NCBI GenBank assembly: GCA_001783215.1 | Contig: MFRA01000005.1 | Location: forward strand, 254,322 to 318,321 | Reading direction: 5' to 3' | Length of the DNA stretch: 64,000 nt | Source of the DNA: Candidatus Magasanikbacteria bacterium RIFOXYD1_FULL_40_23 | Lineage (GTDB): Bacteria > Patescibacteriota > Patescibacteriia > Magasanikbacterales > GWA2-37-8 | Shown: positions 1 to 64,000 of the stretch, piece after piece | Numbering within the stretch: position 1 is the first letter of the stretch | Layout of the letters: each line of letters starts with the position of its first letter | Notes under the pieces: generated by a model | The model's input: only the letters and a program-made list of their open reading frames with translations | Told to the model about the DNA's origin: nothing | Database searches by the model: none | Position numbers and translations under genes: made by a program

Positions 1-1
1 G

Positions 2-3000
2 GTGGCGTTGTCTTCTTGTATGGAAGGTGAAATTCCTTGGATTTTGCGCAAAGAAGACAATTATGAAAAAGCCAAAAAAGTAGCTTTGGAATACCAAGAT
101 ATTTTTGGGGAAGAAAATTTTTATTTGGAATTAATGGATTTGCCGGCGCTAGAAGGTCAGATGGATTTAAACACAAGGCTTATTGAATTATCCAAAGATA
201 CCGGTATACCATTGGTAGTTACGCGTGATGTGCATTATTTGGAGCCAGACGATGCCGAAGCTCAAGATATACTTACATGTATTCGAGATGGACGAACGCT
301 CGACGAAGACAATCGTATTAGTATGAGCGGAGTGGATTATTCTTTTGTGGCGCCCAAAGAAATTATAAATCGTTTTAAACATGTTCCGGAAGCAGTAAGT
401 AATACTGTAAAAATTGCGGAGCGGGTAAACTTAACCATAGAACTAAACAAATGGCATTTTCCTGCTTTGGATATTCCAGATGGCAAGACCGCCGACGATT
501 ATTTACGTGAGCAGGTGTATGAAAAATTACCGCAGCGCATAGAAATGACAGAGGAAGTAAAAAAACGCGCAGATTATGAATTGGGTATTATTGCGACCAA
601 AGGTTATTCGCCATATTTTTTATGCGTGGCCGACTATATTGGTTATGCCAGAGACAATCGTATTATGGTGACCACCCGTGGTTCGGCAGCCGGTTCGGTA
701 GTGTCGTTTGCTATGGGGATTGTGATGGATAATCCGCTTTATTTTAAATTACCATTTGAAAGATTTTTGAATCCTTTTCGCCCTAGTCCGCCAGATATCG
801 ACGGTGACTTTGCCGATGACAAACGCGATGAGATGATTGCCTATGTAACCAAAAAATATGGGGCCGACAAGGTGGCTCAAATTATTACTTTTGGTACGAT
901 GGCGGCGCGCGGAGCTGTGCGAGATGTGGGTCGCGCCCTGGGTTATTCTTATTCTTTTTGTGATCAGGTATCCAAACTTATTCCATTTGGCGCGCAAGGG
1001 TTTCAGATGACGCTGCTAAAAGCGCTAGACTTGGAGCCGGAGTTAAAAAAATTATATCAAAAAAATGCAGAAGTAAAACGATTAATTGATTTGGCGCAAA
1101 AAGTAGAAGGTTGTGCTCGTCATACTTCTATTCATGCGGCCGGTGTTGTTATTTCTCCAACACCGCTTACAGATTTTACACCGGTGCAGCTGGAAACCGG
1201 GGGAGACAAAGTAGTAACTCAATACGAAATGCATTCAGTAGAGGCTGCCGGAGTTTTGAAAATGGATTTTTTGGGTATTCGTAACTTATCTATTTTAGGA
1301 AATGCCATTGAAATTATCGAAAAAACTACAGGTCAAAAAATAAATGTATATAATTTATATCCTTGGAACGATGCAAAGACATATGAGATGTTGGCGCGCG
1401 GAGAAACCGTAGGTGTGTTTCAACTTTCTAGTTCTGGTATGACCAGGTACCTCAAAGAGCTTAAGCCAGCTTCTATTTTTGATATCATGGCGATGGTGGC
1501 CTTATTTCGTCCTGGCCCTATGGACTCTATTCCAGACTATATTCAAAGAAAAAATAATCCAGATTTAATCCAGTACGAAGACCAAAGAATGAAAGAATAC
1601 CTCGATCAGTCACTGGGGCTTATTGTTTACCAAGACGATGTTTTGCTTACTGCTATAAATTTGGCCGGTTATAACTGGGAAGAAGCAGATAAATTCCGTA
1701 AAGCCATGGGTAAGAAAATTCCCGAAGAAATGGCAAAGCAAAAAGAAAAGTTTTATAAAGGAGCCAAGGAATTTGGCAAAGTTCCATCCGAAAAAATCGA
1801 TAGGCTTTGGGAGAGAATTGAACCGTTTGCAGCGTATGGTTTTAATAAAGCCCATGCAGCCAGTTATGCGGTAGTGGCTTATCAAACTGCTTATCTAAAA
1901 GCCAACTTTCCGGTGCAGTATATGACCGCCGTTCTAATTGCAGAAAGTGGCGATATAGATAAAGTGCCGGAAATTATCCATGAATGTGAAAGAATGGGTG
2001 TAAAAGTTTTACCCCCAGATATAAATGAGAGCTTTAAAAACTTTGCCATGATTCCGGCCAAGGATGGCGAACCAGCCTACATCCGTTTTGGTTTAAACGG
2101 CATTAAAAATTTGGGAGAAAATATTGCTGAAGCTATTTATCGTGAGCGTAAAGAAAATGGCAGGTTCAAAGATCTCCAGAGCTTTTTAACTAGAGTAAGT
2201 CATAAAGATTTAAATAAGAAATCTTTAGAAAGCTTAATCAAGTGCGGCGCTTTAGATGGTTTTGATTACGATCGTGGATTTTTGTTTGGTAATATAGAAA
2301 ATATTTTATCTTTTGTTAAGCAGATTCGTGAGCATAGCTCGGTTAGTCAGCATTCTTTGTTTTCGGGCACCAGCATAGATATGTCTTCCAAATTAAAATT
2401 AGAAGAAAAACCAAACGCTACCGAAGCCGAAAAACTTTCTTGGGAAAAAGAGTTGCTTGGATTTTATATTACCTCCCATCCATTTAATGCCTATCAAAAA
2501 ATAATGAGTAGTGTGCTTATTCCTTTAAAAGATTTGTCTGGCCAACCTCGTAATACTTGGGTGGTGGTGGGTGGTATGTTGGATTCTACCAAGAAAAAAA
2601 TTACTCGTAGCGGCAAAGCTATGATGTTTGCCAAACTACTCGACACCACCAGCAGTTTGGAACTGTTGGTGTTTCCAAAAACTTATGAAACCACCAAGGA
2701 TATTTGGGTAGAGGGAAGGCCGGTTTGTGTGATTGGAAGAACTTCGGAAGAAGAAGGCGACGACAAATTATTTGTAGAAAAAGCTTATGTGCTTACTCCG
2801 GAAAATGCGGCCTTGCTTACCAAGCAAATGTCTTTTGGTAAAAGCCATGGTACCAAACCAATGCTCGATGCGCCAGATAAAGAATTCAAAGAAGTATTTG
2901 AAATTACGGTTAGTGCCGATCAAATAAAATCCAAAAGTGATATTATAAAAAGTATATTCGATAAGTTTCCTGGAGAAAAACAGGCCATTATTAAGGTCGG

Positions 3001-3079
3001 ATCAAAAATTATAAAAACTTCTTATAATGTAGACGGTTGTGAAGAGTTAAAAAAAGAACTCGAAGAAGCTCTTGTTTAA
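2..3079 (+). CDS. dnaE: DNA polymerase III alpha subunit, C-terminal 1025 aa; the N-terminus (PHP domain) lies upstream of the window
   Basis: Long ORF open at the window edge. Characteristic PolIIIalpha blocks are present (GYSPYFLCVADYIGYARDNRIMVTTRGSAAGSVVSFAMGI, FNKAHAASYAVVAYQTAYLKANFP) plus a C-terminal OB-like region. Confidence 0.9.
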   Translation: MALSSCMEGEIPWILRKEDNYEKAKKVALEYQDIFGEENFYLELMDLPALEGQMDLNTRLIELSKDTGIPLVVTRDVHYLEPDDAEAQDILTCIRDGRTLDEDNRISMSGVDYSFVAPKEIINRFKHVPEAVSNTVKIAERVNLTIELNKWHFPALDIPDGKTADDYLREQVYEKLPQRIEMTEEVKKRADYELGIIATKGYSPYFLCVADYIGYARDNRIMVTTRGSAAGSVVSFAMGIVMDNPLYFKLPFERFLNPFRPSPPDIDGDFADDKRDEMIAYVTKKYGADKVAQIITFGTMAARGAVRDVGRALGYSYSFCDQVSKLIPFGAQGFQMTLLKALDLEPELKKLYQKNAEVKRLIDLAQKVEGCARHTSIHAAGVVISPTPLTDFTPVQLETGGDKVVTQYEMHSVEAAGVLKMDFLGIRNLSILGNAIEIIEKTTGQKINVYNLYPWNDAKTYEMLARGETVGVFQLSSSGMTRYLKELKPASIFDIMAMVALFRPGPMDSIPDYIQRKNNPDLIQYEDQRMKEYLDQSLGLIVYQDDVLLTAINLAGYNWEEADKFRKAMGKKIPEEMAKQKEKFYKGAKEFGKVPSEKIDRLWERIEPFAAYGFNKAHAASYAVVAYQTAYLKANFPVQYMTAVLIAESGDIDKVPEIIHECERMGVKVLPPDINESFKNFAMIPAKDGEPAYIRFGLNGIKNLGENIAEAIYRERKENGRFKDLQSFLTRVSHKDLNKKSLESLIKCGALDGFDYDRGFLFGNIENILSFVKQIREHSSVSQHSLFSGTSIDMSSKLKLEEKPNATEAEKLSWEKELLGFYITSHPFNAYQKIMSSVLIPLKDLSGQPRNTWVVVGGMLDSTKKKITRSGKAMMFAKLLDTTSSLELLVFPKTYETTKDIWVEGRPVCVIGRTSEEEGDDKLFVEKAYVLTPENAALLTKQMSFGKSHGTKPMLDAPDKEFKEVFEITVSADQIKSKSDIIKSIFDKFPGEKQAIIKVGSKIIKTSYNVDGCEELKKELEEALV

Positions 3080-3086
3080 GAGTAGG

Positions 3087-4187
3087 TTATTTAGCTAGCT
3101 TCCAATTTGGATCGGCTTTTATTTTTTTCCAAGAAGTAAAATCTTTTTGTTTTGCGTGATGGTATCCGGCCACGGCAATCATAGCCCCATTATCCATAGA
3201 GTATTTTAGTTCTGGGAGTTGGAAGCGGGTGTTAGGGAAGTTGGCAGTAATTTCTGATTGTAGAGTTTCGCGCAGTTTTTTGTTGGCGCTTACTCCGCCG
3301 CATAGAATAATTGTTTTTGGTTTGTATTCTGCTGCAGCAGTCATAGTTTTGGCTACCAGCACATCTATAATCGCTTGCTCAAAACTGGCGCAGAAATCAT
3401 TTATATTCAAAGATTCTTTATTGTCACGCAGCCAATAAAGAGCGGAAGTTTTTAGGCCGGAAAAACTAAAATTATAATCTTTGCTGTTAAGCATCGGTCT
3501 AGGGAATTTTATTGCTTCGGTGTTGCCAGTTAGTGCAAGTTTAGAAATTTGCGGTCCGCCAGGGTAGGGTAGTCCGATTAATTTTGCACCTTTATCAAAA
3601 CATTCTCCGGCCGCATCGTCTATGGTAGCGCCAAGCAGTTTGTATTTGCCGTGATCTTTCATAATAATAAGTTCGGTGTGTCCGCCGCTTACCACCAAAC
3701 ATAGAGCTGGAAATTGTAAATCCGTTTTGTCATTCTGAGGCGCAGACGAAGAATCCCTTTTGTCCGACCGAGAGGGATCCTTCACTCTGTTCAGGATGAC
3801 AGTGTCGTAGTTTTTTATTTGGGTAGAATAAATATGTCCTTCTATATGGTTTGTAGAAACCAAAGGCAGGTCTGTTATATAAGACAGTGTGCGGGCAGCT
3901 TCTACACCTACCAATAATCCAGTGATAAGTCCTGGTCCAGAAGTAACAGCTACAGCGTCTGGTTTTGGTTGATTTTCTAACACCGCTTCTATAAGCGGTA
4001 CAATTTTTTCGGCATGCATACGGCCGGCAATTTCTGGAACTACGCCGCCATATTTTTTGTGTACATCAATTTGAGAAGCGGTTTTTTCGGACAAAATAAA
4101 ACAGCCTTTATCGGAGCAGTCTAGCAAGGCTACGGAAGTGTCATCACAAGATGATTCAATACCGAGTATTCGCATATTTATAACCAA
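3087..4187 (-). CDS. tsaD: tRNA N6-adenosine threonylcarbamoyltransferase TsaD (Kae1/Gcp family). Likely true start is the second Met (MRILGIESSCDD, about 4175). Carries an in-frame ~26-aa insertion from a palindromic repeat.
   Basis: MRILGIESSCDDTSVAL, HIEGH, VSGGHTELI and DNGAMIA motifs. Relative to E. coli TsaD (recalled from memory), the HIEGH-to-VSGGH spacing is ~26 aa longer, and that stretch coincides with the repeat at 3728-3801. Confidence 0.88.
   Translation of the reverse strand: MVINMRILGIESSCDDTSVALLDCSDKGCFILSEKTASQIDVHKKYGGVVPEIAGRMHAEKIVPLIEAVLENQPKPDAVAVTSGPGLITGLLVGVEAARTLSYITDLPLVSTNHIEGHIYSTQIKNYDTVILNRVKDPSRSDKRDSSSAPQNDKTDLQFPALCLVVSGGHTELIIMKDHGKYKLLGATIDDAAGECFDKGAKLIGLPYPGGPQISKLALTGNTEAIKFPRPMLNSKDYNFSFSGLKTSALYWLRDNKESLNINDFCASFEQAIIDVLVAKTMTAAAEYKPKTIILCGGVSANKKLRETLQSEITANFPNTRFQLPELKYSMDNGAMIAVAGYHHAKQKDFTSWKKIKADPNWKLAK
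3728..3801. repeat. Family-A palindromic element, copy 1, in frame inside tsaD (encodes ...NRVKDPSRSDKRDSSSAPQNDKTD...)
   Basis: tgtcattctgaggcgcagacgaagaatcccttttgtccgaccgagagggatccttcactctgttcaggatgaca. The ends gtcattctga / tcaggatgac are inverted repeats with a central GGATCC. Matches copies at 14967, 51288, 52651, 59991 and 60612. Confidence 0.85.
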
Positions 4188-4440
4188 GTTTGTCTAGGAT
4201 ATGTGCAAGTTGAATTTTTAATTCAGAGTGTCCCTTACCACCTTTTAGGTATTTTTCTCTTTGTCGAGCATCGTCTTCGTGTAAATATCCTTCGTAATAA
4301 ATTAGACGTATAGGCCTTCTATGTTTAGTTGCTAAAACAAACCCAGATTTATGTTTAAGTATTCTCTTTTTTAAATCGGAAGTAAACCCAATATAAAGTT
4401 TACCATCTTTTTGGCAATACAAAATATATACGTAGTACAT
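4156..4440 (-). CDS. GIY-YIG nuclease family protein (UPF0213-like)
   Basis: YVYILYCQKDGKLYIGFTSDLKKRILKH fits the GIY-YIG pattern Y..Y...DG.LYIG.T.DL.KR...H. 94 aa. Overlaps the annotated tsaD start by ~30 nt. Confidence 0.8.
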   Translation of the reverse strand: MYYVYILYCQKDGKLYIGFTSDLKKRILKHKSGFVLATKHRRPIRLIYYEGYLHEDDARQREKYLKGGKGHSELKIQLAHILDKLGYKYANTRY

Positions 4441-4467
4441 ACCTTTATCCTGGTGTCGCGCGTTAGT

Positions 4468-4505
4468 GGCACGCTTAGCGTGCCTATAACGACGCTAAGC
4501 GTCGT
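4468..4505. repeat. Twin palindromes built on the core ACGCTTAGCGT (ggcACGCTTAGCGTgcc ... acgACGCTAAGCGTcgt)
   Basis: Two perfect palindromes 4 nt apart, immediately 3' of tRNA(CAU) and 28 nt upstream of the GIY-YIG start. The same twin arrangement recurs at 23967-24003. Confidence 0.7.
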
Positions 4506-4578
4506 GTCAAGGGAGAGATTTGAACTCTCGACCTCAGCGTTATGAATGCTGCGCTCTTACCAACTGAGCTACCCTGAC
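4505..4578 (-). tRNA. tRNA with CAU anticodon (Met elongator/initiator, or Ile2 if lysidinylated); CCA not encoded
   Basis: Minus-strand read GTCAGGGTAGCTCAGTTGGTAAGAGCGCAGCATTCATAACGCTGAGGTCGAGAGTTCAAATCTCTCCCTTGACA folds as a cloverleaf: 7-bp acceptor, D arm GCTC/GAGC, anticodon loop TTCATAA, T arm GAGAG/CTCTC with TTCAAAT loop. Confidence 0.8.
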
Positions 4579-4683
4579 TTTTCTGGTGTAAATAATACTA
4601 AAATTACGCTTAAAAGTCAACCCTGTTGCCATCTTATAAATTTATTAGGCCGGCATGTTTTATTCATGACGGCCATTGCTATT

Positions 4684-5157
4684 TTACTCATTTCCATTTT
4701 TATCCGTATCAAATATTTTGTTTCGCCATCTAGAAAGAGTGGTGGGCAGTTTTGTCCCCATCATTACCGACGTAAAGGAGATGCAAAACGACACTAGAAA
4801 ATCAGATTCCCACACTCCCTTTGGTTTACCTAGCATCGGCCAGATTCCTAGTATTTCTATTGGGTAAAATATCACAAGCGTTAGCAGCTGCTTTCTTATC
4901 AGTTCCCACCAATCAAAATTTGGCGTGTCAAAGTGCTTGCCCCATCTTTCGGCCAGGATAGCCAGAGGAGCTATTACCATGCCAGTAATATAGGCACAGT
5001 TGAACGGAAGTTTGGGGATAGATGACCAGTGTATACTGATCATGATTGTGTAGTAAACAGCCAGCGCCATCAAAAGAATGATCGTTCTTACGAGTTTGTT
5101 TTGCATTATTTTTCTCGACTTGCTTGTCCAAATGTATCGTACCCCTATATAATACAT
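4684..5157 (-). CDS. Hypothetical multi-pass membrane protein (possible start at MQNKLV, about 5103)
   Basis: Hydrophobic segments ILLMALAVYYTIMISIHW, ITGMVIAPLAILA, LLTLVIFYPIEILGIW. No recognisable catalytic motif. Confidence 0.4.
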   Translation of the reverse strand: MYYIGVRYIWTSKSRKIMQNKLVRTIILLMALAVYYTIMISIHWSSIPKLPFNCAYITGMVIAPLAILAERWGKHFDTPNFDWWELIRKQLLTLVIFYPIEILGIWPMLGKPKGVWESDFLVSFCISFTSVMMGTKLPTTLSRWRNKIFDTDKNGNE

Positions 5158-5227
5158 AATGTCCAGAATATTATTACCGTTGCCCGATAATAATTAGCTG
5201 GATGAAGTATCGCAGAGGAGTAAGATA

Positions 5228-5860
5228 ATGCGCGTTCTTTTTATCATCGCAGTAGCGATAGCCTCTCTTTGGTTGGGTGGCTGTGGAACAGGTAAGGCAT
5301 ATGTAAATTTGCGTAAGCCAATTTATTTGGTAACGGAGGATAGTTTTTTCACGGGCTGTGAAAAAGACCCTGCTGGTTCGGGTGCGTGTCGGGAGTCTCG
5401 TAGCCAGATAGTAAGGGATGGTGTAATGTTGTGGCTTAATCACTTCGAAAAGGATGTTCGTCCTTTTGTGGGGATTGTGTCCAATAGAGACCTTGTACCA
5501 TTTGGTACAACCAACCAGCCTATCCATATCATGGTGATGCCAGGTGGTTGTGATGAGGTATCAAAGAAGAAGACCATTTTGGCTTGTTATTTTGGCGGAG
5601 ATTGGTTTTCAGAACCGCATATAAATTTTACCAATACTGCTCCAGACCATATTGCTGCCAATGTGGTGGCTCACGAGTTTGGGCATGCGCTATTGGGTTC
5701 GGAGCACTATGACAATGAAGATGGCACTTTGTCTATTATGTCGGAGGCCGTGCCAATTGGCGGCGTCGTGGTTTCTACCGACATAGACCGTCTTTGCTGG
5801 ATTCACAAGGAATGCCCAAAACGCAAGCCTGTGCCTAAGAGTGGTAAAGGTACGAAATGA
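5228..5860 (+). CDS. Lipoprotein with a zinc-metalloprotease-like HExxH motif
   Basis: Signal peptide plus lipobox (IASLWLGGCGTG). VVAHEFGHALLGSEHYD (HExxH...GxxH, metzincin-like spacing). Confidence 0.6.
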   Translation: MRVLFIIAVAIASLWLGGCGTGKAYVNLRKPIYLVTEDSFFTGCEKDPAGSGACRESRSQIVRDGVMLWLNHFEKDVRPFVGIVSNRDLVPFGTTNQPIHIMVMPGGCDEVSKKKTILACYFGGDWFSEPHINFTNTAPDHIAANVVAHEFGHALLGSEHYDNEDGTLSIMSEAVPIGGVVVSTDIDRLCWIHKECPKRKPVPKSGKGTK

Positions 5861-5946
5861 CAGAAATGGAGAATCCCCAAAAATTGTTAGTTGGATTAGT
5901 CCTAGGTATATGTAAATACCAGGACTTTTGTTTTTCGGGTAATTCA

Positions 5947-5975
5947 TTGACTTTTTTCTCTAAATATAGTAGAAT
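5947..5975 (+). promoter_or_regulatory. Candidate sigma-70-type promoter for tRNA-Glu (-35 TTGACT, 17-bp spacer, -10 TAGAAT)
   Basis: TTGACT at 5947-5952 and TAGAAT at 5970-5975, with the tRNA 5' end at 5991. Confidence 0.4.
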
Positions 5976-5990
5976 ATTTTCACAATTAAT

Positions 5991-6062
5991 GGTCTCATCG
6001 TCTAATGGTTAGGACATTGCCCTTTCAAGGCGAAAATACGGGTTCAATTCCCGTTGGGACTA
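5991..6062 (+). tRNA. tRNA-Glu (anticodon UUC)
   Basis: GGTCTCA TC GTCT AATGGTT AGGAC A TTGCC CTTTCAA GGCGA AAAT ACGGG TTCAATT CCCGT TGGGACT A. Canonical cloverleaf similar to bacterial tRNA-Glu, with anticodon TTC at 6024-6026. Confidence 0.85.
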
Positions 6063-6069
6063 CAAATAA

Positions 6070-6098
6070 AAACAGGCACTTTGGTGTCTGTTTTTATT
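6070..6098 (+). terminator. Rho-independent terminator after tRNA-Glu
   Basis: acaggcac-tttg-gtgtctgt hairpin followed by tttttatttg. Confidence 0.5.
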
Positions 6099-6099
6099 T

Positions 6100-6233
6100 G
6101 TTATGGGCATCAACGGGAATTGAAGGGAAAGGGTGAAAACGGGAGTTTTCACTTTGCCGAGGAAAGTTCATGAAAACCCGAAGGTTTTTATGAGAGCCCG
6201 CTTGCGGGCGATCAATGCCCTAGTTGGGACTAC
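6100..6233 (+). other. Structured non-coding tract containing an inverted copy of the tRNA-Glu T-arm and a degenerate direct copy of the tRNA 3' end (att-scar-like). Possibly a small ncRNA.
   Basis: 6107-6122 caacgggaattgaag is the reverse complement of the tRNA T-arm gttcaattcccgttg. 6214-6233 gatcaatgccctagttgggactac resembles the tRNA 3' end ggttcaattcccgttgggactac. Several hairpins are present: gtgaaaac-ggga-gttttcac, gaaaacc-cgaa-ggttttt, gcccgc-ttgc-gggc. Confidence 0.3.
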
Positions 6234-6273
6234 TTAACAAAACACCATCACTAATATGATGGTGTTTTCGTGT
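6229..6273. repeat. Direct repeat DR-1 (terminator-like hairpin) at the left edge of the RSD cassette
   Basis: actacttaacaaaacaccatcactaatatgatggtgttttcgtg; about 90% identical to 8869-8914. Confidence 0.7.
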
Positions 6274-6481
6274 AAGGTTACAGGCGTAATTGAGTTTGCC
6301 ACTTCACTTTTTTCTTTTTTAAGACTATTTTAGATTTTTGTTCGTTTCTTCTCTTTGTTGACAGGCAAATAACGGTTTGATTCCGGCTGGACTCTGGTCA
6401 TAAAAATAAGTATATTACTTGCAGATACTTTGTGATTAAGATAGTATAAAGTCCAAAGTATCAAATTTAAGATTAAATGGT

Positions 6482-7387
6482 ATGGGTGAAATTTATACAC
6501 AAACATTAAAATATTTCTACATTGCGATTATTAGATTTTTGCCGCTTTTGAAAACGCTCGAAGTATCTGTGTTAGAGAAAAATGATAAAGCAGAAGTATC
6601 AGATCTTATTGAAATGTATTCAGACATAGAAGTACAGATCGACAAACTTGGTTTGAGTTTTCGTGAACCAAATAAGCGACACCTTGGGGAGCCAGTTGAA
6701 GTAAAAAACTGGTTGGATGAAGGTGTAATAGAAAATTTAAGCAGACTATCTATTCGTCTTTTAATTTCATGGAAAGAAGAGTTAAAAAATTTGCAAGAAA
6801 AAAAATATCTTACTGATGGAAACAAAGAAAGAATTAGTTATTTGGAAGACCGTATCTGGCCACTTGAGGCTTTATCCAAAGACCCTAATTACGTTATTGG
6901 TAAGTATGCTGATAAAGGACCCTTGGAATTTCCCGGTGAAAATAAGGTAAAAAAATCTAGTCCAGAAGTCATAGTTGAAGATGGAAAAGGGATTATTTTT
7001 TCCAAGGACCTAACATCTAAAATATCTGCCGATTTAGGAGGGCTGTGTAATGAGTTTAATTTTAATTATCAAAATAAAAAACCAAATGCAGGATTGCTTC
7101 TATTAAGGCGAATTTTACCCTTGGCCATTGTGCGTAAATTTCAAGCTCTGAATAGAGAGCTTGAAATTAAAAAGCCAGATGGTGATTTTTTAGACACAAA
7201 AGGTTTACTCGGACAAGTTGAAAAGTTACTTAGCAACAAGCGAATTTATAAAGAAATTGAGGGGTATAAGTTATTGATTGATAGTTCTCAGCATTCTTAC
7301 TCTCTAAATGTGGACGATTCGGATGTAGAGGGTGCCGCTATCAAGATTAGAGTTCTGTTGGATGATTTATTTTACAACCATAAGTGA
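6482..7387 (+). CDS. Hypothetical protein (301 aa), 5' partner of the RSD gene. No recognisable domain.
   Basis: The ORF ends in TGA at 7385-7387, overlapping the annotated GTG start at 7384 and 5 nt before ATG 7393. No HD/SpoT-hydrolase or Nudix motif. Confidence 0.55.
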   Translation: MGEIYTQTLKYFYIAIIRFLPLLKTLEVSVLEKNDKAEVSDLIEMYSDIEVQIDKLGLSFREPNKRHLGEPVEVKNWLDEGVIENLSRLSIRLLISWKEELKNLQEKKYLTDGNKERISYLEDRIWPLEALSKDPNYVIGKYADKGPLEFPGENKVKKSSPEVIVEDGKGIIFSKDLTSKISADLGGLCNEFNFNYQNKKPNAGLLLLRRILPLAIVRKFQALNRELEIKKPDGDFLDTKGLLGQVEKLLSNKRIYKEIEGYKLLIDSSQHSYSLNVDDSDVEGAAIKIRVLLDDLFYNHK

Positions 7388-8823
7388 TTGTTATGCTAAA
7401 CGCTGATCAAGTTAAAAAGGACTATCAAAATTTAAAGCCATTTTATGAAAAATTTCAGACGGAAGTCTGTGGTTTTCTTTTAACTGTTAAAGAAAAACAC
7501 GCTGCTTCAGTTGACGTATCTTCCATTTTGGAAAGGCAGGATGGGATAAAGAAGCTTGAATCAATTGAGGATAATATACGAGAAAAGCCAGAAAAATATC
7601 AGGATTTAAATGAATTGTCCCAAATTAATGATGTGGCGGGCGTTCGCATTACCTGCCATTGTCAAAGTGATCGCGAGGTTCTTTTTAATATATTGGGTGG
7701 TGAGATTTTGCAGCAGCAGGAATATATTGATGTGGATGGTCAGGAGAAGGACGGCATTTATCGAGCCTATCACTATAATTTTAGTAAGATTTTTGATACT
7801 CCTATAGGCAGAAAAAAGCTTTCGTGTGAAGTGCAGCTCAGGACCGTGTTGGGCGATGCTTGGGCAAAGCAAGATACAAAGTATGTATATAAAAAGATTA
7901 GTGAAGGTGAGCCGCATGTTCTGTCTAAGGCAATTTCTGATATTTTAAACAGCTGTGAGGCATTGTGGGATTTGGTAAAGGAAAAAACTAGAACAGATTC
8001 TGGTGATTCTAAAAGACCGCAAGCTGAAATTATTAAATTGAGTGAAAAAATTAAGATGGTTGGAGATCAGATAAAAATAAAAGAAAAAGATAGTAATTTA
8101 ACGGAATGGCTTAAACATCATCAGTTAGTAGCTAAAAAGGGTTTAACCGACGCTGAGGTTATTACTTTTATGGAGGTAGAAATACTATTGCCGTTAAGTG
8201 AGCTAAACTTGGCTAAAACAAAGCTCAATGATGTGGCTAGAGAAGCACCTATACGTACTTTTGGTTGGCCGATAGCGCTCTATTTGGAAAGGGATGAGTA
8301 CAGACCGAAGGTTTTAAAGGACGGTATTGTGGCTGAAATAAAAACAAATGATCGTGATCTTAACGGGAAACATAGGGCATGGACTTATGACTACTGGACA
8401 ATACGTACAGATGGATCCTTTTATCTAGCTAAAAGCCTTTTTGAAAATACAAGGAAACCAACACACATATTTTTTGATACGCGAATTATTCGTACTACAG
8501 AAGTATTAATGTATGCTTTAAATCTTTATTCTGCTCTTGGTGTTCCGGAAGATCAGAGGCTTACCGTAAAAATACGGTATAGTGGTATCAATGGTAAAAA
8601 ATTAGGTGCCGCTGGTAACAGGCTGATTCATGATTATCGTATTTGTCATGAAAATGATATTGAAATGGAGATAACAGCAAGTATGAAAGAACTAAGTGAA
8701 GAAATGAGTGTTTGCGTTGGAAAGCTAACAGCACCACTATTTGAGCTCTTTGATTTTTTTGCCGTTAGTCAAGAAGTTTTATATGGGATAGTTAATAATT
8801 ACCGAAAGGGGATTATTACCTAG
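7384..8823 (+). CDS. RelA/SpoT-synthetase-domain (RSD) nucleotidyltransferase with a ~280-aa C-terminal extension of unknown function; toxSAS/CapRel-like candidate. True start may be ATG 7393.
   Basis: Motifs match (p)ppGpp-synthetase-fold signatures: RQDGIKKLESIEDNIREKPEKY (GRxKxxxSIxxKxxRK-like), INDVAGVRITC (DxxGxRII), YRAYHY (YRSLH-like), EVQLRTVLGDAWAKQDTKYVYK (ELQIRTxxMHxWAExxHDxxYK). Confidence 0.8.
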   Translation: MIVMLNADQVKKDYQNLKPFYEKFQTEVCGFLLTVKEKHAASVDVSSILERQDGIKKLESIEDNIREKPEKYQDLNELSQINDVAGVRITCHCQSDREVLFNILGGEILQQQEYIDVDGQEKDGIYRAYHYNFSKIFDTPIGRKKLSCEVQLRTVLGDAWAKQDTKYVYKKISEGEPHVLSKAISDILNSCEALWDLVKEKTRTDSGDSKRPQAEIIKLSEKIKMVGDQIKIKEKDSNLTEWLKHHQLVAKKGLTDAEVITFMEVEILLPLSELNLAKTKLNDVAREAPIRTFGWPIALYLERDEYRPKVLKDGIVAEIKTNDRDLNGKHRAWTYDYWTIRTDGSFYLAKSLFENTRKPTHIFFDTRIIRTTEVLMYALNLYSALGVPEDQRLTVKIRYSGINGKKLGAAGNRLIHDYRICHENDIEMEITASMKELSEEMSVCVGKLTAPLFELFDFFAVSQEVLYGIVNNYRKGIIT

Positions 8824-8868
8824 GTTATTCAGCGGAGGTTAAAAAAGTTTGCCAAGTGTCTTGATCAA

Positions 8869-8914
8869 CACTACTTAACAAAAAACACCTTCACTAAAAT
8901 GATGGTGTTTTTGT
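8869..8914. repeat. Direct repeat DR-2 (terminator-like hairpin) at the right edge of the RSD cassette
   Basis: actacttaacaaaaaacaccttcactaaaatgatggtgtttttgtt; about 90% identical to DR-1 with a 2-nt indel. Confidence 0.7.
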
Positions 8915-8932
8915 TATTAATGAATTAAATTT

Positions 8933-9439
8933 CTAACGTCCTAATTTTGGCGCTGACATTTTGACCTTATACTTCATACCCATAAAGTTGCCTGTAAAAT
9001 GCTGTTTTCCAAACAGCGTTACATATTGTTGAGGGATATTATTGTCTTTTGTCCATTGCTTTAAATCCTCAGTTGTTTTTTTCATGGCAGCTGCTCTGTC
9101 GGTAGGGGTCATGTCTTTCAAGTCGACTAAACTTGTTTGTATCTCCTTGGTTTTACTGGTAATTAGATCTGCCTGGGCTTGGGTCAATTTTCCGTTTTTG
9201 ACCGCTTCAGCCAAGATGTCGGCCGTTCTTTTTTGGTGCTGCAGAGTGACTGTTTCGTTTATCACACTTTGCACATCCACCTGGTTTAGATTGAATTTTG
9301 CAGCAATGGCAGTAGAAATTTCGTTAAATTGATTATATTTTACTGGGTTAGTACTAGCCGCATAGGTGGTGCCTGCTGCCAGCAAGCCTACTACCGTAAG
9401 AGTAGATAAGGAAGCATATATAAGATTTTTCTTTTTCAT
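8933..9439 (-). CDS. Secreted hypothetical protein (signal peptide)
   Basis: MKKKNLIYASLSTLTVVGLLAAGTTYAAS signal peptide. 168 aa, Lys/Thr-rich. Confidence 0.5.
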   Translation of the reverse strand: MKKKNLIYASLSTLTVVGLLAAGTTYAASTNPVKYNQFNEISTAIAAKFNLNQVDVQSVINETVTLQHQKRTADILAEAVKNGKLTQAQADLITSKTKEIQTSLVDLKDMTPTDRAAAMKKTTEDLKQWTKDNNIPQQYVTLFGKQHFTGNFMGMKYKVKMSAPKLGR

Positions 9440-9592
9440 AACAATATAATATTAAGTTGGTGAATTATTTTTTTCGACCTTTTATACGCTGCGTATAATA
9501 ATACGTTCCACTGATTTAAAATGGTGCATCAGAAAAATTATATTTTTTACATATTTGTATTTTTTTGTTTTTTACAGTAGAGTGAAAATTAT

Positions 9593-10174
9593 ATGAATAC
9601 AGATTTGGATGAAAAATTAGTAGCCCTATATTTAGCTGGAGACGAAACCGCTCTGCAAAGTTTGGTGCGTAAACACACAACCGGTGTTTATAATTTTGTG
9701 GCGCAACTAGTAGGGTATGGCCAAAATGCGGAGGATGTCTCTCAGGAAGCCTTTATTAAAGCTTGGAAAAGTTTAAAAAAGTTTGATTTGGATAAGAAAT
9801 TTAAACCTTGGCTATATCGTATTGCTAGAAATTCGGCAATTGATTTTTTGCGCCAGCGCAAAGCTACAGTTCCTTTGGTAAACACATATGATGATGAAGA
9901 AGTAAACGAAGCGGATTATGTGGTAGATCCGGAGCCACTTCCATTGGAGCAGGCCATATCATCGGAAACAAAAGAGGCTATTCAAAAGTTGGTTAATTCC
10001 TTGCCATCAATTTATAGTACGGTATTAAAATTATATTATTTGGAAGAATTTTCTTTGCCAGAAATAGCCGAAATTTTGAATGAATCTATAGATACTGTAA
10101 AAAGTAAGCATCGTCGTGCTTTGATAAAACTGCGAGAATTAGTCTCGGAAGACCGTAACTTAGCCAAAAACTAG
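9593..10174 (+). CDS. RNA polymerase sigma-70 factor, ECF subfamily
   Basis: Region 2 (EDVSQEAFIKAWKSLKKFD...FKPWLYRIARNSAIDFLR) and region 4 (LPSIYSTVLKLYYLEEFSLPEIAEILNESIDTVKSKHRRALIKLRE). Confidence 0.85.
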   Translation: MNTDLDEKLVALYLAGDETALQSLVRKHTTGVYNFVAQLVGYGQNAEDVSQEAFIKAWKSLKKFDLDKKFKPWLYRIARNSAIDFLRQRKATVPLVNTYDDEEVNEADYVVDPEPLPLEQAISSETKEAIQKLVNSLPSIYSTVLKLYYLEEFSLPEIAEILNESIDTVKSKHRRALIKLRELVSEDRNLAKN

Positions 10175-10216
10175 CCTTTGCACCATAATTATTAATTATT
10201 ACGTAATATATAGCGT

Positions 10217-10651
10217 ATGCCGAAATTTTCTAACCTATTTGAAGAAACCGTATACTTGGCTGTTAAAGACAGTAGACTAGTAACCCCTTCAGCCACGTTG
10301 GCGGACAGGGTGCTTTTTGCTATCGAAAGAAAAAAGCGTTTTTATGCTTCTGTTAAATTGGCTATTTACAGTCTTGTTACCATAACTTCTTCCATTGGTT
10401 TGGCTGTAGTTTGGCGTATTGAAGGATCGGCCATAATAAACTCAGAAGCGATACAGTTATTATCTTTGTTGTTTAGCGATTTTAGTATAGTTGCTAGTTA
10501 TTGGCAGGATTACGCCTTTTCTTTGTTAGAGTCTTTGCCGGTTGTGTCTATAATTGTTGTTGCTTCTTTTGCTTGGGCAGCGTGCGCTTCTTTATGGATG
10601 GCGGCTCGCACATACAAAACATTCAATCATCGCGCAGTTGTTCGTGTTTAA
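10217..10651 (+). CDS. Putative anti-sigma-factor-like membrane protein
   Basis: Immediately downstream of the ECF sigma gene. Two hydrophobic helices. Call rests on context only. Confidence 0.4.
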   Translation: MPKFSNLFEETVYLAVKDSRLVTPSATLADRVLFAIERKKRFYASVKLAIYSLVTITSSIGLAVVWRIEGSAIINSEAIQLLSLLFSDFSIVASYWQDYAFSLLESLPVVSIIVVASFAWAACASLWMAARTYKTFNHRAVVRV

Positions 10652-10669
10652 TTTTTTTAAAAAAAATAT

Positions 10670-11131
10670 ATGACTATGGAAACTAAATTAGTTGGAACAA
10701 AAATTATAAAAGTATCTTTGATTGTCTTTGGTCTGCTTATTGCAGTTATGGCTATATTTTGGGCAGGAATGATGACAGGTTTCCGCAAAGCTAGATTTAG
10801 CTATCAGTGGGACAAAAATTATAATGTTCTTTTTACAAGAGGGCCGGGACACAAAATGCCGCCAATGGGGGATGTTCGAGGCAGAGAGTTTATGGACGCC
10901 AACAGCGCGTTTGGTTTAGTGATTGGGGTAAATTCCAGCACTCTGATTATTAAAGGCGATGACGATATTGAGAAAAGTATTTTTATTACCAACCAGACTG
11001 TTATTCGCAGAGGTCCGGAAACAATTGGAGCGGGCGATATAAAATCTGATGACAGAGTTGTAATTTTGGGCGTGCCTAGTAGCACTGGTCAAATAGAAGC
11101 CAGACTTATTCGACTTATGCCTAAATTGTAA
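10670..11131 (+). CDS. Hypothetical membrane-anchored protein
   Basis: N-terminal TM (VSLIVFGLLIAVMAIFWAGMM). 153 aa. Confidence 0.45.
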   Translation: MTMETKLVGTKIIKVSLIVFGLLIAVMAIFWAGMMTGFRKARFSYQWDKNYNVLFTRGPGHKMPPMGDVRGREFMDANSAFGLVIGVNSSTLIIKGDDDIEKSIFITNQTVIRRGPETIGAGDIKSDDRVVILGVPSSTGQIEARLIRLMPKL

Positions 11132-11139
11132 ATCTTATT

Positions 11140-12930
11140 ATGCTACACAAGATTATAGGTTGGATTACCAAACATAAAATATATACCCTTGTCATAGTGG
11201 GAGTTTTGGTTTTTGGTGGAAGATTTGCTTATCAATCTTTAAAAAGTGATAAGGTTGCTGTTAGTTATGTTTTAAGTACAGTTAGTAAAGGTACTTTGAT
11301 TACTTCTATTTCTGGCAGTGGTCAAATTTCTGTAATAAATCAGGTTGATATAAAAGCAAAAGCCGGTGGGGAAGTAACTGGTGTGTATGTAAAACAAGGG
11401 CAAGAAGTAAAATCCGGAACTATTTTGGCGCTAGTTGATGCTGGTGATGCGCAACGTTCGGTACGTGACGCGCAAACATCTTTGGAAACAGCCAAGCTAG
11501 AATTGGATAAAATACTTGCACCAACAGACGAGCTTACTTTGTTGCAGGCAGAAAACTCTTTGGCTCAGACAAAAGAATCAAAACAAAAGGCGGAAGATAG
11601 TTTAAAAAAAGCGTATGAAGATGGCTTTAATACTATATCCAATGCATTTTTAGCCTTGCCCGGAGTTATTACTGGATTACAAGACCTGCTTTTTTCTAGT
11701 ACTCTTAGTTATAGTCAGGCAAATTTAGATTTTTATGCAGGCGCTGTAAAAAGTTATGATGACAAAGTTTTGCAATATAGAGACGACGCCTATAACACTT
11801 ACCAAACAGCCCGTGCTGCCTACGACAAAAACTTTCAAGATTTTAAGTCTGTAACCAGATTTTCTGATTCAAATACAATTGAAAACACTATTACTCAAAC
11901 TTACAATACTACTAGACTTATTGCCGAAGCTGTAAAAAGCGCCAATAACCTAGCTCAGTTTTATCGAGATAAACTCACAGAACATAATATTGAACCAAAT
12001 TCAATTTCTGCCACTCATCTTTCTAGCCTTAACTCCTATACTAGTATTACCAACAGCCATCTTTCCAGTCTTCTTTCTATAAAACAAACCATCGCTGACT
12101 CGCAAGCTTCTATTATAAGCACAGCCAGAACCATACAAGAAAAAGAATTATCGCTTGCAAAGACAAAAAGCGGTGCAGAGACTTTGGATATTCGTGCAAA
12201 AAAGATAGCGATTCAACAAAAAGAGGATGCCTTAGCTGCCGCTAGACAGACATTGGCTGATCATTATGTACGTGCGCCTTTTGACGGTGTGATTGCCAAA
12301 GTTAATATTAAAAAAGGGGAGTCGCTTTCCTCCGGAGGTGCTGTGGTTACGCTTATTACCAAACAACATACAGCGGAAGTTTCTTTAAATGAAGTGGATG
12401 CAGCCAAAATTAAAGTTGGACAAAAGGTGAATGTAACATTTGATGCCATTGATGGTTTGAAGATTTCCGGCGAAGTTGCAGAGATCGATGCGCTTGGTAC
12501 GGTATCACAAGGAGTTGTAACTTATAATGTAAAAATTGTTCTTGATACTCAAGATGACAGAATAAAGCTTGGTATGAGTGTGAGTGCAACTATCACTACC
12601 GCCGTTAAACAAGATGTAGTTATAGTTCCTAGCAGTGCTGTTAAAACCCAAAACGGCAACAGTTATGTAGAAATGTTTGATCAACCAATACAGAACCCAA
12701 GCAGTCAAGGTGTAACTTCAGATATTCCTCCGCGCCAACAAGTTGTACAGATTGGTATTTCTAATGACACTGAAACAGAAATTATTTCTGGTCTTAAAGA
12801 AGGCGATCAAATTATAATTAGAACTGTTACTGCTTCTGCTGCTAAACCAGCTACTACTCAGGCACCAAGTTTGTTTGGTACAGGTGGTGGAGGAAATAGA
12901 ACCTTTAATGCAGGCGGGGCAGGACGTTAA
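11140..12930 (+). CDS. Efflux periplasmic adaptor subunit (HlyD/MacA-like), long form
   Basis: N-terminal TM, long coiled-coil region, beta-barrel-like C-terminal half (VRAPFDGVIAKVNIKKGE). Immediately upstream of a MacB-like ABC pair. Confidence 0.7.
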   Translation: MLHKIIGWITKHKIYTLVIVGVLVFGGRFAYQSLKSDKVAVSYVLSTVSKGTLITSISGSGQISVINQVDIKAKAGGEVTGVYVKQGQEVKSGTILALVDAGDAQRSVRDAQTSLETAKLELDKILAPTDELTLLQAENSLAQTKESKQKAEDSLKKAYEDGFNTISNAFLALPGVITGLQDLLFSSTLSYSQANLDFYAGAVKSYDDKVLQYRDDAYNTYQTARAAYDKNFQDFKSVTRFSDSNTIENTITQTYNTTRLIAEAVKSANNLAQFYRDKLTEHNIEPNSISATHLSSLNSYTSITNSHLSSLLSIKQTIADSQASIISTARTIQEKELSLAKTKSGAETLDIRAKKIAIQQKEDALAAARQTLADHYVRAPFDGVIAKVNIKKGESLSSGGAVVTLITKQHTAEVSLNEVDAAKIKVGQKVNVTFDAIDGLKISGEVAEIDALGTVSQGVVTYNVKIVLDTQDDRIKLGMSVSATITTAVKQDVVIVPSSAVKTQNGNSYVEMFDQPIQNPSSQGVTSDIPPRQQVVQIGISNDTETEIISGLKEGDQIIIRTVTASAAKPATTQAPSLFGTGGGGNRTFNAGGAGR

Positions 12931-12961
12931 AACTTTCCCTACTCAGTTCGAATATATATGT

Positions 12962-13672
12962 ATGATAGAAATAAAAAATGTTGTAAAGACATACAAAAGT
13001 GGTGATGGCACCGAGTTTCAGGCGTTAAAAAGTGTTAGTTTCAAAATTGAAGACGGAGAGTTTGTGGCAATTATGGGTCCATCTGGATCTGGAAAGTCCA
13101 CTCTTATGCATATTTTGGGCGCACTTGATACGCCTACTAGTGGTACTTATTTTTTGGACGGTAAGGATGTTTCCACTCTTTCCGAAGACGAATTGGCCGA
13201 TATTCGTAAAGGCAAAATTGGTTTTGTTTTTCAATCATTTAATTTATTGCCACGAGCTACGGTGTTGCGAAATGTGATGTTGCCGCTAGTATATAACGGA
13301 GTGCCACACGCCGATAGGCAGCCACAAGCAGAGGCAGCCTTGAAAGCCGCTGGTTTGGATGAAGGTCGTTTTCATAATTTATCTAATCAGTTATCCGGAG
13401 GGCAGATTCAGCGCGTAGCTATTGCCAGAGCTTTGGTAAATAATCCATCACTTATTTTGGCCGACGAACCCACTGGAAACTTGGATACAAAAACGGGAGA
13501 AATTGTTTTGGGAACTTTTCAGAAATTGAACAATGAACAAGGGCGTACGATTATTCTTATTACCCACGAACACGATGTAGCTCAGCATGCCGGACGTATA
13601 ATCTTTATCAAAGATGGGCAAATACTTAGTGATGCGAAAAATCCAAATCAGAAATTAATTAAGGATTTATAA
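12962..13672 (+). CDS. ABC transporter ATP-binding protein (MacB/LolD-like). Start taken at MIEIKNV; the ORF track extends to 12875.
   Basis: Walker A GPSGSGKST, signature LSGGQIQRVAIARAL, Walker B ILADEPTGNLD, H-loop ITHEHD. Confidence 0.9.
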   Translation: MIEIKNVVKTYKSGDGTEFQALKSVSFKIEDGEFVAIMGPSGSGKSTLMHILGALDTPTSGTYFLDGKDVSTLSEDELADIRKGKIGFVFQSFNLLPRATVLRNVMLPLVYNGVPHADRQPQAEAALKAAGLDEGRFHNLSNQLSGGQIQRVAIARALVNNPSLILADEPTGNLDTKTGEIVLGTFQKLNNEQGRTIILITHEHDVAQHAGRIIFIKDGQILSDAKNPNQKLIKDL

Positions 13673-13716
13673 TAAAAACAAGATAAAAATCACGTTGCGT
13701 ATATACTAATTGATCT

Positions 13717-14940
13717 ATGACAGTTGCTGATTTATTAGAAGAAACTTATTCCGCCTTATCCTCCAACAAAGCCAGGTCATTTTTGACTATTCTTGGTATT
13801 GTTATTGGTATTGGTTCGGTAATCGCTATGGTGGCCATTGGCCAAGGCGCGCAAAGTTCTATTGCCGCTCGCATTCAATCTATCGGTTCAGATTTGGTGC
13901 AAGTTACTCCAGGCGCGCAACGAGGAGTTGGTACTCAAGTCAGCTCTGGTCGTGGTGCATCTCGCACTCTCACCCAAGAAGATGCTGATGCTATTTCTAA
14001 AGAAGTAAGCACTGCCAAAGCGGTAGCTCCGGAACTTTCGGGACGTTATCAAGTTACAGCTAAAGGGAAAAATACAAATACATCCGTAGTAGGGGTTTCG
14101 CCAACTTATCCGGCCGTAAGAAATATAGCAGTAGATCAGGGTTCATTTATTTCTGACCAGAATTTGCTTAGTCTTTCCAAGGTGGCAGTTCTCGGTCCAA
14201 CCACGCGTGACGATCTTTTTGGAACAGATGCCGAAGCTGTCGGGCAGACAATACGAATTAAGAATATAGAATTTAAAGTAATCGGTATAACCACAGCTAA
14301 AGGTGGAACTGGTTTTGGTAGTCAAGACGATATGATATTCATTCCGCTTACCAGCGCGCAGCGGTTTTTGGCAGGGGATAATTATGTGACTACTATTAGT
14401 GTTCAGGCAGTTGATTCAGATTCAATGGCTCAAACACAGCAGCAAATAACAGATTTATTATTATCTCGTCATCATATTTCTGATCCAGAAGCAGCGGATT
14501 TTAGCACTTTGAATCAAGCGGACATTGTGGCCACCGCATCTAGTGTTACTGGTACGTTTACTATTCTGCTTGCGGCCGTGGCAGGAATTTCTTTGGTGGT
14601 AGGCGGCATTGGTATTATGAACATGATGTTAACTACAGTTACCGAACGAACCAGAGAGATTGGTTTGCGCAAAGCCATTGGAGCTAAACGAAGTGAGATT
14701 AATTTGCAGTTTCTTATTGAGGCAATAGTACTAACCTGCGTTGGCGGGTTGGTCGGTATAGTTTTGGGTTGGGCAGTGTCATTTGGGATTACTTATTTGG
14801 GAATTTTACAAACCAGCGTTTCTTTCTCTTCAGTCCTGCTTGCATTTGGAGTTTCGGCGGTTATCGGAATTGTTTTTGGTTATTTTCCTGCGCGTCGAGC
14901 TGCCGCGCTAAATCCGATAGATGCTTTGCGTTATGAATAA
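13717..14940 (+). CDS. ABC transporter permease (FtsX/MacB-type, 4 TM with a large periplasmic loop)
   Basis: N-terminal TM, ~250-aa extracytoplasmic domain, C-terminal FtsX-like TM triplet (ERTREIGLRKAIGAKRSEINLQFLIEA). Confidence 0.85.
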   Translation: MTVADLLEETYSALSSNKARSFLTILGIVIGIGSVIAMVAIGQGAQSSIAARIQSIGSDLVQVTPGAQRGVGTQVSSGRGASRTLTQEDADAISKEVSTAKAVAPELSGRYQVTAKGKNTNTSVVGVSPTYPAVRNIAVDQGSFISDQNLLSLSKVAVLGPTTRDDLFGTDAEAVGQTIRIKNIEFKVIGITTAKGGTGFGSQDDMIFIPLTSAQRFLAGDNYVTTISVQAVDSDSMAQTQQQITDLLLSRHHISDPEAADFSTLNQADIVATASSVTGTFTILLAAVAGISLVVGGIGIMNMMLTTVTERTREIGLRKAIGAKRSEINLQFLIEAIVLTCVGGLVGIVLGWAVSFGITYLGILQTSVSFSSVLLAFGVSAVIGIVFGYFPARRAAALNPIDALRYE

Positions 14941-14966
14941 ACAAACTATTTATTAATTAATTTAAC

Positions 14967-15040
14967 TGTCATTCTGAGCAAGGCGAAGAATCTCTTTCGT
15001 TTGGATGTAAAGGGATCCTTCATTACATTCAGGATGACAA
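14967..15040. repeat. Family-A palindromic element, copy 2 (intergenic)
   Basis: tgtcattctgagcaaggcgaagaatctctttcgtttggatgtaaagggatccttcattacattcaggatgacaa. Confidence 0.85.
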
Positions 15041-15046
15041 AAACGT

Positions 15047-15499
15047 ATGAAAAAAATATTACCAGTGTTTGTCGTTTTGTTAGTATTAGTAGGTGGAGGA
15101 TCTTTTTATGGAGGTATGAAGTATTCTGATAGTAAAAGAGTCTCAAGGTTTTCTGCCGATATGGCTGGGGGCGGTAATTTTCGTGCCGGCAATATAATGG
15201 GCGGTGGTGCGCCGCGTAGTACTGGAATGGCTGGAGGGAATGCCAGAGGAGTTGGTTTTGCAACCGGAGAAATTCTATCTAAAGACGATAGTAGTTTAAC
15301 TATAAAATTGCGTGATGGGGGCTCTCAGATAATTTTCTTTTCCACATCTACTCAAATTATGAAGTCATCTGCTGGATCAATGGGGGATTTAATAGTTGGA
15401 GAAAGTATTACAGTAAATGGTAGTACTAACCAAGATGGAAGTGTAACCGCGCAAAGCATTCAGTTACGTCCGGATATCGCTACATCTTCTATAAGGTAA
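15047..15499 (+). CDS. Gly-rich secreted/membrane-anchored hypothetical protein
   Basis: Signal/TM MKKILPVFVVLLVLVGGGSF, then Gly-rich GGGNFRAGNIMGGGAPRSTGMAGGNARG. Confidence 0.45.
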   Translation: MKKILPVFVVLLVLVGGGSFYGGMKYSDSKRVSRFSADMAGGGNFRAGNIMGGGAPRSTGMAGGNARGVGFATGEILSKDDSSLTIKLRDGGSQIIFFSTSTQIMKSSAGSMGDLIVGESITVNGSTNQDGSVTAQSIQLRPDIATSSIR

Positions 15500-15550
15500 T
15501 CAGGTATTTGAAAAAGTTTGCCATTTGTTTCGACTAACCCTATGCATGTC

Positions 15551-15580
15551 AAAATCCGCTTTTAAGCGGATTTTGTATAT
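15551..15580 (+). terminator. Rho-independent terminator
   Basis: aaaatccgc-tttta-agcggatttt hairpin followed by gtatatttt. Confidence 0.5.
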
Positions 15581-15675
15581 TTTATCTTTATAAGGGTTCT
15601 AATAACCTTGTTTTTATGCTAGACTAAAGTAGTCAGCTTAAAGCTGTTTTTTAAATTATTTATGAAGATTTACAC

Positions 15676-16383
15676 ATGTTCCTCTCTATAAAAAAATTAA
15701 GTAAAAATGACAAAAAAATTTGTCAAAAAACTATTAGCTCCAAGGCTATATATGCCATTGTAGGGGATGCTATATTAAGACAAAAAAGCATTTCCATAGT
15801 GAGGATGGGTGACGGAGAATGTAAAATCCTAAAAGCAGACAAAACCAAACCGTTTACGGCGTTTAATTATATGCACAATGAGTGGAATAAAAAACTAGGC
15901 ATAGAAAATATGCCTACTGATATTTTACAAAAAAATATAATAGAGGCAGGAAATAGCTGCTCCTATTTTGCCCCTTCGGTTTCCGGAATTTCCTTATCTG
16001 ATTATTATTTATATAATTTTTTTAAACCACGTAGGGAGTATTTTGATAATTTTTATGTAAATGACTGGACTGCCGAGATGATAAAAAGACTCTTTGAAGC
16101 AAGTGATGGCATATGTATTTTGCATAGGGATTATAAAAAAATAATAAGTAATTTTAAAAAAACATATAAATTTAAAAATACCGTTGTTTTTAAAGGGTTT
16201 CCTAAAAATAATTGGGATGATAACGAACAGTCGATTGATTTTGCCGTTAAATCCGGTATGCAACTAGTTCTTTATAGTGGAGGACCAGGTGCAAAAATTA
16301 TTGGACCAAAAATTGCTAAGGCCAAAAATAAAGTGGTATTGGATGTTGGGAATACTTTATTGCCTTGGAGCATAAAACGTTGA
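15676..16383 (+). CDS. Hypothetical protein, possibly a GT-D-type (DUF1792-like) glycosyltransferase
   Basis: VRMGDGE resembles the RFGDGE motif recalled for DUF1792/GT-D enzymes. Very AT-rich. Adjacent to a GT1-type transferase. Weak call. Confidence 0.35.
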   Translation: MFLSIKKLSKNDKKICQKTISSKAIYAIVGDAILRQKSISIVRMGDGECKILKADKTKPFTAFNYMHNEWNKKLGIENMPTDILQKNIIEAGNSCSYFAPSVSGISLSDYYLYNFFKPRREYFDNFYVNDWTAEMIKRLFEASDGICILHRDYKKIISNFKKTYKFKNTVVFKGFPKNNWDDNEQSIDFAVKSGMQLVLYSGGPGAKIIGPKIAKAKNKVVLDVGNTLLPWSIKR

Positions 16384-16428
16384 TTTTGACCAAAGCTGGT
16401 ATCGCCGGTTAATTATTCTAATAATTTC

Positions 16429-17556
16429 ATGAAAATAGCAACAAATGTTCATCGCGATGCGTTTGGTGGCATAACTATTTCCAACCTCGCGCTTTTTGAT
16501 TGGTTGGCGGATAAAAGCGAGATTATTGTTGGTATTGAAATTGTCTCCGCACGGCATATTTTAGGTCCGGCTATATTTCGTCATTATCTTCCTTCATTTT
16601 TCAAACATCATATCATTAGCGGGCTTGATATCCTTCCTCGTTTTTCTTGGGAAAAAATGATAAATCCACGGAAAAAATGGAGTATTCTTATTGAAACAGC
16701 AAAAGAAGTTCTTCGTGACGAAGCTGTGGATATAGTGCTTATCAACGGAACATACAGTATGCCGTGGATTTTGGCTCAAGCTGCCCACGAATTGGGGATT
16801 CCAATTGTTTTGCGGTATGCCGGTATTTTACAGCGGGAAGTAAGTCATAAAAATTTTTTTATTCGGAACAGGCTTTTACAGTATGAAAAATGGCTTGCTA
16901 CGGTGGCTTCTCATATTATTTTCCCGTCGGATCTTTGTCGTAAGGTTGTTGAAAATGAGATAATTAATGGTCAAGTAAAAAAATGGTCTATTATTCCGAA
17001 TCCGGTCAAAAAATGCAAATACAGCTTGCTTAGACGTAATGGCCGTTATACTTTAGCGGCAATAGGCCGTTGGACACCTATTAAAAACTTCCAAGCATTT
17101 ATTGCTCTACACCAAGAATTATTGCAGCAGGAGTGGCAGCATCGCGCCATCATGGTAACATCGCGTTGGGATGAAAAGTTTGGTATACCTGAAGCCGTAG
17201 AGCGCAAAAACCCCATGAGCCATGAAGATCTATTAAAATTTTATCGTTCAGTCGATTTGGTTGTAATTGCTTCTCACTTTGAAACATTTTGCAATGTAGC
17301 TGCGGAAGCCTTGGTTTGTGGAACTTCTGTGCTAGTATCAAAAAATGTGGGAATTTCGGAGATTCTTATCAAGGCGGGGTTAAAGAGAATGGTAATTGAT
17401 TCATTTGATAGTCCTGTAAAAGTGGCCGAAGCCGTAAAACGAATTTCAAAAAAAAGGATGTCAGCAAGAGAAGTAAAGTTGGTCGCCTCTTTACTTGATT
17501 CACAAATTATTCACCAGCGCATTGTAGATGTGCTTAATAAAGTCATTAAGAGTTAA
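16429..17556 (+). CDS. Glycosyltransferase, GT-B fold (GT1/GT4-like)
   Basis: C-terminal block VDLVVIASHFETFCNVAAEALVCGTSVLVSKNVG, typical of GT4 E..7E-type donor-binding regions. Confidence 0.65.
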   Translation: MKIATNVHRDAFGGITISNLALFDWLADKSEIIVGIEIVSARHILGPAIFRHYLPSFFKHHIISGLDILPRFSWEKMINPRKKWSILIETAKEVLRDEAVDIVLINGTYSMPWILAQAAHELGIPIVLRYAGILQREVSHKNFFIRNRLLQYEKWLATVASHIIFPSDLCRKVVENEIINGQVKKWSIIPNPVKKCKYSLLRRNGRYTLAAIGRWTPIKNFQAFIALHQELLQQEWQHRAIMVTSRWDEKFGIPEAVERKNPMSHEDLLKFYRSVDLVVIASHFETFCNVAAEALVCGTSVLVSKNVGISEILIKAGLKRMVIDSFDSPVKVAEAVKRISKKRMSAREVKLVASLLDSQIIHQRIVDVLNKVIKS

Positions 17557-17572
17557 TAAATAGCACTCAGAT

Positions 17573-18289
17573 ATGAACGTACTTTTTTTCATCATTGCTT
17601 TTATTTCCGAAGTTGTCGGTACCATAGCCGGTTTCGGATCTTCTACCATTGCGCTGCCAATCAGTTTGTTATTTCTTGATTTTAAAACAGCCATTGTACT
17701 GGTTGCTTTTCTGCATATTTTTGGAAACATAGGGAGAGTAAGTTTTTTTCGTTTTGGTTTTGATAAAAATATTTTATTGAAATTCGGCATGATAAGCGTA
17801 CTTTTTTCACTAGTCGGAGCATTACTTGTAAATTACATTCCGCAAGCAGGGCTAAAAGGCGGTCTTGGCGTTTTTCTAATTATTTATTCTGCCATATCTT
17901 GGTCCGGGACATTTAAATTAAAAGCTTCAAGTGCGACCGCCCTAGTAGGCGGAACATTGTCGGGATTTTTGGCCGGTCTTATTGGTACGGGTGGTGCTTT
18001 GCGCGCCATGTTTTTAAGCGCCTTTCAGCTGCCAAAAGAAAAATTTATTGCCACAGCCGCGATTATTGCTTTGGCTGTGGACGCAATTAGAATACCTGTT
18101 TATATCAGCGGTGGTTATTTAGATAGTAATTTGTATTGGCTAGTGCCGATTATTTTTGTTACCGCTATCGCTGGTTCGTTTGTAGGCAAAAAAATCGTAG
18201 ACAAAATCCCGCAGAATTTTTTCAGAAAGGTGGTTTTGTCGGCTATTTTTATGGTCGGTGTGAAGTTTGTTATTGATTGGTTATTATAA
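17573..18289 (+). CDS. Sulfite exporter TauE/SafE family membrane protein
   Basis: Two internally repeated 4-TM halves with GFGSSTIALPISLLFL and GTGGALRAMFLSAF motifs. Confidence 0.7.
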   Translation: MNVLFFIIAFISEVVGTIAGFGSSTIALPISLLFLDFKTAIVLVAFLHIFGNIGRVSFFRFGFDKNILLKFGMISVLFSLVGALLVNYIPQAGLKGGLGVFLIIYSAISWSGTFKLKASSATALVGGTLSGFLAGLIGTGGALRAMFLSAFQLPKEKFIATAAIIALAVDAIRIPVYISGGYLDSNLYWLVPIIFVTAIAGSFVGKKIVDKIPQNFFRKVVLSAIFMVGVKFVIDWLL

Positions 18290-18296
18290 ATAAAAT

Positions 18297-18953
18297 ATGA
18301 TTAAAGCTGTAATTTACGATATGGATGGAGTCCTTATAGATTCCGAACCTTTTTGGCGTCAGGCAGAAGTAGAGTCTTTTAAAAGCGTGGGTGTTTTTAT
18401 TACAGAAGAAATGTGTTATCAAACTACAGGATTACGTATTGATGAGGTGGTAGCGTTTTGGTATCAAAAAATGCCATGGGAAGGGGTGTCCCAATCAGAG
18501 GTGGCTGACTTAATTTTAAAAAATGTTATTGAGCTTGTTGAAAAAAAAGGGCAAGCTAAGGAGGGTGTCTTAGAATCTTTGGAGTTTATAAAAAAACAAA
18601 ATGTAAAATTAGCGCTCGCTTCTTCTTCGGCGTTAGTTTTAATAAAAACAGTTATAGCCAAGCTTGGTATACAAAATTATTTTGAAATTGTGCATTCGGC
18701 AGAATTTGAGAGTTATGGTAAGCCGCATCCGGATGTTTATCTTACAGCCGCAAAAAAGTTGGATATTGAACCTAGGTTTTGTGTGGCCATAGAGGATTCT
18801 GTGAATGGTATTATTTCTGCCAAAGCTGCCAAGATGAAATGTGTGGCAGTTCCCGAGAATGGTCAGGAAGGAGATAGGCGTTTGGGGATTGCTGACGCTG
18901 TTATTTCTTCTCTAAATGGTATTAATGATTCTCTTTGGGAGAAATTGATTTAA
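18297..18953 (+). CDS. HAD-superfamily hydrolase (phosphatase/beta-phosphoglucomutase-like)
   Basis: Motif I IYDMDGVLIDSE, motif II LALASSS, motif III/IV K...EDSVNG. Confidence 0.85.
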   Translation: MIKAVIYDMDGVLIDSEPFWRQAEVESFKSVGVFITEEMCYQTTGLRIDEVVAFWYQKMPWEGVSQSEVADLILKNVIELVEKKGQAKEGVLESLEFIKKQNVKLALASSSALVLIKTVIAKLGIQNYFEIVHSAEFESYGKPHPDVYLTAAKKLDIEPRFCVAIEDSVNGIISAKAAKMKCVAVPENGQEGDRRLGIADAVISSLNGINDSLWEKLI

Positions 18954-19049
18954 GATTTTGCCAGAGGTTTTTATTTATACTGCATAATTGACAAATTGCA
19001 TAATTAATATTATAAAAGCTTAATACAACCAAGTGTCAGGAGGTTTGTT

Positions 19050-19286
19050 ATGGCAACGACGTTTCTGGATGCTTTGAAAAGAAAAGGTGGCGGTGAAGGT
19101 GCAAAAGCTATGCTTAGACACCTTAGAGCCAAACTTTCGGGGGAAAACTTTGATAGATTTTTGAACAGCACCCCGGACGGTGATGATTTCTGGCCCGCTT
19201 ACATAAGCAGAAAGTTCACCAAAGATGAGCCGGACAAATATGGATACGATCAGTTTGCTGCGGACGTTCTTCGTCTACGTGGCTAG
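19050..19286 (+). CDS. Small hypothetical protein (78 aa), GC-elevated (~47%)
   Basis: ORF followed by two strong terminator hairpins. No recognisable motif. Confidence 0.35.
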   Translation: MATTFLDALKRKGGGEGAKAMLRHLRAKLSGENFDRFLNSTPDGDDFWPAYISRKFTKDEPDKYGYDQFAADVLRLRG

Positions 19287-19342
19287 CTGGTGTTGTTACT
19301 AGACTATGTCCCGACACCCACAAGCTGAGTGTCGGGAAAAAT

Positions 19343-19380
19343 AAAAAGTAACCCAAATATTTGGGTTACTTTTTATTTTA
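19343..19380. terminator. Bidirectional rho-independent terminator between convergent genes; a second hairpin lies at 19309-19337
   Basis: aaaaagtaaccc-aaatat-ttgggttacttttt with U-runs on both strands. Upstream hairpin cccgacac-ccacaagctga-gtgtcggg. Confidence 0.6.
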
Positions 19381-19508
19381 GATAATTCATTCGTCGTCAC
19401 CTTTCTTAAAGACAAATTGTTTATCTTTAGAAAGGTAGTGGGACGACGAGTGGGATTCGTCAGATCACACTGCCTCTGATTGGTTTCCCAATCAGGTGTA
19501 GTGCCGGT

Positions 19509-20096
19509 CTACGCCGTGAACAGCTTGGGAAGATGTTCGCGCAGGGCCGTCGTATCGTCGACGGAGATTCTGAACTTCTCCGTGGCCTGGCTCAGAACCT
19601 GCTTGGCCTCGTCCACGTTGCGGACCCCGTTCGCACTTCCGAGCAGGCGGTCGTTCTTGTAGAACCCCATGGTGGCACCGCAGCCACGGCAGCCCACGAG
19701 CACGATGATGTGCTCGTTGTGACTGATCATGCGTGTGATCTGCTCGTGACCAGCGCCGCCGAAGATCAGGATCACGTCCACGATGGGCATCATCTGCGGT
19801 ATGCTCTTGAAGCTCTCGACGAACAGGTCGTCGTCGCCGAAGGTTTCGGGCAGGTCGGCGGCCGCGACCGCGCTGCTGATGAGCGCAGAAACGCGCTTCT
19901 CCTCGTCGCTGGCCGTGGCCTCGTCCATGACGAGCGCCATGACCGCGCCCGCCTTGCGCGAGCCGAAGGCCGGGCCCTTGGTCGGCTTCTCGACCCCTTC
20001 GCGGAAGAGCTTGACGTGGGCGTGAACGCCGTTGGGGCCCTTGTGACCGCGGCACCCCTCGTCCTTGCAGTACTCGAGTTCGATACGATTCTTCAT
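19509..20096 (-). CDS. GC-rich (>60% GC) hypothetical protein (~196 aa from MKNRIELEYCK). Cys/His-rich N-terminus plus a Rossmann-like core. Probable horizontal acquisition.
   Basis: Abrupt GC jump relative to flanks. CKDEGCRGHKGPNGVHAH and VDVILIFGGAGHEQ...IIVLVGCRGCGAT. The ORF track's longer 237-aa version runs into the AT-rich upstream region. Strong terminators lie 3' of the gene. Confidence 0.5.
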   Translation of the reverse strand: MKNRIELEYCKDEGCRGHKGPNGVHAHVKLFREGVEKPTKGPAFGSRKAGAVMALVMDEATASDEEKRVSALISSAVAAADLPETFGDDDLFVESFKSIPQMMPIVDVILIFGGAGHEQITRMISHNEHIIVLVGCRGCGATMGFYKNDRLLGSANGVRNVDEAKQVLSQATEKFRISVDDTTALREHLPKLFTA

Positions 20097-20383
20097 GTGA
20101 GTATCCTGCTTTCCTTTTGTGCTTCCCCGGAGCACAGGTGTGTTATTGCTGGGGAAATAACCTACGAATTTCTTAGGCTTTTTTCCCAGCAAAAAAATGT
20201 AAAGAACGACGTATATTAGCAAAAAATACCTCTTTTGTCAATAGTTGGTAAAAGAGAGTGTGGTGTTGTCTTTGTCATTTTAAACAAAGTATTATATAAT
20301 ATTCTCACTAAATTATTTCCCGCCGTTTGCTTGGCGCAAACGCGCAGGGATCCCCGGTGGGGGAAAACAACTTTTTAAAATAT

Positions 20384-20734
20384 ATGCAGGACATCCAAGA
20401 GATATTTAATCGCATGCAAGAAATTAAGAAAAAGCAAAAAGATATCCGCAGTGCTTATAAAGAATCATTAGAAGCTTCGTTGGAGTATAAAGAAATAAAT
20501 GACAAAATAAAAACTCTTAGAGAAAGAAAAAAACAAATTGAAAATATTACCAAAGAATCTTTTTCGGCAGAGTTTACAAAGCTTGATGATTTTAAGATTG
20601 ATCTAGAATCAGACAGTGTAATGTTAAGCGATATTGCTTTAAATAAATTGATGAAAGGCGAGACAGTGCAGGTGGTAGATGAATACAATAATAGTTACGA
20701 GCCACTCTTTACGGTAAAATTCAAAAAAACCTAG
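20384..20734 (+). CDS. Coiled-coil hypothetical protein (start taken at MQDIQEIF; the ORF track starts at 20327 inside a hairpin)
   Basis: Lys/Glu-rich heptad-like sequence followed by a terminator at 20775. Confidence 0.4.
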   Translation: MQDIQEIFNRMQEIKKKQKDIRSAYKESLEASLEYKEINDKIKTLRERKKQIENITKESFSAEFTKLDDFKIDLESDSVMLSDIALNKLMKGETVQVVDEYNNSYEPLFTVKFKKT

Positions 20735-20774
20735 TGCGTTTTTAGTAAGCCTCTTCAGAGATCTTGTATATTAA

Positions 20775-20810
20775 ATCCACCGCCAAAATTGGCGGTGGAT
20801 AACTTTTTAT
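20775..20810 (+). terminator. Rho-independent terminator
   Basis: atccaccgcc-aaaatt-ggcggtggat followed by aactttttat. Confidence 0.55.
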
Positions 20811-20854
20811 AAATCTATTGACGGTACTTTTAATAGGGTATACGATAAATGCAA

Positions 20855-21005
20855 TAGAGAACTAAGTTCGATGGCAAAAGCTGCAGACCACGTCTGCAAC
20901 CCAACCTCAACCCACCTCTCTCTACCCATATGGATTCAACCCGAATCCACCCACCACACACACCCACACGAGACCAAAGCTTCGGCTAAGGTCTCTCATT
21001 TTTTT
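20855..21005 (+). ncRNA. Candidate small RNA: C/A-rich, G-poor tract with CCCAC/CCUCU repeats, ending in a terminator hairpin
   Basis: Possible promoter TTGACG(20818)-17 nt-TACGAT. Body caacccaacctcaacccacctctctctaccca...ccacccaccacacacacccacac. Terminator gagacc-aaagcttcggctaa-ggtctc followed by tcattttttta. The overlapping 79-aa ORF (20871-21110) is low-complexity and probably not coding. Confidence 0.25.
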
Positions 21006-21018
21006 ATAATTAAATTAT

Positions 21019-21477
21019 CTACTTTCTGTTTTCTCGCATTACTTCGTTTTGAATGGTATTTATATTTGTTTTTTCTTTCATTCTCTTTAATTCTTTATCG
21101 TCTTCGATAGGAAGTCCTAAGTGGTCGTGAATTTCATCGAGCATGTTTATTATTCTGGTAACTTCATGTTCTGCCTTGATATTAATTTGTAAATCTATCT
21201 CTTCTCGCAAATCGTCTATTTGGCTGGCGCGATTTTGACTGATAAGCACAATAACGCTAAGAAATATGGCTTCCAAAGATACGGCGGTAGTAAGCAATCC
21301 GTATGGATATGGGTCAAAAACAGGAAGATTAGGAATAAATCCGGAATTTATAATTATCCATACGGCAAAAACGATAGCGTTTATAACAAGAAACCAAACT
21401 GTGCCAAAAGAATTTCTGAGAAAATCGGCGCAGCGGTCGACCGGACTTTTATTTTTTTCTAGTTTTGTTCTGAACAT
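21019..21477 (-). CDS. DUF1003-like membrane protein
   Basis: Two TM helices (VWFLVINAIVFAVWIIINSGF, LLTTAVSLEAIFLSVIVLISQNR) followed by a charged coiled C-terminal region, as in DUF1003 proteins. Confidence 0.5.
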   Translation of the reverse strand: MFRTKLEKNKSPVDRCADFLRNSFGTVWFLVINAIVFAVWIIINSGFIPNLPVFDPYPYGLLTTAVSLEAIFLSVIVLISQNRASQIDDLREEIDLQINIKAEHEVTRIINMLDEIHDHLGLPIEDDKELKRMKEKTNINTIQNEVMRENRK

Positions 21478-21616
21478 ATGTGGTAAAATTTAGTGATTAG
21501 CATAGTAAGTATAGCAAAGACACCCCTTCAGGGCAAACAAGGCGCGGCCGTTATTATGCGGGAGTTTTTCCTTGACCAGACGGGTAGTCAGGAGTAAGAT
21601 AAGACAAATTAATTGT

Positions 21617-22153
21617 ATGAAAACCAACTCATTATTTAAGAGATTATTTGTAGTTTATACTGTTGCTTTGTTGGCAGTGGTAGTTTTTGTTCCACGTGTT
21701 GCCTTGGCACAAACCAGCAGCGCAGACAGTGTGGAAGCAGAAAACTCTACTACTGTTTATAGTCCAAACGATGTAAATACGGATAGTGTAACCCCGAGCG
21801 CCAATATTAGTATTTTAAAAAATTTAAAAATATTTGGACAAGATACGGGTATGAGCTCTACCGACCCGCGTCTGATAATTGCTCGTTTGGTAAGAGTGGC
21901 TATGGGTTTTGTAGGAATTATAGTTCTGATTATGATACTTGGTAGTGGGCTTATGTTTATGACTGCCGGAGGGGATGAAGAAAAAACTAGCCAAGCAAAA
22001 AGAACATTTTTTAATGCTATACTCGGGCTATTAATAATGCTCTCTGCGTACAGTATTGTAACCTTTGTTCTTAATACTATAACCACTGCAAGCAGCACTT
22101 CTAATACGACTAGCACTGCTCCAGCTGTTGCAGATCCAATAGTTAATCCTTAG
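21617..22153 (+). CDS. Secreted protein with two closely spaced TM helices (VirB2/TrbC-pilin-like topology) and a Ser/Thr-rich tail. Start taken at MKTNSLF.
   Basis: Signal peptide ...VPRVALAQTSS; helix pair VAMGFVGIIVLIMILGSGLMFMTA / AILGLLIMLSAYSIVTFVL separated by GGDEEKTSQAKRTFFN. Confidence 0.4.
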   Translation: MKTNSLFKRLFVVYTVALLAVVVFVPRVALAQTSSADSVEAENSTTVYSPNDVNTDSVTPSANISILKNLKIFGQDTGMSSTDPRLIIARLVRVAMGFVGIIVLIMILGSGLMFMTAGGDEEKTSQAKRTFFNAILGLLIMLSAYSIVTFVLNTITTASSTSNTTSTAPAVADPIVNP

Positions 22154-22177
22154 GATAGTTCATCAGTAAAATTATCT

Positions 22178-22984
22178 ATGAATATTTTTCGTAGAATTGC
22201 AGAACGTATCGTGGCGGCGGGTTTTAGTTTGGCAGTGCTTTGGTTGGTTGTAACTCAAATTTTTGAGCGACTAGACCAGCGTATGCCTGCTTTTTTGGCC
22301 GGCGTTCTTACTTATATAGTGGTTGCGTATAGTTTGCTTCCTCGTCTTATTCAGTTTGTGCTTATGGTATTGCGCAGAGGGCGTGTGCCTAGGTTTACAC
22401 GCACAGGTGACGGTTTGCTAGCTGATCCGGTAAATATAATTTTAATTGGCTCAGAAGAGATGTTGCGACATATTTTTGTTAGTGCTGGTTGGTATGAAGC
22501 AGAGCCATTAACATTTAAGTCGGCTACAAAAATGATTTGGGCTTTTGTTAATAATAAGCCATATCAGACCGCGCCGTTTAGTTCGCTTTATCTTTTTGGC
22601 CGCAGACAAGATTTTGGGTTTCAACAGCCAATAGGAAAAAGCCCTCGTCACCGTCATCATATACGGTTTTGGGCTGCCAACCTTGATCCCGAAAAAGATA
22701 TTACAAATTTTAAGTATTGGCTCCAAACACATGCGTTAGATCCAAATCAGCCGGTAATGTGGGTGGGTAGTGGTACCAAAGATATTGGTTTTGGTTTAAC
22801 CAGGCACACATACCAGATTAGCCACAAGGTAGATAAAAATATAGATCAAGAGCGTGATCATATAATTGCCGCTCTGCGACAGACAGGGCTACTTACCCAA
22901 GAGCATTACTTTGATCCGGGTAAATTTATTGTTGGTAAATATAAATCCGATGGACGGATACTCACCGCTTATATAGAAAAATAG
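22178..22984 (+). CDS. Hypothetical membrane protein (2 N-terminal TM helices plus a ~200-aa soluble domain)
   Basis: FSLAVLWLVVTQIF and FLAGVLTYIVVAYSLL helices. No catalytic motif recognised. Confidence 0.45.
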   Translation: MNIFRRIAERIVAAGFSLAVLWLVVTQIFERLDQRMPAFLAGVLTYIVVAYSLLPRLIQFVLMVLRRGRVPRFTRTGDGLLADPVNIILIGSEEMLRHIFVSAGWYEAEPLTFKSATKMIWAFVNNKPYQTAPFSSLYLFGRRQDFGFQQPIGKSPRHRHHIRFWAANLDPEKDITNFKYWLQTHALDPNQPVMWVGSGTKDIGFGLTRHTYQISHKVDKNIDQERDHIIAALRQTGLLTQEHYFDPGKFIVGKYKSDGRILTAYIEK

Positions 22985-23002
22985 TTTGTTATATAATTTA
23001 AT

Positions 23003-23085
23003 TATATAGGGGCTAAAGCCACATATATGCTCATTCACTCAGAAATAAATAAGTTTACTTATTTATTTCTTCATTCATTTCGCAT
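23003..23085 (+). repeat. Family-C leader module, copy 1, ending at the start codon of the 23086 gene
   Basis: tatataggggctaaagccacatatatgctcattcactca + palindrome gaaataaataag-ttt-acttatttatttc + ttcattcatttcgcat + ATG. Confidence 0.75.
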
Positions 23086-23496
23086 ATGAAAGAATTTTTT
23101 GTTAGCTTATTTGTAATTATATTTGTAGCAGCGGTAGTTGTGTTTGGAGTTTTTCCTCCGAAGGTTTATGTTACATTTATTTCTGCGCAGAATAGTGTCT
23201 TGGCTGCAGAGCAAAAACAAATTACAGATGCTTTGCTTTGGCAATATAGTTATAATCCTTTGCGAGTAGGGCGAGAGTACCAGATAAATATGCCTAGCCC
23301 CGCACCCTTGAAAAATCCGGCAAAACAAGATTACCAATATTTTATTTGGGCAAGTGTAAAATCCCTATCTTTTGTAAAAGAATCAGAAGCAGGGGATAAT
23401 ACTTGGAATTTGGTTTTGGCAAAAGATAAAAATGGCAACTGGAAAATTGTAGCTGACAAGCTTTGTTGCGGGCAAGGGGTTGATGAATGGTATTAA
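23086..23496 (+). CDS. Hypothetical membrane-anchored protein
   Basis: N-terminal TM FFVSLFVIIFVAAVVVFGVF. 136 aa. Confidence 0.5.
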   Translation: MKEFFVSLFVIIFVAAVVVFGVFPPKVYVTFISAQNSVLAAEQKQITDALLWQYSYNPLRVGREYQINMPSPAPLKNPAKQDYQYFIWASVKSLSFVKESEAGDNTWNLVLAKDKNGNWKIVADKLCCGQGVDEWY

Positions 23497-23511
23497 AATA
23501 TTTTAATAAAT

Positions 23512-23548
23512 AAAAATCCCTTGCTTGAAGCAGGGGATTTTTATTTAG
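23512..23548. terminator. Bidirectional rho-independent terminator (serves the 23086 gene and hup)
   Basis: aaaaatccc-ttgcttgaagca-ggggattttt with U-runs on both strands. Confidence 0.6.
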
Positions 23549-23568
23549 TTGAAGCTCGTTTATAATTG

Positions 23569-23844
23569 TTATTTTAGAGCGTCTTTTAGAGCCTTGCCAG
23601 CTTTGAATTTTGGTACGGTAACAGCTGGGATTTGGATTTTTTGAGAAGGGTTTTGTGGGTTTACGCCTTGTCTAGCGGCGCGCTTCTTGGCTGTAAAAGC
23701 TCCAAAACCGGTTAAAACTACCTCTCCATCTTTCTTTAATTGTTCTACGACAGTGTCAAGGACGGCGTTTAAGGTGTCTTCAACTTGGCGTTTTGGTAGG
23801 TTTAGTTTTTCGGATACAGCTTGTGCTAAATCTGCTTTATTCAT
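23569..23844 (-). CDS. hup: DNA-binding protein HU
   Basis: MNKADLAQAVSEKLNLPKRQVEDTLNAVLDTVVEQLKKDGEVVLTGFGAF...RQGVNPQNPSQKIQIPA. Canonical HU/IHF fold signature (GFGxF, R-N-P). Confidence 0.9.
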   Translation of the reverse strand: MNKADLAQAVSEKLNLPKRQVEDTLNAVLDTVVEQLKKDGEVVLTGFGAFTAKKRAARQGVNPQNPSQKIQIPAVTVPKFKAGKALKDALK

Positions 23845-23966
23845 AGTTTCACCCCCTTTCCAATTTGGAATTTTGACATATATCAGGATGATTATTTTCT
23901 CTAACCTTAGCCTGTATTATAACATGTGGGTGTTTTTTTGCCTATGTTTAGCAGTTTTAGTTATCC

Positions 23967-24003
23967 CCAACGCTTAGCGTTGGTATGGGGACGCTAAGCG
24001 TCC
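23967..24003. repeat. Twin ACGCTTAGCGT-core palindromes, second locus (ccaACGCTTAGCGTtgg ... ggACGCTAAGCGTcc)
   Basis: Same architecture as 4468-4505, with flanking nucleotides changed in a way that keeps complementarity. Lies between the rny stop and the hup start. Confidence 0.7.
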
Positions 24004-24010
24004 ACCAAGA

Positions 24011-25543
24011 TTACTTAGCGTATTCTACTACGCGAGTTTCGCGAATAATAGTAACACGGATTTCACCAGGGTATTGAAGTTCTTGTTCAATTTTGCGAGA
24101 GATATCTTTGGCCAATTGGAAAGCAGAATAATCGTCTACTTCATTTGGTTTTACAAACACGCGTACTTCGCGACCAGCTTGGATTGCATATACTTTATCA
24201 ATTCCAGGGAAGCTCTTGGCGGTTTTTTCTAATTCTTCCAAACGAGCCACGAATTGTTCATAGCTGTCTTTGCGAGCGCCAACTCTGGCGCCAGAGATGG
24301 CGTCGGCAGCTTTGGCAATAGAAGAATAGATATTGTAAGGTTTGTCTTGGTGGTGAGTAAGAGCTGCTTGGCAGATATCTTCGTCCATGTTGAACTTTTT
24401 CAAGATCATATGGCCAATCTCTGGGTGAGAGCCTTGAGTCTCTTGGTCCACAGCTTTACCAATATCGTGGAAGAAGCCACATTTTTTGGCCTTAGCTGCA
24501 TCAAGTCCTAGTTCGCTAGCAATCATACCGGCCAAGTAGCCAGTCTCCATAGAGTGGAGAATAATATTTTGTCCGTAGCTAGTGCGGTATTTTAATCTAC
24601 CAACAATACTTACTAATTTTGGATCAATGCCGGTAATGCCCATTTTATAAAGGGCTTCCTCACCAGCTTTTTTGATATCCACTGCCAAATCTTGTTTGGC
24701 TTTTTCTACAAACTCTTCGATGCGAGCTGGTTGAATGCGGCCATCAGCCATTAATTTTTCTAGCGCCAGCTTGGCAATTTGTCGGCGGATAGGGGAGAAT
24801 CCAGATACTACGATAGCGTCTGGGGTGTCGTCGATAATAAGTTCACAACCAGTTAGCTTTTCAATTGTTTTAATGTTGCGTCCTTCTTTACCGATAATGC
24901 GGCCCTTCATGTCTTCGCTAGTTAGCTGTACGGTGGTGGAAGTGATTTCGGCAGCATGAGAAGAAGCACAGCGCTGTACTGCGTCGGCAATAAGTTCGCG
25001 AGCTTTTTCTTCGTAAACTTCTATTGATTCTTTGTCTAGTTTCAAAACTCTAGCCATCAAATCGGCTTTGCTTTGTTGTTCAATTCTTTTTAGAAGCTCT
25101 TCTTTGGCCTCTTCTTTTTTCATTGTTGCAATCTGTTGCAATTTTTCTACCTCTTGCTCCTTCATTTGTTCTATCTCTGTTTTTATATGTTGGATCTGGT
25201 CTGCTTTTTCTTGTAGTTTTTGTTTGCTACCTTCTAGTTCAATCAATTTTTGATCAAACAAAGCCTCGCGTCTTTCTAGTCTTTCTTGGGCATTGTGAAG
25301 ATCTTGGCGAACGGTTTTTTCTTCACGCTTAGCTTCGTCTACTATTTGAGTAGCTTTTTCTTTGCCCTGTAGGATTATTTCTTGTTGTTTTGTTTTTGCT
25401 TCAACAAGAAGACTCTCTGCTTTGGCTTCGATAGAGTTGGCTTGGGCTTGAGCCAATTTTTTCCTTAAGAAGTATCCAACGCTTGTGCCGAGTCCGGCGC
25501 CAGCTACTACCAGGATTGCCCAGATAAAGTTTGACATATACAA
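24011..25543 (-). CDS. rny: Ribonuclease Y
   Basis: N-terminal TM, long coiled-coil, KH domain (GRIIGKEGRNIKTIE), HD domain (HSMETGYLAGMIASELG...FFHDIGKA). Confidence 0.9.
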   Translation of the reverse strand: MYMSNFIWAILVVAGAGLGTSVGYFLRKKLAQAQANSIEAKAESLLVEAKTKQQEIILQGKEKATQIVDEAKREEKTVRQDLHNAQERLERREALFDQKLIELEGSKQKLQEKADQIQHIKTEIEQMKEQEVEKLQQIATMKKEEAKEELLKRIEQQSKADLMARVLKLDKESIEVYEEKARELIADAVQRCASSHAAEITSTTVQLTSEDMKGRIIGKEGRNIKTIEKLTGCELIIDDTPDAIVVSGFSPIRRQIAKLALEKLMADGRIQPARIEEFVEKAKQDLAVDIKKAGEEALYKMGITGIDPKLVSIVGRLKYRTSYGQNIILHSMETGYLAGMIASELGLDAAKAKKCGFFHDIGKAVDQETQGSHPEIGHMILKKFNMDEDICQAALTHHQDKPYNIYSSIAKAADAISGARVGARKDSYEQFVARLEELEKTAKSFPGIDKVYAIQAGREVRVFVKPNEVDDYSAFQLAKDISRKIEQELQYPGEIRVTIIRETRVVEYAK

Positions 25544-25845
25544 AAATCCTCAAAATCTTTGAGTTATTACTATTTAAAGCTGAGAGAAGAAGCTTTAGAT
25601 TCGGTAGTTATTTACGGATAAAATACAAAAAAGCACAGGCAAATTCGCTTGTTTTAGGTCTTTTTGGAAGTTTTTTTGTAGTTTTTTTAGCATAAATGGC
25701 CGAACTAATTGCTATCTGTTTGGATCTTTTTCGTTTCTTCTTGCAGAAATAAAGGTAATTACCTAAAGATCATTAATAATTTAATACTGGGTATATATTA
25801 GCATTCTTGGGCCAATTTGTCAAACTGTGGGAGTAAGTATAAAAA

Positions 25846-26070
25846 TTACATTTTCCAGGTTTGTTGGTTGTCTTTTGTTGGAGGTTTTTCTGGTGTTGGG
25901 GGTGGGGTAGGGTCGTGGATAGGTGCGTCAATAGTAGGCTGCGGATTGTCTTCCGGCATTCTTTTCTTGCGTTCTTTGTCTATCCTTCTTTTTATTTCAT
26001 CTGGTGGGGGTATTTTGGTTGGGTCAATTTCTGGCATCCAGGGGTCTTTTTTATCTGGACTGCTCATCAT
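25846..26070 (-). CDS. Small Pro/Lys/Asp-rich ORF immediately downstream of truB (uncertain)
   Basis: Co-directional with truB and overlaps it by 20 nt. The proline-rich low-complexity sequence also yields ORFs in two plus-strand frames, so coding status is uncertain. Confidence 0.25.
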   Translation of the reverse strand: MMSSPDKKDPWMPEIDPTKIPPPDEIKRRIDKERKKRMPEDNPQPTIDAPIHDPTPPPTPEKPPTKDNQQTWKM

Positions 26071-26740
26071 ATGATTTGAAATTATCTAAATTAATAGCAT
26101 TTTTTAGTAAGTATTTGCCAATTTTTGTACGCATTAATTCTTGGCAATAAGCGCCAGTTTCTAACTTTGCGCCTATATCGTGAGCCAATGTGCGAATGTA
26201 GGTTCCTGCCGAACATTGTACTTCAATTTTTAAAATAGGCCAAGAGTATTCTAAAAGCTTAATTTTATAAATTTCTATTTCGTTTGCTTTTCTTTCTACA
26301 GTTATTCCTTTTCTAGCCAACTGGTATAGTCTTTGTCCGTCTACCCATTTGGCAGAAAACATTGGCGGAGTTTGTAGTTGTTTGCCAATAAAAGTTTTAA
26401 GTAGGCTTTTTATTTGTTTTTTGTCTGGTTGAATCATGCTGTGTGTATCATGCATCGTGATCTGTCCGGTTTTATCATCAGTATCACTTGTGGCTCCAAG
26501 TTTAATAGTAGCAATATACGTTTTGGGCATGTTTTTAAACCCGTCCAGTTTTTTGGTAGCTTCTCGGCCAACACCTACGATAAGCAGTCCGGTGGCAAAC
26601 GGATCCAGAGTGCCGGCATGACCAACCTTTACCCTTTTTTGTTTGTCGGGTAGGGGGGTCTTTTTAACACGGTTGCGTACAAAAGCTACAACATCAAAAC
26701 TGCTCCAGCCTTCGGGTTTGTTAATTAATAGGTAGTTCAT
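26051..26740 (-). CDS. truB: tRNA pseudouridine(55) synthase TruB
   Basis: INKPEGWSSFDVVAFVR...KVGHAGTLDPFATGLLIVGVGREATK, with the catalytic Asp in GTLDP. Confidence 0.9.
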   Translation of the reverse strand: MNYLLINKPEGWSSFDVVAFVRNRVKKTPLPDKQKRVKVGHAGTLDPFATGLLIVGVGREATKKLDGFKNMPKTYIATIKLGATSDTDDKTGQITMHDTHSMIQPDKKQIKSLLKTFIGKQLQTPPMFSAKWVDGQRLYQLARKGITVERKANEIEIYKIKLLEYSWPILKIEVQCSAGTYIRTLAHDIGAKLETGAYCQELMRTKIGKYLLKNAINLDNFKSYDEQSR

Positions 26741-26826
26741 AAACGAAATGAGTGAGCAAAGTAATAAGCCTGCTTAATTACTTTCGAGCGAATGAGTATA
26801 TATGCAGCTTTAGCCCATATATAGTA
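26741..26826 (-). repeat. Family-C leader module, copy 2, ending at the truB start codon (minus-strand orientation)
   Basis: Minus-strand read tatatgggctaaagctgcatatatactcattcgctc + palindrome gaaagtaattaagc-agg-cttattactttg + ctcactcatttcgttt + ATG(truB). Confidence 0.75.
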
Positions 26827-26873
26827 TTTGTGTTATTATGCAAGAGTTTAAGGAAAAGGACAAGAAGCCTAAA

Positions 26874-26902
26874 TTGACTTTTTAAGGCTTCTTCTATATA
26901 AT
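26874..26902 (+). promoter_or_regulatory. Near-consensus sigma-70 promoter for infB (-35 TTGACT, 17 bp, -10 TATAAT), with an 8-bp palindrome aagaagcct/aggcttctt overlapping the -35
   Basis: TTGACT at 26874-26879; TATAAT at 26897-26902; infB ATG at 26927. Confidence 0.5.
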
Positions 26903-26926
26903 ACGACGTATTCTAAACCAAATCCT

Positions 26927-28945
26927 GTGAATGTTTCCGAACTAGCCAGACAACTCAGAATCCACCCTCAAAAGCTTTTGCAAATTTTGCCTGAGTTTGG
27001 TTTTGATATTGGTGCCAAAGCGATAAAGATAGACGATCGTATCGCTCAGCAAATTCAACGCCAATGGAAACGAATTAAGTTTGTAATGGAAGAAAGAGAG
27101 ATGCAGGAAAAAGAAAAGCAAAAAGAATTAGAAAAAGAAGCGCGCAAAAGTAGTGGTGTTACAGTAAATATCGCCGACAAATTAACTGTGCGCGAATTGG
27201 CTGAATTATTGCAGATGCCAGTTACTAGGTTGATTATGGAATTCATGAAGAATGGTATTTTGGCTACTCAAAATGAAAATATAGACCGCGATACTGCTGT
27301 ACTAGTTGCCCAAGAACTTGGGTTTACTGTAGCCGAAGGATCTGGAGAAACTACAGTGGTAGAAGAAACTTCTCATGTAGAAAATTTGCAAAGCATCTTA
27401 ACAGAAGAAGGTGGAGTTGCCCGACCGCCAGTAATTGTGGTTATGGGTCACGTAGACCACGGTAAAACCAAATTGTTAGATTCTATCCGTAGTGCCAACG
27501 TTATGGCTCAAGAAGCCGGCGGTATTACCCAGCACATTGGTGCGTACCAAGTAGTTTGGAATAATCCAAAAACAAAAGAAAAATCTCCTCTTACTTTTAT
27601 TGATACTCCTGGCCATGAAGCCTTTTCGGTTATGCGTGGTCGTGGTGCCAAAGTGGCCGATATTGCAGTGTTAGTTGTTGCTGCCGATGATAGTGTAAAA
27701 CCACAGACTATAGAAGCGATAAATATTATTAAAGCCGTAAAATTACCGGTGGTAGTAGCGATAAACAAAATGGACAAAGAAGGTGCCGATCCGAAAAAAG
27801 TGCGCGCCGACTTGTCTCAGCATAATATTTTGGCCGAAGAATGGGGTGGCGATGTGCCAATGGTAGAAATTTCTGCGAAAAATAATTTAAATATAGACAA
27901 GCTTTTGGATATTTTGCTTCTTGTGGCCGATGTTCACGCCGACGAAATAAAAGCTAACCCAGGTAGAGCCGCTGCAGGTACAATTATTGAAGCTCATGTA
28001 GACAAAGGCGAAGGACCGGTAGCTACTGTGCTTGTACAAACCGGAACCCTAAAATTAAATGATCCACTAGTTGTAAATGGGGAAATTTATGGCAAAGTGC
28101 GCGCCATGAGAGATTATAAGGGAGAGAATTTGAAAGAAGCTGTGCCAAGTTGTCCGGTCAGAATTTTGGGTTTCAAAGTTGCTCCGCAAGTTGGAGATAT
28201 TTTGGATGTTGGTAGTGCCGGTACAGCCAACCTAATTAACATAAAAGAAAAACGAAATATTCAATCTGGTGCTGAAAAGAAAGTCGTTTCTAGAACTGCC
28301 GACCCAGAAGAAGAGGAGCAGAAAAAAGTTTTGAATTTGGTAATTAAAGCCGATACCCTTGGATCGCTCGAAGCAATTATTGGGTCTTTGGACAAGATTA
28401 AAAACGATGAAGTGGGCGTGCGTGTGGTAGGTAAAGGTTTGGGAAATGTAAGCGCCGACGATGTGTCTAAAGCCGAAACTACCCATGCAGTTATTTGTGG
28501 GTTCAATGTGACACCGGTGCTGCTGGCCAAAAACATGATTCAAGATAAAAATATACAATTTTTGGAATTTAGTGTAATATATGATCTCATGGACTTTGTA
28601 AAAGTAGAGTTGAAGAAATTACTAAATCCGGAAAAAATTGTTATCGAGTTGGGTAGTCTACGAGTCGCCGCCATTTTCCGCACCACCAAAAACAGCATGA
28701 TTGTCGGTGGGCGAGTAGAGTCCGGTAAAATTAAAAAAGATGCTCGCGCCAGAGTAAGACGCAACGGAGAAATAATTGGTACTGGTAAATTAGCCCAGCT
28801 TCAGTCCGGCAAACAAACCGTAAACGAATTGCCAGAAGGCAATGAAGGCGGCTTGCAATTTGATGGTAAATTAAAATTAGAAGTGGGCGACGTTTTGGAA
28901 GCTTACAAAGAAGAAGAAAAAGAAAAGAAGTTGATTTTGGGATAG
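26927..28945 (+). CDS. infB: Translation initiation factor IF-2
   Basis: GTP-binding domain ([24 protein letters not shown]), beta-barrel domains and a Lys/Glu-rich N-terminal region. Confidence 0.95.
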
Positions 28946-28972
28946 TGTGCGATGAAGGATGAATAAAGAAGT

Positions 28973-29365
28973 ATGAATTATGAGGCTAGAAAAATTAACA
29001 GCTTTGTTGATTTGAATGCTTGGCAGGAAGGGCATAAATTGGTTTTAGAAATTTATGAAATTACTAAAAAATTTCCCTCGGCAGAAAATTTTGGTTTGAC
29101 AAGTCAGATGCAGCGAAGTGCGGTATCTATAACTTCAAATATTGCAGAGGGTTTTGGCAGACAAACATATAAAGACAAAACACATTTTTATTTTATCTCG
29201 GCCGGTTCTTTAACAGAACTGCATAATCAAGTTATTATTTCCAAGGATTTAAAGTATATAACAATAGAAAAGTTCGGTGTTATAGGTGGTCAGATAATAA
29301 AGGTTCAAAAAATACTTAACGGCTTAATAAAAAGTTCAAAGTCTCGCATTATTCATAATTCCTAA
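28973..29365 (+). CDS. Four-helix-bundle protein (23S rRNA intervening-sequence protein family)
   Basis: AWQEGHKLVLEIY...FGLTSQMQRSAVSITSNIAEGFGR...ELHNQVIIS, the hallmark of the PF05635/TIGR02436 family. Confidence 0.8.
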   Translation: MNYEARKINSFVDLNAWQEGHKLVLEIYEITKKFPSAENFGLTSQMQRSAVSITSNIAEGFGRQTYKDKTHFYFISAGSLTELHNQVIISKDLKYITIEKFGVIGGQIIKVQKILNGLIKSSKSRIIHNS

Positions 29366-29384
29366 TTCTTTATTCTTAAATAGT

Positions 29385-29705
29385 ATGGAACACATTTTCA
29401 CCGAAGCAAATTTTGATCAAGAAGTTTTAAAATCAACCACGCCGGTATTTGTGGATTTTTGGGCAGCTTGGTGCGGTCCTTGTCAGATGATGTCTCCGCT
29501 TGTAGAAGAAATGGCCAAGTCCTACGAAGGTAAAAATATTAAAATTGGCAAATGTAATGTAGATGAAAACCCGGAAATTTCTTCTAGGTACAATATAATG
29601 AGTATTCCATCGTTTATGGTTTTTAAAAACGGCGAATTGGTAGACCAGGTAGTAGGTGGTGTGCAAAAAGAAAAATTGCAGGCAATGATAGATAAACATA
29701 TATAA
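29385..29705 (+). CDS. trxA: Thioredoxin
   Basis: WAAWCGPCQMMSP active site. 106 aa. Confidence 0.95.
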   Translation: MEHIFTEANFDQEVLKSTTPVFVDFWAAWCGPCQMMSPLVEEMAKSYEGKNIKIGKCNVDENPEISSRYNIMSIPSFMVFKNGELVDQVVGGVQKEKLQAMIDKHI

Positions 29706-29730
29706 GTAGTTTCTTAAATATTTTAAAAGA

Positions 29731-29762
29731 AAAGACGATCGTTTAAAGCGGTCGTCTTTTGT
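29731..29762 (+). terminator. Rho-independent terminator after trxA
   Basis: aaagacgatcg-tttaaag-cggtcgtctttt. Confidence 0.6.
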
Positions 29763-29859
29763 ATATTGTAAATTTTGTCATATTATGATAAAAATGTACT
29801 ATATTTTCTTAATCTGCCCAAAATTGGGTGGGTAAACGCAAAAACAAGTGGAGGGTCAT

Positions 29860-30306
29860 ATGTTGCTCAGCGCGCAAGAGCTGGCAAGCTTTAGTGGAGG
29901 GCAGGTCCAGCTAAGAGAAGCTTGTAGACAAGTTGGCAATCTGTTTGATGGCAAACATCCGGACTTTCGTTGTGGAGCCGCGCTATTTCAGGGAGGAATT
30001 CAACGATTGCTGATTGTGGAAGATAGTTTGCAAGCTTGGATAGTTTGGTATGCCAAGAACGAAGGTTGTCCAACCCAAGTTGCTCCAAGATGGTTTAAGT
30101 GTCGTGGAAAGATTTTGCAGTGGAGTGTCAAGGGTGTGAAAGAAGATAGCATCATTCGGAAGGATGGGGGTTTGGTGGAACTTCCACTTGGTTTAACCGA
30201 CAGACGGTTGATCTTGTTTCAGAAGGGGTATGCGGGTCGGGAGTATGGCGGCTTGGTAGTCGTCGAAGCGCAGGTGGTGACTGTCAATAAGGGTGATCTT
30301 TTTTAG
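29860..30306 (+). CDS. GC-elevated (~50%) hypothetical secreted protein with a double-glycine-type leader (MLLSAQELASFSGG) and a 4-Cys mature region. Start taken at the second ATG, preceded by a strong GGAGGG RBS.
   Basis: Leader matches the LSxxELxxIxGG consensus of class II bacteriocin/GG-leader peptides. The ORF track starts 12 nt upstream (29848), inside the RBS. Confidence 0.5.
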   Translation: MLLSAQELASFSGGQVQLREACRQVGNLFDGKHPDFRCGAALFQGGIQRLLIVEDSLQAWIVWYAKNEGCPTQVAPRWFKCRGKILQWSVKGVKEDSIIRKDGGLVELPLGLTDRRLILFQKGYAGREYGGLVVVEAQVVTVNKGDLF

Positions 30307-30462
30307 ATAATTTTTTGTCCGTAATCCGCTCGTCGGAATGCCCCAACAATGTTGGTAAAGGTGTCTCGGCGAGCGGTGTTTTTTTGTTTAATTTTGTCTT
30401 GATTATTTATCTGGTTTTAGGTAAGATATATTGTACAAATTATTATAGAGATAATAGGATTT

Positions 30463-33400
30463 ATGCAGAAATACGATCCGAAAAAAATTGAAAAAAAGTG
30501 GCAGAAATATTGGGAAAAGAATAAAACTTTTGAAGTGCAAGAAGATGCTAAAAAAGATAAATTTTATTCTTTGATTGAGTTTCCTTACCCGAGTGGCGAG
30601 GGTCTTCATGTTGGCCATCCACGCCCATTTACGGCCATGGATGTGATAAGCCGCAAAAAAAGAATGGAAGGCAAAAATGTTTTGTTTCCCATTGGTTTTG
30701 ACGCTTTTGGTTTGCCGACCGAAAACTTTGCTATTAAAACCGGTAAACCGCCAGCCGAAGTAACGAAAAAAAATATTGCCAACTTTACCCGCCAGCTTAA
30801 AATGCTTGGGTTTAGTTTTGATTGGTCCAGGCAGGTAGACACTACTGACCCAAATTATTATAAATGGACCCAAAAATTATTTTTGCAATTTTTTAAACAT
30901 GGTCTTGCTTACAAAAAAAACCAGCCAATTAACTGGTGTCCAAAAGATAAAATCGGTTTGGCAAATGAAGAAGTGGTAAATGGAAACTGTGAGCGTTGCG
31001 GCACTCCGGTAGAAAAACGAAACAAAGAGCAGTGGATGCTTGCCATTACCAAATATGCCGATAAGCTTTTGGATGGTTTAAAAAACGTAGATTATATAGA
31101 GCGCGCTCGTTTGCAACAAGAGAATTGGATTGGTAAAAGCGAAGGTGCCGAAGTAGATTTCCCTCTTCGCATGGTACCAGGCCAGACAGATGATAAACAT
31201 TTTGTAAAAATATTTACTACTCGCCCGGATACAATTTTTGGGGCAACTTTTTTGGCAGTCTCTCCAGAGCTTGCTAAGAGTTGGTTAGATATAGGTTGGC
31301 AGGCTAGTGAAGAAGTAAAAAAATATATAACTCAGGCGCTTGAAGCTCGTACCGCGGTAACTGCTCGTGAAGAACAAGAAAAAACTGGTATAAGTGCCGG
31401 CATTGTGGCAATCAATCCAGTTTCCAAAAAAGAAATTCCAGTTTGGATAACCAATTATGTAATGGGTGAAGTTGGTACGGGTGCAATTATGGGCGTGCCG
31501 GCGCACGACCAGCGTGATTTTGATTTTGCCAAAAAGTTTGGATTGCCAGTTAAACAGGTGGTTATGCAAAATATTGTGGTGGCAGGTGCCGCCGCACCAC
31601 GAGAGGGCAAAGATTTAGTGCAGCGTAAAGTAGTGACAGGTATTATTCATAATCCAAAAAATGACACTTTTTTACTTTTACGACGTGCAGATAAAGAAAG
31701 TTCTTTCGTTGGTGGTACCATTGAAAATGGCGAAGATGCTATTACAGCCCTACGTCGTGAAATTGTGGAGGAAACTGGATATACAGATTTTGAAATTAAA
31801 AGTACTTCTTTTCCTAATTTTTTTGGTAATGGCTATAAATTACGTATTGATAAAAATTGTTTGGACTTTGAATATTTTTATGCAGTTGAGCTAAAGAGCG
31901 AAGATCGTCAGGAAGTCAGCAAGGAAGAACTAGCAAAGCATGAACCATTTTTGGTACCACGCGCAGAAGTGTCTAAGACAATTACGCTTACAATGCATCA
32001 ATACATGTGGAAATATTATACAGAGGAAAAACCAAAGTATTTAATTTTTGATTTTGATGGGGTAATTGGTAATACTTTTGAGGCGTGTGCTAAGGCACAG
32101 ATGGTTATAGATAATAAAAGTAAGGAAGAGGCAGTTGAAGCAATGACAAGATATTTTAGCAGTAAGCCAAATCATGCCAAGGGGCACAGTCTTACAGAGA
32201 TAGAGATGGTTGCGAAGCTTGATTGGACGCGCAGATTTGGCGAAGAAATGGCAAAGCTAGAGTATTCATTATTTAGTAAATTTAATAAAGAAATAAAAAA
32301 CATACCAAATACAAAGGTTGCTATTATTTCTGCGGGTTCCGGATTATATATTAGAAATAGAATAGAAGAAACCGGCCTTAACCCAAGCCATGTTCTTACC
32401 TTTGAAGACCATCATTCCAAAGAAGAAAAAATAGAACAGGTCTGCAAAGATTGGGGAGTGTCTATGAAAGACGTTTATTATTTCACTGATTCCAAAGCAG
32501 ACGTATACGAATTGGAAGATTGTTTGGATCGTAAAAAAATAATCGGCTGTGCTTGGGGTTATTGCGGGTATGATCTATTGCGAGAATTGTTGCCAGAAAA
32601 CCAGGTATTAAAAAATCCAGAAGATATCCATTTGTTATTTGCAGATTCGGTTTACGAAAATGAAGGTGTGGCTGTGGAGTCAGAATTTTTAAATGGTTTA
32701 AAAACACCGGAAGCTAAACAAAAAATGATTAGTTGGTTAGAAGAAAATAGAATAGGCAAAAAACAGATAAATTATAAACTTCGCGACTGGGTTTTTTCCC
32801 GTCAGCGATATTGGGGTGAGCCAATTCCGCTTGTGCATTGCGAGAAATGCTCTGGCTGGGTTCCTCTTCCCGAAGATGAATTGCCGCTCAAATTGCCAAA
32901 AGTAGAAAAATATCAGCCAACCGATAATGGCGAATCTCCTTTGGCCGCAATGGAAAAATGGGTAAAAACTAAATGCCCAAATTGTGGCGGTCCGGCCAGA
33001 CGAGAAACAGATACTATGCCAAATTGGGCTGGTTCAAGTTGGTATTTTTTGGCCTATGCAATGGGTGGAGAAAAAAGATTAAAAGAAAAAGGCGATAAGT
33101 TTTGGGATAAAGAAATGCTAAAACATTGGCAACCTGTAGATTGGTACAATGGGGGAATGGAACATACAGTTTTGCATTTGTTGTATTCTCGTTTTTGGAA
33201 TCAATTCTTGTACGATATTGGTATGGTGCCAACACCCGAGCCGTATGCCAAGCGCACATCACACGGCATGATTCTCGCCAAGGGTGGAGAAAAAATGAGT
33301 AAATCCAAAGGAAATGTTGTAAACCCGGATGAAATGGTGGAACAGTTCGGCGCTGATGCTTTGCGCGCTTATATTATGTTTATGGGTCCGTTTGATCAGG

Positions 33401-33957
33401 CAGTAGAGTGGGATACAAATGGGCTAGTTGGGGTGAAAAGATTTTTGGATAAAGTATGGAATTTGCAAGAAAAAGTTGAAAATAAAATTACAGATACTAA
33501 AATTGAGACGGCTTTACATCAAACTATTAAAAAAGTTACCGAAGATATAGATGCGATGCGGTTTAATACAGCGATTGCCAAGATGATGGAATTGGTGAAT
33601 GAGATGTCAAAAGCGGATAAGATTTCAGTTGTAAATTATACTTATTTAGTTCAAATTTTGGCGCCATTTGCTCCACACCTGTGTGAAGAACTGTGGGATG
33701 TGCTTGGACATGAAAAATCATTAGCCTGTGAATCTTGGCCGCAATTTAATCCGGAATTAATAAAGGAGAGTGAAGTCACTTTGGCTGTCCAAGTAAATGG
33801 AAAATTGCGCGATACAATAACTGTGGCCGCAGACATATCGGAAGAAGAGGCCAAAAGGACGGCGCTATCAAGCGAAGCAGTTAAGAAGTGGCTAGAAGGT
33901 AAAGAGCCAAAAAAAGTTATCTATGTAAAAGGCAAGTTGGTGAGTGTGGTGGTTTAG
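30463..33957 (+). CDS. leuS: Leucyl-tRNA synthetase with a ~400-aa internal insertion carrying Nudix-hydrolase-like and HAD-hydrolase-like modules
   Basis: HVGH (class I HIGH motif), CP1/editing blocks (TTRPDTIFGATFLAVSPE, VPAHDQRDFDFAKKFG), KMSKS, an anticodon-binding C-terminus. Insert at ~31570-32770 has GGTIENGEDAITALRREIVEETGY (perfect Nudix box Gx5Ex7REUxEExGU), LIFDFDGVIG (HAD motif I) and VAIISAGSG. Confidence 0.9.
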   Translation: MQKYDPKKIEKKWQKYWEKNKTFEVQEDAKKDKFYSLIEFPYPSGEGLHVGHPRPFTAMDVISRKKRMEGKNVLFPIGFDAFGLPTENFAIKTGKPPAEVTKKNIANFTRQLKMLGFSFDWSRQVDTTDPNYYKWTQKLFLQFFKHGLAYKKNQPINWCPKDKIGLANEEVVNGNCERCGTPVEKRNKEQWMLAITKYADKLLDGLKNVDYIERARLQQENWIGKSEGAEVDFPLRMVPGQTDDKHFVKIFTTRPDTIFGATFLAVSPELAKSWLDIGWQASEEVKKYITQALEARTAVTAREEQEKTGISAGIVAINPVSKKEIPVWITNYVMGEVGTGAIMGVPAHDQRDFDFAKKFGLPVKQVVMQNIVVAGAAAPREGKDLVQRKVVTGIIHNPKNDTFLLLRRADKESSFVGGTIENGEDAITALRREIVEETGYTDFEIKSTSFPNFFGNGYKLRIDKNCLDFEYFYAVELKSEDRQEVSKEELAKHEPFLVPRAEVSKTITLTMHQYMWKYYTEEKPKYLIFDFDGVIGNTFEACAKAQMVIDNKSKEEAVEAMTRYFSSKPNHAKGHSLTEIEMVAKLDWTRRFGEEMAKLEYSLFSKFNKEIKNIPNTKVAIISAGSGLYIRNRIEETGLNPSHVLTFEDHHSKEEKIEQVCKDWGVSMKDVYYFTDSKADVYELEDCLDRKKIIGCAWGYCGYDLLRELLPENQVLKNPEDIHLLFADSVYENEGVAVESEFLNGLKTPEAKQKMISWLEENRIGKKQINYKLRDWVFSRQRYWGEPIPLVHCEKCSGWVPLPEDELPLKLPKVEKYQPTDNGESPLAAMEKWVKTKCPNCGGPARRETDTMPNWAGSSWYFLAYAMGGEKRLKEKGDKFWDKEMLKHWQPVDWYNGGMEHTVLHLLYSRFWNQFLYDIGMVPTPEPYAKRTSHGMILAKGGEKMSKSKGNVVNPDEMVEQFGADALRAYIMFMGPFDQAVEWDTNGLVGVKRFLDKVWNLQEKVENKITDTKIETALHQTIKKVTEDIDAMRFNTAIAKMMELVNEMSKADKISVVNYTYLVQILAPFAPHLCEELWDVLGHEKSLACESWPQFNPELIKESEVTLAVQVNGKLRDTITVAADISEEEAKRTALSSEAVKKWLEGKEPKKVIYVKGKLVSVVV

Positions 33958-34017
33958 GCACAACTTGTCCGGTTGTATTTGTAGCGGTAAATATGGTAAA
34001 ATAAGGGTGTTAACTTT

Positions 34018-34413
34018 TTGGATGTCTTTATGCCCACTCAACATGAACAGAGGGTTTTAATTGTAGAAGATGATGCGTTGTTGGCCCAGGTCTTAGCCAG
34101 CTCTTTTAACGAGGTGAAGTTTGGTGTTTTAAATATATATAACGGCTTAGAGGTTCTGGATGCCGCCAAAAAGTTTGAACCCGCTGTTATTTTATTGGAT
34201 CTAATTTTGCCAGGTATAGACGGTTTTGAAGTCTTGAAACAGTTAAAAGCAGATGTGCAAACTAAAAATATTCCTGTGGTAATAATCTCCAACTTAACTG
34301 ATGCTGCCGATATAAAATCAGCTCTTGCGTTGGGGGCAGTTGAATATTTTATCAAGGCCAATACTCAGCTAGAAAAAATAGTAGATTTTGTTAAAAAGAT
34401 AATTAAGGATTAA
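34018..34413 (+). CDS. Single-domain response regulator (CheY-like receiver)
   Basis: RVLIVEDD...LLDLILPGIDGFEVLKQLK...PVVIISNL...GAVEYFIKA, with the phospho-acceptor Asp in LLDL. Confidence 0.8.
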   Translation: MDVFMPTQHEQRVLIVEDDALLAQVLASSFNEVKFGVLNIYNGLEVLDAAKKFEPAVILLDLILPGIDGFEVLKQLKADVQTKNIPVVIISNLTDAADIKSALALGAVEYFIKANTQLEKIVDFVKKIIKD

Positions 34414-34418
34414 ATAGT

Positions 34419-34814
34419 ATGTCCGCGCCTTCAAAGATGGTTTTACTAATTGTAGAGGACGATGAAGTGTTATTAAGAGCTTTGTATATTCTTTTTCACA
34501 AGAGTAAATATACTATAGCATCTGCTACCGACGGTGCTATGGCTGTACAAATGGCGCAAAGACTAAAGCCAAATTTAATTTTATTAGATTTATTACTTCC
34601 CAAAATAAATGGTTTTGAGGTGTTAAGAATTGTTAAATCAGATCCAGCACTCAAAGAAACGCCTGTTATTATATTATCAAATTTGGGTAGCGCCGAAGAT
34701 GTCGAAAGGGCCAAGGCGGGTGGTGCGATTGATTATTTTATCAAAGCCAATACCGATTTGTCCGTTTTAGAAAATAAAATCAAGCAAGTTTTAGAGATTA
34801 AAACTCAGTCATAG
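34419..34814 (+). CDS. Single-domain response regulator (CheY-like receiver)
   Basis: VLLIVEDD...LLDLLLPKINGFEVLRIVK...PVIILSNL...GAIDYFIKA. Confidence 0.8.
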   Translation: MSAPSKMVLLIVEDDEVLLRALYILFHKSKYTIASATDGAMAVQMAQRLKPNLILLDLLLPKINGFEVLRIVKSDPALKETPVIILSNLGSAEDVERAKAGGAIDYFIKANTDLSVLENKIKQVLEIKTQS

Positions 34815-34847
34815 AGCTTTTAATCTGTGGCGGCTAAATAGAATCAA

Positions 34848-35672
34848 ATGAGATCTGCATGGTTAAATCTGGTTTTATCTTTAACCAACCGCATCTATTC
34901 TCGCAAGCAAGAACTAATCCACAGCACAGGTGTAAAGGGGATGCGACATGTTTTTGTTTTGATTTCTTTAGAAATTATTTTAGCTTTTATTTCTACGCCG
35001 CTTTATTTGGGCATAAAATCCGCTTCCGTCTCCGCCTATTTTAGAGAAAAGGGCGGTTATGAAAAAATAAATTTTGATTATAATATTCGTCGAGTCCTAA
35101 CTCTTACAGGGGTGGGTATTTTTTTATTAATTTGGTTGTTCAAATTGGCGATAATTATTTTTGTGCCGCAAGCGTATGGGCCGTTGCCACTTTATCGTGT
35201 TGGCAATCTTGAACCTATAGATATGGTAGTAAGCGGTGATTTAGCTGCTACCAGCGTTGCTTTCCAAACTGCAAAAACATTGAGTTCTTTACCGTCACCC
35301 CAGTTAAAAGAAATTCGTAAAGTTGCCGGCGGTACCTATGTTTTTATTGGCAATAGTCAGCCTAGCATGGAGGTAGTTTTGTTATTATCAGAAAAAAATA
35401 CCATTGTTTATTCTGGTGCGGCAGATAAAAATGGCCGTTGGGAGATAAAACATTCGCAAAAAGATATCAGGCTTAGCGAGGGCAACCATTCGGTTTTAGT
35501 CTATAATTTTGATGCAAAATCCGGTGTGCGTAGTGTGGCTGCGGGAGAAAAGTTTTTCAAAATTACCAATACCTGGATTGATTCATTGGTTAAAGATGTG
35601 GATGTTTCGGCAAATTGGTCAGTGGTGTTAATTGTAATAGTTGGTATTTTGTTAACTTTTTTAACCCTTTAG
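34848..35672 (+). CDS. Hypothetical membrane protein (start possibly MRHVFVL, about 34940)
   Basis: Two N-terminal TM helices, an extracytoplasmic domain and a C-terminal TM (WSVVLIVIVGILLTFLTL). Confidence 0.45.
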   Translation: MRSAWLNLVLSLTNRIYSRKQELIHSTGVKGMRHVFVLISLEIILAFISTPLYLGIKSASVSAYFREKGGYEKINFDYNIRRVLTLTGVGIFLLIWLFKLAIIIFVPQAYGPLPLYRVGNLEPIDMVVSGDLAATSVAFQTAKTLSSLPSPQLKEIRKVAGGTYVFIGNSQPSMEVVLLLSEKNTIVYSGAADKNGRWEIKHSQKDIRLSEGNHSVLVYNFDAKSGVRSVAAGEKFFKITNTWIDSLVKDVDVSANWSVVLIVIVGILLTFLTL

Positions 35673-35723
35673 AGTTTGAAGAGGATTTGTTTTAGGGGCC
35701 AGGATTAATTTGTAAAAAGCCGT

Positions 35724-38700
35724 ATGGTAAAAAGTTTTTTAAATTTTTTCTTTCATTATTCAGGGGCTGTTTTTCGAATTAAGCGCCATATTTTGGAAGC
35801 GGACAAATGGTACAAATCAGTATTTTTTTCATTGATACTATTTTTTGTTGAATTTATTTTTGTAGTTATTTCTTTGCCTTTTTATTTTTTAATTTCTCCC
35901 AAAAATCTGCATGAGCGTGGATTTATATTTCCTTCATCCAAAGATGATTCAATGGCCTTTAAACATTTTGTTGCTAGGCGCAAGATAAGCGCAATTACCC
36001 TTATTAGCGTTTCGGCAGTTTGGGCGTTTAAAGTCTTTTTGTTGGGAGCAATTTCTTATATTTTTTTTGGAGCCGCGCAGATTTTTGCAGATACGCATAC
36101 GTGGGTATTTTCAAATCCTAGTAGTTATACTTATAATTCGTCTCTCGTAGAGGTGGCTGGGGGAGAGGCAAGACTAAAAGATATTGGTGGCACCACTATA
36201 GTTACTACTACTAACCCAGGATTTAATAGTAATGCCACTGGTTGGACTTATGCCGATTGGAATCAGAGTGGTGGAGAGGTAAATGTGGCTGGTACCCGTA
36301 TAACTACTGGTGGTAATCCTGGTGGATGGGTGAGAATTAATTTTCCTATTGGCAATGGCGATGAGTTGGGCGGATATTATCGTCAACCGTTTGTTATTAG
36401 CTTATCTAACCCGTCTACCACTGTTAGTTTTGATTGGCAGGTTTTGGCGCACGATTCTACGCCCGCGCCTGTTACTTTTAAGATGATGGTGTTTGTAGAT
36501 AGGGCAAGTAGCGTTCCTGTAATAGGTCAGGAAGTTTGGTCTTCTGGAGAAATTACTTCTACCAGCACTTGGCAATCAATTTCCAATTTGGATGTTTCGT
36601 CCAAAGTAACTAGCACGGGCACGTATTATCTAAAAGTAGCTGTTTGGCTAGAAACACCTGGTTCAAACACGGGTCCGTTTACTATTGGTTATGATAATAT
36701 TTTGTTAACCTCTGCCAGTACATCCCATGTATTTTCTTCGTCATTACCATCTATTGCGCCAAACACATCTCTTTCTGATACAAAAATTGTAAGTTGGAAT
36801 TCGTTTAGTGAAACCGCCATAAAAAATGGCGGGCAAATTTATTATCAATTATCCGATGATGATGGTGTTAGTTGGAAATATTGGAATGGTTCGTCTTGGG
36901 CAGCGGCTGCCACAACCACTAATTCCAACACTTCTTCTGTTATAAATGCTCATATTTCATCTTTCACCACCAGTACAAATCAAATAAAATGGAAAGGATT
37001 TTTATCGAGTGACGGAACTCAGCAGGTAAGTTTGAGCGCCATTAATATTGATTACACATCAAACAACCGTCCTGCTGTTCCAAGCATATCTGCCAGCCAA
37101 CAAACAAGCGATGGGTTGGTTAATGTAAATTATATTTTGCAAGATGCAGAAAGCGATCTGTCTAGTTTGTCTGCTTATGAATATTCATTTGATTTGGAAA
37201 ATTGGTTTGTAATGACAGCTGCAGTTTCAGATCCGGAGCATAGTGGAATTAATAATTTACTGTCTTCGCCTGTTGGGGTAGCACATACTTTTGTTTGGAA
37301 TGCATTGGCAGATTTGGGCAGTACATATAATAGTTCAGTTTATGTTCGCTTGCGTGCTAATGATGGCATAGCCGATGGCCCCTACGCCACCTCTACTATT
37401 TTTGCTGTAGATTATGTAGTCCCAACAGTTTCTAATTTATCTGCCGCACAAGATTTGGGTAGTGCTAGCGTGCGTTTTGTTTATGACCTATTTGATAATA
37501 CAAGCAGTGATTTATTTGTGGAATTGTTAATTTCCGATGATGGTGGCAGTACTTGGAATGTGGCTTCCAGTTCAGTGTCGGGCGATGTTGGCGCAGGGTT
37601 ATCTTCTGGCACAAACAAAACTATTACATGGCAGGCCGTCGCCGATTTTGTAAATCAGGAGCAAGACGATATGCAGGTACGCATACGCGCTCGTGATAAG
37701 TTTTCCAATCAAGGTAATTTTGTTACTTCAATCAATTTTTTGGTAGACACGCAAGTGCCAACGGTAAATACAACCACCAATTTGTTGGCTCAGCCAAATG
37801 CAGGGGATAGCTCGGTTTTAGTTGGGGGTTCTTTTCATGAATCAAATCCTGGGACCAGTAGTTTTTTTGTGGCTATAAATGGCGGTGATTATGGCGCTGT
37901 TACTTATGGTGAAGGGTACACAGCCTCGCCTTCTCCACAGCTTGTTAGCATGGGTGCGCCACTTACTGGTGCAGATTATATTTCCAAAGTATCTTTGTCT
38001 TTAGAAGATAAGTATGGTCATACCGGGCAAAACGAAAATACTTCTCCAGAAAGTTCTTATAAATATGTAAAGCCTTATACTCCACCAGCACCCGCTATAA
38101 GCAATCCGCAATCCAGTACTTTGGATTTAGTAATAAGTAAGCATGCAGACGAAATTGACGGTCTGGAGTATGCAATTTTTGAAGGTTCACAATCAAAATA
38201 TATACAAGACGACGGAACTTTAGGTGATAGCCCTGTTTGGAAATCTTTGGGAACTGGTGTTGGGCAGTGGGGCGAAGGTGGCGAAGCAGGCAAGGTGATT
38301 ATACAAAATTTGAGTCAACCAATTTCTGCATATGTATTCCAAATAAAATCTAGAAATATTAGTGATTCGTTTCATGCGGCTAGCAGCGAGAGTGGTTTGT
38401 CTGGTGGTGCTTCTTTATCTTATATTTCCCCATCTATTAACATATCAATCAGTTCTTTGGCGCAAACTGCGGATGGTACAAAGTATGTGCCAATTAGTTA
38501 TTCCGGTGCGGATGCGCAAAGCAATTTAAATAGTTTGGTGGTTTACGAATACTCTACAGACAATACGACGTGGCAGACGATGACAGAGAAAACAGGTGTA
38601 GGATCGGATGGAAAAAATAATTTAGTTTTTGCTCCGGCTGGCACCGAACATATGTTTGCTTGGGATGTGGGGGCTGATTTATCTGGTGTAGAATTTTCTA

Positions 38701-40742
38701 CGGTTCGTGTTCGTCTGCAATCTTATGATGGTGTTGGAAATAGTAATTTATCTGTTTCTTCAGTTTTTGAAATCGATACTGCCGGTCCGGTAATATCTGG
38801 CATACAAGCCGCTCAATCTGTGGGCAGCAGTACTGTAAATGTAAGCTATGATTTATCCGACGGGGCCGGCATAAACAATGTCGTAGAGTTTTTGATTTCT
38901 AGCAATGCTGGCGTTGACTATTTGGTGCCTACTACGACTGTGGTTGGAGATGTTGGGGCAGGAATAAGTTCCGGTGTAAACAAAAATATTGTTTGGAACG
39001 CTGGCGTGGATTTTGCAAATCAAACTTCAGCGGCTATGCGTGTAAAAATTATGGCCACAGATCGTTATGGTAATGTTGGGAGCTTTACCGAATCGTCCAA
39101 TTTTAATTTAGACACCAGTAAGCCTGTCTTGGTGGTAACTGGTGCGGCGCAGGTTGTCGGTACAGATTTAATGGCAGTAAGTTATAATTTGTCAGATGTA
39201 AGTTCCACTATCACGTTGTGGATATCTGCAGATGGTGGCTCCACTTGGTTTATTCCGACCAGTTCTGTGAGCGGGGATATTGGTTTTGTATCTTCGGCTG
39301 GCGATAAAACTCTTGTGTGGAATATGGCAACCGATTTTATTGATCAAGAAACAAATAGCGCCGTAGTACGCATCATGGCCACAGATTATTTTGGAAATAT
39401 TAGTGACTATGCATCTTCGTCTATTTTTTCTTTGGATACCAAAGCGCCAATAATTAGCACTGTAAGCGCTGCACAGATTGCGGGCACATCTAACGTTTCT
39501 ATAAATTACGATTTTTCTGATCTCTCTTCTTTGTCTAATGTTTATATAGAAATTTCATCTGACGGCGGTTTATCTTGGAGTGTGGCTACATCTACTTTGG
39601 CTGGTGATGTTGGTGTGGGCGTGTCTACGGGAAGTGGTAAACAAGTATCTTGGAATGCTGGCGTTGATTTGCCAAACAGAGAGGTGCAAAACGCCAGAGT
39701 TCGTATTATGGCCACAGATAATCAAGGCAATAGCAGCGCTAAATTTATTTCTAATGATTTTGTTGTAAATACAATTATTTCATCAGCAGCAGAAACTCCT
39801 GCTGTGAGCGGTGGCGGTGTGGCTATTCCTATAACCACAGTTCCTGAAACAGAAGATACAGTTGCCCCAGGCGCTCCGATTGTTTTTAGTCCGGACGATA
39901 ATAGTAATATTAGTGAAACAGCCCTTGTTTTAATTGGTGGTACCGAGCCCCTGGCAGTTGTAGAGTTAATTTTAAATGAAGAAGAAACGTTTAACGCTTA
40001 TGCTGATAATAATGGTACTTGGCGTTTTGTATTACCGTCTGCGGTTATATTAAAAGAAGGTGCTAATGTTTTCCAAATTAATGCTAAGGATGAGGCGGGG
40101 AATGTTAGCGCTTCACTATTTTTTAGATTAAACAAAGCGGTTCTTACAGCTGCTGGTATCGTTCCTATTTTCACCACAAGTCCTATTGTTACAGCCCCCA
40201 TCATAACAACTCCAGCTCCAGTCATTATTCCAACCAGGCCAGTGGCACCTACTCCCGCCACCGCTCCAGTTATTGCTGAGGTAAATAGAGCGGTTGAAGT
40301 GCTAAGTATTCCTGCGCCAGAGGTGGATTTAGTTGTATCGCCAGTTCAAGAGAACTTGTCTACCAACGATATTATAAGATTTAGCGGTATAGCTTTGCCA
40401 AACCAAGAATTAATTGTGTATGTGCATAGTGAACAGGCCTTAATTTATAGAGCAAAAGCCAACAATCAAGGTGTGTGGTCTGTAGACCATTCACAAAAAT
40501 CTTTCGAACTTGCACCTGGCGTTCACACAGTATATGCAGTCGGGCTTAATAACGGGTATAATATAAAAAGTAGACCAGGTTTGGTAAAAACTTTCACAGT
40601 CAGTAAAAATTATTGGGTGGCAGCTTTTAATTATTTAAATTTACAGACAACGATAATAGCCACGGCGGTTTTAATTTTTGCTATGGGTTGGTTATATATA
40701 TTACGAAAAAGAGAGCAAGGTTATTTTACAAAAAATTTATGA
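35724..40742 (+). CDS. Giant (1672 aa) cell-surface protein with at least 6 tandem ~110-aa repeats bearing BNR/Asp-box-like motifs (SxDGGSTW), a Pro/Thr-rich linker, Ig-like C-terminal domains and a C-terminal TM anchor
   Basis: N-terminal TM helices. Repeats with ISDDGGSTWNV, ISADGGSTWFI, ISSDGGLSWSV and the VSGDVGAGxSSGxNKxIxWxAxxDFxNQ consensus. PAPVIIPTRPVAPTPATAP linker. C-terminal IIATAVLIFAMGWLYILRKRE. Confidence 0.8.
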   Translation: MVKSFLNFFFHYSGAVFRIKRHILEADKWYKSVFFSLILFFVEFIFVVISLPFYFLISPKNLHERGFIFPSSKDDSMAFKHFVARRKISAITLISVSAVWAFKVFLLGAISYIFFGAAQIFADTHTWVFSNPSSYTYNSSLVEVAGGEARLKDIGGTTIVTTTNPGFNSNATGWTYADWNQSGGEVNVAGTRITTGGNPGGWVRINFPIGNGDELGGYYRQPFVISLSNPSTTVSFDWQVLAHDSTPAPVTFKMMVFVDRASSVPVIGQEVWSSGEITSTSTWQSISNLDVSSKVTSTGTYYLKVAVWLETPGSNTGPFTIGYDNILLTSASTSHVFSSSLPSIAPNTSLSDTKIVSWNSFSETAIKNGGQIYYQLSDDDGVSWKYWNGSSWAAAATTTNSNTSSVINAHISSFTTSTNQIKWKGFLSSDGTQQVSLSAINIDYTSNNRPAVPSISASQQTSDGLVNVNYILQDAESDLSSLSAYEYSFDLENWFVMTAAVSDPEHSGINNLLSSPVGVAHTFVWNALADLGSTYNSSVYVRLRANDGIADGPYATSTIFAVDYVVPTVSNLSAAQDLGSASVRFVYDLFDNTSSDLFVELLISDDGGSTWNVASSSVSGDVGAGLSSGTNKTITWQAVADFVNQEQDDMQVRIRARDKFSNQGNFVTSINFLVDTQVPTVNTTTNLLAQPNAGDSSVLVGGSFHESNPGTSSFFVAINGGDYGAVTYGEGYTASPSPQLVSMGAPLTGADYISKVSLSLEDKYGHTGQNENTSPESSYKYVKPYTPPAPAISNPQSSTLDLVISKHADEIDGLEYAIFEGSQSKYIQDDGTLGDSPVWKSLGTGVGQWGEGGEAGKVIIQNLSQPISAYVFQIKSRNISDSFHAASSESGLSGGASLSYISPSINISISSLAQTADGTKYVPISYSGADAQSNLNSLVVYEYSTDNTTWQTMTEKTGVGSDGKNNLVFAPAGTEHMFAWDVGADLSGVEFSTVRVRLQSYDGVGNSNLSVSSVFEIDTAGPVISGIQAAQSVGSSTVNVSYDLSDGAGINNVVEFLISSNAGVDYLVPTTTVVGDVGAGISSGVNKNIVWNAGVDFANQTSAAMRVKIMATDRYGNVGSFTESSNFNLDTSKPVLVVTGAAQVVGTDLMAVSYNLSDVSSTITLWISADGGSTWFIPTSSVSGDIGFVSSAGDKTLVWNMATDFIDQETNSAVVRIMATDYFGNISDYASSSIFSLDTKAPIISTVSAAQIAGTSNVSINYDFSDLSSLSNVYIEISSDGGLSWSVATSTLAGDVGVGVSTGSGKQVSWNAGVDLPNREVQNARVRIMATDNQGNSSAKFISNDFVVNTIISSAAETPAVSGGGVAIPITTVPETEDTVAPGAPIVFSPDDNSNISETALVLIGGTEPLAVVELILNEEETFNAYADNNGTWRFVLPSAVILKEGANVFQINAKDEAGNVSASLFFRLNKAVLTAAGIVPIFTTSPIVTAPIITTPAPVIIPTRPVAPTPATAPVIAEVNRAVEVLSIPAPEVDLVVSPVQENLSTNDIIRFSGIALPNQELIVYVHSEQALIYRAKANNQGVWSVDHSQKSFELAPGVHTVYAVGLNNGYNIKSRPGLVKTFTVSKNYWVAAFNYLNLQTTIIATAVLIFAMGWLYILRKREQGYFTKNL

Positions 40743-43153
40743 AGCAGAGTGATTTACCCCCTAATCAAACGAAAAACAATTTAGCTGTCGCAGCTAAAAA
40801 CTTTTCGGAAGTTTCGGCAACGGCTGTCTTTTTAGTGGGTATTTTGGTTTTAATTGGGTGGCAGTTTGATATTGGATTTTTAAAGAGTGTGCATAGCGGC
40901 TTTGTTACAATGAAGCCAAACACAGCTTTAGGGGTTGTATTTTTGGGTTTATCTTTGTGGTTGTTGCAAGAAAAACGAATGCGTAGCTGGTTAAAGTATT
41001 TGGGCTGGGGCTCTGCGCTTTTTGTATTATTTATAGGCCTTACTGCAGTGCTGGAGCATATAACCGGGATAAATTTAGGTGTTGATATGCTTTTATTTCG
41101 AGAGTCTAGCCCAGCACCTTTTACTACTTTTCCGGGTCGAATGGCTTTAAATACCGCATTTTGCTTTGTTTTTTTTGGGATTTCTCTTTTGTACTTAAAT
41201 ATAAAAACAAAAAACGGGCTGCACCTGTCGGTAATCCCGGCTGTTTTTAGTGGTTTGGTAGCCTTGGTGGTTATAGTAGGTTATTTTTATGATATATCTC
41301 AATTTTATTTTGGAGCAAAGTTTGATACGCTTATGGCTTTGCATACAGCCCTTGCGTTTTTTATCGCTAGTTTGGGGGTTTTGTTTGCTCGTCCAGAAGG
41401 CAACCTAACCAGGGTTTTTATAGGTGCTAATTTATCGGGTGTTACTATTCGTCGTCTATTTCCGCTGGCCTTTTTGGTGCCGTTGCTTTTTATTTGGTTA
41501 GAACAAGTTGGAAATCGGTATCATTTATATGGCCATGATTTTGGGATGTCCATCACTGCTGCTGCCAGCATCGTGGTGCTCGCCACGCTTATTTGGGTGC
41601 ACGCTGTTTTGATGGAAAAGAAAGAAGACGCTCGTTTAAAAGCAGTCAAGGAGTTGGTTATAGCTACAGAAGAAGCAAGGCGGCTTTCATTTTTAGTTGA
41701 AAACACAATTGAGGCTGTCGCAATAGTTGATTTAGAAGATCATAACGCTTTGCGCTATGTTAACAGCGCTTGGGAAAAAATGTTTGGCTATAAGAAAAAT
41801 GAAGTAGAAAACAAAAGAGAGCCCTTAATTATTGATGCTATCAAGAAAAATCCTGCGTTGTATAAAAAGTTTAAAGCTTCCATAGCGGCGCATGTTCCGT
41901 TTTATGCGGAAATGGAATGGGAAAGAAAAGATGGAAAGTTGGTACCTGTAGAAGTGTTTACCACTCCCACTCAAGATCCAAATACCGGGAAGTATATTTG
42001 GTTTAATACTATCCGCGATATAAGTGAACGCAAACAAGCACAAGGTAAGCTTCTGAAAGAGAAAAGGGTGTCTGAATTATTAGCTAAGGATTTAAAAAAG
42101 TTTCAATTAGCAGTAGATTCTTCTTCGGACCATATTATGATTACCGATGCCGAAGGGAAAATTTTATATGGAAATAAGGCGATAGAGTCTATTACGGGTT
42201 ATGCTATCAGTGAAATTATAGGGAAAACCGTTGGTCAAGTTTGGGGTGGGCATATGCCCAAAGAGTTTTATGTTAAATTATGGCATAAAATAAAAACAGA
42301 AAAAAAGATGTTTGTAGGAGAGCTAACTAATTACAGAAAGGATGGCACGCCATACACGGCCGAGGTACGAATAAGTCCTATTTTGTTTGATGACGGTGAA
42401 GTTAATTTTTTTGTTGGTGTCGAGCGAGACATTACCAGGATGAAAGAAGTAGACAAAATGAAATCGGAGTTTGTTTCTCTAACCTCTCATCAGCTCAGCA
42501 CTCCGCTTACAGCTATAAAATGGTATGTTGAAATTTTGTTAAAAAAGAAGCATGGATCCGAAGATAAGAAAAATCTGAAACAGATATATGCTAGCAACGA
42601 ACGAATGATCAGATTGATTAGTGATTTGTTAGATGTGTCTAGAATTGAGTCTGGAAACAAGTTTGCTATTATTTTAAAACCTAAAAACATCGCTTCTTTA
42701 ATAAAAGAGATTGTAGATACGTCTTTAATTTCTATAAAGACTAAGCATCGTCAGGGAGTAATAAAATTAGAAGATAAATTTCCTGAAGTTTTGAAATTAG
42801 AAATTGATGAAAATAAAATACGCCAGGTTTTTCAAAATCTCATTGATAATGCTATAAATTACTCTGTGGATAGAATTAAAATATCTGTTGGATGCAAAGA
42901 AGAAGGTGGCCAGATTGTTTTTCATGTTAAGGATACAGGTATTGGCATACCCAAAGTACAACAGGGTCGTGTTTTTGAGAAATTCTTTCGTGCCGACAAT
43001 ACAGCTTTGCTCAAATCTCAGGGCACTGGTTTGGGGTTGTACCTGTCCAAAGCTATTGTAGAGGGGCATGGAGGAAAAATACGGTTTGAATCCGAAGAGG
43101 GTGCGGGAACTACCTTCTACTTTTCTTTGCCGTTAAATCGTGGTAAGCTGTAG
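40739..43153 (+). CDS. Sensor histidine kinase (multi-TM N-terminal sensor, two PAS domains, HisKA, HATPase_c). Start taken at the ATG overlapping the upstream stop (ATGA).
   Basis: About 8 TM helices in the first 330 aa. PAS-like EAVAIVDLEDHNALRYVNSAWEKMFGY and DHIMITDAEGKILYGNKAIESITGY. H-box LTSHQLSTPLTAIKWYVEIL. N/G-boxes VFQNLIDNAINYS...GTGLGLYLSKAIVEGHGGKI. Confidence 0.85.
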   Translation: MKQSDLPPNQTKNNLAVAAKNFSEVSATAVFLVGILVLIGWQFDIGFLKSVHSGFVTMKPNTALGVVFLGLSLWLLQEKRMRSWLKYLGWGSALFVLFIGLTAVLEHITGINLGVDMLLFRESSPAPFTTFPGRMALNTAFCFVFFGISLLYLNIKTKNGLHLSVIPAVFSGLVALVVIVGYFYDISQFYFGAKFDTLMALHTALAFFIASLGVLFARPEGNLTRVFIGANLSGVTIRRLFPLAFLVPLLFIWLEQVGNRYHLYGHDFGMSITAAASIVVLATLIWVHAVLMEKKEDARLKAVKELVIATEEARRLSFLVENTIEAVAIVDLEDHNALRYVNSAWEKMFGYKKNEVENKREPLIIDAIKKNPALYKKFKASIAAHVPFYAEMEWERKDGKLVPVEVFTTPTQDPNTGKYIWFNTIRDISERKQAQGKLLKEKRVSELLAKDLKKFQLAVDSSSDHIMITDAEGKILYGNKAIESITGYAISEIIGKTVGQVWGGHMPKEFYVKLWHKIKTEKKMFVGELTNYRKDGTPYTAEVRISPILFDDGEVNFFVGVERDITRMKEVDKMKSEFVSLTSHQLSTPLTAIKWYVEILLKKKHGSEDKKNLKQIYASNERMIRLISDLLDVSRIESGNKFAIILKPKNIASLIKEIVDTSLISIKTKHRQGVIKLEDKFPEVLKLEIDENKIRQVFQNLIDNAINYSVDRIKISVGCKEEGGQIVFHVKDTGIGIPKVQQGRVFEKFFRADNTALLKSQGTGLGLYLSKAIVEGHGGKIRFESEEGAGTTFYFSLPLNRGKL

Positions 43154-43189
43154 GGTAATAAAGGCGGGGTTTAATTTAGTAAGAATATC

Positions 43190-43416
43190 TATAGGGGCTA
43201 AAGCCCGCGGCGCGCTCACTCATTTCGATTATATGGGCTAAAGCCACATATATACTCATTCGCTCATAAATAATTTCATTAGAAAATAATTGAGCAAGCT
43301 CATTATTTTCTCACTCATTATTTAACTCACTCACTTCGTATATATAGTTAAACATATATTTTCACTCACTCGGAAATAAATAAGCAAGCTCATTTATTTC
43401 CTCATTCATTTCAAAT
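43190..43416 (+). repeat. Family-C leader module, copy 3 (tandem, with an extra truncated head), ending at the start codon of the 43417 response regulator
   Basis: ataggggctaaagcc-cgcggcgcg-ctcactcatttcg, then tatatgggctaaagccacatatatactcattcgctca ... palindrome ggaaataaat-aagcaagctc-atttatttcc + tcattcatttcaaat + ATG. Numerous TCACTCA/TCATTCA reiterations. Confidence 0.75.
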
Positions 43417-43788
43417 ATGAAAAAAATTCTTATAGTAGAGGACGAATTGGCGTTATTGTATGCTTTAGCATCTCAGTTTGATAAAAAAGAATTTAAAGTT
43501 CTTCAGGCTGTGGATGGCGAAGAAGGCTTAAAAACTGCCCTAAAGTCACATCCGGATTTAATTTTATTGGACTTGCTTATGCCGAAAATGGATGGCATGT
43601 CTATGTTAAAAGAATTGCGCAAGGATTCTTGGGGTAAGGGTGTAAAAGTAATAATTTTAACCAACCTAAGTGATGCAGAAAAAATTGATGAAGCGTTAAA
43701 GCAGGGGACATATGATTATTTAGTAAAAAAAGATTGGAACATTTCCGAAGTAATTGAAAAAGTGAAAGCTAGTCTGGGTATGAAATAG
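43417..43788 (+). CDS. Single-domain response regulator (CheY-like receiver)
   Basis: KILIVEDE...LLDLLMPKMDGMSMLKELR...KVIILTNL...YDYLVKK. Confidence 0.85.
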   Translation: MKKILIVEDELALLYALASQFDKKEFKVLQAVDGEEGLKTALKSHPDLILLDLLMPKMDGMSMLKELRKDSWGKGVKVIILTNLSDAEKIDEALKQGTYDYLVKKDWNISEVIEKVKASLGMK

Positions 43789-43792
43789 TGGT

Positions 43793-45400
43793 ATGCTGTT
43801 GTGGTTGGAAAAGATAAAAAGCGCCATGCTTCAATGGGTAATTGCGTGGCATGACTTCGTTAAATCAAAAAATAAAATGCTTATTGCGTTTTGTTTTTGT
43901 TTTATAGTGGGTGCCGGCGTATTCTCTCTTTTAGAAAATAATGGATCCTTATTTTATTTGTATCTTTTGTTATTCATCATTCTGTTTTTTGTAATAATTT
44001 TTTGGCATAAAAAATATATAAGATTTTTGTGTCTATGTCTGCTGTTTTTTATATTGGGGGCGTGTAGATTTTTGATCAGTATCCCAGAAAAAAATTTTGC
44101 GAGAGTGGAATTCTATAATGGAGAAAAGAAGGTGTTGCGAGGGTTTGTATCCAGTGAGCCGGATATTGGGTTAAGTGATGCCAGGTATGTTGTGCGGGTG
44201 GAGAGTGTAAAAGAAGATCAAAACTCTAAATCCGTGTCTGGCAATATTTCTGTTAAAACCAGGATTTATCCCGAATATAAATATGGCGACACGCTAGAAA
44301 TAGAATGTTTATTGCAAGAGCCAGCCAATTTTACCACCGCCTCAGCGGGGTCCCGCCTCATGGCGGCGAAAGATAGTAAATTCAATTATATAAAGTATCT
44401 AGCCAAACAGGGTGTGTGGTCGATTTGCAGTAATCCGAATATAAAAAATTTGGACGAAAATAAAGGTAATATTTTGGTAAGCTTTATGTTAAAAATAAAA
44501 AGTAAAATAAAAGTTCAAATAGCCAGTCTGTGGCCGGAGCCGAACAGTAGCCTAATGGCCGGGTTGCTCTATGGCAGTCGTAGTGGCTTGCCGCAAGAGT
44601 TGGTAGATAATTTTAGTCGTACGGGAGTTAGTCATATTGTGGCTGTGTCCGGATACAATGTTAGTATAATTGCCGTGGCTTTAAATATCATTTTAATTTA
44701 TGCGGGTTTGTTTAGGCGGCAATCTTTTTGGTTTTTAATATCTTTAATTTTGGCGTTTGTATTTTTTACCGGAGCCACTGCTTCGGTGGTGCGAGCGGGA
44801 ATAATGGCTATAATTATTTTGGCTGCCCAACATATCGGCCGGATGTCGGCGGTAGGCAGAGCGCTAGTTTATGCAGCTGTTGTCATGTTAGTTCTTAATC
44901 CGTATTTGTTAGTTTGGGACGCTGGTTTCCAGCTTTCTTTTTTATCTACACTCGGATTGGTTTATCTTTCTCCGATTATTCAATATTTTGTCGATAGTAA
45001 ATTTAAAATCGAAAGTAATTTATGGAAGTCGGCTTTAGAAGTTTTTATTACTACAATTTCTGCGATTTTGGTCACTTTGCCGCTTATCATGTATCAGTTT
45101 GGTAGATTTTCTGTTGTTGCACCGCTAGTTAATATTTTAATTTTGTGGATTGTGCCATGGCTTATGTTGTTTGGGTTCATATCTTTGGTTTTTAGTTTTA
45201 TATTTTTCCCAGTTGGGCAGCTGGTTGCTTGGGGCACAGACCTGGGAGTTAGGTATGTTATAATGGTAGTGGATTGGTTTGGAAGCAAGAGTTGGAGTGC
45301 CTTTAATTTGCGAATTTCTTTGCCGACAATGGTTGTTATTTACCTAGTATTAATCTTATTTATATGGCGAAAAAAGCCAAAGTTTTATCTTCAGAAGTAG
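43793..45400 (+). CDS. comEC: ComEC/Rec2 DNA-internalisation channel (DUF4131 plus competence domain; no MBL domain in this ORF). True start may be MLIAFCF, about 43877.
   Basis: Multi-TM throughout. GVSHIVAVSGYNVSIIA (ComEC SGxH-like block). Family-B repeat copy overlaps the annotated N-terminus. Confidence 0.75.
   Translation: MLLWLEKIKSAMLQWVIAWHDFVKSKNKMLIAFCFCFIVGAGVFSLLENNGSLFYLYLLLFIILFFVIIFWHKKYIRFLCLCLLFFILGACRFLISIPEKNFARVEFYNGEKKVLRGFVSSEPDIGLSDARYVVRVESVKEDQNSKSVSGNISVKTRIYPEYKYGDTLEIECLLQEPANFTTASAGSRLMAAKDSKFNYIKYLAKQGVWSICSNPNIKNLDENKGNILVSFMLKIKSKIKVQIASLWPEPNSSLMAGLLYGSRSGLPQELVDNFSRTGVSHIVAVSGYNVSIIAVALNIILIYAGLFRRQSFWFLISLILAFVFFTGATASVVRAGIMAIIILAAQHIGRMSAVGRALVYAAVVMLVLNPYLLVWDAGFQLSFLSTLGLVYLSPIIQYFVDSKFKIESNLWKSALEVFITTISAILVTLPLIMYQFGRFSVVAPLVNILILWIVPWLMLFGFISLVFSFIFFPVGQLVAWGTDLGVRYVIMVVDWFGSKSWSAFNLRISLPTMVVIYLVLILFIWRKKPKFYLQK
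43818..43872. repeat. Family-B hairpin repeat, copy a (RR-comEC junction)
   Basis: aagcgccatgcttcaatgggtaattgcgtggcatgacttcgttaaatcaaaaaat; the stem gccatgc/gcgtggc is retained. Confidence 0.65.
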
Positions 45401-46014
45401 GCTATAATTTGGCTGCTGATGTTTATGATGAAAATGAAAATTATCTAAATAGTTTTGAGCAAGGAGAGCTTATCCCTTTGCTTGGTGCGTTGGATGGCAA
45501 AAGAGTTTTAGATGTTGGGGCAGGCACGGGCCGGCTATCTTTGCCTTTGGTAAGTAGAGGTGCACACGTTACGGCTCTAGATGTATCGCCTAAAATGTTA
45601 GATTTAATAAAAAAGAAGCAGCGCCGCGTTTCAATGAACGTTACGCGGCATGATTCCGTTGAATCAAAAATTACCACTGTGGTTGGTGATGCGGAAAGTT
45701 TGCCTTTTGAAAATAATACTTTTGATATTGTGACAGCTGCGTTTTTAATTGTACATCTCAAAAATCCGACCAGATTTTTTGACGAAGCGTACAGAGTCTT
45801 AAAAGACGGAGGGATTTTGGTGGTGACCAATATTAATCAGAAGGATCCGCCAACAGTAAAAACAAAAGAGGGAAAAATAATTATAGAATCTTTTTATCAT
45901 CGCCCAGAAAAAGTTGTAGAAATATTAGAATCGTTGGCGTATGGAATTGAAGAAAATGTTTTTGTAAAAGAGGGGAGTCTTTGGGTAGATCAGATTGTGG
46001 TGGCGAGGAAATAA
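45364..46014 (+). CDS. Class I SAM-dependent methyltransferase carrying an in-frame Family-B repeat (~17 aa: QRRVSMNVTRHDSVESK)
   Basis: Motif I VLDVGAGTGRLSL; post-I DVSPKML; motif II/III GDAESLPFENNTFDIV...AFLIVHL. Confidence 0.8.
   Translation: MAKKAKVLSSEVGYNLAADVYDENENYLNSFEQGELIPLLGALDGKRVLDVGAGTGRLSLPLVSRGAHVTALDVSPKMLDLIKKKQRRVSMNVTRHDSVESKITTVVGDAESLPFENNTFDIVTAAFLIVHLKNPTRFFDEAYRVLKDGGILVVTNINQKDPPTVKTKEGKIIIESFYHRPEKVVEILESLAYGIEENVFVKEGSLWVDQIVVARK
45618..45672. repeat. Family-B hairpin repeat, copy b (inside the methyltransferase CDS, in frame)
   Basis: agcagcgccgcgtttcaatgaacgttacgcggcatgattccgttgaatcaaaaatt; stem gccgcgt/acgcggc. Confidence 0.7.
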
Positions 46015-46044
46015 ATCCTTCTTCTCCCCACTTCTTTAGTAGAA

Positions 46045-46509
46045 GTGGGCAAGAATCGCTCGCTAACCTTTATCACCCCATTTTGTCAGCAAAACGGGGT
46101 GATACCCCAAAACTGCCTCGCGGATGAATATCTCACAGCCAGTTCGGACTCATTTTTCTCTGACTCTGAACTCACCCCCTCGGGGGTTCAAACACAGAGC
46201 CAGACACGAAAAACTCATCTCGAACTGCTTGGTTCGATATTCATATGCTCGGTTACCGACCAGACACTGTTGGGACAACGGTTCGATATCCGAGCATATA
46301 CGAACCTGCGTGTACTTGCCACGGTGAAATGGAGTGATCCCGACTTTTTAGTTGGGATTGGCGATCATGCGACTATGCTCATTGATCGCCAAAACGACAT
46401 GAGCCGATGGAAGTACCGTCAGGTGAGTATCAGCTCGGGAACTTTTCCCTCCAGCTTTTGGTTACAAAAGGTGGATGAAGGTATTTCTTTTAAAGAAAGC
46501 GGCAAGTAA
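46045..46509 (+). other. Doubtful ORF (154 aa) in a GC-elevated, hairpin-dense tract between the methyltransferase and the MBL gene. Possibly a remnant of inserted DNA or a structured RNA rather than a gene.
   Basis: Hairpins ccccacttc-tttagta-gaagtggg and caccccatttt-gtcagc-aaaacggggtg. A ~20-bp inverted repeat ggttcgatattcatatgctcgg...ccgagcatatacgaacc with an internal direct repeat ggttcgatat. No protein motif recognised. Confidence 0.2.
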
Positions 46510-46528
46510 ATGGTGATACAATATAATT

Positions 46529-47395
46529 ATGAATAGCAAAAGTAAAAAAATTTTATTGGCCGCTAGCGCAGTTCTAATTATTTCACTGGGCCTGCTTGGT
46601 TATTTTCTATATAAATCCAGCACTAAACACAGTTTTAAAATTACTTTTTTTGATATCGGACAAGGCGATGCGGCTCTTATTCAGTTTGATAATGGCCAGA
46701 AAATGCTGGTAGATTGTGGTGCGGATAGAAAAATTTTAGCCAAGCTTGGCCGGGCGTTGCCTTTTTATGACCGCACCATAGATTATGTTTTGGCTACTCA
46801 TTCGGATTTAGATCATTATGGTGGATGTGTAGACGTTCTCAAAAATTATAAAGTAAAAGAAATTATTTTAAATAATCGTAAAAAAGAATATGATCCGTAT
46901 TGGCGAGAATGGGACAAAGCAGTAAAAAACGAAGGGGCAAATATAAAAATTATAGACAGTCCGCAAGTTTGGACAATTGCTAGTTCTACTTTGGAATTTT
47001 TATCTCCCGACTCATCTCTGGCGTTGGAAGTTGGGGCAGATGATAGCAATAATTATTCTATTGTTTTTAGATTAAAGAATCAGGAAAAGAGTTTTTTGTT
47101 TACTGCGGATATGGAAACCCCGCTCGAGAACGCGTTGTTGAAAAAGTATTGTGTTAGCACTTCCACCAAACCTTGCACGGTTTTGGAGTCAGATATTTTA
47201 AAAGTTGGTCATCATGGCAGTGACAGCTCTTCAGGCGAGGAGTTCTTAAGAGCAGTAAATCCACAAAAAGCCATAGTGTCCAATGGTAAAAACAATCGGT
47301 ACGGCCACCCATCTTTGCGAGTTTTAAAGAAAGTGGAACGTTCGGGAGCGGAAATACTGCGAACCGATAAATTGGGCAATATTATAGAGTATTGA
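46529..47395 (+). CDS. Membrane-anchored MBL-fold metallo-hydrolase (ComEC C-terminal beta-lactamase-like domain as a separate protein)
   Basis: N-terminal TM LLAASAVLIISLGLLGYFLY. FFDIGQGDAALIQF...LATHSDLDHYGG (HxHxDH) ...VGHHGSDSS. Confidence 0.75.
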   Translation: MNSKSKKILLAASAVLIISLGLLGYFLYKSSTKHSFKITFFDIGQGDAALIQFDNGQKMLVDCGADRKILAKLGRALPFYDRTIDYVLATHSDLDHYGGCVDVLKNYKVKEIILNNRKKEYDPYWREWDKAVKNEGANIKIIDSPQVWTIASSTLEFLSPDSSLALEVGADDSNNYSIVFRLKNQEKSFLFTADMETPLENALLKKYCVSTSTKPCTVLESDILKVGHHGSDSSSGEEFLRAVNPQKAIVSNGKNNRYGHPSLRVLKKVERSGAEILRTDKLGNIIEY

Positions 47396-47510
47396 CATAA
47401 ATAGCCTAGGATGGTATTATTAGAGCATAAGAAGAGCTTCCATATAGGAACGCTCTTTTTTGTTAGCCATTTTTGTGCTAATATAATAACTAATTATAAT
47501 TTAATATACT

Positions 47511-48728
47511 ATGTCAGATATTACAAAGGCTATACAAGTATTATGCGAGGAAAAAAATCTTTCTTACGAATCCGTAATGGAAGCTATTGAGTTTGCTCTG
47601 GCTGCCGCTTACCGCAAGGATTTTGGTAATAAACAGCAAAATATCAAGGTAAAATTTGATCCAGAAAAAGGCGATATGAAAGCTTGGGATGTAAAAACTG
47701 TCGTAGAAGATATTGCTGAGGATGCTCTTTTGGTTGCTCAAGAAGAGTTAACCAAAAGACGAGAAAAAGCCAAAGAAGAAAAGCGAGAATTAACCGAAGA
47801 AGAAACAGAAGATTTGCCTCGTTTTAATCCAAAGACAGAGCTCATGCTTAGTGCTGCCAAAGAAATAGATAAAAAAGTAAAAGTAGGAGAAGTGATGGAA
47901 ATTCCTTTGGAAATCCAGCACGAATTTGGTCGTATGGCTGCTCAAACTGCCAAGCAAGTTATTATCCAAAAAATTCGCGAGGCCGAAAGAGGTATCATGT
48001 TTAATGACTTTAAAGGCCAAGAAGGACAGCTTGTGATGGGAACAATCCAAAGAGCGGAAGCCCGCAAAGTTTTGGTAGACTTTGGAAAAGTTACCGGAGT
48101 TTTACTTGCCGAACATCAAAATAGTCGCGATCATTATCGCCCAGGTGCACGCATGAAGTTTTTGTTGTTGTCTGTGCAAATGACTCCTCGCGGTTTAGAA
48201 GTGCTTTTGTCTCGCAGTGATGTGGCTATGGTACGAGAAATATTCAAACAAGAAATTCCAGAAATTAGCGATGGCTTAATAGAAATAAAAGGTATTGCTC
48301 GTGAGGCAGGCTTCCGTTCCAAAGTAGCTGTATTTACAACCGACAAAGCCATAGACCCAATCGGTTCTTGTATTGGTCAAAAGGGAAGTCGTATAAATAC
48401 TATTATAGAAGAATTGGGTGGAGAAAAAATTGATATTATTCAATATAGCGAAGATGCAAAAGAATATATTGCTCACGCGCTTGCTCCGGCCAAAATCTTG
48501 AATGTAAAATTAAACGAATCAGACAAGATTGCCGAAGTTGGCGTTGCTCCGGATCAGTTCTCTTTGGCTATTGGCCGCAACGGACAAAATGTACGTCTAG
48601 CTGCCAATCTTACCGGTTGGAGAATAGATGTAGTAGAGGAAGGTGGAAGCGAAAAATTGTCTAGCGATGAAGTAAAACCAGAGGCTGTAGAGGTTGCAGA
48701 AGAAGTAGAAGAGAAAAAAGAGGAATAA
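47511..48728 (+). CDS. nusA: Transcription termination/antitermination factor NusA
   Basis: N-terminal domain, S1-like domain (GQEGQLVMGTIQRAEARKVLVDFG), two KH domains (IGSCIGQKGSRINTIIEELGGEKIDII; AIGRNGQNVRLAANLTGWRIDV) and an acidic tail. Confidence 0.9.
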   Translation: MSDITKAIQVLCEEKNLSYESVMEAIEFALAAAYRKDFGNKQQNIKVKFDPEKGDMKAWDVKTVVEDIAEDALLVAQEELTKRREKAKEEKRELTEEETEDLPRFNPKTELMLSAAKEIDKKVKVGEVMEIPLEIQHEFGRMAAQTAKQVIIQKIREAERGIMFNDFKGQEGQLVMGTIQRAEARKVLVDFGKVTGVLLAEHQNSRDHYRPGARMKFLLLSVQMTPRGLEVLLSRSDVAMVREIFKQEIPEISDGLIEIKGIAREAGFRSKVAVFTTDKAIDPIGSCIGQKGSRINTIIEELGGEKIDIIQYSEDAKEYIAHALAPAKILNVKLNESDKIAEVGVAPDQFSLAIGRNGQNVRLAANLTGWRIDVVEEGGSEKLSSDEVKPEAVEVAEEVEEKKEE

Positions 48729-48737
48729 AACATTAGG

Positions 48738-48830
48738 TCGGGCTTCAATGGACGCGCCGGCCGCGTTTCAAAGGACGTGACGCGGCATGATTACGTCGAA
48801 TCAATTTCGTTAAATCAAATCTTAAATTTT
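48738..48830. repeat. Family-B hairpin repeat, copy c (nusA-yidC intergenic; partially reiterated)
   Basis: gggcttcaatggacgcgcc + ggccgcgtttcaaaggacgtgacgcggcatgattacgtcgaatcaa + tttcgttaaatcaaatc. Confidence 0.65.
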
Positions 48831-48831
48831 T

Positions 48832-49590
48832 ATGATAGCTCTATTTCACACCGTGCTCTACCAACCGATATTTAATGTTTTTGTCTTCTTATACAATATC
48901 ATTCCCGGACACGATGTGGGTGTGGTAATTTTAGCTATCACTATTTTAGTGCGTTTAGTTTTGTATCCTCTAACCAGTGCTTCAATAAAAGCCCAGCGTT
49001 CCTTGCAGGATTTACAGCCAAAAATGGCGGCTATCAAATTGCAATATCCAAATGATAAACAAAAACAAACGGAGGCTACGATGGAGATGTATAAAAACAA
49101 CAAAGTAAATCCGTTTACTTCTTGTTTGCCAATGTTGTTGCAGCTGCCAATTTTGATTGCTCTGTATATGGTATTGCAGGACGGCTTAAATTCCAAAAAT
49201 TTAGCAGATTCGCTATATTCTTTTGTTGGTAATCCAGGCACAATCAATCAGATTTCTCTTGGCTTAATAAATATGGCCAAGCCAAACTATGTTCTAGCAT
49301 TTATGGCGGGGTTAGCTCAATACTTACAAGCCAAGACGATGAGTACCAAAAATCCACCGCCACAAGCAGGTGAAGGAGCTAAAGACGAAGCCATGATGTC
49401 TATGATGAATAAACAGATGCTTTATCTTATGCCGGTTATGACTGTAGTAATTGGTTTCAATCTTCCTGGCGGACTTACTTTGTACTGGTTCTTCGGTACT
49501 GTGCTTATGGCATTGCAGCAAATTTGGCTTTCCAAATCTAGTAAAAATGAAGGTAATGGCAATGTTATAGAAGGTAAATTGGTTAAGTAA
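48832..49590 (+). CDS. yidC: Membrane protein insertase YidC (short, Gram-positive/Oxa1-like form)
   Basis: PLTSASIKAQRSLQDLQPKMAAIKLQYPNDKQKQTEATMEMYKNNKVNPFTSCLPMLLQLPILIALY, typical of the YidC/Oxa1 core. Confidence 0.85.
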   Translation: MIALFHTVLYQPIFNVFVFLYNIIPGHDVGVVILAITILVRLVLYPLTSASIKAQRSLQDLQPKMAAIKLQYPNDKQKQTEATMEMYKNNKVNPFTSCLPMLLQLPILIALYMVLQDGLNSKNLADSLYSFVGNPGTINQISLGLINMAKPNYVLAFMAGLAQYLQAKTMSTKNPPPQAGEGAKDEAMMSMMNKQMLYLMPVMTVVIGFNLPGGLTLYWFFGTVLMALQQIWLSKSSKNEGNGNVIEGKLVK

Positions 49591-49611
49591 AAAGTAAGCG
49601 CACTAAGGTCT

Positions 49612-49878
49612 ATGGTTATAAATCTACGTAAATTATTCTGTTTACCGGTTTATACCGAATCTGGCAAAAAACTGGGTAAAGTTTTTGATTTAGAGTTAGA
49701 TGTAGATTCGCATACGGTTGTGCGCTACTTAGTAAGATCAAATTTTTTAAGCGTAAAATATTTACTTGTTCAAAGTAACTCAATCAAAGCGATAAAAGAA
49801 GATAAAATTATCGTAGAGGATAGCGTTGAAAAAATAAGTTCAGTCGAAACATCTCCAGGCATGGTTTTAGAAGAGTAA
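49612..49878 (+). CDS. Small PRC-barrel-like protein
   Basis: LPVYTESGKKLGKVFDLELDVDSHTVVRYLV resembles PRC-barrel/YlmC-type folds. 88 aa. Confidence 0.45.
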   Translation: MVINLRKLFCLPVYTESGKKLGKVFDLELDVDSHTVVRYLVRSNFLSVKYLLVQSNSIKAIKEDKIIVEDSVEKISSVETSPGMVLEE

Positions 49879-49972
49879 TTTCACCCTGTTAAATAATTTT
49901 AAATTCTCTATAATATATAAATAATTTAAAATTAAGATTTGAATAATTCAAATCTTATTTAACGGGGTAAAT

Positions 49973-50917
49973 ATGGAACTAGAACAATCTCTCCGCCAGT
50001 CAATACTTAGCACTCTAGCATATTTTGATTTATCTCAATTTCCCCTTACCAAAGAGGAACTTTTTGTTTTTCTTTGGGAGCCGCCGACCGTTAATTACGC
50101 AGATTTTTTGGAATTATTACAGACAGATAGTTTTGTAAATGGTAATTTTGAAACCAAAAACGGTTATTATTTTTTGCCAGGACGCCAAGAATTAGTAGAA
50201 ATAAGAAGACGCAGATTAATTATTTCAGAAAAGAAATTAAAGATTGCCAGGCGAGCGCTTAGAATAATTAGATCAGTTCCGTTTCTGAAAGCGGTATTTG
50301 TTTGCAATACGGTGGCATCAGAGCAGGCAAGTATAGATAGTGATATAGACTTTTTCATCGTTACAGCCAAGAACAGGATTTGGATTACCAGATTATTTGT
50401 TACATTTTTACTAGGACTGTTTAGATTGAGGCGTGTTAAAAATCGTGTCAAAGATAAAATTTGCCTTAGTTTTTATGTTACCGAAGAAGCTTTGGACCTG
50501 TCCAAATTTAGAGTAATAGACGACGATGTTCACTTTGCTTTTTGGATAAACCAAATGTTGCCGGCGTATGATCCGGATAATTTTTATGCCAAATTTTTGG
50601 AAGCAAACAGTTGGACAAAAAAGTATTTACCAAATATAAATAGTAGTAGCGCTTCTTCGTATATTTTTAGGATTACCAATTCTAAATTAGGCAAAATTTG
50701 GAAGAGTGCATGGGAGAAAATGTGGGAGGGGAGTTATGGCAGCTTAATTAATGAGGAAGCCAAAAAAATACAGATTTCTAAGATGAAATTTTCTGGTAAC
50801 AAAATAGACCGAGGCGATGATAAAGGAGTGGTAATTTCTGATTCTGTATTAAAATTTCACGAAAAAGATACTAGAATTGAATATAGAGAATTATGGAAAA
50901 ACAAAATCGGGGTTTAA
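49973..50917 (+). CDS. Hypothetical protein with a minimal nucleotidyltransferase-like motif
   Basis: VCNTVASEQASIDSDIDFFIVT fits the G[SG]...DxD pattern of the Pol-beta-type NTase fold. Otherwise unrecognised. Confidence 0.4.
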   Translation: MELEQSLRQSILSTLAYFDLSQFPLTKEELFVFLWEPPTVNYADFLELLQTDSFVNGNFETKNGYYFLPGRQELVEIRRRRLIISEKKLKIARRALRIIRSVPFLKAVFVCNTVASEQASIDSDIDFFIVTAKNRIWITRLFVTFLLGLFRLRRVKNRVKDKICLSFYVTEEALDLSKFRVIDDDVHFAFWINQMLPAYDPDNFYAKFLEANSWTKKYLPNINSSSASSYIFRITNSKLGKIWKSAWEKMWEGSYGSLINEEAKKIQISKMKFSGNKIDRGDDKGVVISDSVLKFHEKDTRIEYRELWKNKIGV

Positions 50918-52263
50918 TTTTGCAAGAAGTTCAACATGTGTTAGCGTTGTTGTTTTTGTTTTTGCTGCCATGGCAAACCAGATATATTTGGAAGTATGGC
51001 CAATTAAATGGCGGCTATTGGGAGTATGGCACGGGCAGTCTGTATGTAACAGAGATTTTATTGTGGGTTATTTTGGTATTATTTTTTGTTAATAATTTTT
51101 TAAAGAAAGAAGTTTGGGTCGGTTTGTTTAAAAATAAAAATGTTTTTTCTTTGGTGTTCGCTGGGTTTTTAGCTGTGGTGGGCGCATCAGTAATGTTGAG
51201 CGAAAATTTTGGCATCTCCTATAATTATATTTTCCGTATTTTGGAGGGCATGGCCATAATGACGGTGCTGTTTCGGAGCGGGCAGTCTGTCATCCTGAAC
51301 GGAGTGAAGGATCCCTTAAACACAAATGAAAGGGATTCTTCGGTCGCTTTTCTTCCTCAGAATGACAGATATGTAGTTGCTATTTGGCTTGGCGCGGTAG
51401 GGCAGGGAGCGCTGGCGATTTATCAGTTTTTGACCCAGCATGTTTTTGCCAGCAAGTGGCTAGGTATGGCAGCGCAAGAGTCGTACAACTTGGGCCCAAG
51501 CGTAATACAATTTGCTGACCAGAGGTGGTTGCGCGCCTACGGTAGTTTTGGTTCGCCAAATTCTTTGGGGATTTATTTGGCTGTGTTATTTGTATTAGGT
51601 TTTATTTTATATTTTAAAACGCAAATACCGCGCTATAAAATTTTAATTAGCGTAGGTCAATTATTTATTTTATCTGGATTGTTGCTTTCTTTTTCTCGCG
51701 GGGCGTGGTTGGCAGCTTTGGTTGGTCTGGCATCTCTTTTTATTGTTTTATTTTTTAAACAAAAAGATTTTTTACGAGATTTTATAAAACAGATCGTATT
51801 TGCTTTGGGTGTAGCTATATTTTGGATTATTATTTTTTATCCAGTTTTTAACGCCAGATTTAATTTGCAAAATCGTTTGGAAGCCACGTCTGTTTCCGAA
51901 AGAAAAGGGCAGTATAGCGAATCTTTATCTTTTATTAAATTAAATCCAATTTTTGGGGTTGGGCCGGGCGTATATACTTTTGCTTTGGCCAAAAAATATC
52001 CAGATTTAGCTTCGTGGCAGCTGCAGCCAATACATAATATTTATTTACTTATTCTCGTAGAGATGGGCATATTTGGTATGTTGGCTATATTTTTATCAGT
52101 TGCCAGTATTGCTAGACTGATACTTAAAAATAACTTAATTTACGCACCAGTTTTGACGGCTTTGTTTGCTTCTGGAATGCTAGATCATTGGTTGGCCAGC
52201 CTGTTTACAGGCATGGTTTTTTGGTGGGTAGTCTTGGGTTTAGGCCTAAAAAAGAACCCTTGA
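50893..52263 (+). CDS. O-antigen ligase/polymerase-like (Wzy_C-type) polytopic membrane protein carrying an in-frame Family-A repeat
   Basis: About 10-12 TM helices with a periplasmic loop containing RGAWLAALVGL-type Wzy_C features. Inserted peptide VILNGVKDPLNTNERDSSVAFLPQNDRYV. Confidence 0.55.
   Translation: MEKQNRGLILQEVQHVLALLFLFLLPWQTRYIWKYGQLNGGYWEYGTGSLYVTEILLWVILVLFFVNNFLKKEVWVGLFKNKNVFSLVFAGFLAVVGASVMLSENFGISYNYIFRILEGMAIMTVLFRSGQSVILNGVKDPLNTNERDSSVAFLPQNDRYVVAIWLGAVGQGALAIYQFLTQHVFASKWLGMAAQESYNLGPSVIQFADQRWLRAYGSFGSPNSLGIYLAVLFVLGFILYFKTQIPRYKILISVGQLFILSGLLLSFSRGAWLAALVGLASLFIVLFFKQKDFLRDFIKQIVFALGVAIFWIIIFYPVFNARFNLQNRLEATSVSERKGQYSESLSFIKLNPIFGVGPGVYTFALAKKYPDLASWQLQPIHNIYLLILVEMGIFGMLAIFLSVASIARLILKNNLIYAPVLTALFASGMLDHWLASLFTGMVFWWVVLGLGLKKNP
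51288..51368. repeat. Family-A palindromic element, copy 3 (in frame in the Wzy-like gene)
   Basis: tgtcatcctgaacggagtgaaggatcccttaaacacaaatgaaagggattcttcggtcgcttttcttcctcagaatgacag. Confidence 0.85.
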
Positions 52264-52298
52264 CACCAACGCACTCTTCTTGTAAAATGACCTCACTC

Positions 52299-52325
52299 TT
52301 ATCACTCTATTATTTTGAGTGATAA
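52299..52325 (+). promoter_or_regulatory. CIRCE-like inverted repeat (HrcA operator variant) upstream of groES
   Basis: TTATCACTC-tattatttt-GAGTGATAA, versus canonical CIRCE TTAGCACTC-N9-GAGTGCTAA. 33 nt upstream of the groES ATG. Confidence 0.6.
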
Positions 52326-52357
52326 CATAATTATTAATAAATTCTAATTTTATTTGT

Positions 52358-52642
52358 ATGCAACTTAAGCCCTTAGGAGACAATGTTTTGGTCAAGCAAA
52401 TTAAAGCCGATGAAGTTACTTCTTTCGGTTTGGTTTTGCCAGATAAAGATGAAAAGAAAGCCGAGGCCGAAGTGGTAGCTATTGGCCCGGGCAAATTATT
52501 GGAAAATGGCCAACGAAGTGTGATGGAAGTAAAAGTAGGCGATAAAGTATTATTAAAAAATTGGGGTGGAGAAAAGGTAGAGCTAGATAAACAGGAGTAT
52601 AAAATTGTTTCTCAGGATGACATTTTGGCAATATTTGGATAA
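52358..52642 (+). CDS. groES: Co-chaperonin GroES
   Basis: MQLKPLGDNVLVKQ...EVVAIGPG...VKVGDKVL. 94 aa. Confidence 0.95.
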   Translation: MQLKPLGDNVLVKQIKADEVTSFGLVLPDKDEKKAEAEVVAIGPGKLLENGQRSVMEVKVGDKVLLKNWGGEKVELDKQEYKIVSQDDILAIFG

Positions 52643-52650
52643 ATTTAAAC

Positions 52651-52747
52651 TGTCATTCCGAATCCCTTTTGTGGGGTGAGGAATCTTTGTCCATATTGTT
52701 GTTAAGTACAGAGATCCCTCGTCGCTACGGCTCGCTCGGGATGACAA
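52651..52747. repeat. Family-A-related palindromic element, variant copy (groES-groEL intergenic)
   Basis: tgtcattccgaatccc...gatccctcgtcgctacggctcgctcgggatgacaa. Terminal inverted repeats tgtcatYccg and the central gatcc are retained. Confidence 0.7.
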
Positions 52748-52780
52748 TACGTTGCATAATTCTTAATTCGTAATTCATAA

Positions 52781-54436
<1,656 letters not shown>

Positions 54437-54504
54437 AGTATAGGTGGAATGCTTGCCCGATAGAGCTTTAGCGAAGGCGGGTATTAAAATAAAATTAAAC
54501 AGAA

Positions 54505-54530
54505 GCGCTCCGAAAGGGGCGTTTTTTGTT
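54505..54530 (+). terminator. Rho-independent terminator after groEL
   Basis: cgctcc-gaaa-ggggcg followed by ttttttgttg. Confidence 0.6.
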
Positions 54531-54600
54531 GTAAAATATTAGATTACAGGGTAAAATTAAATTAACAATTAAAGCTTTAATGTTATTTTAGAAGCAAAGC

Positions 54601-55161
54601 TTGCTAATTTTATCAGGTCTCACAAATATGGAAAAAACATTTTTCATATTTGATTCAACCTTCGAAATTATGGTTCAAAATATAATAGCTGCCTTTGCAG
54701 GATTTCCGCCAGAATTAGTTACTTTTTTTGTAGCTATGACGCCCATACTGGAACAGAGGGTGGCGCTACCTATGGCCATTATTGGCTTTAATATGCCAGT
54801 GTGGAAGGCGCTAGCTATTACTTTGGCGGGTAATCTGTTACCCACCACAGCCCTTCTTTATTTTGCCGATAATTTTCATACATGGGTAAACAAACATTCC
54901 GGTACATTTTTTGGTAAAGCTTGGCTCAAAAGTTTGCACAATGCGCAAGAAAAATTTGCTAAGTACGAAAAATACGGTTTGTTAGGCCTGGCTTTATTTA
55001 TCGCTTTGCCTATTCCAGGTAGTGGAATTTTTACCGGCACGATGATTGCATTTCTAATGGGCGTGCCATTTAAGCATTCAGTCCCATATATTTGGGCAGC
55101 GGTTATTGGTTCGTCGCTGGTTACTATGTTTATATCAGTAGGTATTGATAAAGTATTCTAA
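54601..55161 (+). CDS. Small membrane protein (likely start MEKTFFIF, about 54628)
   Basis: Four hydrophobic helices. No motif recognised. Confidence 0.45.
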   Translation: MLILSGLTNMEKTFFIFDSTFEIMVQNIIAAFAGFPPELVTFFVAMTPILEQRVALPMAIIGFNMPVWKALAITLAGNLLPTTALLYFADNFHTWVNKHSGTFFGKAWLKSLHNAQEKFAKYEKYGLLGLALFIALPIPGSGIFTGTMIAFLMGVPFKHSVPYIWAAVIGSSLVTMFISVGIDKVF

Positions 55162-55227
55162 GTCTCCTTTTAGTCCCTTACCTTATAAGCGGTAGGGTAG
55201 AAGAGGGGTTTTTGTGGTAATGTTTAT

Positions 55228-55650
55228 ATGCAAGAAGATTTGGATCCGAATAAGGCAATTTATGTTGACCCGAAACATCAGGAGCATGCTTTTGATTTAC
55301 CTTTTTGGCGAGACAATGAAAAATTATGGGCGTTGGAAGTTCCAATAGAAGAAATGAACGTTGATGAGCTGCTTTGGATTTTAGATTTGCCTTTTTGGGA
55401 AGATGAAAAAGGTAATATTGTTATTGCACCTAAAGAAGTTATAAATAATCCGGAAAAATATCCAGCACATAGAGATAAAATCAAGGCTGCCGACACTTCT
55501 TATCCTATCGATATAATGAAAAACAAAAAAGGTAAGTGGCTAACCCTGGACGGTCTTCATCGACTTGTTAAACTAGTGTTAGCAAACGAACCAACTATTC
55601 AAGTAAGAAAAATTCCACCCGAACTTATACATCTTACAGCGCGAGATTAA
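55228..55650 (+). CDS. Hypothetical protein with an internal DLPFWxD duplication
   Basis: AFDLPFWRDNEKLWALEV and ILDLPFWEDEKGNIVIA repeats. 140 aa. Confidence 0.45.
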   Translation: MQEDLDPNKAIYVDPKHQEHAFDLPFWRDNEKLWALEVPIEEMNVDELLWILDLPFWEDEKGNIVIAPKEVINNPEKYPAHRDKIKAADTSYPIDIMKNKKGKWLTLDGLHRLVKLVLANEPTIQVRKIPPELIHLTARD

Positions 55651-55662
55651 ATCATCATCCCT

Positions 55663-56739
55663 ATGTCCGTAGAAGATTTGCATGAGTTACAATCCAAAAT
55701 AAAAGATACAAAAAAACTTCTTAATATTGACGATTTACAAAAAAAGCTTGAGCGGTTAGCCGAAGAGATGAATGCCCAAGATTTTTGGAGCAACCAAGAA
55801 ACTGCTCAGGTTGTGAGCCAAGATTATCAAGATATAAAAAAAGAAATAGAAAAGTTTGCCGATTTAGAAAAAAGAACAAATGATTTATTGGAGTTGTCTC
55901 AATCAGATGATAATTCTTTGGTAAGTGAGATTGACCAGCAGACAAAAAGTTTGCAAAAAGAGTTTGCTGATTACGAATTTTTGGTGTTACTTTCGGGGCC
56001 ATACGACAAAAATAATGTTATTTTATCTATTCATGCCGGCGCAGGTGGTACCGAAGCTCAAGATTGGGCCGAAATGCTTTTGCGTATGATAACGCGCTTT
56101 TCCGACAAGATGGGTTGGCAAACTAGAATTTTGGACGAGTCACGTGGGGCGGAAGCTGGTTATAAATCAGTAATGCTAGAAATAAAAGGACGGTTTGCTT
56201 ATGGATATCTAAAATCCGAACACGGCGTGCATAGATTAGTGCGCATATCTCCGTTTGATGCCGAAAAAATGCGCCATACTTCTTTTGCTTTGATAGAAGT
56301 TTTGCCAGAGCTGGACGATAGAGTAAAAATCGAAATAGATCCAAAAGATATTCGCATAGATACTTTTATGTCCGGAGGCAAGGGAGGTCAGAGTGTAAAT
56401 ACCACTTATTCGGCTGTGCGTATTGTGCATATTCCAACAAACATTTCTGTATCATGTCAAAACGAAAGATCTCAGCAGCAAAACAAAGATACGGCAATGA
56501 AGATTTTGCAATCTAAATTAAACGCCTTGGAAGAAGAAAAAAAAGCAAAAGAAAGATTGGAAATGAGAGGGGAGTACAAATCTGCCGAATGGGGAAATCA
56601 GATTCGTTCGTATGTGCTGCATCCGTATCATCTAGTAAAAGACAATCGAACAGAATACGAATCTGCCGATCCGGAGTCTGTATTAGAAGGAGAGTTATTG
56701 CCGCTTAGTGAAGCATATCTAAAGTGGATAAAAACGTAG
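55663..56739 (+). CDS. prfB: Peptide chain release factor 2, encoded without a programmed +1 frameshift
   Basis: SPF tripeptide motif (RISPFDAEKMRHTSF). GGQ motif in the unusual context GGKGGQSVN; canonical is GGQHVN. NERSQQQNKDTAM. Confidence 0.85.
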   Translation: MSVEDLHELQSKIKDTKKLLNIDDLQKKLERLAEEMNAQDFWSNQETAQVVSQDYQDIKKEIEKFADLEKRTNDLLELSQSDDNSLVSEIDQQTKSLQKEFADYEFLVLLSGPYDKNNVILSIHAGAGGTEAQDWAEMLLRMITRFSDKMGWQTRILDESRGAEAGYKSVMLEIKGRFAYGYLKSEHGVHRLVRISPFDAEKMRHTSFALIEVLPELDDRVKIEIDPKDIRIDTFMSGGKGGQSVNTTYSAVRIVHIPTNISVSCQNERSQQQNKDTAMKILQSKLNALEEEKKAKERLEMRGEYKSAEWGNQIRSYVLHPYHLVKDNRTEYESADPESVLEGELLPLSEAYLKWIKT

Positions 56740-56740
56740 T

Positions 56741-58504
56741 ATGCAAATTCTAAAGGAGTGTTATTTATCGCAAGCTGTTGCTTCATTGCTCGAAGGCAAG
56801 GTTTTGGTATTTCCTACAGAAACTTCTTATGGTTTAGGGTGTGATGCTACTAGTCAAAAATCAGTAGATAAAATTTTTAAAATGAAGGGCAGAGGTGATG
56901 ACAAGCCGTTGCTTATAGTGGTGCCAACTATAGATGTGGCCAGAAAATATTTGGAATGGAACGATGCGGTTGACCGGTTGGCCAAAGCGCATTGGCCAGG
57001 GGCTCTAACTATTGTGGGTATGGCCAAACCAAATTCTGGTCTGGCAAATGGTGTTATCTCAAAATTTGGTACAGTGGCGGTACGAGTCAGCGCCAACAAT
57101 GTAGTTAAATTTTTAAGCGAAAGTTTGGGCAAGGCGTTGGTGGCCACCTCTGCCAACATATCTGGTGCCGGAGACGTATATAATAGTAGCGAAGCACAAG
57201 CGATGTTTTCCGAAAAAGTTTTTCAACCGGATATTATTTTGGATTATGGCCAATTGGAGAAAAGGCCACCCACCACTATAGTGGATGCGACAAAAGATAA
57301 GATAAAAATTTTAAGACAAGGCCAAGTGAAAATTAAATTTCGAGAATTTTTTTCTATAAAAATAAAACCATGGATAGCTTGGATGGTAATTGGTATTGGA
57401 GCCATACTTTTTTCTATTTTATTTTTGACTCAATATGTTTTGGCTATGGCCGAAACAGAAAGCATGAGTGCGGTGGGTTTATTTCAAGCAGATCTTATAT
57501 CTGGCAATCACTTGGTAAATACTAGATATAAAAGAGCTCCGATAAAAGTAAAAGGCCTATACCTTACAGCCTACTCTGCCGGTGGCGAGAAAAAAATGGA
57601 TTCTATAATTAAATTAATAAACGAAACAGAGTTGAATGCGGTAGTTATAGATCTAAAAGATTATAGCGGTAAAGTTTTGTATGATTCCAAAATTCCTTTG
57701 GTTGATAATTTGAAATTACAAGACATTAGAATAAAAAATGTAGAAAAATTGCTTGCCAAATTAGATGAAAATAATATTTATAAAATTGCTCGTATTAGTG
57801 TTTTCCAAGATCCGATTTTGGCAGAAAAGAAACCGCAGTGGTCTATAAAATCCAAACAGGGAGGTTTGTGGAGGGATAAAAACCATTTAGCGTGGGTGGA
57901 TCCGGCCAATCCAGAAGTGTGGAAGTATGTAATTTCTGTGGCCAAAGAAGCTGGTCGTATGGGCTTTGATGAAATAAATTTTGACTATATACGTTTTCCA
58001 ACCGATGGTCGTATGTCCGATATAGTTTATACAAACGGGAACAGCAAACGTTACGAAGTGGTAGCTAAATTTTTTAAATTTTTATCTAAAGAGATGGAAG
58101 ATGAACCAGTCTTTATCTCCGCGGACTTGTTTGGCTTAACTACCGAAAAGAAAGGTGAAGACGACATGCAAATTGGTCAGCGATTGTCCGATGCGGTTTT
58201 GTATTTTGATTATGTTATGCCTATGGTCTATCCTTCGCATTACCCAAGTGGTTATAGGGGTTACAAAAATCCAGCCAATTATCCATATGAAGTTGTTTAT
58301 CAATCTATGAAAGCTGGAGTAAAACAAGCCGAAGGCAAAAAAGCCAAGCTTCGTAGCTGGATTCAGGCATTTAATCTAGGGGCAGTATATGATGGCGCAA
58401 AAATAAAATCCCAAATAAAAGCTACCGACGATGCTGGGGCAGACGGTTGGGTTCTGTGGAATGCGGCCAATAGGTATACAAGTGCCGGTTTAGAGAAAGA
58501 ATAA
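56741..58504 (+). CDS. Fusion protein: N-terminal L-threonylcarbamoyladenylate synthase (TsaC/YrdC) domain, one TM helix, C-terminal ~350-aa TIM-barrel-like putative glycoside-hydrolase-like (DUF4015/GHL-type) domain
   Basis: YrdC block LVFPTETSYGLGCDATSQKSVDKIFKMKGRGDDKPLLIVV...ATSANISG. TM IAWMVIGIGAILFSILFLTQYVLAM. C-terminal NAVVIDLKDYSGKVLYDS...FDEINFDYIRFP. Confidence 0.7.
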   Translation: MQILKECYLSQAVASLLEGKVLVFPTETSYGLGCDATSQKSVDKIFKMKGRGDDKPLLIVVPTIDVARKYLEWNDAVDRLAKAHWPGALTIVGMAKPNSGLANGVISKFGTVAVRVSANNVVKFLSESLGKALVATSANISGAGDVYNSSEAQAMFSEKVFQPDIILDYGQLEKRPPTTIVDATKDKIKILRQGQVKIKFREFFSIKIKPWIAWMVIGIGAILFSILFLTQYVLAMAETESMSAVGLFQADLISGNHLVNTRYKRAPIKVKGLYLTAYSAGGEKKMDSIIKLINETELNAVVIDLKDYSGKVLYDSKIPLVDNLKLQDIRIKNVEKLLAKLDENNIYKIARISVFQDPILAEKKPQWSIKSKQGGLWRDKNHLAWVDPANPEVWKYVISVAKEAGRMGFDEINFDYIRFPTDGRMSDIVYTNGNSKRYEVVAKFFKFLSKEMEDEPVFISADLFGLTTEKKGEDDMQIGQRLSDAVLYFDYVMPMVYPSHYPSGYRGYKNPANYPYEVVYQSMKAGVKQAEGKKAKLRSWIQAFNLGAVYDGAKIKSQIKATDDAGADGWVLWNAANRYTSAGLEKE

Positions 58505-58509
58505 TAGAT

Positions 58510-59739
58510 ATGCTTGGTGATAGAAAAAGTAAGTTAGAAAAGAATTTCTTCAAAATTTTTTTCATTAACGCCCTTCTTAATGTAAAGATGATAAATATTG
58601 TTATCTCTTTATTTTATGTTTACCGTAGTTTGCGAGTGGCAGATATTTTTTATTTAGGAGTTGTGTATTCGGCTACGGTAATACTAAGCGAGGTGCCATC
58701 AAGTTATTTGGCCGATAGATTTGGCAGAAAACGCACTATTATTATGGCCGCATTTTTTGGTCTTCTGCACTGGGTATTTTTTTTAACCGCAAATTCCTTT
58801 TTTCTATTTGCAATCGGCATAGTGTTTTATGCGCTGGCCGAATCTTGTATGAGCGGTACGGACGAAGCTTTTGTTTATGATACCAACAAAGAACTTAATA
58901 ACCAGTCTCAGTCATTACAAAAATTAAGTCGCTATTTTTCTTCCGAAAGATTTTTCAAAATATTTTCTGCGTTTTTGGGCGCTATTATTGCCAAAGATTT
59001 ACTGGATTGGCAATTTAACTCAATTATTATGGTAGATATGGTAGCGTCTGTGGTAGCTATTATCTTTGCCTTTACATTACTCGAGCCGAATCATTTTATG
59101 GATGTAGAAAAGCAGGAGGCTGGATTGATAAAGGATGCTTATAAAATTTTATCCAGAGACAAAACACTTATGTTTAGCGTACTTAATAAGCTGCTTGTGC
59201 TTATTGGCGCTCACTTGTGTTGGGCCTATGCCACGGTTTTCTTTGTTGATAACTTAAGCATATCTGTTGTAACTATGGGTATAGTTTGGAGCGTGTATCA
59301 TTTCTTGGTGTTGGGCGCCAGTCATTTTTTGCATTCTTTATGGCCAAATCATTCCGAAACAGTTAAGATTAATATGCTAAGCGCCGTTGTTTCGGCGGCT
59401 TTGGGGATGTTTCTTTTCAGTTGGTTCTTTTTCCCATATAAGTATATCCTTTTAGCGTTTTATCTTATAGTAGAATTCACTGCTTCTATAAGACAGCCTA
59501 TTTTTTCCAATATTTTTAATAAGCAATTCTTCTCCTATAATAGAGCTACCACCTTATCTATGGCCAATTTTGTCCAGCATGTATTTCAGATCCCGTTACT
59601 GCTGCTCACGGGCTGGCTTGTCGGTATAAATATTATTTTTCCGTATGTAGTTGCTTTATTCCTAGCGCTTGCCGCAGTTCTTTATTTTAGAATAAATCAA
59701 AAAGAACCTAACAATGTATATGTCTCAAAAACTATTTAA
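58510..59739 (+). CDS. MFS transporter
   Basis: About 11-12 TM helices. ADRFGRKRTII (MFS motif A-like GRKR) between TM2 and TM3. Confidence 0.75.
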   Translation: MLGDRKSKLEKNFFKIFFINALLNVKMINIVISLFYVYRSLRVADIFYLGVVYSATVILSEVPSSYLADRFGRKRTIIMAAFFGLLHWVFFLTANSFFLFAIGIVFYALAESCMSGTDEAFVYDTNKELNNQSQSLQKLSRYFSSERFFKIFSAFLGAIIAKDLLDWQFNSIIMVDMVASVVAIIFAFTLLEPNHFMDVEKQEAGLIKDAYKILSRDKTLMFSVLNKLLVLIGAHLCWAYATVFFVDNLSISVVTMGIVWSVYHFLVLGASHFLHSLWPNHSETVKINMLSAVVSAALGMFLFSWFFFPYKYILLAFYLIVEFTASIRQPIFSNIFNKQFFSYNRATTLSMANFVQHVFQIPLLLLTGWLVGINIIFPYVVALFLALAAVLYFRINQKEPNNVYVSKTI

Positions 59740-60622
59740 TGAAGATTATCTAAAGCATCTTTGCCAAAAATACAGCCTTACCCCGTCCAAAAAATATGGG
59801 CAGAATTATTTGGTAAATCCAGAGCCGATAGAAAAAATGGTAAATGCAGCAGAAATTAAAAAAGACGATGTGGTAGTAGAAGTGGGTCCGGGATTTGGCG
59901 TTCTTACGTTAGCTTTGGCAGAAAAGGCAAAAAAGGTAATTTCATTTGAAATTGAAAAAAAATTGACGACCTACTGGAAAAATATTACAGGTCATCCTGA
60001 ACGGAGTGAAGGATCCCTCTTGGCGAACGAAAGGGATTCTTCGGCAGAGCCTCAGAATGACAAATACAAGAATATAGAAATAGTTTGGGGAAATATATTA
60101 TACGAATTTAAAGGTGATGGATTAAAAGCGGGGGAGTACAAAGTAGTAGCCAATTTACCATACCAAATTACTTCGCATGTAATTAGGAAATTTTTGGAAA
60201 TGGAAAACAATCCAGATATGCTGGTGCTTATGGTGCAAAAAGAGGTAGCCGAAAGAATTTGTGCGCAAGCAGGTGATATGTCTGTTTTGGCGGTATCTGT
60301 TCAATATTATGGCAAGCCAGAGATTGTCACTTTTGTGCCACGTTCATCTTTTTGGCCAATGCCGGCGGTGGATTCGGCAGTAATAAAGATAAAAATAAAT
60401 AAAGATAATGCAGGTGCTAAAAATAATAGCGAATCTTTTTTCAAGCTTGTAAAAGCTGGTTTTTCTAGTCGTAGAAAAATGCTTATCAAAAATCTAAGCG
60501 CGGTAGCGGACAGGCAAGCTCTACGCAACCTATTTAAAGAACTGGGTATAGACGAAAAGGTGCGAGCGCAAGAATTAAGCGTGGAGCAGTGGAAAGAAAT
60601 AGTTGCCAAATTGTCATTCTGA
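59714..60622 (+). CDS. rsmA: 16S rRNA (adenine1518/1519-N6)-dimethyltransferase RsmA/KsgA. Has an in-frame Family-A repeat, and its last residues plus stop codon come from a second repeat copy.
   Basis: YGQNYLVNPE, VVEVGPGFGVLTLAL, NLPYQITS. Inserted peptide GHPERSEGSLLANERDSSAEPQNDKYKN. C-terminal ...KLSF-TGA lies inside ttgtcattctga. Confidence 0.85.
   Translation: MYMSQKLFNEDYLKHLCQKYSLTPSKKYGQNYLVNPEPIEKMVNAAEIKKDDVVVEVGPGFGVLTLALAEKAKKVISFEIEKKLTTYWKNITGHPERSEGSLLANERDSSAEPQNDKYKNIEIVWGNILYEFKGDGLKAGEYKVVANLPYQITSHVIRKFLEMENNPDMLVLMVQKEVAERICAQAGDMSVLAVSVQYYGKPEIVTFVPRSSFWPMPAVDSAVIKIKINKDNAGAKNNSESFFKLVKAGFSSRRKMLIKNLSAVADRQALRNLFKELGIDEKVRAQELSVEQWKEIVAKLSF
59991..60062. repeat. Family-A palindromic element, copy 4 (in frame in rsmA)
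   Basis: gtcatcctgaacggagtgaaggatccctcttggcgaacgaaagggattcttcggcagagcctcagaatgaca. Confidence 0.85.
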
Positions 60623-60684
60623 AAGAAGTGGGAGAGCTCCTTTTAAAGTTTAAGGGATCCTTCGCTGCTGTGGCGGCTCAGGAT
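60612..60684. repeat. Family-A palindromic element, copy 5 (partial; spans the rsmA stop codon and the downstream hairpin)
   Basis: ttgtcattctgaaagaagtgggagagctccttttaaagtttaagggatccttcgctgctgtggcggctcaggatgg, then hairpin ggtttttgc-ttgcgac-agcaaaaacc. Confidence 0.7.
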
Positions 60685-60801
60685 GGTTTTTGCTTGCGAC
60701 AGCAAAAACCACTTATCCCCATTATTTTTTTATTTTGTTTGTGTTATAATATTGGAAGTAAGCAAGTGAAGCAATGAAGCTTATTTTAACCGATAGTTAG
60801 T

Positions 60802-61392
60802 ATGCCAGAGGAGCAAGACGGCGGCGGGTTAAGAAAAGAACAGAAAATGGGGATAGCCCTGCTTTCTATTTTTGCCGTGTTTGCAATCGTCTTGGGTTTC
60901 TTGCAAATTCGCAATACCATGTATGCGCCCTTTGCTCTAAACAATAAAGTTCCTTATGTAGTAAGAGATGAAATAGATACAAACGAAGCACTCATGTATC
61001 GCGATACAGACAAAGACGGGCTTAATGATTTTGATGAGTTGTATGTTTATATTACTAGTCCATATTTGGCAGATACCGACTCCGACGGTCTAGATGATAA
61101 AACAGAAATAGAAAAAGGTACCAGTCCTATTTGTGCGGAAGGGCAAACTTGCTCCGAGCTTGCTGCCAATGAGGACACTTTGTTAAACACTGCTCCGGCA
61201 GATTCGGCAACTTCCACTTTGGGGCCACCGCCTTCTACCGAAGAGCTTGACCAGCTTATAAATAATCCGGCAGAAATCCGCAAGATGTTGCTCGCTTCTG
61301 GTTTTGACAAAAAGATATTGGATCAAACATCCGATGCCGACCTTATGAAAATGGTAAAAGATGTTTTAAATTCTACCAGCACAACCCCTTAA
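60802..61392 (+). CDS. Membrane-anchored hypothetical protein with thrombospondin-type-3-like Asp-rich (Ca-binding-like) repeats
   Basis: TM IALLSIFAVFAIVLGFL. DTDKDGLNDFDE and DTDSDGLDDKTE (DxDxDG loops). Confidence 0.45.
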   Translation: MPEEQDGGGLRKEQKMGIALLSIFAVFAIVLGFLQIRNTMYAPFALNNKVPYVVRDEIDTNEALMYRDTDKDGLNDFDELYVYITSPYLADTDSDGLDDKTEIEKGTSPICAEGQTCSELAANEDTLLNTAPADSATSTLGPPPSTEELDQLINNPAEIRKMLLASGFDKKILDQTSDADLMKMVKDVLNSTSTTP

Positions 61393-61399
61393 ACTTTAT

Positions 61400-64000
61400 A
61401 TGACAAAATTTAAAAAATTTGCTCTTAAAGTTCTATTATCTGTATTTACTTTTGTAACTGTGGGTGGTTCTTTGTTTTATGTTCAGCCTGCCAAAGCCTT
61501 CCCGGTAGAAATTACTTGGGACCCTGGCTATGTGTGGAGCGTGTACAAAAGCTTTATAAAAGACGCTGCCGTAAGTATCAGCGTACAAACTTTTTCATAT
61601 TTTTTACGTCGTATCGCCTACGATTCAGCTGTTTGGTTAGCCTCCGGAGGAAAAGGACAGTCGCCATTTGCGCAATACAAAAATTTTGGTGATTACATGA
61701 AAAATGTAGGAGACAACGCTGCCGGTGTAGCAATAGAGGCATTGGGTACAGACGTTGGTTTCAATTTATGTAAAATTCCAGACCCAAAGATAGATTTGGC
61801 AATGCGCATAGGTCTTACTTACAAATTTTTGGATTTGACACCGAATTTAAATACCTTACCTGGCGCAAGAAAACCAACCTGTACTTGGTCTACCTTTCAA
61901 AACGATGTCCTGAGTGCCGATAATTGGCAGAGTCAATTTGGAAGCACAAATGATGTAGCTCGCAAATTTAACGTAGCGTTTTCTGTTGAGCAAACAGATG
62001 TGGGTATACTTATGAGCGCCACAGAAAAGATAGATAAATATGTGGCTCAACAATCAGCTTCGGCTCAATTACAGCGTCAAGAGGGTGATGGATATAACCC
62101 ATTGTCTACCCTTATATCTAACGAAATAATAACGCCCGCTAAGAATGTTGCCGAATATGCTCAGTCACTAAATCCGGATCAGCAATCCAAATCAGCAGAG
62201 GCTGGATTTTTGTCCACTCTTGGTACTGGAGCAGTGGGCAGTATTGCTAGTGCTGCCGGTTTATTTTTAAACACTTTGGCCACACAGATGATGAAAAATT
62301 GGCAAACCAAAGGCATGTTGCCTTTTGGGGTTGGTTGTATTAATGGGGTAGTGGGTTCTGAATGTAAAACTTTACAAGACACGCTAACTAATTTACAAGG
62401 ACAAGTATCAAGAGGTGGTCTTCAAACTGCGCAGGCACTGTTTAGTGATCTGCTTACCCCTCCAAATATTGCTGTAGATCAATACAATGTATTGATTAAT
62501 TTTACCAATTGTCCTACCAGTCCTGCTCCGGATAATTGTGTTATTGACGCTGCTTTGGCTCAGGCAGCTCAAGAAGCCGATGCTGGTAAAACAGTAACTA
62601 TTGCTCAAGCTATAGAAAAAAATTGGCTTCATGGTGAATGGAAACTTATTTCTCCAGATCGTTTTGCAGACAATGTAGACCCTACCTGTTATCAGAGAGC
62701 CTATTGTTTTGCCAATATTGCCAAACTTCGCAAAGCAAGAATTTTTCCTTTAGGTTTTGAAATAGCGGCCTTAAAGAGTAATCCAGATAAACCATGGACA
62801 TTAAAACAAGTCGTAGATGGCTTTAATGATTGTAATTTTATAAGAGATACAAGTGGCAAAGTAGTTGGCGTAGAAAACGACCCAGTCAACAAGCCATTTT
62901 GTCATTTAATTGATCCGGAATGGGTAATCAAAGCGCCGCCATCAAAGTGTAATTTTATGGCTTATGGTTCCAGTCCATATTTTTCTGGTACTGCAAACCG
63001 TGCTCAAGAGTGTGTGGATATGACCACCTGTGTGGCCTATGATAAAGACGGAAATTGCGCCACTCAAGGATACTGCACCAGAGAAAAAAATGTTTGGAAG
63101 ATAGATGCGGGTCAGTGTGATGTGCAGAATCGTACTTGTAGATCTTTCCAAGACAGCACTGGCAAAACAGTAAGCTATCTCTATCGCACCCTTAACACAG
63201 GTTTTTGTACCCAAGAAACTGTAGGTTGTTCGCAGTATAGTCTAAAACAAAACAATACTGGTGCTTGGGTTGGTTATTCCAGTACAGACTTAAATGCTGT
63301 AGGAGAAAATTCTGCTATATATTTTAACGATAAGGTTTCCACAAACTGTTCCCCAAATTCAGAAGGATGTTCTGCTTTCAAAGTGGCAGATGGCGCAGAT
63401 ACACTTTATTTGCGTAAAGCACCATACTATTTGGGTTGTTATGATACAAACAATACAACTTTGGCCACAGATTGGCCTAGAACCGTCAGCGATTTAAACA
63501 GGCTTCCAAACAAACCAGAATGTAGCAAGTTCTCTTCTGCCTGTATTGCCGACGAAGTAAATTGTAATTGGTATGAACCAACTAGTTACTCTGGCGATGC
63601 AATACCGGGTAAATTTACACCTGCCACAGTAGTAGAAGATCAAATAGTTTGGAACGATCAATGTGATCAAAGATGCGTCGGCTACGCTGGTTATAGAGAA
63701 ATGCAGAGTAATTATTCAAATGGTCAATCACTTGCATACATTATTCCGTCTTCCGGTTCATCGTGTAGTGCGGCAGAAGAAGGTTGTGCCAGCTTTACCA
63801 ATTTATCAACCACTACAGGAAATTTAGAAACAGTTGAATATTATTCTTATCTACGCCCTTGTATTTTGCCTGATCCAGCCAGACAGAAAAATTTCTTTAC
63901 ATACGAAGGTTCTACGGTGGGTGGGTTCCAATTAAAATCCTTTATTTTAGAAAGAGACACAGATGGCAGTCCAAAATATTTCTATCGCACACCTCAAGAT
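61400..64000 (+). CDS. Large Cys-rich secreted protein; 5' part only (867 codons open to the window end). Not in the supplied ORF track because it has no in-window stop.
   Basis: ATG at 61400 with signal peptide MTKFKKFALKVLLSVFTFVTVGGSLFYVQPAKA. Uninterrupted reading frame to 64000. Many Cys in CxxC/CxC-like clusters (CNFMAYGSS, CVDMTTCVAYDKDGNCATQGYCTREKN, CDVQNRTC). Confidence 0.6.
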   Translation, partial: MTKFKKFALKVLLSVFTFVTVGGSLFYVQPAKAFPVEITWDPGYVWSVYKSFIKDAAVSISVQTFSYFLRRIAYDSAVWLASGGKGQSPFAQYKNFGDYMKNVGDNAAGVAIEALGTDVGFNLCKIPDPKIDLAMRIGLTYKFLDLTPNLNTLPGARKPTCTWSTFQNDVLSADNWQSQFGSTNDVARKFNVAFSVEQTDVGILMSATEKIDKYVAQQSASAQLQRQEGDGYNPLSTLISNEIITPAKNVAEYAQSLNPDQQSKSAEAGFLSTLGTGAVGSIASAAGLFLNTLATQMMKNWQTKGMLPFGVGCINGVVGSECKTLQDTLTNLQGQVSRGGLQTAQALFSDLLTPPNIAVDQYNVLINFTNCPTSPAPDNCVIDAALAQAAQEADAGKTVTIAQAIEKNWLHGEWKLISPDRFADNVDPTCYQRAYCFANIAKLRKARIFPLGFEIAALKSNPDKPWTLKQVVDGFNDCNFIRDTSGKVVGVENDPVNKPFCHLIDPEWVIKAPPSKCNFMAYGSSPYFSGTANRAQECVDMTTCVAYDKDGNCATQGYCTREKNVWKIDAGQCDVQNRTCRSFQDSTGKTVSYLYRTLNTGFCTQETVGCSQYSLKQNNTGAWVGYSSTDLNAVGENSAIYFNDKVSTNCSPNSEGCSAFKVADGADTLYLRKAPYYLGCYDTNNTTLATDWPRTVSDLNRLPNKPECSKFSSACIADEVNCNWYEPTSYSGDAIPGKFTPATVVEDQIVWNDQCDQRCVGYAGYREMQSNYSNGQSLAYIIPSSGSSCSAAEEGCASFTNLSTTTGNLETVEYYSYLRPCILPDPARQKNFFTYEGSTVGGFQLKSFILERDTDGSPKYFYRTPQD

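Follow-up and report, generated by a model that had tools for sequence, protein, structure and literature searches.

A hairpin-bearing putative leader module abutting the start codons of unrelated genes in Candidatus Magasanikbacteria

In the 64,000-nucleotide stretch of Ca. Magasanikbacteria DNA analysed in this work (the window), the start codons of three unrelated genes, encoding a 136-aa protein, TruB and a response regulator, are preceded by one and the same sequence, which raises the question of what this sequence is and how it came to lie there. The genes of the window include those for a CPR-type T4SS pilin, ComEC, RNase Y (24011-25543), IF-2 and TruB, and the TruB of Candidatus Magasanikbacteria bacterium RIFOXYD2_FULL has exactly the same sequence as the one encoded here. 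A preliminary description had reported the shared leader upstream of the 23086 gene, truB and the 43417 response regulator, and the module was found at all three sites, at 23005-23088 (+), 26738-26823 (-) and 43190-43419 (+, 2.5 tandem units). At each site the parts follow in the order P1 hairpin, box1, a palindrome of ~28 nt (P2), box2, four bases and ATG. The window consensus of P1 is TATAkGGGC-TAAA-GCyrCATATA, and that of the boxes is CTCATTCrCTC for box1 and yTCAyTCATTTC for box2. The P1 consensus is the sequence formerly called box A; it is present as described, but it is itself a hairpin rather than a plain motif. Moreover, box2 had been placed 3-6 nt before the ATG, and the actual spacing is exactly 4 nt (CATTTC-NNNN-ATG). 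In the 64-kb window, the pattern YTCAYTCRYTY had 9 matches compared with 1.28 expected, a number reached by 0 of 100 shuffles, and ATATAWWCTCATTCRCTC with at most three mismatches had 4 matches compared with 0.47 expected. Scans of the 64-kb window with the box patterns found no extra module copies. Identity between window copies reaches 81% over 80 nt (D3) and 89% over 46 nt (I1). The lack of a Shine-Dalgarno sequence had been pointed out for the three genes; this is true, but the sequence is missing from nearly all window genes, in an AT-rich start context with T at -1, so it is not a specific trait of the module.

In addition to P1 and P2, a third helix (P3), absent from the preliminary description, is formed between the bases 5' of box1 and the bases up to and including the ATG, and it is present in all four window units. 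In copy 1 (+ strand), P1 consists of TATAGGGGC and GCCACATATA around a TAAA loop (23005-23027), and its 3' arm is the segment named beta. The -10-like stretch at 23024-23030 (beta TATATGC) is shared with this arm and makes up the 5' strand of P3. It is followed by box1, CTCATTCACTC (23030-23040), as the 5' strand of a conserved CU-rich internal loop, by P2, GAAATAAATAAG / TTTA / CTTATTTATTTC (23042-23069), with 12 perfect pairs, and by box2, TTCATTCATTTC (23070-23081), as the 3' strand of the loop. The 3' strand of P3 (gamma, GCAT-ATG) occupies 23082-23088 and includes the ATG at 23086 of the gene for the 136-aa protein. The minimum free energy structure predicted by RNAfold for copy 1 comprises P3 and P2 (-20.1 kcal/mol, z -5.6), with 23024-23030 paired to 23082-23088, and the fold over 23037-23088 has a z-score of -7.1 relative to shuffles.

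Copy 2 lies on the minus strand in front of truB. Its P1, TATATATGGGC / TAAA / GCTGCATATATA (26797-26823), contains one G.T pair and a bulged G, and it is followed by box1, CTCATTCGCTC (26786-26796), P2 (26757-26785) and box2, CTCACTCATTTC (26745-26756), which together with gamma GTTT-ATG spans 26738-26756 and leads into the truB start codon at 26740-26738. The P2 of this copy falls short of perfect pairing because of a 1-nt bulge and a terminal mismatch, and the fold is no better than shuffles (z -1.0). Copy 3 (+ strand) had been described as a tandem reiteration at 43190-43416, and 2.5 units were found there, up to 43419. Unit a (43190-43229) is truncated to the 5' half of P1, a GC-rich filler and the box2-like CTCACTCATTTCG. 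Unit b (43230-43344) has P1 at 43230-43252, box1 at 43255-43265, a long and partly degenerate P2 of 60 nt at 43266-43325, box2 at 43326-43337 and gamma at 43338-43344, with ATA where ATG is expected; its fold has a z-score of -6.1, and it is homologous to the module of locus L013. Unit c (43339-43419) starts with a second type of P1, TATATATAG / TTAAA / CATATAT (43339-43360), and continues with box1' (43361-43371), P2 (43372-43401), box2 (43401-43412) and gamma (43413-43419), which reaches the response-regulator ATG at 43417; in its P3 a T:A pair replaces the C1:G pair. Perfect dyad symmetry, which had been stated for every palindrome, therefore holds for copy 1, but not for truB, given its bulge and mismatch, nor for the response-regulator copy, whose palindrome has one A.C mismatch. 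Stop codons are numerous in the A/T-rich palindromes.

The distribution of the module was followed in two scans. In the genome scan, which covered one genome per species and was queried with the P1 sequence, ~21 true modules were identified, some in Magasanikbacteria and others in MAGs that carry the label Gammaproteobacteria but are actually close relatives, and all of these modules end with ...CATTTCGNAT-ATG. The metagenome scan was anchored on box1 and box2 only, leaving P1, P2 and the ATG unconstrained. Among the matches listed there were more than 114 metagenome loci, mostly from groundwater, and 103 modules with a P2 hairpin were taken from these listed matches as the set for the docking counts. 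A start codon followed by an ORF was located exactly 4 nt past CATTTC in 70 of the 103 listed modules (68%), although the background ATG frequency is 1.5% per position. This frequency of exact docking, obtained with an unconstrained ATG, bears out the earlier picture of a shared, orientation-specific leader cassette that abuts unrelated genes. In 8 of the 103 listed modules the start codon was 5-80 nt off, in 4 the next element was another module, in 2 the start codon stood at the 4-nt offset but opened an ORF of <25 aa, and in 19 there was no same-strand ORF within 80 nt. A few of these 19 ORF-less copies lie antisense between two genes (L051, L058, L136), and one is followed by ~180 nt of non-coding sequence; neither a tRNA nor an Rfam match was found as an RNA gene downstream of the ATG-less copies. 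The 19 of 103 listed copies without a same-strand ORF within 80 nt, with the few antisense ones among them, speak against a pure leader.

The products encoded downstream are unrelated to each other and include NusG, IF-2, RecA, LigA, NrdJ, Der, GAPDH, PGK, RlmI and a beta-CASP RNase, together with products identified by eye, both ribosomal (uS9, uL11, bL19, bS6, uS17, uL18 and bL36) and non-ribosomal (SecE, SSB, DnaN, UvrA and Def). Upstream, the preceding same-strand gene often ends in a stop codon that adjoins P1 or falls within it, so the module exactly fills the stop-to-start gaps. At some loci independent modules occur every 1.2-2.5 kb, and one locus has a back-to-back pair at divergent genes. 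Evidently, the module sits in many transcriptional contexts. Whole-module tandem arrays were also seen, in which head-to-tail units share one (TA)n junction. The short conserved box, the variable part of ~28 nt and the period of ~40 nt recall a CRISPR- or TIGR-like array, a candidate that was discarded: the variable parts are palindromes that recur in different genomes, and there are only 1-3 units, which abut an ATG and have no cas or tas neighbours. Integron attC sites were rejected as well, given the absence of core sites, the housekeeping nature of the genes and the fact that the polymorphic part is the module and not the gene. The search of IMG/VR returned a single matching viral contig, which is not a module, and a phage origin was discarded on this ground. 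No Rfam family matched at the gathering threshold (best score 23.5 bits, gathering score 70), and the box sequences had no match in the literature searched. The module is a real, previously undescribed, lineage-wide element.

As for its structure, the core of the module is predicted to be one long hairpin with P3 as its base, followed by the CU-rich internal loop and then by P2. The internal loop (10 x 12 nt) is roughly two-fold-symmetric, with box1 CTCATTCRCTC opposite box2 CTCAYTCATTTC. P2 occurs in 93 distinct sequences among the 103 listed copies, with variable stem length, and its mean folding energy is -8.0 kcal/mol, compared with -1.35 ± 1.56 for shuffles. A plain MAFFT alignment misaligned the arms, so that RNAalifold found no structure in it, and arm-swap and fixed-register tests were used in its place. 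In the arm-swap test, the two P2 arms of the same module formed 9.32 of 10 Watson-Crick pairs, in comparison with 6.68 when the arms came from two different modules. Between L049 and L081, which are uL11 orthologues, there is a double change from T-A to G-C. The P1 stems, which are lineage-specific, likewise vary between contigs yet stay paired (GGGC/GCCC, AGC/GCT, ACC/GGT, C/G, CGC/GCG, CCACGAC/GTCGTGG), with loops of 3-4 nt and variable stem length. These variable stems and lengths rule out an operator with fixed spacing.

The basal helix P3 has 7 bp, in which beta ATATAxy and the first C of box1 pair with G-y'x'-TAT-G (gamma), the segment just 3' of box2 that includes the AUG. The pair -1:+14 is Watson-Crick in 87 of 102 modules (permuted 41.2 ± 4.3, maximum 55) and the pair -2:+15 in 96 of 102 (permuted 53.6 ± 4.2, maximum 68), with at least 10 different complementary dinucleotide combinations. 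Furthermore, the pairing is kept in lineages that lack the ATG or have other P1 types. Covariation was counted formally over the P3 and P2 pairs in a gapless alignment of 72 distinct modules. In these 72 modules, 86.7% of the cells were paired, compared with 69.2 ± 0.9 in shuffles and 42-53% in slid controls, and the covariation score was 0.470, compared with 0.167 ± 0.011 in shuffles, none of which (0/500) scored as high, and with at most 0.137 in slid controls. Double changes were present in 5 of 7 P3 pairs and 7 of 8 P2 pairs. The covariation proposed earlier for the palindrome is thus confirmed by both the arm-swap comparison and the formal score.

The palindromes had also been considered as three operators with different specificities, an idea that does not agree with 93 distinct P2 sequences in 103 copies and a variable stem length, which fit a structure. 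A related possibility is a DNA regulatory site, in which box1 and box2 would be direct repeats bound by a global regulator, for example of the response-regulator type, and the palindromes would be spacers or cruciforms. The boxes are alike, have the same orientation and, in the common form, are spaced by ~40 nt, that is four helical turns, and a long, uninterrupted stretch of conservation extends from beta to where P2 begins. On the other hand, the box spacing ranges from ~33 to >75 nt with the length of P2 and therefore breaks helical phasing, the covariation of P2 and P3 points to selection on intramolecular pairing, and the downstream genes have no common theme. We consider this possibility very improbable.

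The stems themselves bear on whether the pairing is selected in RNA or in DNA. The wobble counts depend on the method (4 G.T vs 15 A.C, and 18 vs 15 in a fixed-register recount), the sole systematic wobble is the U.G at the G of the AUG, the stems are near-perfect, and the sense and antisense folding energies are equal. In view of the equal energies and the lack of a clear G.U signature, the pairing constraint could act on DNA. Because beta is common to P1 and P3, the two helices are mutually exclusive, and in most lineages the 5' strand of P3 doubles as the 3' arm of P1. The predicted accessibility of the AUG differs only modestly, being 0.32 with the 5' arm of P1 and 0.23 without it, and a switch between P1 and P3 is possible but weakly supported by these predictions.

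The history of the module can be followed at three loci. In four syntenic relatives (TruB 85, 79, 75 and 72% identical at the amino acid level), where infB is divergent and is followed by truB, a small ORF and rny, truB has no module. Upstream of truB, L148-L150 have kept the native TTGTCC-17-CATAAT and a short leader, and L151 has an unrelated stretch of ~600 nt instead of the native promoter region. The window retains the corresponding native promoter-like site TTGTCC-17-CATAAT at 26835-26863 (-), upstream of the module. At infB, the module is present in L150, L151, L055 and L071 and absent from the window, L148 and L149. The infB gene of L150 has retained the native TATAAT and ~22 nt of leader, with the module between this leader and the ATG, and the start codon at the empty infB sites is GTG. 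For the 136-aa protein, two orthologues (74 and 59% identical) have no module, and from the ATG, at ATGAAAGAATTTTTTGTTAGC, the coding sequence runs on identically. The presence and absence at the truB, infB and 136-aa loci mean that the module is gained, lost and exchanged as a unit, 0-2 nt from the start codon. Moreover, the modules L004 and L025 of one MAG are 98% identical over 86 nt and precede unrelated genes, and orthologues in sister genomes carry different P2 variants. At the strain level no polymorphism was found across the truB module, as the four other assemblies of the organism are identical there. The preliminary description had seen in the module a means of coordinating otherwise unrelated genes; this idea is not supported, and gain and loss between close relatives fit a propagating element.

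These loci also bear on the source of transcription. It may be supposed that the module is a self-contained expression cassette, in which the 3' arm of P1 would be a sigma-70 -10 element without -35 (TATAWT or TAnnCT), transcription would start at the purine of box1, P2 would act as a 5' stabiliser, box2 would be a landing site for ribosomes without Shine-Dalgarno, and P1 would insulate from upstream transcription or terminate it. Positions -6 to -1 read T98 A93 T98 A86 W W of 101, TAnnnT is found in the register -4..+2 in 86 of 101 copies, and box1 position 8 (G80/A21, preceded by C) provides a purine 7-8 nt past the -10-like stretch. The modules often start at the stop codon of the upstream gene, and the L034 and L084 lineage has an element upstream of box1 that resembles a canonical terminator with a U-tract. 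In addition, the module fits the operational definition of putative mobile promoters (PMC3488235). However, the -10-like bases covary with the pre-ATG bases as P3, which explains their conservation and implies that they lie on a folded strand. There is neither a -35 element nor an extended -10 (TGn), the promoter scan lists no site inside the modules, and the last base of the hexamer is T in just 54% of copies in the simple register. The promoter previously proposed in box A is thus retained only as a -10-like TATAWW sequence, with the conservation attributable to P3 pairing. The claim is further weakened by truB and infB, where the modules are inserted downstream of conserved native sigma-70 promoters that are kept, and the tightly spaced divergent cases that seemed to need an internal promoter proved to be modules without a downstream gene. 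We regard such a cassette as possible but rather doubtful.

The infB gene of the window has a promoter of the sigma-70 type (TTGACT-17-TATAAT), and in the same genome groES has TTGACA-17-TGtAAAAT with a CIRCE-like operator behind it, so the host can do without the module as its type of promoter. A promoter just upstream of P1 was rejected, since -10-like hexamers have no positional peak there. P1 as an intrinsic terminator was rejected for the Magasanikbacteria form, which lacks a U-tract and gave none in the scan; only the L034/L084 lineage looks canonical. The resemblance of the boxes to CTCACT and the hairpin suggested a promoter for a single-subunit RNA polymerase of the T7 or N4 type, but no polymerase supports this idea, and in box2 the motif recurs without the AT-rich upstream part. 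The boxes also bear a loose resemblance (CUC..UUU) to a NusB/E boxA-like antitermination site. No 16S rRNA gene, needed for a comparison of box complementarity, was present among the 144 sequences (0.96 Mb).

The ability of the module to spread raises the question of whether it is simply selfish. Elements with IS200/IS605 ends, PATEs and REP/RAYT systems reportedly have hairpins near their ends and no terminal inverted repeats, and IS200/IS605-type ends are said to use short pairing between a segment beside the hairpin and the terminal bases. By analogy, the module could be a non-autonomous hairpin transposon of the IS200/IS605, PATE or REP type following single-strand DNA logic, with P1 and P2 as subterminal hairpins, beta:gamma as the recognition of the cleavage site by a guide, to which it is formally alike, and the boxes as recombinase sites. 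Docking would then arise from a preference for T-ATG or TA-rich targets together with purifying selection, and any effects on expression would be incidental. Inverted repeats of ~10 bp or more were not found at the termini, the ends GGGCTAAAGCC... and ...CTCACTCATTTCG being unrelated, and the sole end complementarity is the 7-nt subterminal complement of beta and gamma. Beta covaries strongly with the element-internal gamma and weakly with the flank-side 5' arm of P1 (26 vs 15.4 ± 3). The presence/absence polymorphism with clean boundaries, the near-identical copies before unrelated genes, the head-to-tail arrays with one shared (TA)n junction, the copies that face the "wrong" way or have no gene downstream, the two hairpins in the absence of terminal inverted repeats, and the near-perfect palindromic stems, equally stable in sense and antisense, would all be consistent with such a transposon. 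The module has (TA)n at either end, and at the empty sites the native leaders have diverged too far for the junction to be placed.

On the other hand, the left flank has no conserved target tetranucleotide and, upstream of P1, nothing beyond AT-richness. P2 differs between copies, so there is no common hairpin sequence for a protein to recognise, and the hairpins differ in this from those of the IS200/IS605, PATE and REP elements. The orientation of the module follows the gene and not replication. The exact docking of 68% and the strict co-orientation would be hard to obtain without a function, and the boxes are conserved across divergent lineages. A tblastn search of ~0.96 Mb of module-bearing fragments for a Y1/HUH transposase, with an IS200 TnpA query, gave a best E of 0.96, which is a weak negative. 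A purely selfish origin thus appears unlikely.

Among the systems known from other bacteria, putative mobile promoters are 50-100 nt long, at least 80% identical and located directly upstream of non-homologous genes, both within a genome and across genera (PMC3488235; PMC3575422). The module agrees with them in length, identity and unrelated genes (the window copies; L004/L025), but they are an operational class without a defined structure, and the module has its three-helix architecture and exact start-codon abutment; its promoter activity, moreover, appears doubtful. Correia elements (CREE/NEMIS) of Neisseria are short, abundant intergenic repeats that form a long hairpin and are co-transcribed with their neighbours (PMC2649163), and other MITEs are also known (PMC10969869, PMC2229807). 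The TA-rich ends of Correia elements and MITEs can make promoters, mRNA processing and stability are altered by them, and they are polymorphic in presence between strains (PMC2649163; PMC10969869; PMC2229807). In CREE, the terminal inverted repeats are 26 bp long and are accompanied by a TA duplication and an IHF site, and the distance to genes varies (PMC2649163). The module resembles these elements in its presence or absence at orthologous sites (truB, infB, 136-aa). Unlike them, it has a 7-nt subterminal complement only and no terminal inverted repeats, 68% of the listed modules stand at the fixed 4-nt offset from the start codon, and the sequence of the inner stem is free.

The pneumococcal BOX elements and the mycobacterial MIRUs are reportedly modular intergenic repeats with variable tandem units, oriented with respect to genes, and MIRUs are said to fill stop-to-start gaps in operons and to have been first seen between histidine kinase and response regulator genes. 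In the module, too, tandem units occupy the gap between stop and start and share the orientation of the genes, and the site of window copy 3 is like that of the first MIRU. However, MIRUs reportedly show no dyad symmetry and are believed to be translated, as mini-ORFs that couple the flanking genes; BOX elements are not known to lie directly at start codons, and neither has sequence similarity to the module. Exact abutment, a three-helix architecture with two invariant boxes and the absence of terminal inverted repeats thus set the module apart from these known elements.

Given the observed anatomy, covariation, exact start-codon abutment, gain and loss as a unit, and retention of native promoters upstream, we hypothesize that the module is a small, non-coding, propagating structured 5' leader of Ca. 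Magasanikbacteria and related Patescibacteria, which docks at start codons and is co-transcribed from an upstream promoter. This reading is given a probability of about one half. The docked and co-transcribed module would be the 5' leader of the gene or an intercistronic spacer, and its transcription would be supplied by any promoter upstream of it. The native leader would be replaced by a standard, pyrimidine-rich initiation region without Shine-Dalgarno, the hairpins would protect or punctuate the ends of the mRNA, box1 and box2 may be read by some factor, either a protein or the ribosome, and P1 would hold the AUG out of P3.

Leaders that stabilise mRNA are known from the 5' hairpin of E. 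coli ompA, and in B. subtilis the cggR-gapA transcript is processed by RNase Y. The module is comparable to them in having a single-stranded purine, a hairpin a few nucleotides further downstream and, after the hairpin, an initiation region free of structure, so it could define a protected 5' end, and RNase Y is encoded in the window. In contrast to these single-gene features, the module is portable and re-used at dozens of genes per genome. A more far-reaching variant of the structured leader would be one that seeks start codons, in which beta, complementary to T-ATG and two variable bases, would guide integration, and P3, the CU-rich loop and P2 would afterwards serve as an IRES-like platform independent of Shine-Dalgarno. 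We consider this variant improbable. If true, many core genes would have come to use a selfish element as their standard module for initiating translation.

Almost nothing is known about the initiation of transcription and translation in Patescibacteria (CPR), and the module provides a concrete cis-module before core genes (IF-2, NusG, RecA, ribosomal proteins) in an essentially Shine-Dalgarno-less genome. It illustrates a portable leader with unusual clarity, combining exact docking, three covarying helices and two invariant boxes that are predicted to be single-stranded, and it may serve as an expression part in future genetic work on these organisms. Its gain and loss illustrate that regulatory DNA turns over fast even in the tiny genomes of Patescibacteria. 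The module also accounts for contigs that break and gene calls that extend too far in MAGs of Magasanikbacteria.

The start-codon module, a hairpin-forming leader repeat, was found in MAGs named "uncultured Gammaproteobacteria", namely at the scanned loci L004, L009, L012, L013, L016, L019, L025, L027 and L148 (CAZUFD01) and at loci of CAZQLV01, CAZBWU01, CAYIJG01 and CAYIHE01. The TruB of CAZUFD01 is 85% identical to that of the window, and the infB/truB/rny gene order is the same in both. The module-bearing MAGs of this name look like mislabelled Magasanikbacteria. Several TruB homologues (P0007, P0011, P0019, P0028, P0031 and others) are annotated as 20-60 residues longer than the 229-aa TruB of the window; the extra length may come from starts pushed upstream by gene callers.

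On the module-bearing contig L137 (2724-9891), group I introns split the 23S rRNA gene. The module lies there on the strand opposite this gene and is followed by ~180 nt of structured non-coding sequence, for which a comparison with Rfam gave no match. Orthologues of the window gene starting at 23086 (136 aa) are preceded by a conserved non-coding stretch of ~100 nt and a terminator-like hairpin (L152 290-420; L153 725-850), and the stretch may be a small RNA.

Within the 40 nt upstream of 53 ORFs surveyed across the whole window, a Shine-Dalgarno sequence is missing from nearly every gene, T is very frequent at position -1, and several genes carry TATAAT-like boxes ~7-12 nt before ATG, a proximity that would fit mRNAs with no leader or a very short one. 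An AT-rich leader motif, CATAATTmTTAAT..., is common to several genes, including groES and groEL, ~30 nt upstream of ATG (10184-10211, 47482-47509, 52326-52353 and 52755-52782). The groES promoter is canonical (TTGACA-17-TGtAAAAT), and downstream of it comes an inverted repeat of CIRCE-like type, TTATCACTC-N9-GAGTGATAA; both lie within 52260-52325. This combination implies that this CPR genome has HrcA-type heat-shock control.

A second repeat family, GTCATyCTGAry...GAAGrATCC, is intergenic and often forms inverted pairs (3726-3802, 14942-15039, 51287-51317, ~52643-52746, 59991-60087 and 60613-60640); it is unrelated to the start-codon module. A 45-nt repeat, GCCGCGTTTCAAwGrACGTkACGCGGCATGATTmCGTyGAATCAA, occurs at 45623-45667 and 48760-48804, where the copies share 89% identity and contain a GC-rich hairpin, with a weak copy at 43824-43868. 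Two pairs of terminator-like palindromes, near-identical within each pair, were also observed, AAAACACCwTCACTAAwATGATGGTGTTTT at 6239-6271 and 8882-8914, and ACGCTTAGCGT...ACGCTAAGCGT at 4471-4502 and 23970-24001.

Follow-up and report, generated by a model that had tools for sequence, protein, structure and literature searches.

In several two-component systems, accessory membrane proteins from the operon of the histidine kinase control its activity, as is the case for WalK with YycH and YycI, LiaS with LiaF, and SaeS with SaeP and SaeQ. A different arrangement is found in the Chp system, where the gene order is pilG-pilH-pilI-pilJ-chpA. In Pseudomonas, PilG and PilH are described as a pair of single-domain receivers with antagonistic effects on a surface machine (PMC10519157), and the account of the cyanobacterial Tax1 system likewise has two response regulators acting antagonistically on such a machine (PMC11181946).

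Here, we analysed a stretch of 64,000 nt (the window) from a tiny-celled member of the Magasanikbacteria, a Patescibacterium, in which positions 34018-43788 hold a cassette of six genes that combines features of these systems. The genes are found on the plus strand in the order RR1-RR2-mem-giant-kinase-RR3, with a spacer of 263 nt before RR3:

34018-34413, +: RR1, ORF opening at TTG 34018, likely start ATG 34030 (127 aa from ATG); stand-alone receiver (Pfam Response_reg)
34419-34814, +: RR2, 131 aa; stand-alone receiver (Pfam Response_reg)
34848-35672, +: mem, 274-aa membrane protein; mini-paralogue of the giant
35724-40742, +: giant, 1672-aa surface protein
35724-36089, +: giant residues 1-122, predicted membrane anchor (hydropathy, alignment with mem, column counts, segment charges)
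36093-37055, +: giant residues 124-444, head module; CBM-like beta-jelly-roll, then Asp-box-bearing beta-sandwich
37071-37763, +: giant residues 450-680, units A1 and B1; FN3-like sandwiches with a short Asp-box at 488 (A1) and a full one at 604 (B1)
37764-38438, +: giant residues 681-905, two further domains of ~110 aa; FN3-like by sequence pattern
38445-39743, +: giant residues 908-1340, units A2, B2, B3 and B4 (unit BLAST E 1e-18 to 3e-30)
39744-40742, +: giant residues 1341-1672, C-terminal part; linker, Ig domain, Pro/Thr linker, second Ig, TM, tail
40739-43153, +: kinase, ATG at 40739; PAS histidine kinase
43154-43416, +: spacer, 263 nt; repeat-bearing leader element
43417-43788, +: RR3, 123 aa; stand-alone receiver (Pfam Response_reg)

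The stop codon of the giant (TGA, 40740-40742) overlaps the start codon of the kinase as ATGA (40739-40742). We found RR1-RR2-mem-giant in 16/16 loci of GTDB species representatives, followed by the kinase and RR3 wherever the sequence extends, and the same gene order in the loci L006 to L009 as well as in three cassettes that are more distant (L006 is the L010 contig, L008 is L024 and L009 is L016; these are not extra independent cases). Every locus examined, from about 20 independent relatives among the Magasanik-, Uhr-, Buchanan- and Falkowbacteria, contains the two receivers followed by mem and the giant. Intergenic gaps across cassettes range from -4 to 52 nt, and the giant is always immediately 5' of the kinase (gap -4 to 11 nt). 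The flanking genes vary: LeuRS and ComEC adjoin the cassette in some lineages only, and the cassette is intact in loci that contain neither; the six genes alone are invariant. The original prediction had described this gene order, the ATGA overlap, three CheY-like receivers without output domain, a PAS-containing multi-TM kinase and a co-functioning unit. The ORF coordinates confirm the first two, the Pfam and hydropathy results below agree with the descriptions of receivers and kinase, and the conserved order between differing flanks, evidence that reaches far past the ATGA overlap, supports the unit. An epibiotic or symbiotic lifestyle, also mentioned in the original prediction, would fit a Patescibacterium as host.

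When comparing the cassette to the WalK, LiaS and SaeS systems, we find that both encode a HisKA kinase with PAS next to proteins that are anchored in the membrane and carry extracytoplasmic domains. The cassette differs in having three stand-alone receivers instead of a DNA-binding regulator, and its accessory proteins form a new family, which is marked by a distinctive anchor; one of them is a rod of 1.3-3.3 thousand residues. Furthermore, some of the orthologous cassette kinases are soluble. The likeness to Chp and Tax1 lies in the gene order, where two adjacent CheY-like receivers precede a small protein, then a large receptor-like protein and the kinase, and in an output by protein-protein contact with a surface machine (PMC10519157, PMC11181946), which we propose for the cassette as well. 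In contrast to Chp and Tax1, the cassette has no CheA, CheW or MCP domains (Pfam) and its kinase is of the classical HisKA dimer type.

The kinase contains two PAS domains, HisKA and HATPase_c in residues 315-804 (41681-43153, +; Pfam E-values 4e-32 for PAS_9, 2e-17 for HisKA and 2e-29 for HATPase_c). Its H-box is SHQLSTPL (SHQL[RS]TPL across cassettes), and the core is orthologous across cassettes with 36-65% identity. WalK, PnpS and PhoR are the best models for this core, at scores below the cut-offs of those models, and its matches among PDB sequences include HK853, WalK and VicK (up to E 1e-39). The best PDB relatives of the core come from the HK853-RR468 system of Thermotoga maritima (3dge_A, E 1.6e-38), in which a kinase of the classical type likewise has a stand-alone receiver as partner; unlike the cassette, it has a single receiver, a different input domain and no associated surface proteins. 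Residues 1-300 (40739-41638, +) form a membrane sensor domain with ~7 TM segments by hydropathy and match no Pfam family at E < 0.05. Homologues of this domain are fused to HisKA, HisKA_3, GGDEF, STAS and PAS outputs in other phyla, which marks it as a generic, swappable module. Across cassettes, the kinase input has ~7 TM segments in the window, L006 and L007; in L008 and L009 this domain is absent and the kinase is without any TM segment, and the distant cassettes have dCache_1 or GAF. This pattern indicates that the N-terminal input domain is exchangeable between lineages.

In all three receivers (123-131 aa), Response_reg is the sole Pfam domain (E 3.3e-20 for RR1, 3.2e-21 for RR2 and 4.5e-24 for RR3), and the phospho-acceptor residues are kept; RR1 retains the DD / LLD-L / S-N-L / F-I-K residues. 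The receivers form three separate orthologous groups across cassettes, with identities of 45-75% for RR1, 54-84% for RR2 (~40% between RR2 and RR1) and 53-82% for RR3 in L006, L009 and L026, RR3 being more divergent in L007 and L008. No cassette protein of the window or of the relatives L006-L009 has a DNA-binding or enzymatic output domain in Pfam. By domain content, residues and orthology, the receivers are genuine, output-less (CheY-like), phosphorylatable and non-redundant.

The small membrane protein mem consists of an N-terminal anchor as in the giant, a single Big_13-like (Ig-like) domain and, at the C-terminus, an amphipathic segment with a TM. It matches residues 1553-1632 of the giant (BLASTP, E 2e-8) and the N-terminal anchors also align; the alignments indicate that the two proteins are paralogues and that mem shares the anchor and the membrane-proximal Ig domain of the giant but lacks its rod. 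The mem family comprises 169 clusters (262-275 aa), in which no Pfam domain was detected, and a profile search gave 668 matches among 1.84 billion representatives. In both proteins, hydropathy places two segments near the N-terminus and one near the C-terminus. The anchor of the giant starts with a basic amphipathic N-terminus, followed by a hydrophobic segment with the invariant Glu43 and Pro52, a basic loop, and TM2, which contains the invariant Lys103 and ends in the invariant Ala122. The invariant Glu, Pro and Lys are common to both anchors (E42, P51 and K99 in mem, where R81 is also invariant), and both loops carry conserved motifs, 'EKGxYEK..FDYxLRR' in mem and 'xRGFIFP..YxVRRK' in the giant. 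From the distribution of charges, the N-terminus and the loop of the anchor are predicted to lie inside the cell, since by the positive-inside rule the basic conserved segments face the cytoplasm; the first hydrophobic segment may be membrane-crossing or re-entrant. These conserved cytoplasmic stretches are short, which we counted against a coupling to the receivers.

We tentatively propose, with somewhat less than even confidence, that the cassette serves ABY1-type Patescibacteria as a self-contained module for signalling and surface function, in which a branched two-component pathway contacts the mem-giant complex. The kinase would phosphorylate all three receivers (one-to-many), one of which is possibly a phosphate sink. 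The receivers would most likely act on the mem-giant complex by direct protein-protein contact, because an output domain is missing from all three and, besides the kinase, mem and the giant are the sole remaining invariant genes. Docking would probably take place at the short basic segments that are conserved in this complex, namely the N-terminal amphipathic stretch, the loop of mem and the giant, and the C-terminal tail of the giant. CheY-P binds a short peptide of its target, and docking of the receivers would resemble this. Cues read by the kinase would thereby set the state of a putative glycan-binding surface rod in adhesion or envelope contact; by the reverse route, the state of the rod could be reported to the pathway. 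Small genomes pack unrelated genes tightly, which we counted against this reading. The sequence fits either direction of signalling and the coupling is read from the gene order; we favour the inside-out direction, from kinase through receivers to surface complex, only slightly. If true, the cassette represents an undescribed wiring of phosphorylation signalling directly to a cell-surface structure.

Alternatively, the cassette might be an outside-in, three-component sensor, in which the giant and mem detect contact or a glycan and control the kinase, in the manner of the accessory proteins of WalK, LiaS or SaeS, and the receivers signal to targets elsewhere in the cell. The fixed position of the giant directly before the kinase, with the ATGA overlap here, is consistent with such a sensor, as are the ~7 TM segments of the window kinase, which could contact the anchors, the CBM-like head, which suits ligand binding, and the conserved cytoplasmic loops of mem and the giant. 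However, the orthologous kinases of L008 and L009 lack TM segments altogether, other cassette kinases bring their own dCache_1 or GAF input, and the targets of three output-less receivers would be unexplained. Because of these kinases and the generic nature of the multi-TM domain, membrane-embedded coupling cannot be the conserved mechanism. Of the sensory and adhesion unit first suggested for this locus, the unit is supported, whereas sensing by the giant on behalf of the kinase is weakened, and we consider an outside-in sensor possible but rather unlikely.

The kinase and receivers might also regulate a different machine, for instance type IV pili or DNA uptake, with the giant as a co-expressed adhesin or envelope protein that is not directly coupled to them. 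ComEC lies 2-7 nt 3' of RR3 in the window, L006 and L007, in one distant cassette (P0048 locus) the genes of an additional receiver and of a PilB-type ATPase come next, and the head module of the giant is also present in pilin-like or prepilin-type proteins. Nevertheless, the cassette remains whole where ComEC and LeuRS are absent, and neither the window nor the 26 cassette-bearing loci showed prepilin or PilB-type signatures in a motif scan. Pfam gave no pilus genes among the window proteins scanned; unlike in Chp and Tax1, a pilus gene stands beside one cassette only, that of the P0048 locus, and beside none in the other loci by motif scan. We therefore regard mere co-location as unlikely.

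Much less probable is a multistep His-Asp-His-Asp phosphorelay with the receivers as Spo0F-like intermediates. The receivers are stand-alone and RR1 matches Spo0F among PDB sequences with an E-value of about 4e-15, but this score is no better than those to the receivers of MtrA, RR468 (3dge_C, E 1.5e-14, among the best relatives), PleD or DivK. Furthermore, no cassette contains an HPt or Spo0B-like protein, the kinase has no receiver domain and is thus not a hybrid, and a terminal output regulator is missing, so that the phosphorelay of the original prediction finds no support.

Lastly, we analysed the domains of the giant. BLAST of the units against the protein gave six units of ~110 aa and two types, with type A at residues 450-560 and 908-1015 and type B at residues 561-680, 1016-1127, 1128-1235 and 1236-1340. 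The count and the two sub-types had been predicted correctly, whereas 'tandem' and 'alternating' are only partly right because the units run A-B-[two other sandwich domains]-A-B-B-B. The predicted Asp-box motif is real: S-x-D-x-G-x-x-W occurs four times (residues 377, 604, 1168 and 1278) compared to a mean of 0.019 per shuffle in 2000 shuffles of the giant, and its residues are invariant in 22 homologues. The A units have the short form S-x-D-x-x-x-W (residues 488 and 944), and a degenerate copy is found at 1059. Although four exact motifs are far above chance, a BNR/Asp-box beta-propeller (sialidase-like or Vps10-like), and with it a glycosidase- or propeller-type surface protein, has next to no probability, as each ~110-aa unit carries just one motif, Pfam gives no BNR match, and an AF2 model of the A+B pair (pLDDT 93.6) shows two 7-stranded beta-sandwiches. 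The propeller fold is thus rejected at the level of prediction, and the term 'BNR-repeat' is refuted in its structural sense, because the modelled units show sandwiches and no BNR or propeller-like fold.

The two domains between the units (conservation 52-56%) would be FN3-like as well; the homologues P0018 and P0022 carry PF00041 (fn3) somewhere along their length. Further towards the C-terminus, we found a Big_13/Big_6 Ig domain (residues 1393-1464; Pfam Big_13, E 1.9e-10), a linker rich in Pro/Thr/Ala/Val that is legible straight from the sequence and corresponds to the predicted Pro/Thr linker (residues 1471-1545), a second Ig-like domain homologous to that of mem (1546-1632), and a conserved 'NFWV..LNLQTT' segment with a TM (1640-1662) and a basic tail. 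The model and domain matches suggest a rod of about 13 FN3- and Ig-like beta-sandwich domains, some with single Asp-boxes. The jelly roll at its N-terminal end is probably glycan-binding.

In reelin, the contacts between domains are braced by Asp-box hairpins, which also help to maintain a rod-like shape (PMC2716378). As in reelin repeats, chitobiase and sulfite oxidase, the Asp-box hairpins of the giant occur singly in jelly-roll or Ig-like sandwiches and not in propeller blades; unlike reelin, the giant is bacterial and membrane-anchored and has no EGF module, and the likeness is one of motif placement. Anchoring at both ends, as originally predicted, agrees with the conserved TM segments, but the invariant A122 follows TM2 within 'LLA|A/D-T-Q', a possible signal-peptidase site. 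If the anchor is cleaved, the giant would resemble Gram-positive-type adhesins, which combine a binding domain at the N-terminus with a stalk of repeats, a wall-spanning region rich in Pro/Thr, and a hydrophobic C-terminal segment ending in a basic tail; the giant has a CBM-like head, a stalk of sandwiches, near the C-terminal TM a Pro/Thr-rich linker that appears to be of the wall-spanning type, and a basic tail. It differs from these adhesins in having no LPXTG or similar motif, a conserved N-terminal anchor of ~120 aa instead of a plain signal peptide, and a mini-paralogue partner that is always present. Its ectodomain is evenly conserved (about 50-57%), unlike that of a hypervariable adhesin.

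Promoter and terminator scans of the cassette gave chance level only. The 263-nt spacer between kinase and RR3 carries a leader element of ~85 nt with a hairpin ('Family C') in 1.5-2 copies, and we counted this repeat-bearing spacer in the window genome against a coupling of the genes. The element, already noted in the original prediction, is a genuine repeat with hairpin z-scores of -4 to -6 and three copies in the window, each directly 5' of a start codon (the remaining two at 23007(+) and 26786(-)). The kinase-RR3 gap is 5-39 nt in relatives compared to 263 nt here, and the leader element in this spacer is lineage-specific.

The cassette occupies window positions 34018-43788 and consists of six genes on one strand:

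34018-34413, + strand: RR1, a stand-alone receiver; the ORF opens with TTG at 34018, and public gene calls use the ATG at 34030 (127 aa)
34419-34814, + strand: RR2, a stand-alone receiver
34848-35672, + strand: mem, a 274-aa membrane protein
35724-40742, + strand: the giant, a surface protein of 1672 aa
from ATG 40739, + strand: the histidine kinase
43417-43788, + strand: RR3, a stand-alone receiver

The gene architecture given in the original prediction was recovered. The ATG of the kinase (40739) overlaps the TGA of the giant (40740-40742), and the three receivers lack an output domain, as Response_reg is the sole Pfam domain in each (123-131 aa). The kinase is indeed a PAS-containing, multi-TM protein: Pfam detects two PAS domains, HisKA (2e-17) and HATPase_c (1.7e-29), the H-box reads SHQLSTPL, and hydropathy places about seven hydrophobic segments in residues 1-300. 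By hydropathy, mem and the giant are alike in having two N-terminal hydrophobic segments and one C-terminal segment. The only Pfam domain of the giant is Ig-like (Big_13/Big_6, residues 1393-1464), and none of the six proteins has an equivalog-level match in NCBIfam. In an alignment of 15 receivers, the acidic pocket, the phospho-acceptor Asp, the Thr/Ser and the Lys are kept throughout. Scans for promoters and terminators gave the same counts as shuffled sequence.

The full order RR-RR-mem-giant-kinase-RR is found in four related loci: L006 (a relative, 71% identical), L007 (a CG10 Magasanikbacterium), L008 (a 'Patescibacteria group' genome) and L009 (a Buchananbacterium); in the last two, the cassette is flanked by neither LeuRS nor ComEC. 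Sixteen loci came from a pattern scan in which each GTDB species was represented by a single genome; three of them (L010, L016, L024) are on the same contigs as L006, L009 and L008, respectively. These loci are labelled Magasanik-, Uhr-, Buchanan- or Falkowbacteria or plain 'Patescibacteria group', except for four MAG records titled 'uncultured Gammaproteobacteria bacterium' (L010, L011, L018, L023). The four carry a cassette of the Patescibacteria type, in one case with a giant 71% identical to that of the window, and their titles look like taxonomic mislabelling. RR1-RR2-mem-giant occurs in 16/16 loci, and the kinase and RR3 come next wherever the fetched sequence extends beyond the giant.

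Across loci, the giant ranges from 1650 to about 3260 aa, and mem is constant at about 273 aa. The gaps between cassette genes are -4 to 52 nt, with the exception of the kinase-RR3 gap of the window (263 nt). The receivers form three orthogroups, with identities across cassettes of 45-75% for RR1, 54-84% for RR2 and, within one subgroup, 53-82% for RR3, compared to about 30-43% between paralogs. The pocket and the residues named above are retained in all three. The receivers of the relatives also contain Response_reg only, except for RR2 of L026 (5605-6222), the lone extended receiver in the set, which has a low-complexity, Lys/Pro-rich C-terminal tail of ~85 aa (KKPIIKKP...). Three further cassettes are more distant. 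The first (P0048 locus) has a dCache_1-PAS kinase, after which come genes for a polysaccharide deacetylase, a fourth receiver and a PilB-type ATPase; the second has a separate PAS protein and a dCache_1-HAMP-PAS kinase; the third is a reduced form, in which one receiver and a 271-aa unannotated protein are transcribed divergently from the giant and a GAF kinase.

Upstream of the cassette lie genes for DNA polymerase III alpha, TsaD, RNase Y, TruB, IF-2 and LeuRS, and downstream those for ComEC, a methyltransferase, an MBL-fold protein, NusA, YidC, GroEL and RF-1. These neighbours are housekeeping genes, and the base composition is even throughout the window; the region is chromosomal core and not an island. 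The giant matches a hypothetical protein of a Candidatus Magasanikbacteria MAG (RIFOXYD1_FULL_40) at 100% identity, and the contig is also found in several groundwater-type metagenomes. The LeuRS of the window (30463-33957) has 1164 aa, with NUDIX and HAD domains inserted mid-protein; the enzymes of L006 and of the P0048 locus (about 1008-1013 aa) carry an alpha/beta-hydrolase insert, and that of L007 (832 aa) is insert-free. This essential enzyme seems to have a site at which insertions vary. Further upstream of the cassette, at ~28973-29365 (3250-3642 in L001, the locus around the window cassette), a gene encodes a 130-aa member of the 23S-rRNA-IVP / bAvd four-helix family. A diversity-generating retroelement acting on the giant was considered on account of this gene and rejected, as a repeat search of the whole window found no template/variable repeat pair. 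On the other side of the cassette, 56741-58504 encodes a 587-aa fusion protein that combines a Sua5/YciO/YrdC domain (tRNA t6A synthesis) with DUF4015, a putative glycosyl-hydrolase domain.

The catalytic core of the kinase and the adjacent PAS domain are orthologous across cassettes (36-65% identity; H-box SHQL[RS]TPL), and the nearest sequence relatives of the core in the PDB are HK853, WalK and VicK. The input region is not conserved. The window kinase and those of L006 and L007 have about seven TM segments there; those of L008 and L009 have none and carry extra PAS domains instead, and other cassettes use dCache_1 or GAF. The multi-TM domain of the window kinase (40739-41638, ~300 aa) has no Pfam match at E <= 5. 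Homologs of it are fused to HisKA, HisKA_3, GGDEF, STAS and PAS domains; the proteins concerned carry the labels Pseudomonadota, Cyanobacteria, Thiobacillus and Legionella. The domain therefore appears to be a generic, modular membrane sensor without a name. No known membrane sensor family could be assigned to it, and the NCBIfam match 'MASE3_PAS_HK' is confined to the PAS-kinase part. LOV proteins are among the matches of the second PAS domain; a LOV photoreceptor was rejected because this domain reads GKTVGQVW where LOV has GxNCRFLQ, and the flavin-binding Cys motif is thus absent.

The two membrane proteins of the cassette are related at both ends. Residues 166-244 of mem align with the last Ig-like domain of the giant (BLASTP, E 2e-8), and the first ~120 residues of both families align convincingly. 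This shared anchor (residues 1-122 of the giant) consists of a basic amphipathic N-terminus (W-L-N-L...K-Q), a hydrophobic segment that contains an invariant Glu and an S-L-P-x-Y motif, a basic loop closing in R-R-K and a second TM segment with an invariant Lys. Judging from these alignments, mem is a miniature paralog of the giant. By column counts, 25-26 of 27 giants keep E43, P52, K103 and A122; the mem proteins have E42, P51, K99 and R81 as their counterparts. The mem family comprises 169 clusters at 90% identity, nearly all of 262-275 aa and ~50% identical, without a Pfam domain or a name. A profile search of 1.84 billion representatives gave 668 matches (283 at E <= 1e-10), which include about sixty full-length clusters of ~250-285 aa and many giants, matched via their C-terminal Ig-plus-TM part. 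A more distant homolog, P0249, lies on a 1.4-kb contig.

The anchor N-terminus is charged +4 or +5, the loop +2 or +4, the segment after the second TM helix -1 or -2 and the C-terminal tail +2. We infer from these basic charges and the positive-inside rule that N-terminus, loop and tail are cytoplasmic; with N-terminus and loop both inside, the first hydrophobic segment is predicted to be re-entrant or hairpin-like. Ala122 of the giant stands in an 'LLA|A/D-T-Q' context, which resembles the junction after the plain signal-peptide-like N-terminal segments of the head-first proteins P0067 and P0073. Cleavage of the giant at Ala122 is possible and would place the head at the distal tip of the rod.

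The ectodomain of the giant had been described as at least six tandem, alternating BNR-like repeats. BLAST of the units against the protein confirms six units of ~110 aa and two types, but tandem arrangement and alternation are only partly right, as the order is A-B, two different ~110-aa domains, A-B-B-B. The units are:

giant residues 450-560 and 908-1015: type A
giant residues 561-680, 1016-1127, 1128-1235 and 1236-1340: type B

The SxDGGSTW-like motif is real. The giant has four copies of the Asp-box S-x-D-x-G-x-x-W, at residues 377, 604, 1168 and 1278, compared to a mean of 0.019 in 2000 shuffles of the protein; a degenerate copy lies at 1059. The motif residues are invariant in the alignment of homologs. 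At the aligned position, the A units have S-x-D-x-x-x-W, known in the literature as the 'short Asp-box' (PMC2716378).

The structural reading as BNR repeats fails. We aligned residues 445-680 (A1 and B1) with 21 homologous segments and modelled them as a pair; AlphaFold2 returned two seven-stranded beta-sandwiches (pLDDT 93.6). The best 50 Foldseek matches in the PDB are all tandem FN3-type domain pairs, among them contactins, gp130, neogenin, interferon receptors and titin (E down to 6e-7), and no propeller is among the matches listed. Pfam BNR was not detected at E <= 0.01 in the whole giant, or at E <= 5 in the scanned fragments, a set without the A and B units. A propeller has one motif per four-stranded blade and five to ten blades that close, an arrangement that the giant does not have; it has seven-stranded sandwiches of ~100 aa in tandem, in A1 and B1 by model and in the other units by homology. 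The lack of a propeller-like fold was named in the original prediction as an outcome that would overturn it on this point. Asp-box motifs within long repeat proteins are therefore no ground for calling BNR propellers. In beta-sandwich proteins, Asp-box hairpins brace domain-domain contacts, and in reelin they support a rod-like shape (PMC2716378). By analogy, those of the giant may serve as rod stiffeners.

Overall, the giant is laid out as a CBM-like head followed by about twelve sandwich domains; structure models cover two segments, and the other sandwich domains were assigned by homology or pattern. In the C-terminal part, a Pro/Thr/Ala/Val-rich linker (1471-1545) leads to the last Ig-like domain and the conserved 'NFWV..LNLQTT' segment, after which come a TM helix and a basic tail. 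LPXTG surface proteins carry a sorting motif before the C-terminal hydrophobic segment, whereas a regex search found no LPXTG-type motif near the C-terminus of the giant, and sortase anchoring was rejected. Conservation of the ectodomain is even, at 50-57% from the head through unit A2, which argues for a conserved ligand or structural role and against a fast-evolving host-specific adhesin.

The head (giant residues 124-444) contains a beta-jelly-roll of the CBM-type, galactose-binding-domain-like kind, with the Kgp K1 domain, CBM4-2, a hyaluronan-binding module, CBM61 and CBM16 as named relatives, and a second subdomain that is an Asp-box-bearing sandwich. No Pfam CBM family matched it; going by the modelled fold, it is probably a carbohydrate-binding domain. 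The head module recurs outside the giant family. Many of the homologous proteins P0028-P0064 have one or two copies of it, often as a tandem duplicate in Patescibacterial proteins of ~950-1450 aa. Those proteins have prepilin-like N-termini, G-[FQ]-S-L-[VIL]-E followed by a hydrophobic helix, and several have a Pfam N_methyl domain or a prepilin-type name. These giant pilin-like proteins and the cassette rod have a probable binding domain in common. Linkage of the cassette to type IV pili by neighbourhood was rejected: a pilus motif scan of the window and 26 cassette loci found nothing, and the sole PilB-type gene near a cassette is that of one distant locus.

When comparing the cassette to known systems, we find similarities in parts only. 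It shares a kinase with HisKA H-box and HATPase_c and receivers of the phosphorylatable type with classical two-component systems, whose regulators have a DNA-binding or enzymatic output domain, whereas the cassette receivers have none. The proposed phosphorelay found no support: a multistep relay involves a hybrid kinase and/or an HPt/Spo0B-type protein, and we found no receiver domain in the kinase and no HPt/Spo0B-type domain among the cassette genes. The likeness to Che/Chp-type chemosensory pathways is one of layout, as Pfam detects none of their CheA, CheW and MCP components in the cassette. The WalK system has YycH/YycI and the essential regulator WalR, whereas neither mem nor the giant matches YycH/YycI in Pfam or NCBIfam and the cassette has no DNA-binding regulator.

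The invariant set thus comprises the kinase core, three distinct output-less receivers, mem and the giant, and the cassette contains no DNA-binding, enzymatic, HPt, CheA, CheW or MCP domain. Because no output domain is present, the receivers most likely act through protein-protein contact, for which the conserved candidate partners would be the kinase and the mem-giant pair only. Since the kinase input is lineage-specific and the kinase is sometimes soluble, we think that the conserved coupling may run via the cytoplasmic faces of mem and the giant rather than via membrane-embedded contacts. Our tentative reading, to which we give somewhat less than an even chance, is that signals pass from the kinase via the receivers to the surface complex. 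We slightly favour this direction over the reverse, proposed originally, in which the giant and mem are a co-sensor for the kinase. The co-sensor is plausible but less probable; the kinase brings its own input and lacks TM segments in some cassettes. Plausible too, but slightly less probable still, is that kinase and receivers are co-located with the surface genes and aimed at another target, for instance pili or DNA uptake. A type IV pilus link would draw on the head module common to prepilin-type proteins and on the one adjoining PilB-type gene; the motif scan found no pilus motifs near the other cassettes.

An extension of the kinase-to-surface reading, which we consider doubtful, is that mem and the giant form a bidirectional transmembrane receptor complex, integrin-like in logic and switched by phospho-dependent receiver docking. 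The three receivers would dock, depending on phosphorylation, on the conserved cytoplasmic segments of ~25-30 residues in the two-paralog anchor, which would hold a buried Glu-Lys pair. Docking would alter the conformation or adhesiveness of a putative glycan-binding rod of ~50 nm, whose head is the same domain as on the giant pilin-like proteins of the group. If true, ultra-small symbiotic bacteria would possess a switch dedicated to contact with hosts or surfaces, and single-domain response regulators would have an output of a new class.

A large part of bacterial diversity belongs to the Patescibacteria; their genomes are tiny and retain very few regulators, and many of them are attached to host cells. 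To our knowledge, almost nothing is known about how they sense and control surface contact. The cassette devotes three receivers, one kinase and up to about 10 kb of coding sequence to two surface proteins, and the arrangement recurs in at least four lineages of candidate phylum rank (Magasanik-, Uhr-, Buchanan- and Falkowbacteria). Given this cost in regulator-poor genomes and the fixed arrangement, we regard it as a strong candidate for a core circuit that controls the cell surface. The parts are familiar: a two-component kinase, CheY-like receivers, and FN3, Ig and CBM domains. Unfamiliar are their fixed combination and the paralogous anchor pair. In the sources, every cassette protein is called 'hypothetical' or has a generic name, and mem, the anchor and the head module lie outside all Pfam and NCBIfam families. 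Full-text literature searches found no description of this cassette in Patescibacteria. The cassette thus defines two unannotated protein families, the ~273-aa mem family and the shared anchor domain, and it makes the binding partner of output-less receivers testable in a setting where their only conserved neighbours are membrane proteins.

Lastly, the window contains dispersed repeats. An element of ~85 nt lies at 23007-23085 (+), 26741-26819 (-) and 43190-43416 (+), in each case directly 5' of an unrelated start (an ORF at 23086, TruB at 26740 and RR3 at 43417). It has the form TATGGGCTAAAGCyrCATATATnCTCAYTCrCTC, an AT-rich hairpin and CTCAYTCATTTCG..ATG, and 1.5-2 copies stand in tandem before RR3. 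Rfam detects two tRNAs only in the window and matches neither the element nor the spacer before RR3, and the element is absent from the kinase-RR3 gap of relatives. Copies differ in a compensatory manner in their hairpin arms, and three of four folded copies are more stable than shuffles (z -4 to -6). A 45-nt repeat with a GC-rich inverted repeat (GCCGCGT...ACGCGGC) occurs within the methyltransferase gene and just 3' of NusA (45623-45667 and 48760-48804; copies 89% identical). Finally, two 41-nt segments at 3726-3766 and 60024-60064 (TTTGTCATTCTGAGGCGCAGACGAAGAATCCC...) form an inverted repeat pair, 88% complementary with 56 kb between them, and possibly represent another dispersed repeat family.

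What the first reader, a model, noticed from the sequence alone, without database searches (positions are those of the whole stretch)
43818..48830. Second hairpin repeat family (Family B), with one copy in frame inside a SAM-methyltransferase
Three copies occur at 43818, 45618 and 48738. They share the consensus GCCGCGTTTCAAWGRACGTKACGCGGCATGAYTHCGTYGAATCAA, with a 7-bp stem (gccgcgt/acgcggc). In copy a the stem has compensatory changes (gccatgc/gcgtggc), which argues for a preserved hairpin. Copy b sits between motif I and motif II of a class I methyltransferase and adds ~17 aa (QRRVSMNVTRHDSVESK) without disrupting the frame. Copies a and c lie at gene junctions (RR/comEC, nusA/yidC). Together with Family A this indicates a genome rich in small structured mobile repeats that colonise coding sequence.
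Basis: seen in the sequence. Interest (0 to 1): 0.55.

Follow-up and report, generated by a model that had tools for sequence, protein, structure and literature searches.

The report
45-nt double-hairpin insertion element of Patescibacteria
The three repeats are copies of a previously undescribed 45-base, two-hairpin DNA element that is scattered through the genomes of ultra-small groundwater bacteria (Patescibacteria). It inserts without leaving a duplication, and because it is exactly 15 codons long it sits in frame inside essential genes.

Summary
The window holds exactly three copies, all on the + strand: 43821-43866, 45621-45665 and 48758-48802.

The same element was found 70 times (65 distinct sequences) in the window and Patescibacteria contigs fetched from public genomes and metagenomes. 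It folds into two hairpins: a 7-bp G+C-rich stem with a conserved 13-nt loop, and a 5-6 bp stem with a CGYT loop. Both hairpins are supported by compensatory changes.

Filled and empty orthologous sites show that the unit is exactly 45 nt. It sits in an A-tract, with no terminal inverted repeats and no target-site duplication.

Of 67 unique copies, 21 lie deep inside real genes, including ClpB, PPDK, UvrC, riboflavin synthase and Pol III delta. All 21 are in the one frame that reads (K/Q)RRVSxDGTRHDxVxS.

Copy b is such an insertion. The closest methyltransferase orthologues lack it, and the inserted residues are modelled as a low-confidence loop.

Best reading: a non-autonomous, selfish DNA element, an analogue of the Rickettsia palindromic elements. 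What mobilises it is unknown. Orthologous copies are unusually well conserved, so a host function cannot be excluded.

The element is a new member of a known kind.

The parts
43821..43866 (+). Copy a, a 46-nt variant with one extra base in the loop. P1 is 43823-43829 paired with 43844-43850. P2 is 43852-43857 paired with 43862-43867, with one C.A mismatch. It lies in frame in the N-terminal part of the longest ComEC ORF.
   Evidence: Covariance-model hit of 61.1 bits. Fold. An orthologous copy in the syntenic relative is at L085 4457-4513, where the window's ATG 43877 reads ACG.
45621..45665 (+). Copy b, a canonical 45-nt unit. P1 is 45623-45629 paired with 45643-45649. P2 is 45651-45656 paired with 45661-45666. 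It is translated in frame as QRRVSMNVTRHDSVES inside the methyltransferase.
   Evidence: Covariance-model hit of 76.6 bits. The site is empty in L081 and L085. 20 of the 29 aligned orthologues have only the short KN-x-K loop with nothing inserted there. The insert residues are modelled as a low-pLDDT loop.
48758..48802 (+). Copy c, the inner 45-nt unit of a composite. P1 is 48760-48766 paired with 48780-48786. P2 is 48788-48792 paired with 48799-48803. It is intergenic between nusA and yidC.
   Evidence: Covariance-model hit of 57.8 bits. The site is empty in L083, L084 and L085.
48736..48757 (+). Degenerate head (P1-like hairpin) of the outer copy that encloses copy c.
   Evidence: It aligns with GCGTCGGGTTTCAATGGACGYTACCCGG of the composites in L038, L062 and L079. 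It forms a weak hairpin.
48803..48816 (+). Tail (P2 sequence AATTTCGTTAAATC) of the outer copy that encloses copy c.
   Evidence: Invariant in all four composites.
43793..45400 (+). ComEC-like competence protein, the host of copy a.
   Evidence: Pfam DUF4131 and Competence domains. Public gene calls start at 43826, inside the element.
45364..46014 (+). Class I SAM-dependent methyltransferase, the host of copy b.
   Evidence: Pfam Methyltransf_11 covers residues 49-154 for 95 profile positions. Orthologue alignment.
47511..48728 (+). nusA, the gene upstream of copy c.
   Evidence: Pfam NusA_N and KH_5.
48832..49590 (+). yidC, the gene downstream of copy c.
   Evidence: Pfam 60KD_IMP.

Best explanation
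The three repeats belong to a family of 45-nt non-autonomous insertion elements that is spread through Patescibacteria. The window comes from a Candidatus Magasanikbacteria genome.

Anatomy. The element is little more than two hairpins: GC, then P1 (a 7-bp G+C-rich stem with the loop UUCAAWGGACGNU), then AU, then P2 (GAUUY-CGYU-RAAUC).

What is shown:
- The element enters A-rich tracts (..MA^AAW..).
- It has no terminal inverted repeats and makes no target-site duplication.
- Orthologous sites can be filled or empty.

Consequences of its length. At 15 codons the element never shifts the reading frame. One sense frame encodes a hydrophilic peptide, (K/Q)RRVSxDGTRHDxVxS. Copies in surface loops and linkers of proteins are therefore tolerated and translated. 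Copies in the frame that carries a stop codon, and the 46-nt variants, survive only between genes or at gene ends.

What is inferred:
- Both hairpins are conserved because whatever machinery copies or moves the element recognises them, most likely on single-stranded DNA. Insertion without a target-site duplication, without inverted-repeat ends and with a hairpin at each end is the style of HUH/Y1 (IS200/IS605-type) transposition. That step is an inference and was not shown.
- In the window, b and c are lineage-specific insertions. Copy a is an older insertion shared with a relative.
For: Family and structure:
- Genome and metagenome scans plus covariance-model searches give 70 hits, 65 of them distinct sequences.
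- P1 and P2 are paired in 97.4% of cells. Compensatory changes occur at 5 pairs: CG/UA, GC/CG/AU, CG/GC, UA/CG and UA/CG. 0 of 500 shuffles reach the observed score, and slid controls pair at only 27-41%.

Insertion:
- Three clean filled/empty pairs differ by exactly the 45 nt GCGCC...RAATC, with no duplication of flanking bases. In L023/L066 (GAGAA^AAATA) and L069/L041 (GATAA^AAATTATG) the flanks at the junction are identical; in L039/L043 they are of equal length but carry substitutions. Four further pairs agree within one codon.
- In the window, copy b is absent from L081 and L085, and copy c is absent from L083, L084 and L085. Copy a is present in L085.

Coding copies:
- 21 of 67 unique copies lie at least 40 codons inside ORFs. 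All 21 are in frame C, none in frame A, and 4 are antisense at 2 sites.
- Pfam confirms the hosts and shows domains on both sides of, or spanning, the insert: ClpB linker, PPDK_N, UvrC, Lum_binding, PALP, CofD, Wzy_C, Pol III delta.
- In the AlphaFold2 model of the methyltransferase the pLDDT dips over the insert (residues 86-101): the 81-90 block averages 68, the 91-100 block 49, and residues 94-98 are below 50. The insert lies between helix 76-92 and strand 103-106.

Action at the DNA level:
- The element occurs in both orientations relative to local genes (46 same, 18 opposite).
- There is no excess of sense-strand G.U pairs (8) over A.C pairs (14).
- The compensatory change in P2 alters the encoded amino acids (S..E to F..K), so the constraint acts on the nucleic acid and not on the protein.
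- Identical 45-mers occur at unrelated sites in different contigs.
Against: - No transposase or other mobilising gene was found. A tblastn search with IS200 TnpA and RAYT sequences recalled from memory found nothing convincing in 624 kb of held DNA. Genes lying between inverted copies are housekeeping genes.
- Copies at orthologous sites are as conserved as the coding flanks, or more so. The composite upstream of ftsH is 100% identical in three genomes whose flanks are 73-79% identical, and ClpB copies are 92% against 77-82%. This is partly inflated because copies were ascertained through the 21-nt tail. It could still mean host-level selection, meaning a function.
- The total absence of frame A inside ORFs is not explained by tolerance of an open frame alone.
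- The left flank of many filled sites reads TTACA where the empty allele reads something else, so the boundary or target rule is not fully settled.
- Copy number is modest: 3 in 64 kb, and about 11 extra copies in 411 kb of loci.
Confidence: 0.7

Rival explanations
1. The element is a host-functional cis-element. It would be a conserved structured motif, in DNA or RNA, bound by a Patescibacteria-wide factor for regulation, processing or chromosome organisation. Selection would then keep it at particular sites, including inside genes and just upstream of start codons.
For: - The unpaired loop (UUCAAWGGACG), the linker (GGCAUGAUU) and the CGYU loop are nearly invariant across distant lineages.
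- Several orthologous sites are retained across genomes with conservation equal to or above the coding flanks: ClpB in L025/L040, ComEC in window/L085, msrA in L014/L054/L055, a CofE-like gene in L007/L022, and ftsH in L038/L062/L079.
- Many intergenic copies end 0-9 nt before an ATG.
Against: - Close relatives lack copies b and c without any substitute.
- Host genes and positions are unrelated to each other.
- Both orientations occur.
- The distribution across reading frames looks like a filter on what can be translated.
- No Rfam family matches, even at E<=10.
- The copies do not coincide with terminator-like sites. Only one weak promoter-like match (9 of 12) overlaps copy a, and the region's total of such matches is no higher than in shuffles.
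- Sense-strand G.U pairs are not favoured, as they would be for an RNA structure.
- Ascertainment through the tail pattern inflates the apparent conservation.
Confidence: 0.17
2. The same selfish element spreads through an RNA intermediate or by gene conversion and microhomology between A-rich flanks, rather than by a DNA-hairpin transposase.
For: - There is no target-site duplication and there are no inverted-repeat ends.
- For hairpin elements of Allomyces mitochondria, the lack of flank duplication led to the suggestion of transposition via RNA intermediates (PMC2800124).
- Flanks are A-rich on both sides.
- Left-flank bases (TTACA) appear to travel with some copies.
- The same loop of the methyltransferase is hit repeatedly.
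Against: - No reverse transcriptase was seen near the copies, although no systematic search was made.
- Copies antisense to local genes exist.
- Two of the three clean pairs have identical flanks with no conversion tract.
Confidence: 0.1
3. The similarity reflects a conserved peptide module (…TRHDSVES…) selected at the protein level, or chance G+C-rich palindromes.
For: The in-frame copies all encode the same peptide.
Against: - About two-thirds of copies are not inside ORFs.
- Conservation is at the nucleotide level. It includes compensatory changes that alter residues (S/E to F/K).
- Chance expectation for the tail pattern in the window is 0.07 matches, against 3 found. In the genome-collection scan, 18 of 22 hits carry the full hairpin.
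Confidence: 0.02

Closest known systems
Rickettsia palindromic elements (RPEs)
   Same: Both are small, hairpin-forming, non-autonomous repeats. Both are found between genes and, unusually often, in frame inside unrelated housekeeping genes, where they add a peptide compatible with the fold (review PMC10969869). The same holds here.
   Different: RPEs are about 150 bp, fall into ten families, and are restricted to Rickettsia. This element is 45 nt, has two hairpins, belongs to a different phylum-level lineage, and has insertion boundaries defined to the base with no target-site duplication. Sequence similarity to RPEs was not tested.
IS200/IS605-derived mini-elements (palindrome-associated transposable elements) and their Y1 HUH transposition
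   Same: There are no terminal inverted repeats and no target-site duplication. Each end has a hairpin, filled and empty alleles differ seamlessly, and a short sequence is preferred on the left flank, with TTACA recurring. The comparison with IS608 (target TTAC, right end TCAA) rests on my own knowledge.
   Different: Only 2 nt separate the left boundary from the foot of P1, which leaves no room for an IS608-type 4-nt guide. The left flank is not one fixed tetranucleotide. No TnpA gene was found in the held DNA. At 45 nt the element is far shorter than the IS200/IS605-derived mini-elements I recall (size from my own knowledge).
REP / REPIN elements mobilised by RAYT
   Same: Short G+C-rich imperfect palindromes are dispersed in the genome, and element-level selection keeps the hairpin.
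   Different: There is no GTAG or CGTC tag at the foot of the stem (PMC3733652 defines these tags; the alignment is). The element is not restricted to extragenic sites. Copies are not arranged as inverted doublets, and the composites are direct. No RAYT gene was seen.
Classical bacterial MITEs (Correia/NEMIS, ERIC, QMITE of Coxiella)
   Same: They are non-autonomous and dispersed. Some occur in frame in ORFs (PMC10969869; PMC5896051 for Coxiella).
   Different: MITEs are defined by terminal inverted repeats and target-site duplications. Both were looked for here and are absent.
Repetitive hairpin-forming and double-hairpin elements and GC clusters of mitochondrial genomes
   Same: These are very short elements consisting of one or two hairpins. 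They are inserted mainly between genes and occasionally in coding regions, and the Allomyces elements lack flank duplications (PMC2800124).
   Different: They occur in organelle genomes, have unrelated sequences, and show no evidence of a fixed in-frame length.

Membership tests
MITE (classical) | Terminal inverted repeats | tested here: not met
   The 5' end GCGCCGCG and the 3' end GTTRAATC are not reverse complements of each other.
MITE (classical) | Target-site duplication flanking the element | tested here: not met
   Three clean filled/empty pairs differ by exactly 45 nt with no duplicated flank base.
REP/REPIN | Conserved GTAG or CGTC tetranucleotide at the foot of the palindrome | tested here: not met
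   The bases next to the P1 stem are GC on the 5' side and AU on the 3' side. CGTC occurs only inside loops of a few copies.
REP/REPIN | Extragenic location and inverted doublets | tested here: not met
   25 of 67 copies lie inside ORFs. The composites are direct, not inverted.
REP/REPIN | A RAYT gene in the same genome | tested here: inconclusive
   tblastn with a RAYT sequence recalled from memory found only an E=0.12 hit inside clpB, in 624 kb of fragments. Whole genomes were not available.
IS200/IS605-type mini-element | No inverted-repeat ends, no target-site duplication, seamless filled and empty alleles | tested here: met
IS200/IS605-type mini-element | Imperfect hairpins near both ends | tested here: met
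   P1 starts 2 nt from the left end. P2 ends at the right end. Both covary.
IS200/IS605-type mini-element | Insertion 3' of one fixed tetra- or pentanucleotide, read by a guide sequence 5' of the hairpin foot | tested here: inconclusive
   Counted over 44 copies, the base at -1 is A in 36 (82%) and the base at -2 is A or C in 36 (82%). TTACA recurs but is not universal. Only 2 nt precede P1, so an IS608-like guide does not fit.
IS200/IS605-type mini-element | A cognate Y1 (TnpA) transposase in the genome | tested here: inconclusive
   None was found in the held fragments. Complete genomes were not searched.
Rickettsia palindromic elements | In-frame insertion into unrelated genes that adds a tolerated peptide | tested here: met
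Rickettsia palindromic elements | Size of about 150 bp, membership of one of the described RPE families, Rickettsia host | tested here: not met
   The unit is 45 nt and the hosts are Patescibacteria. The RPE description is taken from PMC10969869. Sequence comparison with RPEs was not done.
Any Rfam RNA family (riboswitch, ribozyme, leader) | Match to a curated covariance model | tested here: not met
   No hit overlaps any copy at gathering thresholds or at E<=10.

The most novel reading that the evidence does not exclude
The element may be more than junk. One possibility is that it is the substrate of an as yet unidentified recombinase specific to Patescibacteria: a new class of ultra-short single-strand hairpin transposon, free of target-site duplications and inverted-repeat ends, whose length is tuned to 15 codons. 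The other possibility is that it has been domesticated as a conserved DNA or RNA signal. Either would explain why loops and linker are nearly invariant across distant lineages, why orthologous copies evolve no faster than coding sequence, and why a single reading frame is used inside genes.
Probability: 0.3. Interest if true: 0.75.

Novelty: new member of a known kind. Interest (0 to 1): 0.6.

Why it matters
Patescibacteria have tiny, streamlined genomes, so a selfish repeat living inside essential genes (clpB, uvrC, ppdK, ribE, holA) is unexpected. It gives a second, independent example of the 'selfish DNA inside proteins' phenomenon known from Rickettsia.

The element has practical consequences:
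- It misleads gene callers. The public ComEC call starts at an ATG created inside the hairpin.
- It inflates apparent protein divergence.
- It could be used to trace lineages.

The base-precise 45-nt boundaries, the absence of a target-site duplication, and the two covarying hairpins make the element a well-defined substrate for finding its mobilising enzyme. They also allow a test of whether a 15-residue insert is neutral or has been co-opted.

Tried and rejected
- Known RNA families. The Rfam gathering scan of the whole window and the E<=10 scan of 43000-49500 gave nothing at the copies.
- Terminator or promoter. None of the copies coincides with a terminator-like site. One weak promoter-like match (9/12) overlaps copy a, and the total count is below the shuffle mean. 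I also looked by eye for -35/-10 boxes in the consensus; the spacings of 12-13 or 24 nt do not fit.
- 5'-UTR riboswitch or leader. This was suggested by many copies ending 0-9 nt before an ATG. I dropped it after finding in-frame copies, antisense copies and empty orthologous sites.
- Pseudoknot between loop 1 (GACG) and loop 2 (CGUY). The bases are nearly invariant, so there is no covariation to test. Not pursued.
- CsrA-type GGA loop, parS, dif, integron attC (GTTRRRY), DNA-uptake sequence and orphan CRISPR repeat. I considered these from memory and set them aside on geometry or copy number. None was formally tested.
- Orientation tied to replication. GC skew is positive in the element's orientation in only 40 of 64 cases, so there is no such link.
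- Transposase nearby. The tblastn search with IS200 TnpA and RAYT was negative, and genes between inverted copies are ftsW and mreB.
- Phage carriage. There were 0 matches in viral contigs.
- Literature. Four searches found no description of such an element in the Candidate Phyla Radiation.

Full report
**Observation.**
The three copies are present as described. Shuffled sequence gives 0.00 and 0.07 expected matches. Each copy folds into the proposed 7-bp hairpin. Copies b and c also form a second, smaller hairpin, UGAUUY-CGUU-RAAUCA. Single-sequence fold z-scores are modest (-1.3 to -2.1), so the argument for structure rests on comparison between copies, not on folding energy. The window has about 39% G+C with positive GC skew throughout, and every gene near the copies is on the + strand.

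**Source.**
NusA of the window is encoded identically on 17 public contigs, among them GCA_001783315.1. The methyltransferase is named by NCBI as a protein of Candidatus Magasanikbacteria bacterium RIFOXYD1_FULL_40. The window therefore comes from a Patescibacteria (CPR) genome.

**Family.**
- A scan of one genome per species with the tail pattern gave 22 hits, and 18 of them carry the full upstream hairpin. These 18 lie in Patescibacteria MAGs or in TPA MAGs titled 'uncultured Gammaproteobacteria'. One of the latter (CAZUFD01) is syntenic with the window and is therefore mislabelled.
- A metagenome scan gave 52 more loci.
- I aligned 51 unique copies (A1) and built a covariance model from them.
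- With filters off, the model finds only the three copies in the 64-kb window. The next best score is 11.7 bits.
- In the fetched loci the model finds further copies that the exact pattern had missed. These include a subfamily with CGTGA in place of CATGA, and copies in the opposite orientation on the same contig.
- None was found in viral contigs.

**Structure.**
On 65 distinct sequences, 97.4% of cells form standard pairs. Five pairs carry changes on both sides: 9-54 CG/UA, 11-52 GC/CG/AU, 13-51 CG/GC, 15-49 UA/CG and 62-67 UA/CG. No shuffle out of 500 reaches the observed covariation score, and sliding the partners drops pairing to 27-41% (one search gave the same result on A1). Only three variable positions of P2 (Y, N and R) were left free by the search pattern. 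However, copies found by the model without that pattern show the same U-A/C-G alternation. The loop UUCAAWGGACG, the linker GGCAUGAUU and the CGYU loop are nearly invariant. Non-Watson-Crick cells comprise 8 G.U on the sense strand and 14 A.C, the latter being G.U on the other strand. There is thus no sign that the sense RNA is the selected folded species.

**Boundaries and mode of insertion.**
Several host genes occur both with and without the element among the loci I held. Nucleotide alignments of these pairs give three clean cases in which the only length difference is the 45 nt GCGCC…RAATC:

| Filled | Empty | Junction |
|---|---|---|
| L023 | L066 | GAGAA^AAATA |
| L069 | L041 | GATAA^AAATTATG |
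| L039 | L043 | …A^AARATATTC |

In the first two the flanks at the junction are identical, and in the third they are of equal length but carry substitutions. No flank base is duplicated or lost in any of the three. Four more pairs agree to within one codon in A-rich flanks. Flank composition confirms an A/T-rich target: the base before the unit is A in 82% of the 44 copies counted, and the first two bases after it are A in 89% and 73%. The unit has no terminal inverted repeats. It consists of 2 nt, P1 (27 nt), 2 nt and P2 (14 nt), which makes 45 nt, or 15 codons. Fifty-two of 65 distinct copies have this length, ten are one base longer, and three are shortened or expanded.

**Coding copies.**
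Of 67 unique copies, 21 lie at least 40 codons inside an ORF on the sense strand. All 21 are in the frame that reads (K/Q)RRVSxDGTRHD(S/F)V(E/K)S. None uses the other open sense frame, and four (two independent sites) use the single open antisense frame. Fourteen more copies are open in frame C into a downstream ORF, and three lie near a 3' end.

Pfam confirms that the hosts are ordinary genes, with domains on both sides of the insert or spanning it:
- the ClpB linker between Clp_N and the first AAA domain
- PPDK_N
- UvrC, between GIY-YIG and the RNase H-like domain
- the second lumazine-binding domain of riboflavin synthase
- a PLP enzyme
- CofD
- Wzy_C
- Pol III delta
- a VirD4-like ATPase

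The P2 compensatory change converts S..E into F..K between the ClpB copies of two genomes. The constraint is therefore on the nucleic acid, not on the peptide. The 46-nt variant was found only at gene starts or between genes. That is what a frame filter predicts.

**The three window copies.**
*Copy b.* Twenty of the 29 aligned orthologues have only a short KN-x-K loop at this site, including the closest (92% identity over aligned columns). The window protein has 16 residues in place of two. At the DNA level the site is empty in L081 and L085. In L082-L084 it is filled by a different subfamily, TTACA|GCGTCGCG…CGTGA…. On a neighbour-joining tree without bootstrap support, the window protein is sister to an empty allele, and the other filled alleles are scattered among empties. 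This implies repeated gain or repeated seamless loss at this loop. Two other homologues carry an unrelated 22-residue insert at the same place. In the AlphaFold2 model (mean pLDDT 78.4) the pLDDT dips over the insert (residues 86-101): the ten-residue blocks 81-90 and 91-100 average 68 and 49, and residues 94-98 are below 50. The insert lies between helix 76-92 and strand 103-106.

*Copy c.* The site is absent from three syntenic relatives. Copy c is a composite: an inner 45-nt unit sits inside a degenerate outer copy. The same architecture occurs upstream of ftsH in three other genomes.

*Copy a.* This copy is shared with the syntenic relative L085. There the window's ATG 43877 reads ACG, so ComEC must start upstream and read through the element. 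In the window the ORF from ATG 43793 does the same, while public gene calls start at the ATG inside the hairpin.

**Interpretation.**
Taken together, these features describe a non-autonomous DNA element that is filtered by selection on the host:
- base-precise 45-nt presence/absence differences at many unrelated sites
- both orientations relative to local genes (46 same, 18 opposite)
- identical 45-mers at unrelated sites
- depletion from coding sequence relative to the high gene density of these genomes
- a frame and length pattern that matches what can be translated

It works like the Rickettsia palindromic elements (PMC10969869) but is three times shorter and architecturally different. Insertion without a target-site duplication, without inverted-repeat ends and with a hairpin at each end resembles IS200/IS605-type single-strand transposition. 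This step is an inference. No transposase was found. The left flank is not a single fixed tetranucleotide, and there is no room for an IS608-type guide before P1. Hairpin elements of mitochondria that lack flank duplications have been suggested to move through RNA intermediates (PMC2800124), and I cannot exclude that here.

**What does not fit neatly.**
- Orthologous copies are at least as conserved as their coding flanks. The unbiased pair, window a against L085, is 82% identical with flanks at 78-79%. The ftsH composites are identical with flanks at 73-79%.
- Frame A is never used inside ORFs.
- Filled alleles often read TTACA at the left junction where the empty allele reads something else.
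- All three window copies lie within 5 kb of each other.

These points keep open a host-function reading, to which I assign about 0.17.

**Novelty.**
No Rfam family matches, and four full-text searches found no description of such an element in the CPR. I rate it a new member of a known kind, namely small structured selfish repeats that also colonise genes. Its unusually small, codon-exact double-hairpin form has now been defined to the base.

Noticed in passing
window 3776-3800(-), 14968-14992(+), 15014-15038(-), 51289-51313(+), 59991-60015(+): A second dispersed repeat, GTCATCCTGAACGGAGTGAAGGATC, has 5 copies against 0 expected by chance. Two of them form an inverted pair at 14968/15014. Some methyltransferase homologues have N-terminal extensions such as SSAQAPPRND and CHVVSRANSFLLAMT; from memory these resemble translations of small dispersed repeats, but no link to this one was tested.
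   Followed up: partly
window 43153-43417 and 23005-23100: The spacer between the histidine kinase and the response regulator is filled with other repeats: TATAGGGGCTAAAGCC units, CTCACTCA runs, and AAATAA-GCAAGCTC-TTATTT hairpins.
   Followed up: no
methyltransferase homologues P0007 and P0037 (alignment A2, columns 126-152): An unrelated 22-residue insert (RSSGMLDFPTKSKIWGKSAKN) sits in exactly the same loop as copy b, so this loop is a general hotspot for insertions.
   Followed up: no
L085 (CAZUFD010000001.1) and other TPA MAGs: MAGs titled 'uncultured Gammaproteobacteria' carry the element. One of them is gene-for-gene syntenic with this Magasanikbacteria window, which indicates a taxonomic mislabel in the records.
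   Followed up: partly
window 43793-43880: The ComEC start is ambiguous. ATG 43793, ATG 43826 (inside the P1 stem, created by the GCG-to-ATG change, and used by public gene calls) and ATG 43877 are all in frame.
   Followed up: partly
L004 1-2300: On one contig that carries the identical nusA, the region upstream of the metallo-beta-lactamase gene is replaced by a phage-integrase-like fragment and a helicase fragment. This is a strain-level rearrangement.
   Followed up: no
L012 4653-4724(-); L058 58-105(-) and 1534-1581(+): There are length variants of the element. One copy has about 20 extra G+C-rich bases inside the P1 loop. Two copies have a shortened P1 loop, giving a 41-nt core.
   Followed up: no
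window 6239-6271 and 8882-8914: A pair of 91%-identical hairpin sequences, AAAACACCWTCACTAAWATGATGGTGTTTT, look like rho-independent terminators (D17).
   Followed up: no
window 4505-4578(-) and 5991-6062(+): Two tRNA genes are the only Rfam matches at gathering threshold in the window.
   Followed up: no
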